Source: an uncultured Dehalococcoidales bacterium | GTDB lineage: Bacteria > Chloroflexota > Dehalococcoidia > GIF9 > AB-539-J10 | Length of the DNA: 38,099 nucleotides | Assembly (NCBI GenBank): GCA_964401175.1 | Contig: CAYNXN010000001.1 | Coordinates: 1 to 38,099 of the forward strand | Direction of reading: 5' to 3' | In this document: positions 1 through 38,099 of the stretch, one piece after another | Numbering within the stretch: the first letter of the stretch is position 1 | Layout of the letters: each line of letters starts with the position of its first letter | The notes under the pieces: model-generated | Told to the model about the DNA's origin: nothing | The model's input: the letters and a program-made list of their open reading frames with translations, nothing else | Database searches by the model: none | Program-made: the position numbers and the translations under genes

Positions 1-643
1 GGAGACCAAGACCAAGCGCCTCGGTAAGACAGTTCATGGTGTTGGCGGTCCACATCCCGGAGCAACTGCCACAGCCAGGGCTGGCGCAATGTTCCATGCG
101 CTGCATACGTTCACGCGTCAGCGAACCGCGTGCGATCTCGCCAACTGCGGCGAAAAGCATCCCCGAGTCCAGTTCCACCTCCATGCGGTCGGGCATTCGG
201 CCGGCCAGCATCGGTCCGCCGCTGACGAAGATGCAGGGCAGGTTGAGCCGGGCGGCCGCCATCAGCATTCCTGGCACGATCTTGTCACAGTTGGGAATGA
301 ACACCAGCGCATCGAACTGATGCGCCTGCGCCATCAGTTCGATTGAGTCGGCGATGACCTCACGGGTGGGCAGAATGTAACGCATGCCGGCGTGTGCTTG
401 TGCCACACCGTCGCACGCGGCGATAGTGTTGAACTCAAAGGGAGTGCCTCCAGCCTCTCTGACCCCGGCTTTGACGGCGTCAGCAATGGTCCGAAGGTGC
501 ACGTGGCCTGGAACAACCTCGCTGAAGCTGTTAACCACTCCCACGAACGGAAGTGCCATCTCGTAGTCGTCGACTCCAGTGGCATGAAGCAGGGAACGGT
601 GTACTCCCCGTTCGAGACCCTTCCTGACCGTGTAGCTTCTCAT
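1..643 (-). CDS. IlvD/Edd-family dehydratase (dihydroxy-acid or aldonate dehydratase), N-terminal 214 codons; 3' part lies outside the window
   Basis: Absent from the ORF track because it runs off the edge. My reverse translation from ATG (643-641) reads [50 protein letters not shown]...[33 protein letters not shown]...[28 protein letters not shown]. This is the conserved N-terminal half of IlvD/Edd enzymes, including the cluster-binding Cys positions. True IlvD cannot be separated from a sugar-acid dehydratase on this fragment. Confidence 0.85.
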
Positions 644-717
644 GCTGTCACCTCTCTGCATTGGTCACCGTGCCAACTCCGTCGATTCACTGCTTTCCCG
701 CTGGTCCTGGTCGAACG

Positions 718-1980
718 TCACTGCGCCATGAGAGGCAAGACGAGCGGCCCCTCCGGGATGACGGCGATATCAGCCCGCGGGCCGATGCGCCTGATAGCCT
801 CTGAAACCGCAGCGTCCAGATCCGACACGGGCTCGATCCACAGGCTGCCAATCAGTTCCGGATCAAGCTCGGAGCGCAGCATGATCTGGTTCCGCATCTG
901 GATGCGGGCGAGAATCTGGTTCTGCCACTGAACACCGATCGGTTCCTCACGCCGTATGCGCTGCATGACGTCGATCGGATTGGCGCATGAACGATGGAGC
1001 GCAACAAAAGAGTCAGGTCCGGCGCCGGCGGAGCAGCTGGAGGCGCTGATGATGATTCCGCCATCCCGCGTAATCACAGACGCGTTGTCCATCCCCTTCA
1101 CCGTCTGGTAGAGATCGAGGTCCAGAGGCGCGCCGCTGTTGGTAGTAACCACGATGTCGACTCTCTGGGGCACATCGACGCCCGTTGTCTCACGTGCAAC
1201 GCGACAACCGGCCTCGTGCGCCTCAACCAGGTCGCCGGCAAACACGGCTGTGATCGCCTTCTGCCTGTTGAGCAGGACGTTCACTATGAAGTCGAGCCTG
1301 GCCATCCTCGCCTGTTCAACCATATCCTCGTGAATCGGATTTCTCGCAAGGACCCCCGCCCGCGCATTGGGGTCGGCGATCATGCGGTAGCCATGATTGA
1401 CATAGGCGGACTCGCGCGCAAAGACCCCCGGAGCGATGCTCTTGCGCCCGCCGGAGAATCCGGCGAAAAAATGCGGCTCAATGAACCCCGTGGCAAGGCG
1501 GAAATCTGCCTCCACCACCAGCCGATTGATGTTCACGGGAGTACCCCGCGTTGTGGTCCCGATGTTCACCACTGCGGATGGATCATGATTCACCACCGTG
1601 TAGTTGGACACGATGGCGTTGCCAAGCAGTTGACGTAGTTCGGCAGTATCGAGCGGCGGGTGGAGACCGAGCGCAACCACGATGGTAATCTGCTGACGAG
1701 GAACCACCGCCTCCAGTTCGGCCAGAATTGGAGGCAGTAGGCGATCATCCGGACACGCCCTGGTGTTGTCGGTGACGATGACCACGACGCGGTCGGTCGG
1801 ACGCACTCGCTCGGCAAGTGGGCGTGAACCGATCGGCTGCCGCAAGGCACTGATGACGGCAGTGTACTCGTCCCGGAGCCCGGCCGTCTGCCGGGGCTCC
1901 AGGACGAACCTGAGATGACGCTTCGGTATCTGTACCGTCAAGTATCTGTTTCCGTACGGCAGTTGAAAAGACTCGTTCAT
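718..1980 (-). CDS. larA: LarA-family nickel-pincer-nucleotide (NPN)-dependent 2-hydroxyacid racemase/epimerase (DUF2088)
   Basis: 420-aa ORF with LarA-type blocks: VVVIVTDNTR, VALGLHPP, GFIEPHFFAGFSGGRKSIAPG, YVNHGYRM and a C-terminal LarA_C-like region. It begins 6 nt after the stop of the upstream oxidase gene. Confidence 0.85.
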   Translation of the reverse strand: MNESFQLPYGNRYLTVQIPKRHLRFVLEPRQTAGLRDEYTAVISALRQPIGSRPLAERVRPTDRVVVIVTDNTRACPDDRLLPPILAELEAVVPRQQITIVVALGLHPPLDTAELRQLLGNAIVSNYTVVNHDPSAVVNIGTTTRGTPVNINRLVVEADFRLATGFIEPHFFAGFSGGRKSIAPGVFARESAYVNHGYRMIADPNARAGVLARNPIHEDMVEQARMARLDFIVNVLLNRQKAITAVFAGDLVEAHEAGCRVARETTGVDVPQRVDIVVTTNSGAPLDLDLYQTVKGMDNASVITRDGGIIISASSCSAGAGPDSFVALHRSCANPIDVMQRIRREEPIGVQWQNQILARIQMRNQIMLRSELDPELIGSLWIEPVSDLDAAVSEAIRRIGPRADIAVIPEGPLVLPLMAQ

Positions 1981-1986
1981 AATGCC

Positions 1987-3357
1987 CTACCTGATGGCGG
2001 CGCCCGGGTTCAGTATGTTGTTTGGATCGAACAGCTTCTTGATACCGCGCATGATCTCTTCTTGCTTGGGGTCCATTAGCAGGGCGAGATACTTCAATCG
2101 TATCTTGCCGACGCCATGCTCCCCGGTCACCACGCCACCCAACTTGATGGCAGCCTCATAGATCGCCTGCTTCACCTCTTCGGCCGTGCCTCGTTCAACG
2201 AGTTCCTTGAGCATGTACGGGTGGAAGTTCCCGTCGCCCGCATGCGCGATGGTGAATATCTCCGTGTCGTATTTGGCCGCGATGTCATCGAGTGCATCGA
2301 GCATCTTACCGAGGCTCGCAGGAGGAACGGTGATGTCGGAGTCGCCGGCGATGAGCGGCTTCATCGCAGAATACACCTCACTGCGTATCTTGAGAATGTC
2401 CGCCTGCTCTTGCTGTCGCTCGGCGATAAGTACGTTGACGGCCCCGTTGTTCTGACAGACCTCGGACATCGTCTCCGCCTGGAAGTACACGTCATCCTCG
2501 TTGGCGCCTGCAAGAATCAGGATCAGGTGCGCGATTCCGGTCTGCGCCGGCCATTTCATGCCGAGATTGTCCGCCGACATCGTGATGACCTTGTGATCTA
2601 CATACTCGATGGCCATGGGTATCACGCCGCTCTGCAGTATCTTCGGTACGGTGTTGATCGCCTTGTGACGATCGTCGAAGGACACCACCAGCGTGGCGGT
2701 CCCCGCGAACTTTGGATAAAGACGCATGGTCGCTTTGGTGATTATTCCAAGAATCCCTTCACTGTCAATCAGCAACTGCATGAGGTCGAGACCGGTGTTG
2801 TTCTTGAGCAGCTTGCCGCCCATGGTTGTGATCTCGCCGGTAGGGAGAACCACCTCCATGCCCTTGACGTACTGCCGCACGACTCCGTACTTGACCGCGC
2901 GCGAGCCGCCGGCATTCGCGGCGATCATGCCACCAACCTGAGCGCCTTCGTCGCCGGGATGCGGCGGAAACAACAGATTGGCTTTGTCGACCGCCTCAAG
3001 CAGTTGCGCCAGCGTAACTCCAGCCTGAGCAACCACCATCAGGTTCTCAGTGTCGACCTCCTCCACCTTATCGAAGCGTTCCATGGACAGGACGATGCCG
3101 TCCTGCGTAGGCACCGCACCGCAAACGAGGCCGGTCCCGGCGCCGCGCGGATAGACCGGCGTCTTGTCACGGTTTGCCAGCTTGAGAATCTCGGAGATCT
3201 CCTCAGACGTCCCTGGCTTGACCACAACCACGTGCTCCGCCGGTTCCAGCCGCTGCGCCGCTGTGGTCTCGTCATATAGATACGTCTGCATCTGGGCCCG
3301 ATCAGTGATGACCCAATCCGGCCCGACGATAGCTTTAAGACCCTCGACATCAATCAT
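1987..3357 (-). CDS. FAD-linked oxidase / D-2-hydroxyacid dehydrogenase, GlcD family (paralog 1)
   Basis: Track ORF is 1987..3381. I trimmed the start to ATG 3357 because AAGGAGGA lies 9 nt upstream and the paralogs start at the equivalent residue (MIDVEGLKAIVGPDW). FAD_binding_4 and FAD-oxidase_C blocks are present: YPRGAGTG, NAGGSRAVKYGVVRQYV, GKLLKNNTGLDL, HAGDGNFHP, GEHGVGK. Confidence 0.85.
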   Translation of the reverse strand: MIDVEGLKAIVGPDWVITDRAQMQTYLYDETTAAQRLEPAEHVVVVKPGTSEEISEILKLANRDKTPVYPRGAGTGLVCGAVPTQDGIVLSMERFDKVEEVDTENLMVVAQAGVTLAQLLEAVDKANLLFPPHPGDEGAQVGGMIAANAGGSRAVKYGVVRQYVKGMEVVLPTGEITTMGGKLLKNNTGLDLMQLLIDSEGILGIITKATMRLYPKFAGTATLVVSFDDRHKAINTVPKILQSGVIPMAIEYVDHKVITMSADNLGMKWPAQTGIAHLILILAGANEDDVYFQAETMSEVCQNNGAVNVLIAERQQEQADILKIRSEVYSAMKPLIAGDSDITVPPASLGKMLDALDDIAAKYDTEIFTIAHAGDGNFHPYMLKELVERGTAEEVKQAIYEAAIKLGGVVTGEHGVGKIRLKYLALLMDPKQEEIMRGIKKLFDPNNILNPGAAIR

Positions 3358-3422
3358 GGTAGTGCTTCCTCCTTGTTCCAATCAGTGTCGTTCCGTGCTG
3401 TTATCTCTATGCTGCGCCCGGG

Positions 3423-4793
3423 CTACTTCACCGCCGAGTCAGGACTGAGTATGTGGTTCGGGTCGAACAGGTGCTTCAGTCCGCGCATCAGCTCAAGCGA
3501 CCTGGCATCGATGCACATATCCAGTTCGGCCAGCCTGGTCTTTCCGATGCCGTGTTCCCCGCTGATGACGCCGCCCAACTCGATGGCTTTGGCGTATATC
3601 TTGCGCTTCACCTCGGTCGCCAGCCCCCGTTCTTTCAATTCGAGCATAAGGTGCGGGTGGAAGTTGCCGTCCCCGGCATGTGCCACCATCGGGATTCTGG
3701 TCTTGTACTGCGCCGCAAGAGTGTCCACCACATCCATCATGTCGCCAACCGCAGCCGGCGGAACCGTAACGTCGAGTATCTCCGCCAGTTCCGCTTTGTA
3801 GGTCATGCTCTCCTCGCTGCGTATCCGCAGTATGTGTGCCTGTTCCTCCCGGCTCTCAGCCATAAGCGTGTCGACCGCGCCGCTGGCTTCGCAGACCTCA
3901 GAGATCTGCTGGCATTGTTCGTAGACATCGTCTTCATTCGTACCAGTGACGATCACAATCAGATGCGACCTGCCTTTCGTCGCCGGCCAGGTTGTGCCCA
4001 GATACCGGGCGGTGTCCTCCATCAGATCGCGGTCGACGTATTCGATCGCCATCGGGATGACTCCCGCCTGGAGTATCCTCGGGACGGCTCGAATCGCAGC
4101 ATGGCGGTCATCGAACGACACCACCAGGGTGGCCGGTCCTGCGAACTTCGGATAGAGTCTGAGTACCACCTTGGTGATGATGCCCAGGATGCCTTCACTG
4201 TCAATCATCAGATGCATCAGGTCCAGGCCGGTGTTGTTCTTGAGCAGCTTGCCGCCCATGGTGATGATCTCCCCGGTGGGCAGCACCACCTCGAGGCCCT
4301 TAACGTAGTTCCGAACCACGCCGTATTTGACGGCCCTGGTACCTCCGGCGTTGCACGCCACCAATCCACCGAGCTGCGCCCCTTCATCTCCCGGGTGAGG
4401 TGGAAACAGCAGTCCGCGTGATTCCACCGCCTCCAGCAACTGGGCCAGTGTTACCCCGGCCTCGGCAACAACCATCAGGTTCTCGCTGTCAACCTCAAGC
4501 ACCTTATCCAGACGCTCGAGGGACACGATGACTCCATCACGTGTAGGGATGGACCCCGCGCACACCCCGGTGCCTCCTCCACGCGGATAGATGGGGAAGG
4601 AATCCTCGTTCGCCAGCTTCACCACCCGCGCGATCTCATCGGTGTTTGCCGGTTTGACCACGACAACCCGGTCGGCTGGCCGCATGATGAGACCGGTGTA
4701 CGTCTCATCCACCAGGTATCTGGCCATCTGCTCGCGGTCTGTGACGACCCAATCCTCGCCCACAATGTCCTTCAATCTGCCGACATCAAACAT
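3423..4793 (-). CDS. FAD-linked oxidase / D-2-hydroxyacid dehydrogenase, GlcD family (paralog 2)
   Basis: 456-aa ORF with the same blocks as paralog 1: YPRGGGTG, NAGGTRAVKYGVVRNYV, HAGDGNFHP, GEHGIGK. GGAGAGGAG lies upstream of the ATG. Confidence 0.85.
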   Translation of the reverse strand: MFDVGRLKDIVGEDWVVTDREQMARYLVDETYTGLIMRPADRVVVVKPANTDEIARVVKLANEDSFPIYPRGGGTGVCAGSIPTRDGVIVSLERLDKVLEVDSENLMVVAEAGVTLAQLLEAVESRGLLFPPHPGDEGAQLGGLVACNAGGTRAVKYGVVRNYVKGLEVVLPTGEIITMGGKLLKNNTGLDLMHLMIDSEGILGIITKVVLRLYPKFAGPATLVVSFDDRHAAIRAVPRILQAGVIPMAIEYVDRDLMEDTARYLGTTWPATKGRSHLIVIVTGTNEDDVYEQCQQISEVCEASGAVDTLMAESREEQAHILRIRSEESMTYKAELAEILDVTVPPAAVGDMMDVVDTLAAQYKTRIPMVAHAGDGNFHPHLMLELKERGLATEVKRKIYAKAIELGGVISGEHGIGKTRLAELDMCIDARSLELMRGLKHLFDPNHILSPDSAVK

Positions 4794-4834
4794 GTACAGA
4801 ATTCTCCTCTCCAGGGATTAGTCGTCTCGAAGCC

Positions 4835-5995
4835 TCAGATGGTTGGACCAACAGTATAGATGTTGGAATTGACACCGGACGAATCGTACTGCAGCAGTTC
4901 TGCCTTGACTGCCTCACCCGAGAACACGCGGAGAACCGCGTCAAACACGCGCGAGCCCGCCGATTCGACCGTCTCTATGCCGGAAACGATGTTGCTGACG
5001 TCAAGATCGATGTACTCAGAGAGCAACTGGCACGTATGGGCGTTACCTGACACCTTGATGACCGGCGCGAGCGGAAAGCCTTGCGGCGCGCCGATGCCAG
5101 TGGAGAAGAGCATCACCTGGCAGCCGGCCGAAGCAAGACCCGTCAGGAACTCCATCTCACGTCCCGGCGAGTCCATGAAGTACAACCCGGGTGCCGGCGG
5201 GCGTTCGCCGTAGCGCACGACGCCGGTGATGGGACAGGTGCCCGACTTCACTATCGCACCAAGTGATTTCTCCTCGATTGTCGTCAATCCGCCGCGTATG
5301 TTGCCCTCGGTCGGCTGCCCTCCGCGCATATCAACACCCATGACACTTGCCCGGGCTTCCATGGCGTTGACGCAATCGAGGAGCTTCCCGGCCACCTCGG
5401 CCGTGGCCGCACGACGCACAAGGATGTGTTCCGCGCCGATCACCTCGGTTGTCTCACCGAATATAACCGTGGCTCCCGCCTGGACCAGCCTGTCCGCAGC
5501 ATTTCCCACCGCCGTATTCGATGCGAGTCCTGAGGTGGTGTCCGATGCACCGCACTTGACCCCGATCACAAGTTCCCGCAGCGAAGCCTCACGTCCTGTG
5601 GAGTCGAGGCCCGATGCAAAGCGACGTGCCGCCTCAAGGCCGTGGGCGACTGCGCGGGTAATGCCACCAACGGCCTGGACCCGCACAAGAGAAATCGGTT
5701 TGTGTGCTTCCACGGCGGCGACGATGTCCTCGGCAGTCACCGACTCGCAGCCCAGGCTGACCAGAACCACAGCAGCCACATTCGGATTAAGGCAGATGCC
5801 GGTGAGCGCATCGGTGACCAGCTTGACGTCAGTCGGCAACTGACAACAACCCTGGTGGTGCAGCATCGGCCGCGCCTCGGGAACGCTGGCGGCGATCCTG
5901 CGTGCGACTTCATTGACACAGCCCACCGTGGGAATCACCGCAACGTAGTTGCGTGCTCCCGCCGGTCCGGTACTGCGCGCAAAACCGTGCAACAT
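4835..5995 (-). CDS. UxaA-family (altronate/galactarate-type) dehydratase, large catalytic domain only, no SAF domain
   Basis: Track ORF is 4835..6034 (GTG). I prefer ATG 5995 because GGAGGTG lies 4 nt upstream. The protein starts directly in the GD_AH_C-type domain: ARNYVAVIPTVGC...HHQGCCQ...VSLGCES...GVKCGASDTTSG...GNIRGGLTTIEEKSLGA. Confidence 0.8.
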   Translation of the reverse strand: MLHGFARSTGPAGARNYVAVIPTVGCVNEVARRIAASVPEARPMLHHQGCCQLPTDVKLVTDALTGICLNPNVAAVVLVSLGCESVTAEDIVAAVEAHKPISLVRVQAVGGITRAVAHGLEAARRFASGLDSTGREASLRELVIGVKCGASDTTSGLASNTAVGNAADRLVQAGATVIFGETTEVIGAEHILVRRAATAEVAGKLLDCVNAMEARASVMGVDMRGGQPTEGNIRGGLTTIEEKSLGAIVKSGTCPITGVVRYGERPPAPGLYFMDSPGREMEFLTGLASAGCQVMLFSTGIGAPQGFPLAPVIKVSGNAHTCQLLSEYIDLDVSNIVSGIETVESAGSRVFDAVLRVFSGEAVKAELLQYDSSGVNSNIYTVGPTI

Positions 5996-6035
5996 CGCAC
6001 ACCTCCATCGAATCTGATTCAGAATCGTTGCCACC

Positions 6036-7412
6036 CTACGGAATGGCAGTGCCGGGATTGAGGATGCCGTTCGGATCGAACAACCGCTTCAGGCCGCGCA
6101 TCAACTCGATCGACTTATCGTCCAGACACAGGGGCATCTCCTTGAGGCGTATCTTGCCCACGCCATGTTCGGCCGTGATCACACCGCCGAGTGCGGCTGC
6201 CGCGGCGTAGAGCTCCCGCTTCACCGCCTGCAATTGACCCCTGTCATGCAGCTCCAGAGGCAGATGCGGATGCAGGTTGCCATCGCCGGCGTGTCCATAG
6301 GTGATGATGCGCGTTCCATACTTTCGGCCAATTTCATCGACGGTATCCAGAAAACCCGCGATGTCGGCGGGCGGTATCGCCATGTCAAGAACGTCCGCAA
6401 CGCGTGGTTTCAGCACGGGATACAGCTCACTTCGTATCTTGAGGATGTCCGCCTGTTCTTCCCGTGTCTCGGCCATCACAGTGTCCACGACACCGAGGGT
6501 TTCACACACCTTCAGGACATCAGAGGCCTGCTGGTACACGTCATCGTCGCTACTACCCGTGATGATGGCGATGAGGTGAGCGGTACCCTTCCGCGCCGGC
6601 CATTGCTTTCCAAGATGGGCGGCGGAAATCTCTATGACGTCTCTCTCAACGTACTCCAGCGCCAGTGGAATGACGCCTGTCTGCAGTATCTTCGGCACGG
6701 CTTTGATTGCCGCATGCCGGTCATCGAAGGAGATCACGAGGGTTGCCGTGCTGGCGGACCTGGGATAGAGCCTGAAAACGACCTTCGTGACTATTCCCAG
6801 CACGCCTTCGGAATCGATCATGAGATGCAGCAGGTCAAGTCCAGTGTTGTTCTTCAACAATTTGCCGCCCATGGTGATGATCTCGCCAGTCGGCAGCACA
6901 ACTTCCAGACCCTTGACGTACTGTCGAACAACGCCGTACTTGACGGCGCGAGTGCCGCCGGCATTGCAGACCACAAGGCCTCCCAGTTGAGCTCCCTCGT
7001 CGCCAGGATGCGGTGGAAAGGAGAGACCAACCGCTTCGACAGCACGCAGCAGCTTGTCCAGCGTCGCACCGGCCTCTGCGACCACCATGAGGTTGTCGGT
7101 GTCGACTTCGAGAATGCGGTCAAGACGCTCCAGAGAAAGCACGATCCCGCCGCGGGTCGGCACCGCCGCTCCGACGCATCCCGTACCACCTCCGCGCGGG
7201 ACCACAGGAACGAGCCGACGGTTTGCCATTCGCATGATTTGTGAGATCTGCTCGGCGTCGGCCGGCTTGACCACCACCACATCGTCGCCCGGGACGGGGC
7301 AGACCGGCAGCGCGGTCACATCCAGCAGGTACGATTGCATCGCTTCACGTTCGGTCACCACCCAATCCGGCCCGACGATTTCTCTCAGCTCAGCAAGCAC
7401 TTCGTTGTTCAC
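6036..7412 (-). CDS. FAD-linked oxidase / D-2-hydroxyacid dehydrogenase, GlcD family (paralog 3)
   Basis: Track ORF is 6036..7433. I trimmed the start to GTG 7412 because AAGGAGGA lies immediately upstream and the N-terminus (MNNEVLAELREIVGPDW) then aligns with the paralogs. Blocks: VPRGGGTG, NAGGTRAVKYGVVRQYV, HAGDGNLHP, AEHGVGK. Confidence 0.85.
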   Translation of the reverse strand: MNNEVLAELREIVGPDWVVTEREAMQSYLLDVTALPVCPVPGDDVVVVKPADAEQISQIMRMANRRLVPVVPRGGGTGCVGAAVPTRGGIVLSLERLDRILEVDTDNLMVVAEAGATLDKLLRAVEAVGLSFPPHPGDEGAQLGGLVVCNAGGTRAVKYGVVRQYVKGLEVVLPTGEIITMGGKLLKNNTGLDLLHLMIDSEGVLGIVTKVVFRLYPRSASTATLVISFDDRHAAIKAVPKILQTGVIPLALEYVERDVIEISAAHLGKQWPARKGTAHLIAIITGSSDDDVYQQASDVLKVCETLGVVDTVMAETREEQADILKIRSELYPVLKPRVADVLDMAIPPADIAGFLDTVDEIGRKYGTRIITYGHAGDGNLHPHLPLELHDRGQLQAVKRELYAAAAALGGVITAEHGVGKIRLKEMPLCLDDKSIELMRGLKRLFDPNGILNPGTAIP

Positions 7413-7830
7413 CTGTCCTCCTTGATCACCCACGCACTAACCCGGCTCGCGAACCCGCTGCCACTACGCAGCAGGCCGGAATGCGTTCGAGGAAGGGAAA
7501 TGTCCGACGGGAGCGATGGGACCGTCGCCGCCACAAACCAGTGGCAGAGCCGGCGAGAAGCCAGTAGCAGAACGACCGGGAGCGGCCCTGGCGGTAGAAC
7601 GATGGCGCGCCGTTCAGTGGAATCAAGTGACTGATCTCCTGCCGCGACGCGAGGAGCCGTCCGGCCGATGCGTGCCAAGGGACAAGGTGTCCTGCGTCCG
7701 GTCAGGCGAATTCTACACTTCCATGCCGACCTTTGGTATACCGCACACATGTGAGACGGCGCTGTGAACGACCTTGACGCTCGCGATAACTCGATGCTAC
7801 TCTTGCGAAATCAGTTCCGAGTCACAGGGC

Positions 7831-9498
7831 ATGGAAGACGACACCAAGACCCGCCGCGTCTCAACCAGCGATGACATCGAGGTATCCACGTATCTCGGCA
7901 TCGCCAGTTCCCTCCAGACCGAGCAGACCGAACCCAAGGAAGCTGCGCCAGTCTCTGGGCGTGAAACCATCGTTATCCTTGATTTCGGATCTCAGTACAG
8001 CATGCTGATAGCCCGCAGGATTCGTGAGTGTCACGTGTACTGCGAGATCTTGCCGAACGATACGCCGTGGGAGCGTATCGCCCCCCTCAATCCGAAGGGA
8101 TTTGTGCTCTCTGGCGGACCGGCCAGCGTGTATGCGGCTGGAGCACCGCTGGCGCCCACGTACGTCTACGAGCGAGGCCTGCCCGTGCTTGGTATCTGCT
8201 ATGGCATGCAGGCGATTGCACATCAGTTGGGCGGCAAAGTGACGCCGGGAGAGCGACGCGAATATGGCCACTCAGTGCTCCACCTTGACGTTGATGACTC
8301 TCCGTTGTTTGAGGGGTTGCCTCCGTCAACACCGGTCTGGATGAGCCATGGCGACGTGGTGAGCGAGTTGCCTGCGGGGTTCAAGGCGCTTGCCTACACC
8401 GAGAATTCGCGCTACGCCGTGATCGGTAACGAACAGAACGTCTTCGGCCTGCAGTTTCACCCGGAGGTGACGCACACCCCTGAGGGGCGCCGACTCATCG
8501 AGAACTTCTTGTATCGCATCTGCGGCTGCAGCGGCAACTGGACACCGGCGCAGTTCATCACCGAGAGCGTTCAGCGGATTCGAGAGCAGGTCAAGGATGG
8601 CAAGGTGGTCTGTGCCTTGTCGGGCGGAGTCGATTCGGCTGTCACCGCAACGCTGATTCACCGCGCGATCGGTGACAATCTCACGTGTTTCTTCATCAAC
8701 AACGGCCTTCTTCGGCGTGAGGAGCCGGAGCGTGTCCTGAACACCTTCGCCAACAACCTGAAGGTTCGAGTTGTGTACGTGGACGCCACGGATCGCTTCC
8801 TGCGCAGACTACGTGGCGTGATCGACCCCGAGCAGAAGCGCCGCATCGTCGGAGAGGAATTCATCCACATCTTCGAGGAGGAGGCGGCGGCGCTGGGCAC
8901 GGTCGACTTCCTGGCGCAGGGTACGGTGTATCCTGATGTGATCGAGAGCGCCAGTTCGGCCGAAAACAAGGCGGCGGCCCGAATCAAGAGCCATCACAAC
9001 GTTGGTGGACTGCCGGCCACGATGCGACTCAATCTCGTTGAGCCGCTGCGGTATCTGTTCAAGGATGAGGTGCGGGAGGTCGGACTTGCGCTTGGTCTCC
9101 CAGAGGAGATGGTCTGGCGCCAACCCTTCCCCGGACCGGGTCTTTCGATACGTGTGATCGGTGAGGTTACGCGGGAAAGGCTGGAGATTCTTCGTGCCGC
9201 TGATTGGATCGTGATGCAGGAGATCAAGCGCGCGAACCTGTATGGAAGGTTGTGGCAAAGCTTCGCGGTGCTCACTGATGTGCGGAGCGTAGGCGTTATG
9301 GGTGACTCCAGGACGTACGGATACCTCATTGCCATTCGAGCGGTTACCAGTACTGACGCCATGACTGCTGACTGGGCCAGGCTGCCGTACGAGTTGCTCG
9401 ACAGGATGGCGGATCGAATCGTCAATGAAGTCCCGCACGTGAATCGCGTTGTCTACGATGTGACCAGCAAACCCCCCGCCACCATTGAATGGGAGTAA
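7831..9498 (+). CDS. guaA: GMP synthase (glutamine-hydrolysing)
   Basis: GATase-1 domain ([33 protein letters not shown]) plus ATP-PPase and dimerisation domains (SGGVDSAV, C-terminal KPPATIEWE). Start is ATG 7831 or TTG 7774. Either gives an N-terminal extension of at least 45 aa before the canonical ILDFGSQY. Confidence 0.9.
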
Positions 9499-9604
9499 TC
9501 GCGCCGGAGCTTCGCCTGCCACGCTTGAATGCACCGGAACAGTCATTCGCTCACGAGTATTGCGCTAGTATGGTATTCCGGTCGACAAGGAGAAACGGCA
9601 TCGC

Positions 9605-10870
9605 GTGAGAGTACTGGTGGTTGGAAGCGGCGGGCGGGAGCACGCGCTCGTCTGGAAGCTGGCGCAAAGCCGTCGCGTGACCGATATTCTGGTTGCGCCC
9701 GGGAATGCCGGCACAGCTACAATTGCCGAGAACGTTCCGATTGCTGCCACCGACCTCGTTGCCCTTGTTGAATTGGCGCTCCGTCGACGTGTTGACCTCG
9801 TCGTCGTGGGCCCTGAGGTCCCTCTGGCGCTCGGACTGGTCGATGCGCTGCAAGAGGAGGGCGTATCGGCCTTCGGACCGACAAGGGCGGCGGCGCGCCT
9901 CGAGGCAAGCAAGGCATTTGCGCATGATGTGATGCGACGGTCCGGCGTGCCCTGCGCCCGCTGCGGCGTCTTCACCGCGGTCGGACCCGCACGTGAATTC
10001 GGATTGTCACTCGAGCCTCCCTATGTGGTCAAGGCGGATGGTCTGGCCGCGGGAAAGGGCGCAGTCATCGTCTCATCTCACCGCGAAGCCGCGACGACGC
10101 TCGTCGACATGCTGGAACGGCGTGTCTTTGGAGCCGCCGGCGAACGTGTCGTGATTGAAGAGTACCTCTCCGGCCAGGAGGTGAGCCTCCTCGCCTTCAC
10201 CGACGGCGAAGAAGTGGTTGCGATGGTGCCTTCTTGTGACTACAAGCGCGCCTGCGATTACGACGAGGGGCCAAACACTGGAGGAATGGGCTGTTACTCA
10301 CCACCGGGGTTCTTCGACCAGGATATGGTCGTGCGCGCTACCGAGGGCGCGGTGCGGCCCGTAATCCGGCAGCTCGCGGAGGATGGCGTGGTCTACAGAG
10401 GGGTGGTGTACGCGGGGCTGATGATTGACGGTGACGACATCAAGGTGCTGGAGTTCAACGCGCGATTTGGCGATCCGGAGACCCAGGTTGTGCTTCCGCG
10501 GCTTGAGAGCGATCTTGCTGAGGTGATGTGCGCCTGTGTCGAAGGGCGCCTCAAACCGGAACTGGTCCAATGGAAGCCAGGCTGCGCTGTGGCCGTGGTG
10601 CTTGCCTCCGGCGGATACCCGGGCCAGTACCGCAAGGGATATCCCATCCTCGGATTGGACCTTGTTGACCACGACGTGAATGTGTTCCACGCCGGTACAT
10701 GCATTGATAGCGATGGCAAGACCGTGACTGATGGGGGACGTGTCCTGGCGGTCGTTTCCGCCGGTGCTTCGATGGCTGAGGCGCGAGAGCGCGTGTACAG
10801 CAATGTCGCGAGGCTTTCATTCACCGACGTGATGTATCGAACTGATATCGCGCTCAGGGAGGTGGCGTAG
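9605..10870 (+). CDS. purD: phosphoribosylamine-glycine ligase
   Basis: MRVLVVGSGGREHALVWKLAQS, ATP-grasp core, EFNARFGDPETQ. AAGGAGAAA lies upstream of the GTG start. Confidence 0.95.
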   Translation: MRVLVVGSGGREHALVWKLAQSRRVTDILVAPGNAGTATIAENVPIAATDLVALVELALRRRVDLVVVGPEVPLALGLVDALQEEGVSAFGPTRAAARLEASKAFAHDVMRRSGVPCARCGVFTAVGPAREFGLSLEPPYVVKADGLAAGKGAVIVSSHREAATTLVDMLERRVFGAAGERVVIEEYLSGQEVSLLAFTDGEEVVAMVPSCDYKRACDYDEGPNTGGMGCYSPPGFFDQDMVVRATEGAVRPVIRQLAEDGVVYRGVVYAGLMIDGDDIKVLEFNARFGDPETQVVLPRLESDLAEVMCACVEGRLKPELVQWKPGCAVAVVLASGGYPGQYRKGYPILGLDLVDHDVNVFHAGTCIDSDGKTVTDGGRVLAVVSAGASMAEARERVYSNVARLSFTDVMYRTDIALREVA

Positions 10871-11332
10871 TTGAATCCTCTGGTGGGAATCGTTATCGGA
10901 AGTGCGAACGACAAAGAGCTGATTTCGCCCGCCCTGCAGGTGCTCGACGAGTATCAGGTGCCCTACGAGTTGTCGATTATGTCGGCACATCGCAGCGCCG
11001 AGAAGGTCCGTGCCTACGCAATGTCGGCGGAGAAACGCGGCATTCAGGTGCTGGTCGGGGCCGCGGGCTACGCTGCCCACCTGCCAGGCGTGCTGGCGAG
11101 CTGGTGCGCGCTGCCTGTCATCGGCATACCGCTGCCCACGAGCGACCTGAAAGGGATCGATTCGCTCCTCTCCATCGCGCAGATGCCGGGTGGCGTACCG
11201 GTTGCCAGTGTGGGCATTGGCAAGAGCGGCGCACGAAATGCAGCCCTGATGGCCATCCAGATCCTGGCGCTGCACGACGACCGTCTCCGAGCGGCGTACC
11301 GCGCATACCGGCAGGCACTGGCTACACAATGA
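10871..11332 (+). CDS. purE: N5-carboxyaminoimidazole ribonucleotide mutase (class I PurE-like)
   Basis: VGIVIGSANDKE, SAHRSAEK, GAAGYAAHLPGV and PVIGIPL blocks. The TTG start follows the purD stop directly and is preceded by AGGGAGGTGG. Confidence 0.9.
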   Translation: MNPLVGIVIGSANDKELISPALQVLDEYQVPYELSIMSAHRSAEKVRAYAMSAEKRGIQVLVGAAGYAAHLPGVLASWCALPVIGIPLPTSDLKGIDSLLSIAQMPGGVPVASVGIGKSGARNAALMAIQILALHDDRLRAAYRAYRQALATQ

Positions 11333-11339
11333 GGTTGAA

Positions 11340-12692
11340 ATGATAGAGCGCTATTCACTGCCCGAGATGGCCCAGGTCTGGTCTGACGAGAACAAGTTCG
11401 CGCTCTGGCTGAAGGTTGAAATCGCCGTATGCGAGGCATGGGCGCAACTGGGACGGATTCCGCCCGAGGATGTGGCGCGCATAAGGAATGCTACCTGTGA
11501 TCTGAACCGGATGAATGAGATCCTTAAAGTGACTCACCACGACGTCACCGCCTTTCTCTCCGCGGTCGCAGAGAGCCTTGGTCCCGAGTCCCGGTTCGTG
11601 CATCTTGGCCTCACATCATCTGACGTCATGGACACTGCGCTTGGCCTGCAGTTGAAGTCGGCTGCTGAGATCCTGCAGCATGGTGTGAGCCGACTCCTCG
11701 CCGCGCTGAAGACCCGGGCCTTCGAACACAAACACACTCTCATGATGGGACGGACTCACGGAGTCCATGCTGAGCCCATCACTTTTGGTCTGAAGCTGGC
11801 ATTGTGGTGCAAGGAGATGGAGCGCAACAGCGAACGGTTGCGTCGAGCAGGCGAGGCCGTGGCTGTCGGGAAGATATCCGGTGCCGTCGGCACCCATGCT
11901 ACCGTGCCACTCGCGGTGGAAGAGGACGCCTGTCGACGCCTGGGATTGGCCTGGGCGCCGATCTCAAACCAGGTGGTGCAGAGGGATCGACATGCCGAGT
12001 TCCTCTCCACTCTGGCGATAATCGGCAGTTCCCTGGAGAAGTTCGCCACTGAGGTCCGGGCACTCCAGAAGACAGAGGTACAGGAACTCGAAGAACCCTT
12101 CGAGCAAGGCCAGACGGGTTCATCCGCGATGCCGCACAAACGCAATCCTGAGCTGTGCGAGCGCGTCAGCGGTCTCGCCCGGCTGCTGCGCGGCAATGCT
12201 TTGTGCGCCCTTGAGAATGTGGCGCTCTGGCACGAGCGCGATATCAGTCATTCTTCGGTGGAGCGCGTCATCCTGCCCGACTCCTGCCTCGTCCTGGACT
12301 ACATTCTCACCATCTTCACCTCGATCGTCACCAGCATGCGCGTCAATGTCGAGAAGATGCGCGCCAACATCGAGCTGTCACGTGGCCTGGTGTTCTCGCA
12401 GCGCGCGCTCATCGCGCTCATAGAGAGCGGCATGTCGCGTCAGGATGCCTACAAGATAGTGCAGGCACACGCGATGCAGGCGTGGCAATCTGGGCAGTCT
12501 TTTCGAGCGCTGCTTGAGGCGGACCCGAAAGTACATTCGCGGCTGACACCTGGCGATTTCGAATCTGTGTTTGACTATGGCTTCTTCACCCGGGAGGTGG
12601 ACAACATCTTCGCGCGTGCAGGGCTCGAAAGCACGGCGGCCGATTTGTCTCTCGGAGATGCTCGTCCGGATCTCGCGCCCCGATCCTACTAG
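11340..12692 (+). CDS. purB: adenylosuccinate lyase
   Basis: MIERYSLPEMAQVWSDENKF..., fumarate-lyase signature GSSAMPHKRNP. 450 aa. Confidence 0.95.
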   Translation: MIERYSLPEMAQVWSDENKFALWLKVEIAVCEAWAQLGRIPPEDVARIRNATCDLNRMNEILKVTHHDVTAFLSAVAESLGPESRFVHLGLTSSDVMDTALGLQLKSAAEILQHGVSRLLAALKTRAFEHKHTLMMGRTHGVHAEPITFGLKLALWCKEMERNSERLRRAGEAVAVGKISGAVGTHATVPLAVEEDACRRLGLAWAPISNQVVQRDRHAEFLSTLAIIGSSLEKFATEVRALQKTEVQELEEPFEQGQTGSSAMPHKRNPELCERVSGLARLLRGNALCALENVALWHERDISHSSVERVILPDSCLVLDYILTIFTSIVTSMRVNVEKMRANIELSRGLVFSQRALIALIESGMSRQDAYKIVQAHAMQAWQSGQSFRALLEADPKVHSRLTPGDFESVFDYGFFTREVDNIFARAGLESTAADLSLGDARPDLAPRSY

Positions 12693-12705
12693 CCGGAGGT
12701 GACCT

Positions 12706-13605
12706 ATGAACGCAGTGACTGAGACAAGCTTGCCACTGCCGCTCTTTCAGCGGGGCAAGGTGAGGGATGTCTACGACCTCGGCGACCATCTACTGGTGGT
12801 GTCAACGGATCGTATTTCTGCATTCGATGTGGTCCTGCCCACCGGAGTGCCCTACAAGGGACAGGTGCTGAATCAGATGTCAGCTTTCTGGTTTCGGAAG
12901 ACCGAGAGCATTATCGAGAACCATCTGGTGGAGTCCATCGATGATGCTGCCGCCCTTTCGCGGCTCGCCATTCGACTCTCCATGCCGCTGCCTGACTACC
13001 TCATCGGCAGATCAATGGTGGTGCGCAAAGCGCGGAGAATACCGGTGGAGTGTGTCATCCGAGGTTATCTCTCCGGGTCTGCCTGGGGGGAGTACAAGTC
13101 GAGCCAGACCATTCAAGGGCTGCCCATGCCGGCGGGTCTGCGTGAAAGCGAGCGACTGCCTGAGGCGCTGTTCACCCCGACCACCAAAAGCGAGGCGGAA
13201 CATGACCGCCCGCTGACTGAAGCGGACATAGATGAGTGGAATCTGCGTGACACCATGCCCGCGCTCAAGAACGCCAGCGAGTCGCTCTATGCCTTTGCGG
13301 CAGCCTACGCCCGGGAGCGGGGGATCATCATTGCCGACACCAAGTTCGAGTTCGGCTGGCTCGACAGCACGCTGATCCTCATCGACGAGGCCCTGACGCC
13401 CGACTCCAGTCGATTCTGGTCGGTCAGCACGTACGAACCAGGAAAGCCACAGCCGAGTTACGACAAGCAACCGGTGCGGGATTGGCTGGCGAACTCCGGC
13501 TGGAGCGATGGCAAACCGATTCCACCGGTGCCTCCCAGCGTTGTCACTGCGGCGACCGAACGCTACACCACCGCGTACCGTCTGCTCACCCAGGAGCCAC
13601 GCTGA
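12706..13605 (+). CDS. purC: SAICAR synthase (phosphoribosylaminoimidazole-succinocarboxamide synthase)
   Basis: LFQRGKVRDVYDLGDHLLVVSTDRISAFD, IIADTKFEFG, LIDEALTPDSSRFW. GGAGGTGA lies upstream of the ATG. Confidence 0.95.
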   Translation: MNAVTETSLPLPLFQRGKVRDVYDLGDHLLVVSTDRISAFDVVLPTGVPYKGQVLNQMSAFWFRKTESIIENHLVESIDDAAALSRLAIRLSMPLPDYLIGRSMVVRKARRIPVECVIRGYLSGSAWGEYKSSQTIQGLPMPAGLRESERLPEALFTPTTKSEAEHDRPLTEADIDEWNLRDTMPALKNASESLYAFAAAYARERGIIIADTKFEFGWLDSTLILIDEALTPDSSRFWSVSTYEPGKPQPSYDKQPVRDWLANSGWSDGKPIPPVPPSVVTAATERYTTAYRLLTQEPR

Positions 13606-13621
13606 TGTGCGCCCTCAGCCG

Positions 13622-14596
13622 TCAGTAATTCTTGTACCAGTCTTCGCTGATGACAGGCGCACTCACCTTCTTGAACCAGGGGGTTCCGTACGCGTTTGCC
13701 ACGGCCATCAGGACGTTCAGACGGTCCACCACCACTGTGTTGAAGAACTCCTGTCTTTCCTCTCGGGTGGCGATCGAAGTGGCTTCCTGCCACAACGCAC
13801 GTCCCGCCAGAAAGCCCGAGGCGCCCACCCTGGAGGCGATTTCGACCTGCCGCACGAAGAGATCGAAATCCACACCACCGCTGAGGATGATCCAGGGTAC
13901 ATGGCTGGCTGCGTCCAGTCGCTTGCAGTTGTCCATCATCACCTGGGCGTTCGTCTCCGTCTTCGCGTCCGCGGGAAACTCAGCCTTGAGTACGTCAATG
14001 CCAAGCGGTGTGATCTCCTCGGCCGTCTGGATAACCACATGTGGCTTTACCTGGGAGTAGCGCCCGCTGCGGGCTTCATCCCCTACAGCGTATCCGACCG
14101 GTTCCACAATGAACGCGAGGTCCTGCTCCTCACACCATGCCGCCAGTTCCTGCACCAGCGCGCGTTGTTGTACCGCAACGTCGACATCGGGACGGTAGTA
14201 CAGCAACAGCTTGGCGCCGTCAGCGCCCATACGTCGAATCTTGGCGGCGTTCCAGCCGTCTAGTGGGCGACTGACCCGCGCTTCGGCGCCACCCTCGTAG
14301 CCGGTCTCTTCAAGCGAGACGAGCAGTCCGGTTCGGCCTGCGAGCACATTGGCCGCGATGCTCTGCGCCGCACCGTACACCGGATCAAGCAGTATCGCAC
14401 TGCAGTGTGGCGACAACGCGCTGCACACGTCGTACTTGAAGTCCACCATGTCCTGGTAGGTGGGCGCCTTCCCGGTTCCCTCTTTGAGCATCTTGGACAA
14501 CGAACCTCTATGGTCGAGAGCGCACATGCAGATACACCCCCGGCTGTCTGCGAGACGTTGTACACCGCGGTATTTGCCTGTAGTCATCTTCTTCAT
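13622..14596 (-). CDS. class I aldolase of the LacD / tagatose-1,6-bisphosphate aldolase family
   Basis: Collinear with LacD blocks: ALDHRGS, ILLDPVYG, GADGAKLLLYY, IDVLKAEFP (Schiff-base Lys region), ILSGGV, GFLAGRALW. Track ORF starts at 14611. I prefer ATG 14596, preceded by GAGGTGA, which overlaps the pfkA stop. Confidence 0.8.
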   Translation of the reverse strand: MKKMTTGKYRGVQRLADSRGCICMCALDHRGSLSKMLKEGTGKAPTYQDMVDFKYDVCSALSPHCSAILLDPVYGAAQSIAANVLAGRTGLLVSLEETGYEGGAEARVSRPLDGWNAAKIRRMGADGAKLLLYYRPDVDVAVQQRALVQELAAWCEEQDLAFIVEPVGYAVGDEARSGRYSQVKPHVVIQTAEEITPLGIDVLKAEFPADAKTETNAQVMMDNCKRLDAASHVPWIILSGGVDFDLFVRQVEIASRVGASGFLAGRALWQEATSIATREERQEFFNTVVVDRLNVLMAVANAYGTPWFKKVSAPVISEDWYKNY

Positions 14597-14600
14597 CGCT

Positions 14601-15572
14601 TCACCTCGCAAGCACTTTCATCAGGTAGAGCAGCTCCGTGTCCAGCTCCTTCTGTAGCTTCCAGGTCCGTTCAAACGGCGTCTCAACCACCTTGTTGTTG
14701 AGCAGTCCGACCATCACACCACTTCTGCCTTCCACAAGAGCCAGTACGGCTCCGGCGCCAAGTTTCGAGGCTAACAGTCGATCCTGCGCCGACGGAGGAC
14801 CACCCCGCTGCACATGTCCGATAACGCACACCCGATAATCCATGACGAGTCGGTTTCCCAGCTTCGCCGCGACTTCGAACGCGTGCCCCGCATCATCACC
14901 CTCTGCTACCACCACGATGCTGGCGCGTTTGCCCGAGGCATGCTGCTCGGTGATGCTGGCCACCAGTTCATCCAGATTTGTCGGAACCTCCGGTACCAGC
15001 ACATCCTCGGCGCCGCCCGCGATGCCCACACTCAAGGCGATAAACCCCCGGGTGCGGCCCATCACCTCCACGAAGAAGAGCCGTTCATGTGCTTCAGCGG
15101 TATCACGCAGACGGTCGATGGCCTGAAGGGCGGTATTCACCGCCGTATCGAAACCGATGGTTGAGTCAGTGCCGTAGAGGTCGTTGTCGATGGTCCCCGG
15201 CACACCCACCACGTGAACATCAGATATCTCGGAGAGCGCCTGAGCCCCTCGAAACGTCCCATCGCCTCCGATGGCCACCAGCCCGCCGACATCGAGCGCC
15301 GCGAGATTGGCGGCAGCCTTACGCAGTCCCGCAGCGGTCTTCATCTCTTCGCAGCGAGCGGTGCCCAGCATCGTGCCGCCCCGGTGGATGATGTTCGCCA
15401 CGGACCTCGGCCCCATCTCCAGCACGTCGCCATCCAGCAGCCCGGCATACCCGCGCCGAATCCCCACCACCTCAAGGTTCTGGGCGATGGCGCACCGTAC
15501 CACGGCGCGAATTGCGGCGTTCATCCCGGGCGCATCGCCGCCGCTCGTCAGCACTCCGATCCGTCGCATCAT
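14601..15572 (-). CDS. pfkA: ATP-dependent 6-phosphofructokinase (PfkA family)
   Basis: RIGVLTSGGDAPGMNAAIRAVVR, IGGDGTFRGA and GVPGTIDND (Gly at both positions that separate ATP- from PPi-dependent enzymes), VMGRTRG, GHVQRGG. Confidence 0.9.
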   Translation of the reverse strand: MMRRIGVLTSGGDAPGMNAAIRAVVRCAIAQNLEVVGIRRGYAGLLDGDVLEMGPRSVANIIHRGGTMLGTARCEEMKTAAGLRKAAANLAALDVGGLVAIGGDGTFRGAQALSEISDVHVVGVPGTIDNDLYGTDSTIGFDTAVNTALQAIDRLRDTAEAHERLFFVEVMGRTRGFIALSVGIAGGAEDVLVPEVPTNLDELVASITEQHASGKRASIVVVAEGDDAGHAFEVAAKLGNRLVMDYRVCVIGHVQRGGPPSAQDRLLASKLGAGAVLALVEGRSGVMVGLLNNKVVETPFERTWKLQKELDTELLYLMKVLAR

Positions 15573-15679
15573 ACTGTCAACCTCGCGTTACAGACTATCA
15601 CAACAAGCCGGAAGAAGACACACCGGCAGACCGGAGACGAGCCTCTGGAAATGTGAGGAGTCAAAGGGGAGTCCCCAGC

Positions 15680-16270
15680 TCAAGGTGCAAGAGTGCCTTT
15701 GCTGCTGGGCACGACGTCGATAGACCGTGGGTCCTTAGCGCAGGCACAACGCAGCGCCCTTCCAAAGGCTTTGAACAGCGACTCTGCCTTATGGTGGTCG
15801 TTCTCGCCAGCCTCGACTCGTGCGTGCAACGTAATCCGGGCCTCGACAGCGAGAGATATGAAGAAGTGACGCACCATATCGGCTTCAAGCTCGCTGATCG
15901 TAGCATGTGAGAACGGCGCCGTAAGGTGAGCGCCACCTCGGCCGCTGATATCGATGGCGACACATGACAGCGCCTCGTCCATCGGCACCAGGGCGTGTGC
16001 CATGCGAACAATCCCTCTCTTATCGCCGAGCGCCTGCGACAGCGCCTGGCCGAAGCAGATGGCCACATCCTCAACGACGTGGTGCTGGTCATCGCCCGTG
16101 GCAGTGATACTGAGGTCCAGCATGCCATGCCGCGCGATCTGGGTCAGGAAATGGTCGAGCATCTGGATGCCAGTGCCGATCCTGGACTCTCCGGCGCCGT
16201 CCAGGTTCAACTCGACGTCGACTTTGGTCTCCGTAGTCTGTCGCGCAGACCGGCCCTTTCTACAACTCAC
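15680..16270 (-). CDS. hisB: imidazoleglycerol-phosphate dehydratase
   Basis: IGTGIQMLDHFLTQIARHG, GDDQHHVVEDVAI, ENDHHKAESLFKAFGRAL. The track ORF (to 16399) overlaps hisC by 140 nt. GTG 16270 gives a normal 196-aa HisB and an 11-nt overlap with the hisC stop. Confidence 0.9.
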   Translation of the reverse strand: MSCRKGRSARQTTETKVDVELNLDGAGESRIGTGIQMLDHFLTQIARHGMLDLSITATGDDQHHVVEDVAICFGQALSQALGDKRGIVRMAHALVPMDEALSCVAIDISGRGGAHLTAPFSHATISELEADMVRHFFISLAVEARITLHARVEAGENDHHKAESLFKAFGRALRCACAKDPRSIDVVPSSKGTLAP

Positions 16271-17369
16271 GCCACACCTCCTCGAGGGCTTCGAGCAATG
16301 CGTCGGTATCCTGCGGCAGGCCTGCGCTGATACGTAGGCAGTCGCGCAAGCCTTCGCTCTCGTAGAAGCGCACCAGAATGCCGCGACGGCGCAGCCCATC
16401 GCGCAGGCGTCGAGCGGCGGTCACAGGCGCCTCGTCCTTCTGTTTCACACGACAGAGTATGAAGTTCGCCTCCGAGGGGTAGGGTTCCAGCCACGCGATC
16501 GCGCCGAGTCGTTCAAGCATGCGGTCCCGCTCGGACTTGAGCTTCGCAACATTGGCGAGAAGATACTCCGCATCCTGCAGTGAGGCAATGGCGGCGGCCT
16601 CGCCGGCGACGTTCACATTGTAGGGCTGTTTGATCGTAAGCAGCAGACTCGCCAGGCGCTCGTTGCAGAGACAGTAGCCCACACGCAGACCGGCCAGTCC
16701 GGCCCATTTGCTGAAGGTCCGCAGCACAATCAGGTTAGGATGGTTCCTGAGCAGATGCGCGACCGTGCCGCGGCTGAACTCGTAGTATGCCTCATCAACC
16801 ACGACGATCAGATCCAGTGCCAGCAACCGACGCACCTCAGCTTCAGTCACCGCTCCGCCCGTTGGATTGTTGGGTGACGCGACGAAGAGAAGTCGGGTCC
16901 GGGGCTGGGTGGCAGCCTCCAGTCCGCCAAGATCCAGTGAGAAGTCGCTCTTACGGGGGACATTAACCAGTCTCGCGCCGGTGACCGCAACGAGAAACGG
17001 GTACATCCCGAACGTCGGCGGAGCGTTCAGCACGGTATCACCGGGGTTGACGAACAGCCGCAATGCCAGGTCGATCAGTTCATCACTTCCATTGGCGCAT
17101 ACGATCTGCTCCCGAGAGAAGCCGGTGTACTCGGCAAGTGCGTCTCGCAGATTGCGCTGCAGCGGATCGGGGTAGATGTGGTAGTACGGGAAGTGCGCCA
17201 GCACCTCTCGCGCACGCGGCGAGGAGAGATACGGATTCTCATTGCCGTCAAGCTTGACGATCCTCCTGCCGATCTCCTTCTCGAGAACGTCTATAGGTTC
17301 GACAGGATCGTACCCCTGAATTGCGCTGAGACCAGGTCGAATGAGCTCTTCTACCCGCTTGATGTCCAC
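16260..17369 (-). CDS. hisC: histidinol-phosphate aminotransferase
   Basis: Class II aminotransferase. KLDGNENPY, SPNNPTG, RTFSKWAGLAGLRVGY (PLP Lys). GTG start preceded by GAGGTGA. Confidence 0.9.
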   Translation of the reverse strand: MDIKRVEELIRPGLSAIQGYDPVEPIDVLEKEIGRRIVKLDGNENPYLSSPRAREVLAHFPYYHIYPDPLQRNLRDALAEYTGFSREQIVCANGSDELIDLALRLFVNPGDTVLNAPPTFGMYPFLVAVTGARLVNVPRKSDFSLDLGGLEAATQPRTRLLFVASPNNPTGGAVTEAEVRRLLALDLIVVVDEAYYEFSRGTVAHLLRNHPNLIVLRTFSKWAGLAGLRVGYCLCNERLASLLLTIKQPYNVNVAGEAAAIASLQDAEYLLANVAKLKSERDRMLERLGAIAWLEPYPSEANFILCRVKQKDEAPVTAARRLRDGLRRRGILVRFYESEGLRDCLRISAGLPQDTDALLEALEEVWREL

Positions 17370-17402
17370 GCGTCACCTCGCGACGAGACGGTTCTGCCGG
17401 AT

Positions 17403-18728
17403 TCAGGCTGGAGGATGAAGGCGATACTCGATTGCCCGAGCGTGCGCTTCAAGCCCCTCGGCCCTGGCGATGACGGCCGCTTCGGGTCCGAGGTGAGACA
17501 TTGTAGCACCGTCAAGATGCGCAACGCTGGAGTACTTTATGAAATCCTCAACGCTGAGGACCGATGAGAAGCGCGCACTGCCACCGGTAGGCAAGACATG
17601 GCTCGGCCCATCGATGTAGTCGCCCATGACGACCGGAGAGTCACCGCCCAGGCAGATGCAGCCTGCGTTGCGGATGTGGTCCAGCACGCGGCGCGGTTCA
17701 TGCACAAGTATCTCCAGATGTTCCGGTCCGAACAGATTGGCCAGGCGTATGGCGTCTTCAATGCTGTCAACGACCGCGACCACCGCGTGATCGAGGGCCT
17801 CCTGCAGAGCGGCGGACCGCCCTAGCTCTGCCGCCTGCCGTTCCACCTCTCGTTCAACGGCTCGTGCGACATCGTGACTGTCGGTCAACAAGACCACCAC
17901 CGCCTGCGGGTCATGCTCCGCCTGAGCCAGCATATCTGCGGCGCAGTGGACAGCGGAAGCTGTAGCATCAGCGATGATGAGAACCTCGCTTGGCCCGGCG
18001 AGACTGTCGATCGCAACACTCCCGAAGACCATTTTCTTGGCAAGAGTGACGAAGACATTGCCCGGACCACAGATCTTGTCGACGCGTGGCACGCTCTCAG
18101 TGCCGTATGCGAGCGCGGCCACGGCCTGAGCGCCGCCCAGTGCGAACACACGGTCCACGCCGGCAATAGCACAGGCCGCGAGAGTCACCTCGCCGATGCC
18201 GCCCTGCTGATTTGGCGGGGTCGCCACAATCACCTCTCTCACGCCGGCAACCTTCGCCGGTATGGCCGTCATGAGGACGGAAGACGGGTAGGCGAAGCGG
18301 CCCCCCGGCACGTAGAGACCGACGCGATCGAGCGGCAGCACTCTCCGCCCCAGGTGGGCGTCCACAAAGTGCGTGCCCGCACGGGGGGCAAATGCCTCGT
18401 GGTACTTCTGGACCCGTGACGCCGCAAGTTGCAGGGCAGAAGCCAGCGACGAATCGATGCGGTCCAATGCAGTGGAGACATCCAGGGACGGAATCTCCAG
18501 CGACTGCAACCTGATCCCGGAGATGAGTTGCGTGTGCCGCACTATGGCCGCGTCACCATCGGAACGTACATCCGCCAGAATCCTCTCCACCACGGCAGCG
18601 GGCGTGAGCCTCTCGCCGTACGCGCGCTCGATGCTGTCAAGCAACGACTGCTGTCCCGACAGGGATGACAGCGGATCGGCACGCACCACCAGCTTTGCGG
18701 CCTCGGCGAAGCCCTGTGCCTGCTTCAC
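17403..18728 (-). CDS. hisD: histidinol dehydrogenase
   Basis: [53 protein letters not shown]. Its GTG start overlaps the hisG stop (GTGA). Confidence 0.95.
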
Positions 18729-20161
18729 TGCACCGCTCCGGCCAGCCTGGACGCGAGGCCATCTATCAATGGGCGTTTCGCCGGGTCCTGCAGGCTGAGG
18801 GTATTGGCGATGAGGCAGGCGCTCGAGCGGTAGATGACTTCGATGATCTTCAGACCGTTCTCCACAAGCGTCTTGCCCGTTTGGGTGTTATCGACCAAAA
18901 GATCCGCATCGTCGGGCAGAAACGCTTCACTGGATCCCCAGGTCGGCATCACACGGTACGAGCGGATGTGATTCTCGCGCAAGTACTTGTCAGCGATATT
19001 GGTATATTCAGATGCAACCCGCAGCGACTGGACATTGTGTTCCAGTAGATAGCGCCGCAACTCAGAAGTCGAGTTCACCGGTATGCTCTCGCTCAGTGCT
19101 GCGACGATCCGAACCTTGCCGAAACCAAGGTCAACCAGGTCGGTGACCGGGCTGCCCGGAAACGAGATCCGGTGCTCATGGAGCCAGTCCTGTCCGGTAA
19201 TGGCCACGTCGAAGTGCCCGCACGCCACCTGCAGCGGCATGTCCTGTGGACGTATAACCTTCACCGCAAGCCATTCATCGGCGCCGAGCAGGCGTCGCTC
19301 CACGGTGCGCCCTGCGTAGCCAGCCGCTTCGACTCCAGCTCGTTGCAGCAATTCCACTGCCGGAGTCTTCTGATGGCCGTCGGGCACAGCCAGACGAATT
19401 GACCGCCCCTGCCATTGTCTCATCAACTCCGGCGGCAAGCGTTGAGAGTCCTCTGCCGTGATCTCATCGTACGACACCGTGCCAGCGGCGAAGTAAGGTC
19501 GAAGCCGCCCCAGAACCTCTCCCATGGCCTTCCCGGAGATAGCCTGCGCGTTGCCGACAAGCAGAGCACGGACATCCATCATCTTCCTCAGCGGCGAGAG
19601 GCCGTGGGCTATCAAGTCACGCTCGCTCTTTGCCCAGACAAGAACCAGGTCGGCGGATTCGGGAGGATATGCCTCCGCCGCCCCCCAGATGGGAAAAACC
19701 TGGAACCGCCGCAATCTGAGTTGCGATGCCAGGATAGTAGCGAGACTCGGATATTCGGAGGCGATGCGGATGACCCTGTTGGCCTCGGAAACCGCGGCCA
19801 TGGTATTCAGGTCCGAGTGCACACTCGAGCAGAGATAAACCGCGCCGTCGGCGAAATCCAGCGGCGCTATCTCCACCAGGCCGGCCGTGGGGAAACGAGC
19901 CCTCAGTTCGCGTACCCAGTCGGCGCCGCAGATGCCGAGATCATAGTTGCCAACGGACACGTGCACCGAGATATCCCGTTCCTGCAGTACTTTGCCCGAG
20001 AGAAGGGGCAACGCGGACGAGTCAACTCGGTAGTGCCGTGACCTGGCGGTGTAATCGTCCAGCCCCAATCCCGCGGCGTGCAGCCTTTCAGCGGTCGGAT
20101 TGTGGAATCTGCCTTTGGGGAGTGCGAAGCGAATCGCCCCGGAGTCGGTATCAGCCGCCAT
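18725..20161 (-). CDS. hisG: ATP phosphoribosyltransferase, tandem fusion of two short-form HisG modules (478 aa)
   Basis: Single uninterrupted ORF. Residues ~10-205 and ~255-455 align with each other and with HisG-S: IRFALPKGR.../IRLAVPDGH..., RDISVHVSVGNYDLGICGADW/QDMPLQVACGHFDVAITGQDW, RIASEYPSLA/RVASEYTNIA. Only the second copy keeps the PRPP loop (DLLVDNTQTGKTLVENGL). Its position between hisZ and hisD supports the call. Confidence 0.85.
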   Translation of the reverse strand: MAADTDSGAIRFALPKGRFHNPTAERLHAAGLGLDDYTARSRHYRVDSSALPLLSGKVLQERDISVHVSVGNYDLGICGADWVRELRARFPTAGLVEIAPLDFADGAVYLCSSVHSDLNTMAAVSEANRVIRIASEYPSLATILASQLRLRRFQVFPIWGAAEAYPPESADLVLVWAKSERDLIAHGLSPLRKMMDVRALLVGNAQAISGKAMGEVLGRLRPYFAAGTVSYDEITAEDSQRLPPELMRQWQGRSIRLAVPDGHQKTPAVELLQRAGVEAAGYAGRTVERRLLGADEWLAVKVIRPQDMPLQVACGHFDVAITGQDWLHEHRISFPGSPVTDLVDLGFGKVRIVAALSESIPVNSTSELRRYLLEHNVQSLRVASEYTNIADKYLRENHIRSYRVMPTWGSSEAFLPDDADLLVDNTQTGKTLVENGLKIIEVIYRSSACLIANTLSLQDPAKRPLIDGLASRLAGAVQ

Positions 20162-20164
20162 AGC

Positions 20165-21424
20165 TCATGACAGCAGCCGCTCTATGGCCTCAGCCATGCA
20201 GCAGGTTGCCTCTTCCTTAGTCTCCATGTCACATACCTGCACATCGTCGGTCGATTGCGGCAGGATCCTCAGCACCCGCCTGAACCGTGCCGCAAATTCA
20301 GGCCCTCTGCGGATGCCGACGACAGCGACGCCACCGGCGGAGCGGACCGCGCGGGCGGCAGCGAGCGTACGGCGCAGTGAGTCAGGCGCGATGTCATCGC
20401 AAACCACTGCCACGCCGCTCGCCCTCAACGGCGCGCCTGAGAGCAGGCTCCCAAGCTGGTCGATATACAGCGCGAAACCACAGGCAGAAATGCTCGGACC
20501 GCCCAGCAGGGGGATAAGATCGTCATACCTTCCGCCACCACCAACCTTCTCCCCCGTCACAGATACCAGTTGGAAACACATGCCGGTGTAGTATTCGAAG
20601 CTGCGCACAGCCGTTATGTCAATTTCGTACCGGCATTCGAGATCGTCCAGCACCGTTGCCAGCTCGATGAATCCATCCAGGGCGGCTTCGAAACGTGCAT
20701 TTGCGTTGTTGGCAAGTGCCTTGATGTTGACAAGGAACCCGGCAGAAGTGCCCTTGAGGTCAAGCAGTGGCGAGAGGTAAGGTTTGGTCACGGAAACCTG
20801 GTTCACCGCGGAGCGCAATCCCTGCCAGTCGCCGTCGAGCACGGCATCCACAAGTTGCCGCCGAGGCTCATCCTCCAGTCCGAGTTCCTCAATCAACGCC
20901 TTCAGCAGGCCGGCATGGCAGATCTGCAGCCGAACGTTGTCAAGTGCGAGTCGCGCCAGGACGTCCCGGGCGAGCAGCACCATCTCGACGTCAGCAACGA
21001 TGGGCGCGCCACCTATGAACTCAGCGCCGCATTGCCAGCGTTCCCGTTGCTTCGTGCCGGTCTCCTCGAAGACGAAGCTGTTCGTCACGTAGAAGAGACG
21101 GCTGGGGACACGCGGAGAGAGATTCTCCACGTACAGCCGCGCAACGGGGATGGTGCTGTCCGGACGCAGAACCACACGTTCGCCCGTCCACCCGTCCCAG
21201 TCAAGGAACGAGTAGACCCTGCCGACCATCGCGGGCGTCAGGGTTCCAAGCGCGGTGAACAATTGGAGATACTCAATGGTAGGCGGCTTGACCTCTTCGT
21301 AACCGTATGCCGCGCACCCGTGCCGGAACGCGTCCTCGATTGCACGGAAGCGGGCCATGTCGGCAGGGAGCCAGTCGCGCATGCCGCGGCATTTCTGCTG
21401 AGTCGGTTCTTGTTGCTGTGTCAT
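20165..21424 (-). CDS. hisZ: ATP phosphoribosyltransferase regulatory subunit (HisRS paralog HisZ)
   Basis: Class II HisRS-like fold: RGMRDWLP, VLRPDSTIPVAR, GGGGRYDDL, ACGFALYIDQL. The catalytic motif 2 is degenerate (NSFVFEETGTKQRERWQCGAEFIGG instead of FRYE..PQ.GR.REF.Q). It lies directly upstream of hisG. Confidence 0.8.
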   Translation of the reverse strand: MTQQQEPTQQKCRGMRDWLPADMARFRAIEDAFRHGCAAYGYEEVKPPTIEYLQLFTALGTLTPAMVGRVYSFLDWDGWTGERVVLRPDSTIPVARLYVENLSPRVPSRLFYVTNSFVFEETGTKQRERWQCGAEFIGGAPIVADVEMVLLARDVLARLALDNVRLQICHAGLLKALIEELGLEDEPRRQLVDAVLDGDWQGLRSAVNQVSVTKPYLSPLLDLKGTSAGFLVNIKALANNANARFEAALDGFIELATVLDDLECRYEIDITAVRSFEYYTGMCFQLVSVTGEKVGGGGRYDDLIPLLGGPSISACGFALYIDQLGSLLSGAPLRASGVAVVCDDIAPDSLRRTLAAARAVRSAGGVAVVGIRRGPEFAARFRRVLRILPQSTDDVQVCDMETKEEATCCMAEAIERLLS

Positions 21425-21438
21425 CGCGTGGGATGACT

Positions 21439-21468
21439 ATTCTACACGACCCACGTTGCGGGGTCCAA
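21439..21468 (-). promoter_or_regulatory. putative sigma70-type promoter of the his operon
   Basis: On the minus strand: TTGGAC (21468-21463), 18-nt spacer, TAGAAT (21444-21439). The hisZ ATG is 14 nt downstream of the -10 and there is no SD between them. Confidence 0.45.
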
Positions 21469-21495
21469 CGACTGGAGGTGGAGTGGACGGTCACT

Positions 21496-21524
21496 TTGTA
21501 GCCTTAGCGTCGTTCGTCTATAAT
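21496..21524 (+). promoter_or_regulatory. putative sigma70-type promoter of the nfeD-stomatin operon
   Basis: TTGTAG (21496-21501), 17-nt spacer, consensus TATAAT (21519-21524). AGGAG SD and ATG 21547 follow. Confidence 0.5.
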
Positions 21525-21546
21525 CGCATCAGAAGGTTCAGGAGTC

Positions 21547-22860
21547 ATGCACAGAACCAGGATCGTGATATGTCTGCTCCTCGCCACCGGCGCCGTCGCG
21601 TCGCTCTGTGGAGGTGCGGCCTCTTCGGCTGCGCCGGACGCTTCAGTTGTCGTCATCGACGTTGAGGGCACAATCGTTCCCGTCGTCGCCCAGTACATCG
21701 AACGCGGTATCGAGCGCGCCGAGCAGACCGGAGCGACAGCGTGTGTCATCAAGCTGAACACCCCTGGTGGACTGCTCACGTCGACAGAAGACATAGTCTC
21801 ATCCATCATGAATGCGGACGTGCCAGTGATTGCGTATGTCAGTCCGAAAGGCGCATGGGCAGCATCCGCCGGTACATTCATCGCCCTCGCATCCCACGTT
21901 GCTGTGATGACACCCGGGACCACTATCGGCGCGGCCCATCCCGTCTCCGGCGACGGTCAGGAGATCCCCGACTATCAGATGGAGAAGATCGTGGAGTTCT
22001 CGGCGAAATGGATGCGGACGATCGCGGAGGATAGGAACCGGAATATCGACGAGGCAGTGCTCGCGGTGACCGAGAGCAAATCCTTCACCGATACCCAGGC
22101 GCTGGAGTCCAACCTCGTCGACCTGCGGGCGGAATCGCTGGAATCGCTGCTGGACGCAGTAGACGGCAAAGAGATACGGCTTGCGAGCGGTCGCACGGTT
22201 GTACTGCAGACGAAGGGCGCCGACGTCGTCGAGGTCGATATGACCGGCCTTGAGGGATTCCTGCATGCGCTTACTGATCCAAACGTCGCGTACATCCTGT
22301 TTACGCTGGCCACCATTGGCCTGATCACTGAGATATCGAGTCCCGGTCTGATCTTCCCCGGTGTGGTGGGCGTCATTTGTCTGATTCTGGCCTTCTACGC
22401 ACTTGGAGTGCTCGACGCCTACTGGGGCGGCATCGCACTGATGCTCATTGCCGTGGGCCTCTTCGTCGCTGAGTACTTCACCACGTCCTTCGGTGGACTC
22501 ACCGCCGGAGGCGTTGCCGCACTGGTTCTCGGTTCGATTATTCTCTTCAGCAGGACGCCGGGCGTGGAAGTCGACCGAGGCTTGATTATCGGCGTCGCCA
22601 CGGGCGCAACCCTCTTCTCCATCTTCATTCTCGGTGCGGTGATTCGGGGACAGCGCAGGCCGAAAGCCACAGGTAGCGAGGGGATGATCGGTACGACGGC
22701 CGTCGCCAGGACTCCTCTGACGCCGCACGGTACGGTGCTGGCCGAGGGCGAACTGTGGTCAGCCGTCGCAGAAGATGATGCAGTCGCCGCCGGAGAGGAA
22801 GTAACCATAATCGGTGTCGATCACCTGCTGTTGCGCGTTCGAAAGCGTGCGTCCCAATGA
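21547..22860 (+). CDS. NfeD-family membrane-bound serine protease (ClpP-like domain + TM segments + C-terminal OB domain)
   Basis: Signal/TM N-terminus, then a ClpP-class domain (KLNTPGGLL, AWAASAGTFIAL with the candidate Ser), then 4-5 hydrophobic helices. C-terminal NfeD OB motif: GTVLAEGELWSAVAEDD...VTIIGVD. Confidence 0.85.
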   Translation: MHRTRIVICLLLATGAVASLCGGAASSAAPDASVVVIDVEGTIVPVVAQYIERGIERAEQTGATACVIKLNTPGGLLTSTEDIVSSIMNADVPVIAYVSPKGAWAASAGTFIALASHVAVMTPGTTIGAAHPVSGDGQEIPDYQMEKIVEFSAKWMRTIAEDRNRNIDEAVLAVTESKSFTDTQALESNLVDLRAESLESLLDAVDGKEIRLASGRTVVLQTKGADVVEVDMTGLEGFLHALTDPNVAYILFTLATIGLITEISSPGLIFPGVVGVICLILAFYALGVLDAYWGGIALMLIAVGLFVAEYFTTSFGGLTAGGVAALVLGSIILFSRTPGVEVDRGLIIGVATGATLFSIFILGAVIRGQRRPKATGSEGMIGTTAVARTPLTPHGTVLAEGELWSAVAEDDAVAAGEEVTIIGVDHLLLRVRKRASQ

Positions 22861-22870
22861 GGTGCTGCGC

Positions 22871-23170
22871 ATGATTGTGGACTACTCGTTGTTCACGGGA
22901 CCAGCGCTGATACTTGGTATTGTGCTGGCCTGCCTGCTCGTGGTTTCGGTGGTCGCTGTCGTTCGCAGCCAGCGGCGTGCGGCTTCGACGGGCAGAGAGA
23001 CCATGGTGGGGCGATCCGCTGTTGTACAGACCACGCTTGATCCCGACGGTACAGTATTGATGGACGGTGAACTATGGCACGCCACAGTGCGAGAGGGATC
23101 CGTTCAGCCCGGTGCTCGCGTTACGGTGGCTGCCGTCGAAGGGTTGACCCTGATGGTCAAGAAGAACTAG
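22871..23170 (+). CDS. short NfeD-like protein (TM anchor + OB domain)
   Basis: Track ORF starts at 22814. ATG 22871 is preceded by GAGGTG. One TM helix, then GRSAVVQTTLDPDGTVLMDGELWHATVREG...VTVAAVEGLTLMV, paralogous to the C-terminus of the upstream protein. Confidence 0.7.
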   Translation: MIVDYSLFTGPALILGIVLACLLVVSVVAVVRSQRRAASTGRETMVGRSAVVQTTLDPDGTVLMDGELWHATVREGSVQPGARVTVAAVEGLTLMVKKN

Positions 23171-23180
23171 GAGGTGCTGG

Positions 23181-23954
23181 ATGCTATATGCCGGTTGGAT
23201 TCTCTACCTGTTCGTCGCGCTCATCGTAGTCATGATTCTCTCTGCAGCCCTCAAGATTGTGCAGGAGTATGAGCGTGCCGGTGTCTTCAGGCTCGGGCGT
23301 TTCGTGGGGTTGCGTGGCCCGGGGTTGGTCATCATCATCCCGTTCATCGAGCGCATACGCAAGATTGACCTCAGGGTCGTCACCATGGATGTGCCCCAGC
23401 AGGAATGCATCACGATGGACAACGTGACGGTCACAGTGGATGCCGTCATCTACTTCCGGGTGGTGGAACCCGCGGATGCAATACTGAAGGTGCTCGACTA
23501 CGTTCGCGCCACGTCATTGCTGGCGCAGACCACACTTCGAAACACGGTCGGCCAGTCTGAGCTGGACGATGTCCTGGCACATCGCGAACGGCTGAATGAG
23601 AAGATACAGGCGATCGTCGATGAGGGCACCAACCCGTGGGGCGTGAAAGTCAGCCTGGTCGAAATCAAGGATGTCCAACTGCCCGACAGCATGCAACGCT
23701 CGATGGCCGCACAGGCTGAAGCTGAGCGGGATCGCCGCGCCAAGGTTGTACACGCCGAGGGAGAGTATCAGGCGGCAGAGAAGCTGGCCAAGGCGGCGGA
23801 GCTCATCGGTGCCCAGCCAGCGGCCATTCATCTGCGCTACCTGCAGGCGATGACTGCCATCGCGACAGAGAAGACCAACACCATTCTGTTCCCCATGCCA
23901 CTGGACTTCATGAAGGCCTTCATAGATCTCTCCCAGCAGGCCAAGAGCAAGTAG
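23181..23954 (+). CDS. SPFH/band-7 stomatin-like protein
   Basis: N-terminal TM helix, then KIVQEYERAGVFRLGRF, ITMDNVTVTVDAVIYFRV, SLVEIKDVQLP, and a coiled AEAERDRRAKV region. AGGAGGTG lies upstream. Confidence 0.9.
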   Translation: MLYAGWILYLFVALIVVMILSAALKIVQEYERAGVFRLGRFVGLRGPGLVIIIPFIERIRKIDLRVVTMDVPQQECITMDNVTVTVDAVIYFRVVEPADAILKVLDYVRATSLLAQTTLRNTVGQSELDDVLAHRERLNEKIQAIVDEGTNPWGVKVSLVEIKDVQLPDSMQRSMAAQAEAERDRRAKVVHAEGEYQAAEKLAKAAELIGAQPAAIHLRYLQAMTAIATEKTNTILFPMPLDFMKAFIDLSQQAKSK

Positions 23955-23981
23955 CGGGCAGCAACAACTGAAGACCATGCG

Positions 23982-24032
23982 ACGGGGGCCGTCTTGACGG
24001 CCCCCGTTCCCTGTCGACAAGAGACCGACAGG
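23982..24032. terminator. two adjacent GC-rich hairpins between convergent stomatin and pyrD genes (candidate bidirectional terminator)
   Basis: ACGGGGGCCG-TCTTGA-CGGCCCCCGT (10-bp perfect stem, 23982-24007), followed by CCTGTCG-ACAAGAGAC-CGACAGG (7-bp stem, 24010-24032). No clear U-tract. Confidence 0.5.
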
Positions 24033-24035
24033 CGG

Positions 24036-24965
24036 CTAGACCACACCCCGAATATCCATCACAGCAGCCACGTCGTGCTCGCGCAGGAACTGAGAAAGCC
24101 CGTCAACTATGGTGGCCATGGTATGCGCATCGATGAGACTGCCCGTGCCGACCTGAATGGCTGTCGCCCCGGCCATGATGAATTCAACGGCATCGGCAGG
24201 CCCGGCGATGCCTCCGCAACCGATTATCGGCACCGCGACCGCTTGCGCTACGCGCTGCACCAGGTGAAGAGCCACGGGCTTGATGGCGGGACCGGAAAGC
24301 CCGCCGGAGGGGCGGCCGAGGCGAAACGCACGGCGCTCAATATCGATAGCAGTGCCGCGAAGGGTGTTCGCCACGCAGAGTGCGTCAGCCCCAGCAGCGA
24401 CGACCGCCTTCGCAATGGGAACAATGTCGGTCACGTTCGGGCTGAGTTTCACAATCAGCGGGAGCGTTGTTGCGCCACGCACCGTCGAGGTCACGGCTGC
24501 CGCGGAGACCGAATCCGTACCGAACTCAAGACCTCCGTGTTCAACGTTAGGGCAACTGATGTTCAACTCGATCGCCGCCACCCCTGGCACGTGTTGGAGA
24601 CGACGGGCCACCGTGACGTACTCCTCGGTTGTGTGACCGGCGATGTTCACGATCACCGGCACCTTCCACCGGGCCCACAGCGGCGCTTTCTCCCGTATCG
24701 CCGCATCGACGCCGATATTCTCCAGGCCAATGGAGTTGAGCAGTCCGGAAGCCGTCTCCCAGAGACGCGGTTGCGGGTTGCCCTCCCACGGGGTTGCGGT
24801 GATGCCCTTGGTCACAATGGCGCCCAGGCGTTCGACGTCCACCAGATCACCGTATTCCGTGCCGTATCCGAATGTACCGGATGCGGGCATGACCGGGTTC
24901 AGCAGTCGCAATCCCGGTTGGCGGCCGGGCGTCAGATCTACAGCAAGACATGGTGCGGTCTCCAT
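24036..24965 (-). CDS. pyrD: dihydroorotate dehydrogenase, class 1 catalytic subunit
   Basis: LLNPVMPASGTFGYG, GLLNSIGLEN, AIELNISCPN, GGLSGPAIKPVAL, IIGCGGI. No pyrK-like partner is adjacent. Confidence 0.9.
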   Translation of the reverse strand: METAPCLAVDLTPGRQPGLRLLNPVMPASGTFGYGTEYGDLVDVERLGAIVTKGITATPWEGNPQPRLWETASGLLNSIGLENIGVDAAIREKAPLWARWKVPVIVNIAGHTTEEYVTVARRLQHVPGVAAIELNISCPNVEHGGLEFGTDSVSAAAVTSTVRGATTLPLIVKLSPNVTDIVPIAKAVVAAGADALCVANTLRGTAIDIERRAFRLGRPSGGLSGPAIKPVALHLVQRVAQAVAVPIIGCGGIAGPADAVEFIMAGATAIQVGTGSLIDAHTMATIVDGLSQFLREHDVAAVMDIRGVV

Positions 24966-24974
24966 AGTGGTGGA

Positions 24975-24983
24975 ATTATGGCA
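24975..24983 (-). promoter_or_regulatory. putative extended -10 element for pyrD (leaderless-type spacing)
   Basis: Minus strand reads TGCCATAAT, then 9 nt (TCCACCACT), then the pyrD ATG. No SD. Confidence 0.35.
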
Positions 24984-25021
24984 ATCACTCAGTCACTAAG
25001 CAACACAGCACGTGCGCCCGG

Positions 25022-25030
25022 TGCTACAAT
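25022..25030 (+). promoter_or_regulatory. putative extended -10 element for rimI (leaderless-type spacing)
   Basis: TGCTACAAT, then 8 nt (GGCGCCCC), then ATG 25039. No SD. Confidence 0.4.
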
Positions 25031-25038
25031 GGCGCCCC

Positions 25039-25707
25039 ATGGGGACCGTTGCCTGTCTCTTCAGGCCGATGGCCGAGGCCGACATCCCGCAGGTCTATGC
25101 CATCGACCACGAAGCCTTCCCCGCCGAGTCGCTCTTCCGTCCCTACTCCAGCTACGGTCGTGAATTGCAGAACGCCATGGCGCACTACGTCGTCGGCTGC
25201 GTGCCCTGCAACCGGCGCACGAAAGAGCTCAAACGGGCCTGGGCTCGCCGTCTCCTCGCCGCGTTGCATGATGCGTCGGGTCAGCATGCCATGCCTGCCG
25301 AACTGCTGGTTGGCTTCGCGGGCTTCTGGATGATGCTCGACGAGGCTCACATCATTGCCATCGCTGTGCGAGACCCCTTCCGCGGCCAGGGCATAGGCCA
25401 GGGATTGCTGCTCTCCGTCGTCGATATGGCGGCCAAATTGCAGGCCGATGTCGTGACGCTTGAGGTTCGCGAAAGCAACCATGTGGCGCGTGAGATGTAC
25501 CTCAAGTTCGGTTTCCGGGTGGTTGGGGACAGACCGCGCTACTACTCGGACAATCAGGAGACTGCCGTCCTCATGAGTCTGGAGAGGCTGCAGTCACACG
25601 AGACGCAGGCGCAACTCGCCCGCCTGAGAAGCGAGCTTCTCTGCCGAGAATGCCTCGCCCAGCCCATCACTGTTCCGGACGAGATACTGGCGGAAACGCT
25701 TGACTAG
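25039..25707 (+). CDS. rimI: GNAT N-acetyltransferase, RimI-like (ribosomal-protein-alanine acetyltransferase)
   Basis: IRPMAEADIPQVYAIDHEAF, IIAIAVRDPFRGQGIGQGLL (acetyl-CoA Q/RxxGxG/A loop), TLEVRESNHVAREMYLKFGF. The start is uncertain: GTG 25012 in the track or ATG 25039. Confidence 0.75.
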   Translation: MGTVACLFRPMAEADIPQVYAIDHEAFPAESLFRPYSSYGRELQNAMAHYVVGCVPCNRRTKELKRAWARRLLAALHDASGQHAMPAELLVGFAGFWMMLDEAHIIAIAVRDPFRGQGIGQGLLLSVVDMAAKLQADVVTLEVRESNHVAREMYLKFGFRVVGDRPRYYSDNQETAVLMSLERLQSHETQAQLARLRSELLCRECLAQPITVPDEILAETLD

Positions 25708-26837
25708 CGGTACTTGTCCAGGGTGTCCTGGAAGGCTTGAACTACCTGCTCCAGCTGCTCGCGACTGGCCGCAAACGTCGAGAGTTCGAGCGCTTTGGTC
25801 TGACCGGGCTTGATGCCCCAGATGCCGCGTGTCTCCATCTCCTTGTAGAGATAGTAGCCCCGCTCCCTCACTCGCTGCGAGATGTCGTACAGGGCAGTGG
25901 TCTCAAACACCATCAGGTCGTGTCGATGTGGTTTCTCACCGAGCTGTCGAAAACCGAGTGACTCCATGGCCGTGGAGAACCACTGCGCTTTGGCCACCTG
26001 TTCATCCCAGTGATTCACTCTCTCGACCACGGCCGGGAACGAGGCCATCAACGTGGCCAGGGTCACGCCACGAATCGTGCAGCCGAGGCATTCAATCTCC
26101 TTCGTCTTGTGCAGGGCCGAGCGGCGCAGCACCATGTCCTGCCACTTCGCCCTCATGCCCAGGACACCTGATGGACCGGCGGCAGCCATACTCTTATGAC
26201 CGCTGCCGATGATGAAATCGGCGTGCAGCGCAGACATCTTCACCGGCATGCGGCCCACCGCGTAGGCGCCGTTTATGACGTACGGCACCTCGTGCTGCGC
26301 GCAGATCTCACCGAGACGGGCGGCATCAGCCAGGTTCCCGAACCGGCCATCCGGATATGTCAGTATGACGAGACTCGGCCTGTGCTCACGGATGAGAGGC
26401 TCATACAACTCAACGTCGATGACGTAGCCAGGGTGGCCGGAGTTGGCCACCGGAATCAGCTCCACGCCAACCCGTTCCGCCGCCACAGCCGTGCTGTAGT
26501 GCCGGTTGCCATCAACCAGCACGGTGTCGCCCGGCTTCGCAAGCGAGTGAATGATCATGAACATGCCATCACGAGCGCCGTAGGTAAGGGTGGCGCTATC
26601 GCTGCCAAGAAACTCCGGAAGAAGCTCCGTGACGAACTGCCGTACAGGGGGGTTCGGGATATCAACGAGCCTGCCCTGACAGAAGTCGCAGATGGAATAG
26701 CCATCACCGAATTCAACCAGTGCGCTCCGTGCCGCCTCGGTCAGAATGCTCCCCGTCTGCAGCGGCATGACGTTGATCATGTCGCGGTGCGGGCGGCTGA
26801 GGGTCGTCAGCTTGTCAAGGTCAGCCTGCTGTGCCAT
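25704..26837 (-). CDS. pscS: O-phospho-L-seryl-tRNA:Cys-tRNA synthase (SepCysS)
   Basis: 377 aa, collinear with archaeal SepCysS. INVMPLQTGSILTEAAR, DGYSICDFCQGRL (Cys pair), GNRHYS, INGAYAVGRMPV, GSGHKSMAAAGPSGVL (PLP Lys), ECLGCTIRG (third Cys). The start overlaps the sepS stop by 17 nt. Confidence 0.88.
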   Translation of the reverse strand: MAQQADLDKLTTLSRPHRDMINVMPLQTGSILTEAARSALVEFGDGYSICDFCQGRLVDIPNPPVRQFVTELLPEFLGSDSATLTYGARDGMFMIIHSLAKPGDTVLVDGNRHYSTAVAAERVGVELIPVANSGHPGYVIDVELYEPLIREHRPSLVILTYPDGRFGNLADAARLGEICAQHEVPYVINGAYAVGRMPVKMSALHADFIIGSGHKSMAAAGPSGVLGMRAKWQDMVLRRSALHKTKEIECLGCTIRGVTLATLMASFPAVVERVNHWDEQVAKAQWFSTAMESLGFRQLGEKPHRHDLMVFETTALYDISQRVRERGYYLYKEMETRGIWGIKPGQTKALELSTFAASREQLEQVVQAFQDTLDKYR

Positions 26838-28365
26838 CGCCTTCTCCAGACTGGTGGACAGGTTGAATGGTTATGGTCACAAACATCCCGCCACCGATTC
26901 CGATCTTTTTCTGCTGTCGCTCGATATGCTGTCTGACCGCATCAGGCAGTTCGAGATTCAAGTCAGACAGATGCCTGACCATCTTAACCTGATACTCCTG
27001 TGGTGCGGTCGCCTCCTCCGCCAGCGCTGCCGCAGCCAACGAGACCCCGCGCATATAGTTATAACCGGTGTAGACCTCGCATGCTTCCAGGGCGCTCACC
27101 ACGGTGCCGTCTTTCACGCACAACTCATTGAAGCCCGCCGGTCCAACCAGCTTCTTGCCGGCCTCACGCTCGACCAGGTGGACCTCAACCCGGTTGTCCT
27201 TGAAAGCGATGAAATCGCAGGGAGCCATCTCATCCTTGTGTTTGCGGGCGCTGCCTTCAATAGCTCTGGCGATCTTCAACCCGCGTTCTGTCCTGGGCGC
27301 GGAGATGGGTGCAAGCGCCTCAGCGATGTCACGGTCGGAGAGGTCGACGATTGAGAACTGCGGAAAGACCAGCTTTCGGATGTCGTCAGCGCCATGGAGA
27401 ATCATAGCCAGACGTTCCATACCCATGCCCGCGTTGAACACAGGATAGCGGATGTCGAAGTTCGCCAGCGCGACAGGCGAGTACATGCCGATATCAGCCA
27501 CTTCAAGCCACTGGCCGCGGTACTTAACGAAGACCTCTTCCTCCAGCCCGGGCGTGTAGTACTTCGAGGTAGCAGTCTTCGTCTCGAAGCGCGTGTCCTC
27601 GAAGCCATAGTCCCGCAGGACATCGGATGTGATGGCGCGACCCGCCTCCAGCGACATCTCCGGGTCCATAATCACGATCGAGGCGGAGTGATGCACCCGG
27701 AGGTGGTGGGCGTCCTCACGCTGTTCGTTGCGATACCGCGGTCCAACCGCAAACAACGCGACGGGAAGCGTCGCCTTGTCCTGCAGCGCAGCGAGCGTGT
27801 GGAACCAGGTGGCAGTCATGTGGCTACGCAGCGTCTTGTCCGTGGAGATGGGCTTCAGATTGTACAACTCAGGAAACACGCGGTGAACGATCTCCGTAGC
27901 CTGCGTGTCCTCCAGGCCGAGACGCTTCATCAGTACCTCGATGAGGTCGTCAGCCTCGATGTCGCCGCGTTTGTAGGAGCGCAGGATGCCCCCAAGCTCA
28001 TCTACGTTAACCGCATGTCCGACTATCTTCTCGATCTGTGCGATGCGTTGTGCGCTGACTCCGATCTCCGGCCTCGGCAACTGCGCCAGGTAGAAGGCGC
28101 GGTCCAGAATGACAAGGGCCTCGGGGCCGTACTGACGGGTGACGTCGGCATCAGGCAGTATCGTCAGATTCTCCGCTTCATCGAAACCGCGAGCCAGCAG
28201 TATCTCGCGAGACCGCTGCATCAGGTCCCGCAACGGATGTGGGCGCCCCTTGGATGGCAGCCGAATCGTCGTGTTGCGCGGGACCATGTCAGCGGTCGCC
28301 AGCCAGGTCGCGACGAAGTCCGCCTTCGAGTTCTTGCGGATAGATGAGATGTCAAATACTGCCAT
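26821..28365 (-). CDS. sepS: O-phosphoseryl-tRNA(Cys) synthetase (SepRS)
   Basis: 514 aa, collinear with methanogen SepRS as I remember it. HPLRDLMQRSREILLARGFDE, QYGPEALVILDRAFYLAQLPRPEIGVS, TLRSHMTATWF, LFAVGPRYRNEQ, HHSAS, SKYYTPGLE, WLEVADIGMYSPVAL, GMGMERLAMIL, and C-terminal VRHLSDLNLELPD. Confidence 0.9.
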   Translation of the reverse strand: MAVFDISSIRKNSKADFVATWLATADMVPRNTTIRLPSKGRPHPLRDLMQRSREILLARGFDEAENLTILPDADVTRQYGPEALVILDRAFYLAQLPRPEIGVSAQRIAQIEKIVGHAVNVDELGGILRSYKRGDIEADDLIEVLMKRLGLEDTQATEIVHRVFPELYNLKPISTDKTLRSHMTATWFHTLAALQDKATLPVALFAVGPRYRNEQREDAHHLRVHHSASIVIMDPEMSLEAGRAITSDVLRDYGFEDTRFETKTATSKYYTPGLEEEVFVKYRGQWLEVADIGMYSPVALANFDIRYPVFNAGMGMERLAMILHGADDIRKLVFPQFSIVDLSDRDIAEALAPISAPRTERGLKIARAIEGSARKHKDEMAPCDFIAFKDNRVEVHLVEREAGKKLVGPAGFNELCVKDGTVVSALEACEVYTGYNYMRGVSLAAAALAEEATAPQEYQVKMVRHLSDLNLELPDAVRQHIERQQKKIGIGGGMFVTITIQPVHQSGEGDGTAG

Positions 28366-28885
28366 TGATGCGTGCTCCCTCTAGTGCGCAGCATTGTAAC
28401 AGATACTCACGAACAAGAAGGAGGGCGGCATGAACTGCCGCATCCTTGTTCGCGTTCCGTGAACCATTGAAGACATGCCGAAAGGCGCGGACGTCACCCG
28501 GAGTGGCGAGACCGAGATAGAATAGTCCAACCGGCTTGGCCGCGCTGCCCCCACCAGGACCCGCGATTCCAGTGTCTGCGATGCAGATGGTAGCAGTGAG
28601 TGCCTTCCTTCCTCCAGCCGCCATTTCGCACGCCACCTCGTGGCTCACCGCTCCATGGCGCCTGAGGGTCGATCGCCTCACATTGAGGAGATGGTTCTTC
28701 GCCTCATTGCTGTATGCCACGACGCCACCAAGGAAATAGGCGGAGGCGCCTGCCACGTCTGTGAGACGGTCGGCAATCCGCCCGGCTGTGGCCGACTCGG
28801 CGGTCGCGATGGTGACAAACCCGTGACCGCTTTCTTGCAGTCGCGACTGCAGTTCGGCGATCTCGGCGGGCAGGTTCTCATCCAT
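28352..28885 (-). CDS. pncC: CinA C-terminal domain protein / NMN amidohydrolase (PncC-like)
   Basis: TIATAESATAGRIADRLTDVAGASAYFLGGVVAYSNEAK, HGAVSHEVACEMA and ADTGIAGPGGGSAAKPVG match PncC/YgaD. The track ORF starts at 28927, but alignment to PncC favours ATG 28885 (MDENLPAEI...). The stop overlaps the sepS start by 14 nt. Confidence 0.8.
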   Translation of the reverse strand: MDENLPAEIAELQSRLQESGHGFVTIATAESATAGRIADRLTDVAGASAYFLGGVVAYSNEAKNHLLNVRRSTLRRHGAVSHEVACEMAAGGRKALTATICIADTGIAGPGGGSAAKPVGLFYLGLATPGDVRAFRHVFNGSRNANKDAAVHAALLLVREYLLQCCALEGARINGSI

Positions 28886-29051
28886 GAATGTGTCCACGAG
28901 CCGGCACTGACCCATTGTAGCCCGCATTACCAGGAAACGTAAGTGCGCGGAACGGAGGAATCACTTCGTCCCGGACTTAGACAACCGGTGTGGACTACGG
29001 AAACCGAGCGGGGCATACTGCGCTGCATGGAGAGGGACAAAGAAATAGGAA

Positions 29052-29173
29052 CCCCCTGGCAACGGCATATTTTCCCGGAGAGTTGCCCCTCGAGTATCGT
29101 CTGCGCTGGAGCGTTTCACTTCCGTGTTCGGGATGGGAACGGGTGGGTCCGCTCCGCTCCAGTCACCAAAGGG
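29052..29173 (-). rRNA. rrf: 5S ribosomal RNA, not linked to 23S/16S
   Basis: Minus strand reads CCCUUUGGUGACUGGAGCGGAGCGGACCCACCCGUUCCCAUCCCGAACACGGAAGUGAAACGCUCCAGCGCAGACGAUACUCGAGGGGCAACUCUCCGGGAAAAUAUGCCGUUGCCAGGGGG. It has a 12-bp closing helix I (CCCUUUGGUGAC/GUUGCCAGGGGG), helix II GGAGCG/CGCUCC, the universal CCGAACACGGAAGUGAAAC loop-C region, and helix IV CGAGGGG/CUCUCCG. Ends are +/- a few nt. Confidence 0.85.
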
Positions 29174-29188
29174 TTCCTACTGCGGCGT

Positions 29189-29217
29189 AGTATACACCAT
29201 GCTTGAGGACCGCACAA
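29189..29217 (-). promoter_or_regulatory. putative promoter of the 5S rRNA gene
   Basis: Minus strand: TTGTGC (29217-29212), 17-nt spacer, TATACT (29194-29189). The mature 5S 5' end is about 15 nt downstream. Confidence 0.4.
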
Positions 29218-29988
29218 GTGGAAGCAGCAACAGTGGAAGAACCGACACCCAGTGAATGCCGGTCCGGTTATTTCGTCGGCTGCAGTGGCTGGCACTATCC
29301 TGATTGGCGAGGCATCTTCTATCCTCCGGGCATGCCGGCCTCTCGATGGCTCTCGTACTACAGTCAGACGTTCAACACGGTCGAGATTAACACCAGCTTC
29401 TACAGTCTGCCAAAGGCCTCCACTGTCGACACCTGGCGAAACTCCGTGAGCGGAGCATTCCTCTTCGCAGTGAAAGGCAGTCGATTCATCACGCACGTCA
29501 AGCGGCTCGCCGTCGACGGCGCGACGATTGAGAAGTTTACGACGCAGGTATCAGGCCTTAACGACAGACTCGGGCCGGTGCTCTGGCAATTGCCGCCGTC
29601 ACTGCATCGCGATGCAGCGCGCCTGGAATCGTTTCTCTCGCGACTCCCTGCACAGGTGCGACATGTTGTGGAGTTCCGGCACGAGTCATGGTGGTATGAG
29701 GAAACGTATGACCTGCTGCGCGCACACCGTGCCGCGATCTGCCTCATCGACAGTCCCGTGTTCCGGTCGCCGCTGGTGAGGACCACGGATCTCGTCTACA
29801 TCAGATTTCACGGCGCCAGCCAGATGTACAGCGGACCGTATCCGGCTACAAGGCTGCGGCAGTGGGCCACCAACCTCCGCGGCATCGCTGATGCGGGAAC
29901 CAGTCTCTTTGCTTACTTCAACAACGACGTCGGCGGCCACGCCATCAACGACGCTCTCCAGTTTCGAGAGCTGCTAGCCGCTCCTTAA
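29203..29988 (+). CDS. DUF72 (UPF0759, YecE-like) family protein
   Basis: YFVGCSGWHYPDWRGIFYP, FNTVEINTSFYSLP, FAVKGSRFITH, VLWQLPPS, VEFRHESWW, YIRFHG. The start is uncertain: TTG 29203, GTG 29218 or GTG 29233. The family usually starts a few residues before GxxGW. Confidence 0.8.
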   Translation: MRTAQVEAATVEEPTPSECRSGYFVGCSGWHYPDWRGIFYPPGMPASRWLSYYSQTFNTVEINTSFYSLPKASTVDTWRNSVSGAFLFAVKGSRFITHVKRLAVDGATIEKFTTQVSGLNDRLGPVLWQLPPSLHRDAARLESFLSRLPAQVRHVVEFRHESWWYEETYDLLRAHRAAICLIDSPVFRSPLVRTTDLVYIRFHGASQMYSGPYPATRLRQWATNLRGIADAGTSLFAYFNNDVGGHAINDALQFRELLAAP

Positions 29989-31798
29989 GCGCACGCGCCA
30001 CCGGGAGTGGGATTCGTCCTGTCTCGGAGATATGGCTGGCAGTCGCCGCCCTCAGCGCCTCCAGCGTGCCGAAGGCAAACAGCAGGGTACGCCTGCGTCG
30101 CGGACCGATGCCGAGAACCGATTCCAGCACTGAGGCCAGCCCGGCCGTGGTCCGCAACTGCCGATGGTAGGATACCGCGTAACGATGCGCCTCATCTCGC
30201 ACCGCCTGCAGGAGCAGTAGTCCCTGACACCCTGAGGCAAGACTTGCCGGCGTACGTGAACCTTCCACATAGACCAGCTCGAACTCCTTCGCCAGGCTGA
30301 CCATCGGAATCTCCAGCGTGCCAGACTCGGCGCGGGCGGCGAGCGCCGCAGCGAGTTGTCCGCGTCCGCCGTCGATCAGTATCAGCGACGGAACAGCGCT
30401 CCAGCGACGGCCCGTCCCTTGATTGTTACCTGCCAGCCGGGTCAGCCTGCGGCGAAGCACCTCGTGCAGCATCGCATAGTCGTCCTGTCCCGTGACGCCG
30501 CGAATTCTGAAGCGGCGATATTCAGAGGGGCGTGGAATCCCGTCCTCAAAGACCACCATACTGCCCACCGGCATAGCCCCCTGGATGGTGGAGATATCGA
30601 AGCCTTCGATGCGACGTGGCACGGATGGCAGAGCAAGAACCTGCTTGAGCTCCGCCAGCGCATCCTCTCTCGAGCCGTGCCCTCCACTCGTGAAACGCGT
30701 CGCGGCGAGCTGCCTGGCGACACCGTCGGCGAGGTTGTTAACAAGTTGTCTCTTCACACCGGAACGTGGCGACAGCAGCGTGACCGGCCTTCCGCGACGC
30801 CCCGACAACCAGGTTGCGATCAGCCTCGCATCAGAGACCGGATGCTGCAACATGACCAGCGGCGGGGTGCTGGCGGCGGTCGAATAGAAGTCAAGTACAA
30901 AGCTGCGCAGCACTTCTTGAGGCGCGAGCTCCGCGGCATTTGTCAGGGGAAACACCTGGCGCTCCCGTACTCTGCCCTCCCTCACCGAAAGTACGCCGAC
31001 GAGCGCGGAGGCGCCGTCCTGGGCCAGCGCCAGGATATCCTGATCGCCTCGGAGCGCAGTCACTGCAGCATACTGCTCCGTCACCAGCTCGACGGCCCTG
31101 ATTCTATCCCGCACTACTGCGGCGCGTTCGAAATCGAGGGCGGCAGCGGCCTGCTTCATCTCCTGGGTCAGCGAATCAAGCACATCTTTGTGACGCCCCT
31201 GCAGAAACATGATGATGCGGTCAATAGTCTGGCGGTATTCCTCCCGGGTCACGGCGCCAACGCAGGGGCCGGGACACAGCCCCATGTCCTTGTTGAGACA
31301 GGCACGCTTGCGGTCAAGCGGCAACGGGCCGGTGCATTCGCGGAAGCGAAACATCTTGCGTATCGTTCGCAGTGTCTGCCGCATCGAGCGGGCGCTGGCG
31401 TATGGTCCAAAGTACTCCGCTCCATCGTCAAGCCTTCTGCGGGTTACCGCGATCCAGGGCCAATCCTGCGCCAGATCGATCTTCAGATAGGGGAAGCTCT
31501 TATCGTCTTTCAGCCGCGCGTTGTACTGCGGTCTGTACCTTCGAATCAGATCCGCTTCCAGCACCAGCGCTTCCTGCTCGTTGCCGGCAAGCACGTACTC
31601 CACATCGGCCACCTGCTCAATCAGGCGGAGAACTTTAGTACTCAGGCCTGACTTGGAGCCGAAATAGCTTCGTACCCGGCTGCGGAGGTTGGCCGCCTTG
31701 CCCACGTAGATGACGCAGCCAGTTACATCCCGGAACAGATACACACCCGGTGAACCAGGCGCAAGGTCGACCTTCTGCCGTACGTATTCAGCTACCAT
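29945..31798 (-). CDS. uvrC: excinuclease ABC subunit C
   Basis: The track ORF (810 aa, to 32377) is extended by read-through antisense to xerD. The real start is ATG 31798 (MVAEYVRQKVDLAPGSPGVYLFRD...VIYVGKAANLRSRVRSYF), giving the GIY-YIG domain, UVR domain, endonuclease V-like domain and C-terminal (HhH)2. 617 aa. Confidence 0.92.
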   Translation of the reverse strand: MVAEYVRQKVDLAPGSPGVYLFRDVTGCVIYVGKAANLRSRVRSYFGSKSGLSTKVLRLIEQVADVEYVLAGNEQEALVLEADLIRRYRPQYNARLKDDKSFPYLKIDLAQDWPWIAVTRRRLDDGAEYFGPYASARSMRQTLRTIRKMFRFRECTGPLPLDRKRACLNKDMGLCPGPCVGAVTREEYRQTIDRIIMFLQGRHKDVLDSLTQEMKQAAAALDFERAAVVRDRIRAVELVTEQYAAVTALRGDQDILALAQDGASALVGVLSVREGRVRERQVFPLTNAAELAPQEVLRSFVLDFYSTAASTPPLVMLQHPVSDARLIATWLSGRRGRPVTLLSPRSGVKRQLVNNLADGVARQLAATRFTSGGHGSREDALAELKQVLALPSVPRRIEGFDISTIQGAMPVGSMVVFEDGIPRPSEYRRFRIRGVTGQDDYAMLHEVLRRRLTRLAGNNQGTGRRWSAVPSLILIDGGRGQLAAALAARAESGTLEIPMVSLAKEFELVYVEGSRTPASLASGCQGLLLLQAVRDEAHRYAVSYHRQLRTTAGLASVLESVLGIGPRRRRTLLFAFGTLEALRAATASHISETGRIPLPVARALKERLAALETGERR

Positions 31799-31806
31799 GT
31801 AGTTCG

Positions 31807-31815
31807 ATTCTAACA
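31807..31815 (-). promoter_or_regulatory. putative extended -10 element for uvrC (leaderless-type spacing)
   Basis: Minus strand reads TGTTAGAAT, then 8 nt (CGAACTAC), then the uvrC ATG. No SD. Confidence 0.4.
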
Positions 31816-31849
31816 AGGTCCCTCCATGGCAGCAAAAGCAGATGCCCTG

Positions 31850-31858
31850 TGCTACAAT
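31850..31858 (+). promoter_or_regulatory. putative extended -10 element for xerD (leaderless-type spacing)
   Basis: TGCTACAAT, then 9 nt (GAGAACCCC), then ATG 31868. No SD. Confidence 0.4.
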
Positions 31859-31867
31859 GAGAACCCC

Positions 31868-32722
31868 ATGAAGCAGGAGATTGCTGCTTTCCTCGAACAC
31901 ATCGTTCAATCGCGTGGCGCGTCCCAGAATACGGTGTCGGCGTACCACAACGATCTGACGCAACTGGCCGAGTTCCTCGAGTTGGAACAGGCAAAGGGGA
32001 TACTCTCCTCGCGTGAGGAACTGCTGCTCGCCTACCTGGTGCACCTCAAGGGGAAGGGTTACTCGCCGGCAACTTCTGCACGGAAGGTCGCTTCGGCACG
32101 GTCGTTCTTCAAGTACCTGGTCGACAGCGGCAAGCTCAAGGAGAACCCGATTCGTAACTTGATGAGCCCGCCCGTCAACAAGAAGGCGCCGCGGGTGCTC
32201 AGTCCGAGTGAGTATGCCAGCCTGTTGGCGGTGCCACAAGCGTTGTCCACGCCCGAGGCGCGCCGGGATGTGGTCATGCTGGAGTTGCTCTACGCCACCG
32301 GGCTGCGTGCCAGCGAGGTCGTGTCCATCCAGATGAACGACGTCGATCTCGAGCACGCGACCCTGATGTGCCGGCACGGCAAGTCACAGCGGCAGATACA
32401 TCTCTCAGCTGAGATATGCCACCTGGTGCGCGACTACATCGACAACGCCCGGCTTGATCTGCTCTACAACGAGCGAGAGACCGCACTGTTTCTGAATCGG
32501 CGCGGACACCAGCTCACCCGCCAGGGTTTCTGGCAGATTGTGAAAAACTACGCCACAAGAGCGGGCCTTGGCGACCGGGTCACTCCGCACACGCTGCGGC
32601 ACACTTTTGCGGTGCGCAAAGTGCAGAGCGGAGCTGATCTGCGCTCCCTGCAGCAGGCTCTTGGTCACGCGTATATCTCAAGCACACGTGTGTATAAGCA
32701 ACCTCTGTCTACGGTGAAGTGA
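31868..32722 (+). CDS. xerD: XerC/XerD-type tyrosine site-specific recombinase
   Basis: N-terminal SAM-like domain (FLEHIVQSRGASQNTVSAYHNDLTQLAEFL). Catalytic residues in ELLYATGLRASE (R), TPHTLRHTFA (H-x-x-R), LGHAYISSTRVY (H...Y). The track start 31826 would include the putative promoter, so ATG 31868 is preferred. The XerD versus XerC assignment is tentative. Confidence 0.8.
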   Translation: MKQEIAAFLEHIVQSRGASQNTVSAYHNDLTQLAEFLELEQAKGILSSREELLLAYLVHLKGKGYSPATSARKVASARSFFKYLVDSGKLKENPIRNLMSPPVNKKAPRVLSPSEYASLLAVPQALSTPEARRDVVMLELLYATGLRASEVVSIQMNDVDLEHATLMCRHGKSQRQIHLSAEICHLVRDYIDNARLDLLYNERETALFLNRRGHQLTRQGFWQIVKNYATRAGLGDRVTPHTLRHTFAVRKVQSGADLRSLQQALGHAYISSTRVYKQPLSTVK

Positions 32723-32727
32723 ACGAT

Positions 32728-32994
32728 ATGAGAAAGAAGCAACGCCGCAAGCAAACTCCCCGTCGATTCGAGTCAACAGCGTCGGCCACGTCGGGTGCTG
32801 GTGGCGGCGGTGCCGCAGCAGTGAGAATTGAGACTCGCCAGTCCCCTCCGGTTGCGGTGCGGGCCCGCCCCGCTGCATCGTGGAGCGAGTTCAGCAGCCA
32901 GTACGCCCATGTTACGGGCGAGTTGAAACAGATTGGTATCCTTGCCGGGTCGTTTCTGCTTGTGCTCGTGATTCTCGCCGCCGTTCTCAACTAG
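32728..32994 (+). CDS. hypothetical small tail-anchored membrane protein (basic N-terminus, single C-terminal TM helix)
   Basis: MRKKQRRKQTPRRFE...YAHVTGELKQIGILAGSFLLVLVILAAVLN. It fills the xerD-pcm gap exactly, and an alternative GTG 32719 overlaps the xerD stop. No family recognised. Confidence 0.45.
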   Translation: MRKKQRRKQTPRRFESTASATSGAGGGGAAAVRIETRQSPPVAVRARPAASWSEFSSQYAHVTGELKQIGILAGSFLLVLVILAAVLN

Positions 32995-33001
32995 CCCTCG
33001 C

Positions 33002-33655
33002 GTGATTGGATGCCCCGTGAGACTCGAGGAAGCCAAAGCGCGACTATTCAGGCAACTCGCGTGGGAGATTCGAGACCAGCGCGTCGTTGAGGCGATGCGC
33101 CGGGTGCCTCGCGAGCACTTCGTGCCCGAAGCGCAACTCGACTTCGCCTACGATGATCGTCCTCTGAGCATCGGATACGGCCAGACGATCTCGCAACCTT
33201 ACATCGTCGCGTTGATGCTGCAGGCCCTCGAACTGCAGGAGACCGACAAAGTGCTCGAGGTCGGCGCCGGCAGTGGCTACGTTACCGCCATACTCGCCGA
33301 ACTCGCCGAGACGGTGGTTGGCGTGGAGATCGTGCCGGAACTGGCAGACTACGCGGCGGCCACCGTTGCGGAACTCGGCTACACGAATGTCCAGATTCAG
33401 CTTGTGTCCCGATCTGCGCTGGGCTATCTGCCTGGGGCGCCGTATGATGCCATTCTCGTTTCGGCGGGAGCTCCGTCCATTCCACAATTGTTGCTGGGGC
33501 AGTTGAAATGGGGAGGACGGCTTGTCATTCCCGTCGGCTCTCGCTGGCAGCAGGATCTCTTGAAGATCACGCGGCAACCCGAAGGAGACATTGTGGAGAA
33601 CCTGGGCGCCTGCTACTTCGTACCCCTCCTGGGCGATGACGCGTGGAAGAGCTAG
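33002..33655 (+). CDS. pcm: protein-L-isoaspartate O-methyltransferase
   Basis: VPREHFVP, GYGQTISQPYIVALM, VLEVGAGSGYVTAILAEL (SAM motif I), GRLVIPVG. Confidence 0.9.
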   Translation: MIGCPVRLEEAKARLFRQLAWEIRDQRVVEAMRRVPREHFVPEAQLDFAYDDRPLSIGYGQTISQPYIVALMLQALELQETDKVLEVGAGSGYVTAILAELAETVVGVEIVPELADYAAATVAELGYTNVQIQLVSRSALGYLPGAPYDAILVSAGAPSIPQLLLGQLKWGGRLVIPVGSRWQQDLLKITRQPEGDIVENLGACYFVPLLGDDAWKS

Positions 33656-33669
33656 CTGTTGAGGAGAAG

Positions 33670-33743
33670 TGCCCCCAAGGGGATTCGAACCCCTGATCTC
33701 CAGCTTGAAAGGCTGGCGTCCTTGGCCTCTAGACGATGAGGGC
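33670..33743 (-). tRNA. tRNA-Glu (anticodon UUC), no encoded CCA
   Basis: Minus strand: GCCCUCA UC GUCU AGAGGCCAA GGAC G CCAGC CUUUCAA GCUGG AGAUC AGGGG UUCGAAU CCCCU UGGGGGC A. This is a full cloverleaf with a U5-G68 wobble in the acceptor stem. 74 nt. Confidence 0.92.
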
Positions 33744-33754
33744 GCGAAACAGCA

Positions 33755-34795
33755 TCACGGAAAGACAGGCAGCGACTCGAGCCCGGCAGTCTCCTCCAAC
33801 CCCAGCATGAGATTCATGTTCTGCACGGCCTCACCCGCCCCGCCTTTGACAAGGTTATCAATTGCGCTCAACACCAGCAAACGTCCCGTCCGCTGATCAT
33901 ACGCCGGAAACACATGGCAGTAGTTGCTGCCCCAGACGTGTTTGGTGGCCGGTGGGGCATCGACAACTTTGACAAACGCTGCTGTCCGGTAGTACTCCCG
34001 GTAGATCTCACGTATCGTGCGGTCCGGATACCCGCCTCCTTGCAGCGCGCCGAGATCCACCCGCGCATAGCATGAGCTGAGGATTCCGCGGCTCATCGGC
34101 ACCAGGTGCGGTAGAAAGAGCAATGCGTTGACCCGTTCATCCAGCGCACGGCATTCCTGCAGTATCTCAGGCATGTGACGATGCCCCGAGACAGCGTAGG
34201 CGGCAACGCTCTCATTGCATTCGGCATAGTGAGTCGTAAGCGTCAGGCTCCGGCCTGCCCCGGAGACTCCCGACTTGCTGTCAACAATTATGTCCCCTTC
34301 GATAATGCCCGCGGCGAGCGCCGGAGCCAGTGCAAGCAGCGCACCGGTGGGATAGCAGCCCGGATTCGCCACCAGGGCGGCTGTGGCGATACTGCTGTGG
34401 TATACCTCAGTCAGCCCGTATACCGCACTCTTCAGCAGGTCGGGGTATGGGTGCTCAACCTGGTACCACTTCTGATACTCGCCGGCATCTTTCAGCCTGA
34501 AGTCCGCGCTCGCGTCGACAACGCGGACACCGCGTTCAAGCAATGGACCGCAGGCCTCGGCACTCGCCTTGTGCGGCATCGCCGAAAAGACCACGTCCAC
34601 CTCGACATCCAGGTCCGGTGCTATGGTCATATCAACGCTCTGGAAATGTGGAAAGACCTCCGCCAGGCGTTTTCCCGCGGCGCTCCTGCCGGTGACGCAG
34701 ACCACCTCGACTGCCGGGTGACGGAACAGAATGCGGGCGATGTCCGCGCCGATGTATCCCGTGACGTTGATGATGCCGACCCGAATACGCGTCAT
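33755..34795 (-). CDS. argC: N-acetyl-gamma-glutamyl-phosphate reductase (ArgC; the LysY-type function cannot be excluded)
   Basis: IRVGIINVTGYIGADIARIL, NPGCYPTGALLALAP (catalytic Cys), SGVSGAGR, DNLVKGGAGEAVQNMN. The track start 34822 would include a TATAAT box, so ATG 34795 is preferred. Confidence 0.88.
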   Translation of the reverse strand: MTRIRVGIINVTGYIGADIARILFRHPAVEVVCVTGRSAAGKRLAEVFPHFQSVDMTIAPDLDVEVDVVFSAMPHKASAEACGPLLERGVRVVDASADFRLKDAGEYQKWYQVEHPYPDLLKSAVYGLTEVYHSSIATAALVANPGCYPTGALLALAPALAAGIIEGDIIVDSKSGVSGAGRSLTLTTHYAECNESVAAYAVSGHRHMPEILQECRALDERVNALLFLPHLVPMSRGILSSCYARVDLGALQGGGYPDRTIREIYREYYRTAAFVKVVDAPPATKHVWGSNYCHVFPAYDQRTGRLLVLSAIDNLVKGGAGEAVQNMNLMLGLEETAGLESLPVFP

Positions 34796-34807
34796 GACTG
34801 AGGGGCG

Positions 34808-34813
34808 ATTATA
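34808..34813 (-). promoter_or_regulatory. putative -10 box for argC
   Basis: Minus strand: consensus TATAAT, then 12 nt (CGCCCCTCAGTC), then the argC ATG. No SD in between. Confidence 0.35.
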
Positions 34814-34933
34814 CAACATCACGGCTGTTGCGGTCCTGCAGCTGAGGGAGGGGGTATTGGCGTACAGCTTTGACGCGGATGGGCCCTTTGCGATACATTA
34901 CACCCTTCATTTCCGAAGGGAGGCGCACTATAC

Positions 34934-36169
<1,236 letters not shown>

Positions 36170-36178
36170 CTCCGCCCC

Positions 36179-36208
36179 TTGACATAGACCGGCAGCCGTA
36201 ACGATAAT
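36179..36208 (+). promoter_or_regulatory. putative promoter of tRNA-Gly
   Basis: Consensus TTGACA (36179-36184), 18-nt spacer, GATAAT (36203-36208). The tRNA 5' end is 14 nt downstream. Confidence 0.5.
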
Positions 36209-36222
36209 AGCCACAGCCAAGA

Positions 36223-36297
36223 GCGGGCGTAACTCAGCGGTAGAGTTCCTGCTTCCCAAGCAGGCTGTCGCGGGTTCGAATCCCGTCGCCCGCTCCA
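36223..36297 (+). tRNA. tRNA-Gly (anticodon CCC), CCA encoded
   Basis: GCGGGCG UA ACUC AGCGGUA GAGU U CCUGC UUCCCAA GCAGG CUGUC GCGGG UUCGAAU CCCGU CGCCCGC U CCA. The U73 discriminator is the bacterial GlyRS identity type. Confidence 0.93.
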
Positions 36298-36433
36298 TTC
36301 CTTTGCTCGCAATCCCGGTCATTAGCCGTACAGGAATGGACACCCACCCGGGCGGCCCCTCCCTGCTATCGGTCCATGTTGTTGGCCATCTTCCCGGGCT
36401 GCGAGCGACTACGCAGTGGGAGTTGTAGCACTC

Positions 36434-38099
36434 ATGACAACATGTCTTCGGTCCAGGCGAATCATTGCGTTGCTGCTCGCGGGGATACTGACCATCCTCC
36501 CGGCTGTCTCCTGTGGCCCCGTTGGAGAACTGCTTGCCCCTGGCAACGAGACGCAACCCGCCAGTCAGGCTGGCTCTCCCTCGCCCCGGCCCCCACGTCC
36601 AAGCGGCACTATCGCTGTAGGGCCAACCACGGTGGTTGCATCACAGGTGCTGGGACAAGACGGCGGCAGCATCACGGTGAGTAACCCCGGAGCGCCCCTC
36701 GACGGACTGACCCTGAACGTGCCCCAGGGCGCCTACTCGACTTCATTTCAGGTGAATGTGTCGTTTGCACCTGTTTCCGGCCATTCATTCGGCGAGCACT
36801 TCAATCCGGCCACACCGCTCATAAGCATCGAAAACGGCGGTCAATTTGCGGCAGAGTTCATGACCCTGACAATACCCGTCGATATCCCTGACGACCACTT
36901 CGCCATGGCCTTCTACTACGATGACGAGACGGGGACCCTTGAGGGCATCCCCTCATCGACACAGGACAGCGGTTCAATCACCGTCGTCACGCGCCACTTC
37001 AGCAAGCTGCTGGTGAGCATTATTAAGAACGACGTCCTCGGCGACCTGCTCAAGAAGGGAATCGACTCGGGATTCCGTCCAGGAGCTGATGATTGGCAGT
37101 TCACCAATTACGGGTCATACATTGCCCCCGGCGGCCATTGTGCCGGTCAGTCGGTCAGTGCGATGTGGTACTACTGCGAGAAGCCGGACGGCGAGGATCC
37201 GTTCTTGTGGAATCTGTACGATAACAACGGAGACGAGCCCGCCACTCCCGATATGTGGGAGGACGATTCGCGTGGCTACCGGTTGGCATCTACGGTGCAA
37301 CACGACATCAACTGGGGCAAGTTCGAGGTTGATTTCCAGCGCCAGTTGCGCGGAACGCATGACGAGTACCATTTCAAAGCATTCGCCTATGCAATTCTGC
37401 TGACGGGTGAGCCACAGTACGTCGGGATATCCAGTACGGCTGGAGGCGGCCATGCCATGATCGCGTACCGGGCGGACAGCAAGGGCATCGACATCGCCGA
37501 TCCAAACTACCCCGGCAAGACGGATCGTAGAATCCTCTACAAGGACGGCCGGTTCACGCCCTACAACTCCGGCGCCAACGCGGATGAGATCGCGGCCGGG
37601 AACGGGAAGGCGTATGACCTCATCGGCTACATGGCGAAGACGGCGATTGTCGACTGGTCGCTGCTGTCCAGTCGCTGGGCGGAGTTTAAGGACGGCACCA
37701 TCGGCAACGACCGGTTCCCCGCGTATGAGATCACCACACTTGACGCTGAGGCCCGGGAAGTGCCGCTGGTGGATGGCCATGAGGCCGAATCAGACAAGCT
37801 CAGAATCAAGGTTCAGTCCACTGCCACGGCCCTCGGCACCAGGGTCTTGCGCAATGGGACGCGTCTTCCCTCGGACGAAGGCGGGTTCTATGAGCTTGTC
37901 GAGGGCAACAACCGGCTCGGCATCGACGTGTGGGGTGAAGTGGGCAGCGGCGCGCAGGCTTCGTGGGAGTACATCGATTTTCAGTACATCGACGTCTGGT
38001 ACGGCCCCAAGGAGACCACCGGCTGCAAGGGATGGGTCCTCGAGTCCGTGACTCCTGACTGGGCGCCCAAGGAGAAGAAGTGGGGCGACCAGTATGAGA
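36434..38099 (+). CDS. putative secreted lipoprotein with a papain-fold cysteine peptidase-like domain (3' end outside the window)
   Basis: Absent from the ORF track because there is no stop before the window end. My translation from ATG 36434 gives MTTCLRSRRIIALLLAGILTILPAVSCGP... (signal peptide plus lipobox-like AVSC), a Pro/Ser-rich linker, then ...WQFTNYGSYIAPGGHCAGQSVSAMWYY...STAGGGHAMIAYRADSKGIDIADPNYPG.... The frame stays open for 555 codons. Confidence 0.65.
   Translation, partial: MTTCLRSRRIIALLLAGILTILPAVSCGPVGELLAPGNETQPASQAGSPSPRPPRPSGTIAVGPTTVVASQVLGQDGGSITVSNPGAPLDGLTLNVPQGAYSTSFQVNVSFAPVSGHSFGEHFNPATPLISIENGGQFAAEFMTLTIPVDIPDDHFAMAFYYDDETGTLEGIPSSTQDSGSITVVTRHFSKLLVSIIKNDVLGDLLKKGIDSGFRPGADDWQFTNYGSYIAPGGHCAGQSVSAMWYYCEKPDGEDPFLWNLYDNNGDEPATPDMWEDDSRGYRLASTVQHDINWGKFEVDFQRQLRGTHDEYHFKAFAYAILLTGEPQYVGISSTAGGGHAMIAYRADSKGIDIADPNYPGKTDRRILYKDGRFTPYNSGANADEIAAGNGKAYDLIGYMAKTAIVDWSLLSSRWAEFKDGTIGNDRFPAYEITTLDAEAREVPLVDGHEAESDKLRIKVQSTATALGTRVLRNGTRLPSDEGGFYELVEGNNRLGIDVWGEVGSGAQASWEYIDFQYIDVWYGPKETTGCKGWVLESVTPDWAPKEKKWGDQYE

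Follow-up and report, generated by a model that had tools for sequence, protein, structure and literature searches.

The window (the whole stretch of 38,099 nt analyzed here) opens with six co-oriented genes on the minus strand, in the order ox3, uxaA-like, ox2, ox1, larA and an N-terminal part of ilvD. All six genes and their order had been given in the initial annotation; the measured intergenic gaps are 40, 41, 65, 6 and 74 nt from ox3 to ilvD, spanning a range of 6–74 nt. Shine-Dalgarno sequences were located before ox3 and ox1 (AAGGAGG), uxaA (GGAGGTG), ox2 (GGAGAGGAG) and ilvD (GAGAGGTGA). Strong sites had previously been noted for the internal genes; that of larA is weak. Between the operon genes, no terminator-like sites rose above the level of shuffled sequence. 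The window is the beginning of contig C1 of a MAG that is 72% complete, and because window position 1 is also the contig end, the operon is cut there and cannot be extended in its own genome. On the other side, a divergent, non-coding spacer of approximately 360 nt (7413..7773) separates ox3 from guaA, a layout that is kept in relatives, and presumably harbors the operon promoter. The spacer yielded no sigma-70-like site and zero Rfam families at E <= 0.1, a 113-aa ORF inside it had no Pfam match, and no regulator gene was found near it.

The three putative oxidase genes, all on the minus strand, are ox1 (1987..3357; 456 aa from the ATG at 3357), ox2 (3423..4793; 456 aa) and ox3 (6036..7412; 458 aa, GTG start), the last being the first gene of the operon. 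Each product combines a VAO/PCMH FAD domain (FAD_binding_4) with FAD-oxidase_C, as expected for an FAD-dependent D-2-hydroxyacid dehydrogenase. For ox1, a TTG at 3381, upstream of the ATG, is a possible alternative start. Pairwise identities of 61.5–63.8% agreed with the earlier by-eye estimate of roughly 55–65%, and ox2 was placed as the sister paralog of ox1 in a tree (63.8% identity between the two). Their former designation as GlcD-type oxidases was not sustained. Scores against the GlcD equivalog TIGR00387 were 323–356 bits versus a cut-off of 568, and the best solved relative was 7QH2_C, the LctD subunit of the Ldh-EtfAB complex from Acetobacterium woodii, to which ox1 is closest (297 bits). 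A glycolate oxidase of the GlcDEF type was rejected, given scores far under the GlcD cut-off and no GlcE/GlcF gene; as had been noted before, the window holds no partner subunit genes, whether GlcE/GlcF, CCG or ETF. By similarity, the three proteins are LctD-like enzymes of the D-lactate-dehydrogenase type, which would hand electrons to EtfAB. A fourth paralog, ox4 (58–60% identical to the window paralogs), is translationally coupled with etfB-etfA on contig C53. No EtfAB genes adjoin ox1–3 in the window, and because the operon carries no ETF genes, EtfAB as the electron acceptor is only assumed.

At subsite A, all four paralogs retain R, H, H, E and H; the counterparts in mouse LDHD are Arg347, His398, His405, Glu442 and His443, which comprise its metal, carboxylate and base residues. 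The subsite B pocket residues vary between the paralogs and are fixed inside each orthologue group (L/Y/D/Y in ox1, V/S/I/H in ox2 and C/Y/V/H in ox3), in a mapping that relies on an alignment of sequences approximately 30% identical, where an indel lies close to one of the positions. That every paralog has a conserved pocket signature of its own argues against redundancy among them.

The larA gene (718..1980, minus strand) encodes a protein of 420 aa with Lar_N and LarA_C domains, a predicted nickel-pincer-nucleotide 2-hydroxyacid racemase of the lactate-racemase (LAR) group. NCBIfam NF033504 was its top-scoring LarA model, with a lead of 53 bits, at a score of 455.5 bits, 4.5 bits short of the cut-off of 460. 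The closest solved relatives were 9EID, 5HUQ and 2YJG, and H107, H170, K180, H196 and the Arg of the DNTR motif aligned residue for residue with 5HUQ. Equivalents of Arg75, His108, His174, Lys184 and His200 (LarA1 numbering) are kept here and in all orthologs. At the specificity positions, the protein has F171, F172, W352 and Q353. The lactate-racemase signature is F175, F176, W358 and E/Q359, and Q at its last position is also that of LarAH43, an enzyme with its highest efficiency on glycerate and lactate (Urdiain-Arraiza 2024). The pocket carries the lactate/glycerate-racemase signature. The malate (H/Q,K), 2-hydroxyglutarate (Y,F,H/Q,T) and gluconate (E,V,A,H) types were rejected, as the signature here is F,F,W,Q. 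Of the cofactor genes, larC lies elsewhere in the same genome (contig C89) and in all seven relatives tested, while larB adjoins larC in six relatives and was not recovered in the incomplete MAG.

The uxaA-like gene (4835..5995, minus strand; 386 aa) encodes only the catalytic large part of a UxaA/GarD-superfamily (COG2721) dehydratase, composed of the GD_AH_second and GD_AH_C domains. The protein begins in the second domain and aligns to residues 124–503 of GarD 6U7L; a SAF domain is missing, and no gene for a SAF subunit is located nearby. A SAF-profile search placed a SAF ORF next to nearly every homolog outside the genus and next to none at the genus loci; the two SAF ORFs of the same genome belong to other copies, on contigs C61 and C104. 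The protein keeps 91 of the 92 family columns with a conservation of 95% or more, among them C26, C50, C83 and C148. The four iron-site Cys are conserved across the superfamily except in SuyAB (Watanabe 2019, PMC6336799). Its score against the GarD equivalog was 212 bits, versus a cut-off of 731. Orthologs occur in 13 of 16 genus genomes (this MAG included) and were found neither in other genera of the family nor in a 300-genome sample of the class. The closest homologs outside the genus (59–63% identical) have as neighbors KduI, a KduD-like SDR, KDPG aldolase (Eda), PfkB kinase/KdgK, HpcH aldolase, TRAP genes and a LarA, and since these nearest relatives sit in genuine sugar-acid clusters, a larger sugar acid is a possible substrate of the UxaA-like protein.

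The ilvD fragment (2..661, minus strand; 214–220 aa) probably starts at the ATG at 643, following its Shine-Dalgarno site, and runs off the contig end. It belongs to the IlvD/Edd family (PF00920, 259 bits), with PRK00911 and TIGR00110 as its top NCBIfam matches, and because the contig end cuts the gene, it scored 281 bits against the ilvD equivalog model over 200 of 543 positions. A full-length ortholog in relative L012, 87% identical to the window part, reached 718 bits against TIGR00110 versus a cut-off of 618, and an IlvD paralog on contig C81 likewise passed the ilvD equivalog model. The operon ilvD is present at five loci and absent at four, one of which (L018) retains a frameshifted relic. 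Operon-type orthologs (at least 86% identical) were found in four of eight genomes, each genome having 4–6 IlvD paralogs. No ilv genes flank the operon ilvD, which in relatives is followed by dctPQM instead, and ilvC is found on a different contig, where no ilvD adjoins it. A housekeeping ilvD followed by ilv genes, a possibility raised in the initial annotation that would split the cluster, was rejected on the grounds of the patchy orthologs, the multiple paralogs and the lack of ilv linkage. The operon ilvD is a facultative accessory paralog.

The order ox3-uxaA-ox2-ox1-larA is shared by approximately 10–11 species-level relatives of the same genus, and because it recurs in so many species, the arrangement is not due to chance; the concern that the neighborhood might not be conserved is thereby answered. 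The transporter that had been sought beyond the window was found in these relatives, in which genes for one or two TRAP transporters come after larA or, where present, ilvD, the fullest order being ox3-uxaA-ox2-ox1-larA-[ilvD]-dctPQM-dctPQM. The core of the operon consists of five genes plus TRAP, with ilvD facultative. These TRAP genes were not recovered in the MAG itself, whose contig stops inside ilvD. In most operon-keeping species, uxaA lies between oxidase genes with spacings of 40–41 nt; in L025, it is split into two frames and only a remnant of ox3 is left, and ox3 has been lost in L016. The best matches of the TRAP binding proteins were TTHA0766 (lactate-binding), a keto-acid-binding protein and a TakP entry; they resemble binders of lactate and keto acids. 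In one relative (G001), an ADP-forming acyl-CoA synthetase gene lies downstream of the operon.

We consider it probable (roughly 0.62) that the operon is a genus-specific mosaic, an expanded form of the Lct-type 2-hydroxyacid utilization system known from anaerobes, and that it handles small 2-hydroxy monocarboxylates instead of sugar acids. The earlier view that the genes form one unit of 2-hydroxy-acid catabolism, with LarA feeding D-specific FAD dehydrogenases, was supported, and the unit is conserved. Small 2-hydroxy monocarboxylates would be taken up by TRAP transporters such as those following the operon in relatives, the substrates most likely being D/L-lactate and glycerate and possibly 2-hydroxybutyrate or other short 2-hydroxy and 2,3-dihydroxy acids. 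LarA, with its nickel-pincer cofactor, would interconvert the L and D forms, and the three LctD-like dehydrogenases would each oxidize their own set of D-2-hydroxy acids to 2-oxo acids, passing electrons to the EtfAB encoded elsewhere beside the fourth paralog. The SAF-less UxaA-type enzyme, together with the IlvD paralog where present, may convert 2,3-dihydroxy acids directly to 2-oxo acids (e.g., glycerate to pyruvate), which could then enter ferredoxin-dependent oxidation and substrate-level phosphorylation.

An alternative along the lines of the initial annotation is a catabolic module for sugar acids (aldonates or aldarates), with LarA epimerizing an aldonate at C2, the UxaA-like and IlvD-like enzymes dehydrating the epimers to 2-keto-3-deoxy acids, and the FAD enzymes oxidizing sugar-acid hydroxyls. 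Characterized UxaA/GarD and IlvD/Edd enzymes do act mostly on sugar acids, and the sugar-acid setting of the closest UxaA homologs outside the genus, with KduI, KDPG aldolase, PfkB kinase, TRAP and LarA, points the same way. However, no kinase, aldolase or 2-keto-3-deoxy-acid enzyme was found in or beside the operon in approximately 10 species, and LarA has the small F,F,W,Q pocket rather than that of a gluconate epimerase. The TRAP proteins of the sugar-acid clusters are unrelated to those of the genus (23–27% identical), whose DctM is 61% identical to that of an ETF-LctD-LarA cluster, and the binding proteins look like lactate/keto-acid binders. Small monocarboxylates are favored by these observations, and we regard a sugar-acid module as unlikely. 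We likewise see a rather low probability for a plain lactate operon, in which LarA and the LctD-like genes would alone be of importance, with redundant paralogs, and uxaA-like and ilvD would either be passengers without functional relation to them or belong to the synthesis of branched-chain amino acids and pantothenate. LarA, LctD, ETF and a transporter are already known as a lactate system, ilvD is dispensable and was lost four times, the L012 ortholog exceeds the DHAD equivalog cut-off, and two species lack ox3. These points are set against the retention of uxaA between the oxidase genes in most species with nearly all of its conserved positions intact, the paralog-specific pockets, and an operon ilvD that is one of several paralogs, missing in half of the genomes and with no adjacent ilv gene.

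Sulfonates are common in sediments, and SuyAB is the sole member of the UxaA/GarD superfamily described as a two-subunit split. Were the UxaA-like protein a SuyB-type (2R)-sulfolactate sulfo-lyase and LarA a sulfolactate racemase, the operon would degrade sulfolactate. We consider this highly improbable, as all four Cys that SuyAB exceptionally lacks are present, a SuyA/SAF subunit is missing, the operon neighborhood contains neither a sulfite exporter gene nor a sulfite reductase gene, and LarA is without the Lys that accompanies the second acidic group in malate racemases.

Within the expanded Lct-type reading, we tentatively raise a more specific possibility, to which we give a low probability. 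The SAF-less UxaA-type enzyme and the LAR-type LarA might form an undescribed, kinase-free route that converts both enantiomers of glycerate, or of another short 2,3-dihydroxy acid, to a 2-oxo acid by direct dehydration, beside three ETF-linked dehydrogenases of different specificity. To our knowledge, no characterized UxaA/GarD enzyme acts on glycerate, and none works without a SAF domain or subunit. If the route exists, this would be the first enzyme of the family shown to function without a SAF domain and on a C3–C4 substrate. The route would also be in keeping with the large expansion, in this genus, of UxaA-like genes that lack SAF, which could then serve as a set of tools for small hydroxy acids of varied stereochemistry. 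In anoxic sediments and digesters, non-dehalogenating Dehalococcoidia are abundant, yet no member of this lineage is known to be in culture, and ideas about their carbon sources are mostly guesswork. The expanded Lct-type system predicts that these organisms use TRAP transporters, LarA and ETF-linked dehydrogenases to scavenge both enantiomers of hydroxy acids released by fermentation, such as lactate, glycerate and related compounds. Three natural LctD variants with differing pockets and a UxaA/GarD dehydratase without a SAF domain could also be useful for enzyme-specificity work.

The combination had not been recognized as a described pathway in the initial annotation, and this needs amendment. 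The lct operon of A. woodii and gut lactate utilizers encodes LctBC (EtfBA), the FAD D-lactate dehydrogenase LctD, the permease LctE and the racemase LctF (LarA) (Weghoff 2015; 7QH2; Sheridan 2022, PMC8914356), and LarA group 1 has been linked with COG0277 (35%), ETF (33%) and lactate permease (Desguin 2020, Table S1). Both operons pair a LarA-group racemase with an LctD-type dehydrogenase, an ETF partner in the genome and a dedicated carboxylate transporter, and would follow the same logic of L-to-D racemization and oxidation of the D form to pyruvate. The window operon differs in having three dehydrogenase paralogs with distinct pockets instead of a single LctD, etf genes located elsewhere with the fourth paralog, TRAP uptake rather than an LctP permease, two additional dehydratase genes and no regulator gene. 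Related clusters occur in other Chloroflexota, two of them without a description in the literature searched, etfB-etfA-larA-ox-ox-ox at the same guaA-purD-purE-purB locus (L111) and dctM-etfB-etfA-ox-larA-ox-enolase-glycerate kinase(-like) (L112). Their LarA is 61–62% identical to the window LarA with the same HHFFKHWQ signature, their FAD paralogs are 62–68% identical to ox1, and their DctM is 61% identical to that of L012. In contrast to the window operon, both have their etfBA genes in cis, and neither includes a gene of the UxaA-like or IlvD type; L111 instead has a second LarA homolog and a CoA transferase, and L112 has the enolase and glycerate-kinase-like genes.

Pairing of a nickel racemase or epimerase with a UxaA/GarD-type dehydratase also has precedents, namely the LarAH42-like LarA-SAF-UxaA module of gut Bacillota and Spirochaetota and LarAH group 5 (Mar1), in which LarA accompanies split UxaA-type proteins of COG2721 (Desguin 2020). 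Such pairing presumably lets both stereoisomers reach the dehydratase. Those modules always include a SAF subunit, lack FAD dehydrogenases and have a LarA of the W,C (LarAH42-like) or malate-racemase type, unlike the W,Q found here. The window protein shares the second and C-terminal domains, the four Cys and the catalytic core with E. coli UxaA, GarD (6U7L) and the D-arabinonate dehydratase of Herbaspirillum huttiense (Watanabe 2019, PMC6336799), but it is without the whole N-terminal SAF (beta-clip) domain. The operon is no new class of system: the racemase-dehydrogenase logic is established and the pairing of a nickel racemase with a UxaA-type enzyme is already in the literature. The combination of LarA with an FAD dehydrogenase (and ETF) is a described system, to which this genus has added two features that are undescribed, the dehydratases and the triplication.

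The operon lies at the left end of the window, which spans bases 1-38,099 of contig C1 in a 1.54-Mb metagenome-assembled genome (MAG) that is 72% complete. In transcription order along the minus strand, it consists of ox3 (7412-6036, with a GTG start after AAGGAGG), a UxaA-like gene of the UxaA/GarD dehydratase superfamily (5995-4835), ox2 (4793-3423), ox1 (3357-1987), larA, encoding a nickel-pincer racemase (1980-718), and an ilvD-like gene (643/661-2) that is cut off by the contig end after 214-220 codons. The intergenic gaps measure 40, 41, 65, 6, and 74 nt, a clear Shine-Dalgarno site precedes every gene but larA, and the proteins encoded by ox1-ox3, three FAD dehydrogenase paralogs, share 61.5-63.8% identity. 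The initial annotation was thus right in every particular on gene content, order, strand, and the likeness of the oxidases, as the six minus-strand genes, their gaps, the Shine-Dalgarno sites, and the paralog identities were all confirmed. Upstream, guaA, purD, purE, and purB are transcribed divergently; the spacer between ox3 and guaA (7413-7773, ~360 nt) contained no Pfam-matching ORF, Rfam match, or sigma-70-like site, and the ORF at 7409-7750, dismissed as a candidate for an overlooked SAF subunit or regulator, had no Pfam match. Terminator-like sites and internal promoters between the operon genes were no commoner than in shuffled sequence, and positions 1-10000 of the window yielded no riboswitch or other RNA match to Rfam at E <= 0.1. 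Separately, an exact 35-nt run is common to ox1 (2792-2826) and ox2 (4228-4262) and occurs exactly twice in the window; this perfect identity, despite 64% overall protein identity between the two, suggests a short gene-conversion tract between sister paralogs.

The arrangement is conserved among relatives, all of which are labelled Dehalococcoidia or Chloroflexota. Scanning one genome per species, we recovered 10-11 Dehalococcoidia loci with a UxaA-like protein at 73-82% identity, and the order ox3-uxaA-ox2-ox1-larA beside guaA was identical in all loci of sufficient length. The transporter sought in the initial annotation is present in these relatives as a TRAP system, dctP-dctQ-dctM, downstream on the same strand, with a second dctPQM set in most; a regulator gene was found near the operon in none of them. 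The contigs of the source MAG contained neither the ilvD C-terminus nor an orthologous TRAP system, the top DctM match reaching 59%. Orthologous uxaA occurred in 13 of 16 genomes of the genus (own MAG counted); the other genera of the family lacked it, as did all 300 genomes of a class-wide sample. As ilvD varies between species, and so does ox3, which is gone in locus L016 and reduced to a remnant in L025, the stable core is uxaA-ox2-ox1-larA plus TRAP, with ox3 usual and ilvD occasional. In one relative (G001, contig C3, 5118-15461), the region past the second TRAP set holds two tandem panB genes, a gene resembling ketopantoate reductase, and a further IlvD paralog; next come genes for an acetyl-CoA hydrolase/transferase-GNAT fusion, an ADP-forming acyl-CoA synthetase, and a DRTGG-domain protein.

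The ilvD gene follows larA in the window and in L012, L013, L015, and L106, and is missing in L011, L014, and L017. In L018, a frameshifted relic of its C-terminal half (15207-16007) persists between larA and dctP1, showing loss by decay rather than a gene never acquired. The window fragment has 87% identity to its full-length ortholog in L012, and that ortholog scores above the cut-off of the ilvD equivalog model, as does the second copy on contig C81 of the source MAG. Genomes of the genus carry 4-6 IlvD-family paralogs; of 8 examined, just 4 have the operon-linked type, while all 8 have the other paralog groups. The housekeeping or accessory status of ilvD was argued from this presence/absence pattern alone, linkage to ilvC being unhelpful. 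The initial annotation had treated the six genes as one unit, which would fall apart if ilvD were the housekeeping copy with ilv genes after it. That unity held, since TRAP genes rather than ilv genes adjoin ilvD downstream, the contig bearing ilvC has no adjacent ilvD paralog, and occurrence is patchy; the operon ilvD is an accessory member that has been lost repeatedly. Elsewhere in the source MAG (contig C104, 3093-5558, minus strand), genes for a UxaA large subunit and a SAF subunit come immediately after another IlvD-family paralog, so the pairing of IlvD with UxaA recurs beyond the window operon.

The label of GlcD-type oxidases required revision, as ox1-ox3 scored far under the GlcD cut-off and best matched LctD of the Acetobacterium woodii Ldh-EtfAB complex (7QH2_C, 297 bits). 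Active-site residues of mouse LDHD (PMC10589216) were transferred by sequence alignment only, at ~30% identity; on this mapping, the metal, carboxylate, and base residues Arg347, His398, His405, Glu442, and His443 are retained in all paralogs. The side-chain pocket positions Val101, Trp351, Ser365, and Ile407 (mouse LDHD numbering) read L/Y/D/Y in ox1, V/S/I/H in ox2, C/Y/V/H in ox3, and M/Q/S/I in ox4, a fourth paralog on contig C53. Each set was invariant across the species scored for that paralog, with the one exception of L018 ox2, which has Tyr for His at the Ile407 position, and this is the pattern to be expected of sub-functionalised enzymes with different substrates. On C53 (231-3408, minus strand), etfB (274 aa) and etfA (329 aa) precede ox4 (456 aa; 58-60% identity to ox1-3) with overlapping stop and start codons, which is the classical LctBCD arrangement, and the encoded EtfAB is the probable electron acceptor of the three dehydrogenases in the window.

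The top solved relatives of LarA were the broad-spectrum LarA 9EID and the lactate racemases 5HUQ and 2YJG, with malate racemase Mar2 scoring below them; the NCBIfam lactate-racemase model gave 455.5 bits (cut-off 460). Alignment to 5HUQ showed Arg75, His108, His174, Lys184, and His200 to be retained and the specificity positions F175, F176, W358, and T359 to be occupied by F, F, W, and Q, and the signature HHFFKHWQ is common to all orthologs. The lactate-racemase signature is F,F,W,E/Q, LarAH43 (Q) being most efficient on glycerate and lactate, and enzymes acting on malate, 2-hydroxyglutarate, or gluconate carry other residues (Urdiain-Arraiza et al. 2024, PMC11770544). Malate, tartrate, and 2-hydroxyglutarate were ruled out as substrates by these specificity residues. 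The nickel-pincer cofactor can probably be made, given larC on contig C89 of the source MAG and larC-larB in relatives. A distinct module on contig C61 (2-6409, minus strand) encodes a glycerate-kinase-like protein (DUF4147/MOFRL), a SAF subunit, a UxaA large subunit, a LarA homolog closest to malate/tartrate racemase models, a FAH-family protein, and a 2-oxoacid:ferredoxin oxidoreductase. Its make-up suggests a route of the tartrate or malate type, in which a dehydratase would yield oxaloacetate and a decarboxylase pyruvate, and matches the LarAH group 5/COG2721 association of Desguin 2020. Gut and rumen Bacillota and Spirochaetota (L034-L090; e.g., L048, 8366-11158, and L077, 8373-12582) carry a module of LarA, SAF subunit, and UxaA large subunit, followed in Treponema by a GntP permease; its LarA passes the lactate-racemase model (559-599 bits) with specificity residues W,C as in LarAH42.

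The UxaA-like protein comprises the second and C-terminal domains only, aligning to GarD residues 124-503. Among 82 homologs, 92 positions are >=95% conserved, and the protein retains 91 of them, including cysteines C26, C50, C83, and C148. These four make up the iron site that is conserved throughout the superfamily except in sulfolactate sulfo-lyase (Watanabe et al. 2019, PMC6336799). Their retention argues for an active hydroxy-acid dehydratase rather than a SuyB-type lyase. We searched with a profile of four SAF small subunits, which matched beside nearly every UxaA homolog outside the genus and at no locus within it; the only two SAF ORFs of the source MAG are tied to its other UxaA copies (C61, C104). 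The tree places copies from Aerophobetes, Spirochaetota, and a haloarchaeon as the sister group of the SAF-less clade. Genomes of the genus hold 5-13 UxaA-like large-subunit genes, many in tandem arrays: in G001, contig C8 (3546-16729) has six within 13 kb, interspersed with an IlvD-like gene and just two SAF subunits, and further arrays occur in G406 (C66) and G416 (C13). With so few SAF subunits in the arrays, SAF-less copies, often adjacent pairs, are common in the lineage, an expansion of which we found no description in the literature searched.

The general model that we favor, at a probability of roughly 60%, is that TRAP would take up small 2-hydroxy monocarboxylates, LarA would racemise them, three specialised LctD-like enzymes would oxidise the D forms and pass electrons to EtfAB encoded in trans, and the UxaA-like enzyme, with IlvD where present, would form 2-oxo acids from 2,3-dihydroxy acids by dehydration. 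For the dehydratases, we consider glycerate the most attractive candidate substrate, because the LarA pocket is of the glycerate/lactate type, because locus L112 joins the same LarA and dehydrogenase set to an enolase and a glycerate-kinase-like gene, and because IlvD-family enzymes are known to have a side activity that converts D-glycerate to pyruvate by dehydration; the specific direct-dehydration route is a tentative and rather doubtful proposal. Metagenomic UxaA relatives at 59-63% identity belong to genuine sugar-acid clusters that also encode KduI, SDR, KDPG aldolase, PfkB kinase, HpcH aldolase, aldehyde:ferredoxin oxidoreductase, an unrelated TRAP, and LarA. The dehydratase appears to have been recruited from a sugar-acid context into an Lct-like core, losing its SAF partner; a genuine sugar-acid pathway, the reading of the initial annotation, is unlikely for an operon whose racemase has the lactate-type signature. 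A plain lactate operon with the dehydratases as passengers is also an unlikely account of a core in which uxaA is stable. Sulfolactate cleavage was rejected as very improbable, with four cysteines conserved and the small subunit missing.

Two further Chloroflexota loci bear on the origin of the operon. L111, at the same guaA-purD-purE-purB locus, reads rpiB-etfB-etfA-larA-ox-ox-ox-larAH-CoA transferase, and L112 reads dctM-etfB-etfA-ox-larA-ox-enolase-glycerate-kinase-like; their LarA proteins are 61-62% identical to that of the window, with the same signature, and the L112 DctM is 61% identical to DctM1 of the genus. These loci likely represent the ancestral design of the operon, and the tree indicates that the dehydrogenase was duplicated independently in each lineage. 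TRAP binding proteins of the genus are closest to the lactate-binding TTHA0766, a keto-acid-binding protein, and a TakP entry. We take PDB 4PET and 5CM6 to be pyruvate complexes, and the literature on their ligands offered nothing specific.

Literature searches for LarA with UxaA, for a SAF-containing glycerate dehydratase, and for Dehalococcoidia with these enzymes returned nothing specific, and no description of the exact gene set was found in the literature searched. Nickel racemases beside UxaA-type dehydratases have already been tabulated (Desguin 2020, group 5), and the commonest neighbours of LarA group 1 are COG0277 dehydrogenases (35%), ETF (33%), and lactate permease (Desguin et al. 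2020), so the racemase-dehydrogenase-transporter core is a known kind of system. The operon, with its unusual SAF-less dehydratase, offers a well-supported, testable prediction on which carbon sources uncultured Dehalococcoidia use. Its logic is that of the lct system, and the operon does not amount to a new kind of system.

Follow-up and report, generated by a model that had tools for sequence, protein, structure and literature searches.

A probably vertically inherited sepS-pscS operon for predicted tRNA-dependent cysteine formation in Dehalococcoidia

The stretch of DNA analysed here (the window, 38,099 nucleotides from an uncultured Dehalococcoidales bacterium) most probably belongs to a member of the Dehalococcoidia in which a sepS-pscS operon, functional and passed on by vertical descent, serves the formation of cysteine on tRNA, a reading to which we give a probability of about 0.9 on the basis of sequence comparison. 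We establish here the families of both proteins, the conservation of their residues, the operon structure, the bacterial context and the synteny; what we infer is the activity of these two proteins, which tRNA they use and where the sulfur comes from. Both activities have been shown previously for enzymes with approximately 64% identity (PMC5424206). The original prediction, that an archaeal-type SepRS/SepCysS route lies in a bacterial gene neighbourhood, was thus supported by family models, residues and synteny. The features of the window used in the analysis are as follows.

[quoted passage not shown]
26821..26837, minus strand: overlap of the SepRS stop and the SepCysS start, 17 nt, ATGGCACAGCAGGCTGA
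26821..28365, minus strand: sepS, O-phosphoserine--tRNA(Cys) ligase (SepRS), bacterial (Chloroflexota) clade, 514 aa, ATG start
28352..28927, minus strand: pncC/CinA C-terminal-domain gene, directly upstream of SepRS
28375..28381, minus strand: Shine-Dalgarno-like GAGGGAG, 9 nt upstream of the SepRS ATG (28365), by direct reading
29054-29170, minus strand: 5S rRNA
31826-32722, plus strand: XerC/D-type recombinase
36223-36297: tRNA-Gly(CCC) with U73 and encoded CCA

The 514-aa protein was confirmed as SepRS, for which charging of tRNA-Cys with O-phosphoserine is predicted. Its score against TIGR00470, the NCBI equivalog model for sepS, was 434.6 bits with a cut-off of 380.65 (E = 4.5e-130), spanning residues 8-500 of 514 and model positions 7-530 of 533, in comparison to 87 bits for the pheS model, for which the cut-off is 237. 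The class II catalytic core PF01409 was found with E = 9.7e-44; PheRS alpha has this core in common with SepRS and is a superfamily relative only. The motifs named in the original prediction (TLRSHMT, HHSAS, SKYYTPG, GMGMERLAMIL and VRHLSDLNLELP) were all found in the translation. The closest solved relative is the A. fulgidus enzyme (2du3, E = 5e-115, 44% identity over 496 aligned residues), with which the protein is collinear over its full length, and the M. jannaschii SepRS also gave a full-length match (E = 2e-96). T184, S227, S229 and N311 aligned with A. fulgidus Thr188, Ser231, Ser233 and Asn325, which we take to be the phosphoserine-pocket residues of 2du3, and the motif 2 pair R212/E214 aligned with R216/E218. 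Among 12 members of the clade S227, S229 and N311 are invariant and T184 is nearly invariant. The Asn-X-Gly motif, which separates true SepRS from degenerate SepRS-like proteins (PMC8762117), is intact as N311-A-G. [quoted passage not shown]

In comparison to the A. fulgidus enzyme, the window SepRS has 10 residues fewer in the catalytic-domain insertion and an 8-aa deletion after the position of Ile444, where the helix reading m1G37 is replaced by a short loop. The same helix is deleted in the published Chloroflexi SepRS, and for bacterial SepRS in general residue 444 has been described as 'mostly Asp' (PMC5424206). The window protein carries Ala425 at this position where most bacterial SepRS carry Asp, and at the site that formerly read m1G37 the loop is VVSALEACE as compared with IYSDxxPSG in the family; the Ala and a locally diverged loop are common to the closest relatives (P0121 and P0002). 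Because the m1G37-reading helix is absent, the most likely substrate would be an ordinary bacterial A37 tRNA-Cys, presumably encoded elsewhere in the genome, and because the loop is atypical, tRNA recognition could differ in detail.

The 377-aa protein was confirmed as SepCysS, with a predicted conversion of Sep-tRNA to Cys-tRNA. It scored 485.1 bits against TIGR02539 (cut-off 365.25, E = 1.3e-145) and 462.4 against the related model NF006810 (cut-off 301), in comparison to about 31 bits for the SufS model, for which the cut-off is 475, so that both proteins passed the family models proposed as a check in the original prediction. The protein belongs to PF00266, the fold type I PLP enzyme family with class V aminotransferase architecture, a fold it has in common with the class V cysteine desulfurases (SufS/IscS/NifS), which are superfamily relatives only. 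The closest solved relative is again from A. fulgidus (SepCysS1, 2e7i/2e7j; E = 1.4e-124 and 51% identity for 2e7i), collinear over the full length, and the M. jannaschii enzyme matched over its full length with E = 7e-102. The sequences GSGHKSMAA, YSICDFCQG and ECLGCT, previously noted as holding the PLP lysine and the cysteines, are all present in the translation: K215 aligned with the PLP-binding A. fulgidus Lys209, which is Lys234 in M. jannaschii and whose role has been described (PMC5688128), and C50, C53 and C253 aligned with Cys39, Cys42 and Cys247, three conserved cysteines implicated in persulfide and Fe-S chemistry and retained, together with the PLP lysine, in Chloroflexi SepCysS (PMC5424206). 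R89, H113 and Y114 aligned with Arg79, His103 and Tyr104, which bind phosphate in the A. fulgidus enzyme (PMC2330236). In both window enzymes, all mapped A. fulgidus active-site residues are conserved. A 4-aa deletion was found at the A. fulgidus loop of about 144-148 (HMMER places the gap at 146-149), the alignment has no gap at 234/235, and an 8-aa insert is absent there, which corresponds to the bacterial or clade-I pattern in which loop 144-147 and the 8-aa insert are both lacking, as in the published Chloroflexi SepCysS (PMC5424206). An extra Cys250 lies near the conserved Cys253, the same as in the published 'Alkali sediment b1' SepCysS.

The two genes share bases 26821-26837, the sequence ATGGCACAGCAGGCTGA running on the minus strand from the SepCysS ATG through the SepRS TGA, in agreement with the 17-nt overlap originally reported. 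Shine-Dalgarno-like sites were found before both starts, namely the GAGGGAG before SepRS and a GGAG at 26847-26844, which is 6 nt before the SepCysS ATG and within the coding end of SepRS. Translational coupling is probable because of the overlap, and SepRS and SepCysS would likely be translated together; in the closest relatives (L001-L011 and L073) the two genes overlap or are separated by gaps of 25 nt or less. At its other end sepS begins within pncC, with a 14-nt overlap between the pncC stop and the SepRS start; the pncC product was assigned by PF02464 CinA (E = 2.5e-49) and TIGR00199 PncC_domain (138 bits, cut-off 68.9). The pncC gene is a conserved neighbour that is probably co-transcribed with sepS, which does not imply a functional link. 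On the opposite side, rimI and pscS overlap stop to stop by 4 nt.

The contig is bacterial, from the Dehalococcoidia (Chloroflexota), and is not chimeric. The bacterial flanks described in the original prediction were recovered, including uvrC, the XerC/D-type recombinase, rimI, NfeD, a stomatin/Band-7 protein, the 5S rRNA and the tRNA-Gly with U73; for the hisZ-like gene, hisZ was the best model with a score below its cut-off, and a short HisG, a bacterial marker, accompanies it in the window. The order argC-pcm-xerD-uvrC-DUF72-5S-pncC-SepRS-SepCysS-rimI-pyrD-stomatin-NfeD-hisZ was found as a whole or partial block in dozens of Dehalococcoidia genomes, with 11 neighbour genes in conserved order down to approximately 60% SepRS identity. 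Wherever a locus extends far enough (73 loci), SepCysS follows SepRS on its strand, and the distance is within about 230 nt in 68 of these; pncC precedes SepRS, again in the same orientation, in most Dehalococcoidia loci, with other genes inserted between them in several. The best species-representative genome loci were from Chloroflexota in 77 of 80 cases, the pathway being common in the class and not sporadic; more than 120 protein clusters at 62% identity or above, whose given names are all Dehalococcoidia or Chloroflexi, also speak against the earlier statement that the system occurs only sporadically in bacteria. The bacterial system has been published and validated (PMC5424206). Close relatives are already correctly named by NCBI and current pipelines. 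The fixed core position (5S-pncC-sepS-pscS-rimI) in most Dehalococcoidia loci recovered suggests a single ancient acquisition, inherited vertically from then on, and not repeated transfer.

The readings that the original prediction itself had set against its claim, a PheRS-like protein, a generic desulfurase and an archaeal or chimeric contig, are contradicted by the scores and the synteny given above. It is very improbable that the 514-aa protein is a degenerate SepRS-like protein specific for another amino acid, or that the 377-aa protein is a cysteine desulfurase or aminotransferase of generic type that does not act on tRNA: pocket-altered SepRS-like proteins are reported in Thermoplasmata and putative Deltaproteobacteria (PMC8762117), and the architecture of SepCysS is that of the wider class V family, but here neither the Asn-X-Gly motif nor the Thr/Ser/Ser phosphate-binding set is altered, the margin of the equivalog scores over pheS or SufS is greater than 340 bits, and the two genes are operon-coupled across the clade. 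An archaeal contig, or a chimera of an archaeal operon with bacterial flanks, could be suspected from the archaeal origin of the nearest solved structures and from a few archaeal MAGs that carry the same operon clade (L072, Methanosarcinales, and L079, Aenigmatarchaeota). We consider it scarcely credible, since GC is flat across the window (0.60-0.62, including across the operon junctions), genes overlap at both ends of the operon, bacterial markers occur (among them uvrC, xerC/D, tRNA-Gly with U73 and CCA, and short HisG with the hisZ-like gene), and dozens of Dehalococcoidia MAGs, assembled in separate studies, independently show the identical flank order.

The original prediction had reported no tRNA-Cys, cysS or SepCysE in the 38 kb, and this held in every search. 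No tRNA-Cys was found in the window by ARAGORN or Rfam, or in flanks of up to 10 kb on each side of any Dehalococcoidia locus. A tRNA-Cys is linked to the operon in Desulfobacteraceae and Aenigmatarchaeota relatives and never in the Dehalococcoidia loci recovered. No cysS was found in the window (tblastn, and NCBIfam on 30 large ORFs) or in the 80 related loci, which total about 1 Mb and are nearly uninformative on whole genomes, and neither cysK nor cysE occurs among the ORFs of the window. The SepCysE sequences MJ1481 and the M. thermautotrophicus homolog, used as phmmer queries on the six-frame window and the 80 loci, had no match at E <= 10, the sensitivity being limited for such a short, fast-evolving peptide. 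There is no space for a split SepCysSn gene because the sepS reading frame extends over the start of SepCysS, and SepCysS has no fused N-terminal adapter, being 377 aa in comparison to 371 aa in the adapter-less A. fulgidus enzyme with an N-terminus only about 10 residues longer.

By homology, SepRS would use ATP to attach O-phosphoserine to tRNA-Cys(GCA); it is a PheRS-related enzyme of class II, and its solved homologs are homotetramers. SepCysS, a PLP-dependent homodimer, would then remove the phosphate to give a dehydroalanyl-tRNA intermediate and add sulfur from a persulfide on the conserved cysteines to give Cys-tRNA-Cys. A SepCysE-type scaffold is probably not involved. The class I methanogen transsulfursome (SepRS-SepCysE-SepCysS, 5x6b/5x6c; PMC5688128) has the same two enzymes and chemistry, whereas in the window no SepCysE, split SepCysSn or fused adapter was detected; the SepCysE adapter family is mainly archaeal, with full-length SepCysE in Sec-encoding archaea, and SepCysSn occurs mostly with archaeal SepCysS, one highly diverged bacterial bin being the exception (PMC5424206). 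Unlike A. fulgidus, the host is a bacterium without Trm5-made m1G37 (PMC5424206).

A SepRS-SepCysS operon in Chloroflexi/Dehalococcoidia, made up like that of the window of two genes, sepS then pscS, was described by Mukai et al. 2017 (mBio 8:e00561-17, PMC5424206), and the account was updated in 2022 (Front Genet, PMC8762117). In that earlier study the Chloroflexi SepRS charged both A37- and G37-type tRNA-Cys with Sep in vitro, and the SepCysS converted Sep-tRNA to Cys-tRNA in vitro and in E. coli. The window SepRS shares 79% identity with the 'Alkali_sediment_b1' sequence of the published alignment and 59% with that of RBG_13_51_36, and each window enzyme is about 64% identical to its counterpart in the assayed 'Hot spring Yb1' pair (PMC5424206). 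Two genomes of that study were recovered among the 80 loci (L051 and L063). The differences are in details only, namely Ala425, Cys250 and the 17-nt overlap in place of a short spacer. Since the bacterial operon was published and shown active in 2017, the window operon is an ordinary member of a known system.

The role of the operon in the cell admits two readings. A canonical CysRS may also be present, so that SepRS-SepCysS is redundant and serves mainly de novo cysteine synthesis as in dual-system methanogens, and we put the chances of this at about even. Cultured Dehalococcoides encode cysS, which counts in favor of such redundancy. The lack of cysK and cysE among the window ORFs is compatible with a biosynthetic role, and organisms with both SepRS and CysRS use the indirect route mainly for cysteine biosynthesis (PMC8762117). 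No cysS was seen in the window or the related loci, however, little as these can tell, and the retention of the operon within a core block of synteny throughout the class suits an essential role no less well. The organism could instead have neither CysRS nor a free-cysteine synthase, with SepRS-SepCysS making all cysteine and charging all tRNA-Cys, which we hold as a tentative possibility with the odds somewhat against it. Both genes are strongly conserved at a fixed position in 77 Chloroflexota species genomes, the catalytic sites of both enzymes are intact, and cysS, cysK and cysE are all absent from the 38 kb; but a genome is many times larger than 38 kb, and in the published accounts we found no statement on CysRS in SepRS-bearing Chloroflexi. 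More doubtful still is the fuller proposal of a Dehalococcoidia lineage in which SepRS-SepCysS is the only route to Cys and Cys-tRNA, without cysS, cysK or cysE, was fixed early in a core housekeeping block, works without a SepCysE-type scaffold and reads A37 tRNA-Cys through the remodelled VVSALEACE loop.

The reading we prefer, a functional and vertically inherited operon, amounts to a correct annotation of an already published system. What is added here is modest: the fixed core-genome position of the operon in most Dehalococcoidia loci recovered, and tRNA-Cys being unlinked to it in the Dehalococcoidia loci. If CysRS is absent, sulfur assimilation and translation of abundant subsurface bacteria would hinge on SepRS-SepCysS, and if the pathway is the sole route, a widespread bacterial class would be wholly dependent on a pathway usually called archaeal.

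The two reading frames of the original prediction were found exactly where it had placed them, and all of the peptide motifs that it quoted are present in the two translations.

Reading frames of the operon and RNA genes of the window (RNA genes by ARAGORN/Rfam)
25704..26837, minus strand, SepCysS (pscS, Sep-tRNA:Cys-tRNA synthase), 377 aa
26821..28365, minus strand, SepRS (sepS, O-phosphoserine--tRNA ligase), 514 aa
29054-29170, minus strand, 5S rRNA
33669-33743, minus strand, tRNA-Glu(UUC)
36223-36297, plus strand, tRNA-Gly(CCC)

The predicted 17-nt overlap of the SepRS end with the SepCysS start was read in the sequence as ATGGCACAGCAGGCTGA, and both genes are preceded by Shine-Dalgarno-like sequences (GAGGGAG, 9 nt 5' of the SepRS ATG, and GGAG, 6 nt 5' of the SepCysS ATG). 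There is a 14-nt overlap between the end of pncC and the start of SepRS, and a 4-nt one between SepCysS and the convergent rimI; the operon is thus physically interlocked with its bacterial neighbours. Scanned for promoters and terminators, the 25.4-29.4 kb stretch gave counts close to the shuffle expectation and no usable signal.

The 514-aa protein scored 434.6 bits on the NCBIfam model TIGR00470 (sepS, equivalog, cut-off 380.65) along almost all of its sequence, in comparison to 87 bits for the runner-up model, pheS, and its closest solved relatives were the SepRS of A. fulgidus (2du3, E = 5e-115), M. jannaschii and M. maripaludis, with PheRS alpha chains ranking behind these structures at E of about 1e-13 for the same 514-aa query. 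The 377-aa protein scored 485.1 bits on TIGR02539 (cut-off 365.25) in comparison to about 30 bits on cysteine desulfurase models, and its closest solved relatives were the SepCysS of A. fulgidus (E = 1.4e-124) and M. jannaschii (E = 7e-102). Because the window SepRS and SepCysS are 44% and 51% identical to their solved A. fulgidus counterparts, and the curated HMM cut-offs are exceeded, membership of both proteins in these families is settled at the level of sequence comparison; the first protein is a SepRS with its pocket residues kept and not a PheRS alpha-like protein, and the second a SepCysS and not a generic desulfurase, as had been proposed.

Residues were mapped through the printed alignments to the A. 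fulgidus structures. SepRS T184, S227, S229 and N311 align with Thr188, Ser231, Ser233 and Asn325, which we take to be the A. fulgidus residue numbers of the 2du3 structure paper, and R212 and E214 are those of motif 2. The Asn-X-Gly motif, a mark lost in degenerate SepRS-like proteins (PMC8762117), is intact. In SepCysS, the PLP lysine is K215, the three conserved cysteines are C50, C53 and C253, and R89, H113 and Y114 form the phosphate-binding triad named in PMC2330236. An extra cysteine, Cys250 (26088-26090, minus strand), lies three residues ahead of the conserved Cys253 in ECLGCT; it is also found in the published 'Alkali sediment b1' SepCysS (VECLGCT), while the other Chloroflexi sequences viewed read ELLGCT.

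A shared bacterial SepRS-SepCysS operon was reported by Mukai et al. 2017 (PMC5424206), with both genes in Chloroflexi, 'probably Dehalococcoides'; in that work, recombinant Chloroflexi SepRS charged G37- and A37-type tRNA-Cys to 35-60%, and Chloroflexi SepCysS turned 30-60% of Sep-tRNA into Cys-tRNA in vitro and was active in E. coli. The 2022 update distinguished four bacterial SepRS clades and repeated the earlier statement that bacterial SepRS probably makes no use of m1G37 (PMC8762117). Since the Chloroflexi operon, its activities and its signatures were published in 2017 and updated in 2022, the bacterial operon is already known. The present observation is confirmed and its interpretation supported. 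The window proteins share 3/3 indel signatures of the published clade, namely the loss of the helix after Ile444 (A. fulgidus numbering) in SepRS and, in SepCysS, the loss of loop 144-147 and the absence of an 8-aa insert at 234/235 (PMC5424206). The window SepRS is 79% identical to 'Alkali_sediment_b1' from a soda-lake sediment metagenome (PMC5424206 and its supplementary alignment), and both window proteins share about 64% identity with their assayed 'Hot spring Yb1' counterparts. Two genomes named in that paper, RBG_13_51_36 (our locus L051) and CG2_30_46_19 (L063), also appeared in our genome scan.

In place of the m1G37-reading helix, SepRS residues 422-430 (27070-27096, minus strand) read VVSALEACE, where the family consensus is IYSDxxPSG and the pattern I/L/V-Y-S-D-x-x-P-S/T-G/E is found in 37 of the 39 further relatives at the head of the ranking (P0002-P0040); Ala425 thus stands in place of a near-invariant Asp. 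That misassembly or a compensated frameshift had produced this loop was considered and rejected, because the loop DNA aligns without gaps to the related loci L001 and L002, from which it differs by point changes only, and because the same VVSALEACE is found in an independent contig (P0121). It also occurs in part in P0002, P0031 and P0035.

At E <= 1e-10, 795 proteins were recovered in the protein search; the 120 highest-ranking ones are all at least 62% identical, and those among these 120 which are named carry the names 'O-phosphoserine--tRNA ligase [Dehalococcoidia bacterium]' or '[Chloroflexi bacterium]' at NCBI and 'O-phosphoseryl-tRNA synthetase' at JGI. The scan of 185,579 species-representative genomes, with clade-specific search patterns that place other archaeal clades outside the sample, gave 111 confirmed matches, and 77/80 of the best 80, which were examined, are Dehalococcoidia or Chloroflexota MAGs, the others being one Methanosarcinales, one Desulfobacteraceae and one Aenigmatarchaeota MAG. 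When twelve window proteins were compared with the 80 loci by tblastn, many Dehalococcoidia loci were seen to share the order argC-pcm-uvrC-DUF72-pncC-SepRS-SepCysS-rimI-pyrD-stomatin-NfeD-hisZ, even where SepRS identity has fallen to about 60%. SepCysS lies 3' of SepRS on the same strand in 73/73 loci which extend far enough, and within about 230 nt of it in 68 of these 73. This conserved order and pairing excludes chimerism of the contig and speaks for vertical inheritance of the operon. Together with the flat GC and the gene overlaps with the neighbours, the syntenic loci uphold the view that the contig is bacterial, neither archaeal nor chimeric.

Some loci carry additional genes. In seven loci of a Dehalococcoidia subclade (L032, L036, L041, L046, L050, L054 and L058), three genes lie between pncC and SepRS (e.g., L036 1177-3231), encoding a formate/nitrite-transporter-family protein (PF01226), a cNMP-binding-domain protein (PF00027) and a DUF4342 protein; since the FNT family takes in hydrosulfide channels, a link of the PF01226 gene to sulfide supply is conceivable. 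In some genomes, genes lie between SepRS and SepCysS (L049 11674-15289; L025 11908-12864; L039 11674-12615), among them a CDF cation-efflux transporter (PF01545). L049 also has a YeeE/YedE-type 'sulphur transport' protein (PF04143) and a class V aminotransferase or cysteine-desulfurase-like enzyme (PF00266), and its inserted genes may point to a connection with sulfur delivery.

The window consists of housekeeping DNA, and its GC is flat at 0.60-0.62 throughout, the operon included. Its order is larA, three glcD-like oxidases, guaA, purD-E-B-C, an aldolase, pfkA, hisB-C-D-G, a hisZ-like gene, NfeD, a stomatin/Band-7 protein, pyrD, rimI, SepCysS, SepRS, a pncC/CinA-C gene, the 5S rRNA, a DUF72 gene, uvrC, a xerC/D-type recombinase, pcm, tRNA-Glu, argC, a homocitrate/isopropylmalate-synthase-like gene and tRNA-Gly (U73, CCA encoded); the bacterial flanks described earlier, from uvrC, xerC/D-type, rimI, hisZ-like, NfeD and stomatin genes to the 5S and the tRNA-Gly with U73, are therefore all present. 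The 810-aa uvrC frame (29945-32377, minus strand) begins to match UvrC near residue 200, and its N-terminal 190 or so residues were rejected as an ORF-extension artefact, antisense to a genuine gene for a XerC/D-type tyrosine recombinase (31826-32722, plus strand, PF00589 and PF02899). A frame of at least 499 aa (36602-38098, plus strand) runs off the contig 3' end and has no Pfam match at E <= 1e-4. The cluster at 718-7433 (minus strand) encodes a LarA-type nickel-pincer racemase, which falls just short of the equivalog threshold, together with a galactarate-dehydratase-like protein and three GlcD-like FAD oxidases that are paralogues of one another, and may be a 2-hydroxyacid utilisation module.

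The 5S rRNA is solitary, with no 23S or 16S in the window, and is flanked by the DUF72 gene and pncC, about 125 nt 5' of pncC and on the strand of pncC-SepRS-SepCysS. It occupies the same place in 6/6 Dehalococcoidia loci checked, and an unlinked 5S is therefore a conserved trait of the lineage.

Orphan 5S rRNA in related Dehalococcoidia loci
L001, 9177-9293
L003, 9084-9200
L008, 9111-9227
L017, 8183-8299
L037, 8762-8878
L043, 8234-8350

In line with the original prediction, ARAGORN and Rfam found only tRNA-Glu, tRNA-Gly and 5S in the window and no tRNA-Cys, nor was a tRNA-Cys found near the Dehalococcoidia loci within the searched flanks of up to 10 kb each side. Among the 80 loci, a tRNA-Cys(GCA) directly adjoins the operon only in L078 (9810-9886, Desulfobacteraceae) and L079 (4244-4314, Aenigmatarchaeota); that of L078 has G37, U73 and an encoded CCA, and was called by ARAGORN and is absent from the Rfam tRNA model matches at gathering score. 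This suggests that the tRNA-Cys beside the operon outside Chloroflexota is dedicated and somewhat atypical. The SepCysE queries, M. jannaschii MJ1481 and the M. thermautotrophicus homolog from the 2017 supplement, gave no phmmer match at E <= 10 in the six-frame translation of the window and the 80 loci, the SepRS/SepCysS junction leaves no gap that could hold a split SepCysSn gene, and SepCysS carries no N-terminal fusion. The expected lack of both kinds of ORF in the 38 kb is thus borne out, in line with the published picture of an essentially archaeal SepCysE-type adapter (PMC5424206).

Likewise, no cysS was seen in the 38 kb by tblastn or ORF annotation, as anticipated, and tblastn with an E. 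coli CysS query found no match in the window or the 80 loci, a search which is nearly uninformative since only flanks of up to 10 kb of each genome were covered. The bacterial-SepRS papers and supplements consulted, PMC8762117 included, yielded no statement on CysRS in SepRS-bearing Chloroflexi. We consider the chance that CysRS coexists redundantly with SepRS-SepCysS to be roughly even, and that SepRS-SepCysS is the sole route to be somewhat lower, the only evidence on this question being that no CysRS or free-cysteine pathway gene is found in the window or the flanks of up to 10 kb around the loci.

Given the family membership, residues, operon structure and context observed here, and with activity taken over from the assayed homologs, the two-step mechanism of SepRS followed by SepCysS is the most likely one (probability about 0.9). 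SepRS would charge a bacterial tRNA-Cys (GCA, U73, probably A37), encoded elsewhere, with O-phosphoserine, and SepCysS, with PLP and a cysteine persulfide, would turn the Sep-charged tRNA into Cys-tRNA-Cys; the 17-nt overlap likely couples translation of the two enzymes, and the VVSALEACE loop may affect recognition of the tRNA-Cys.
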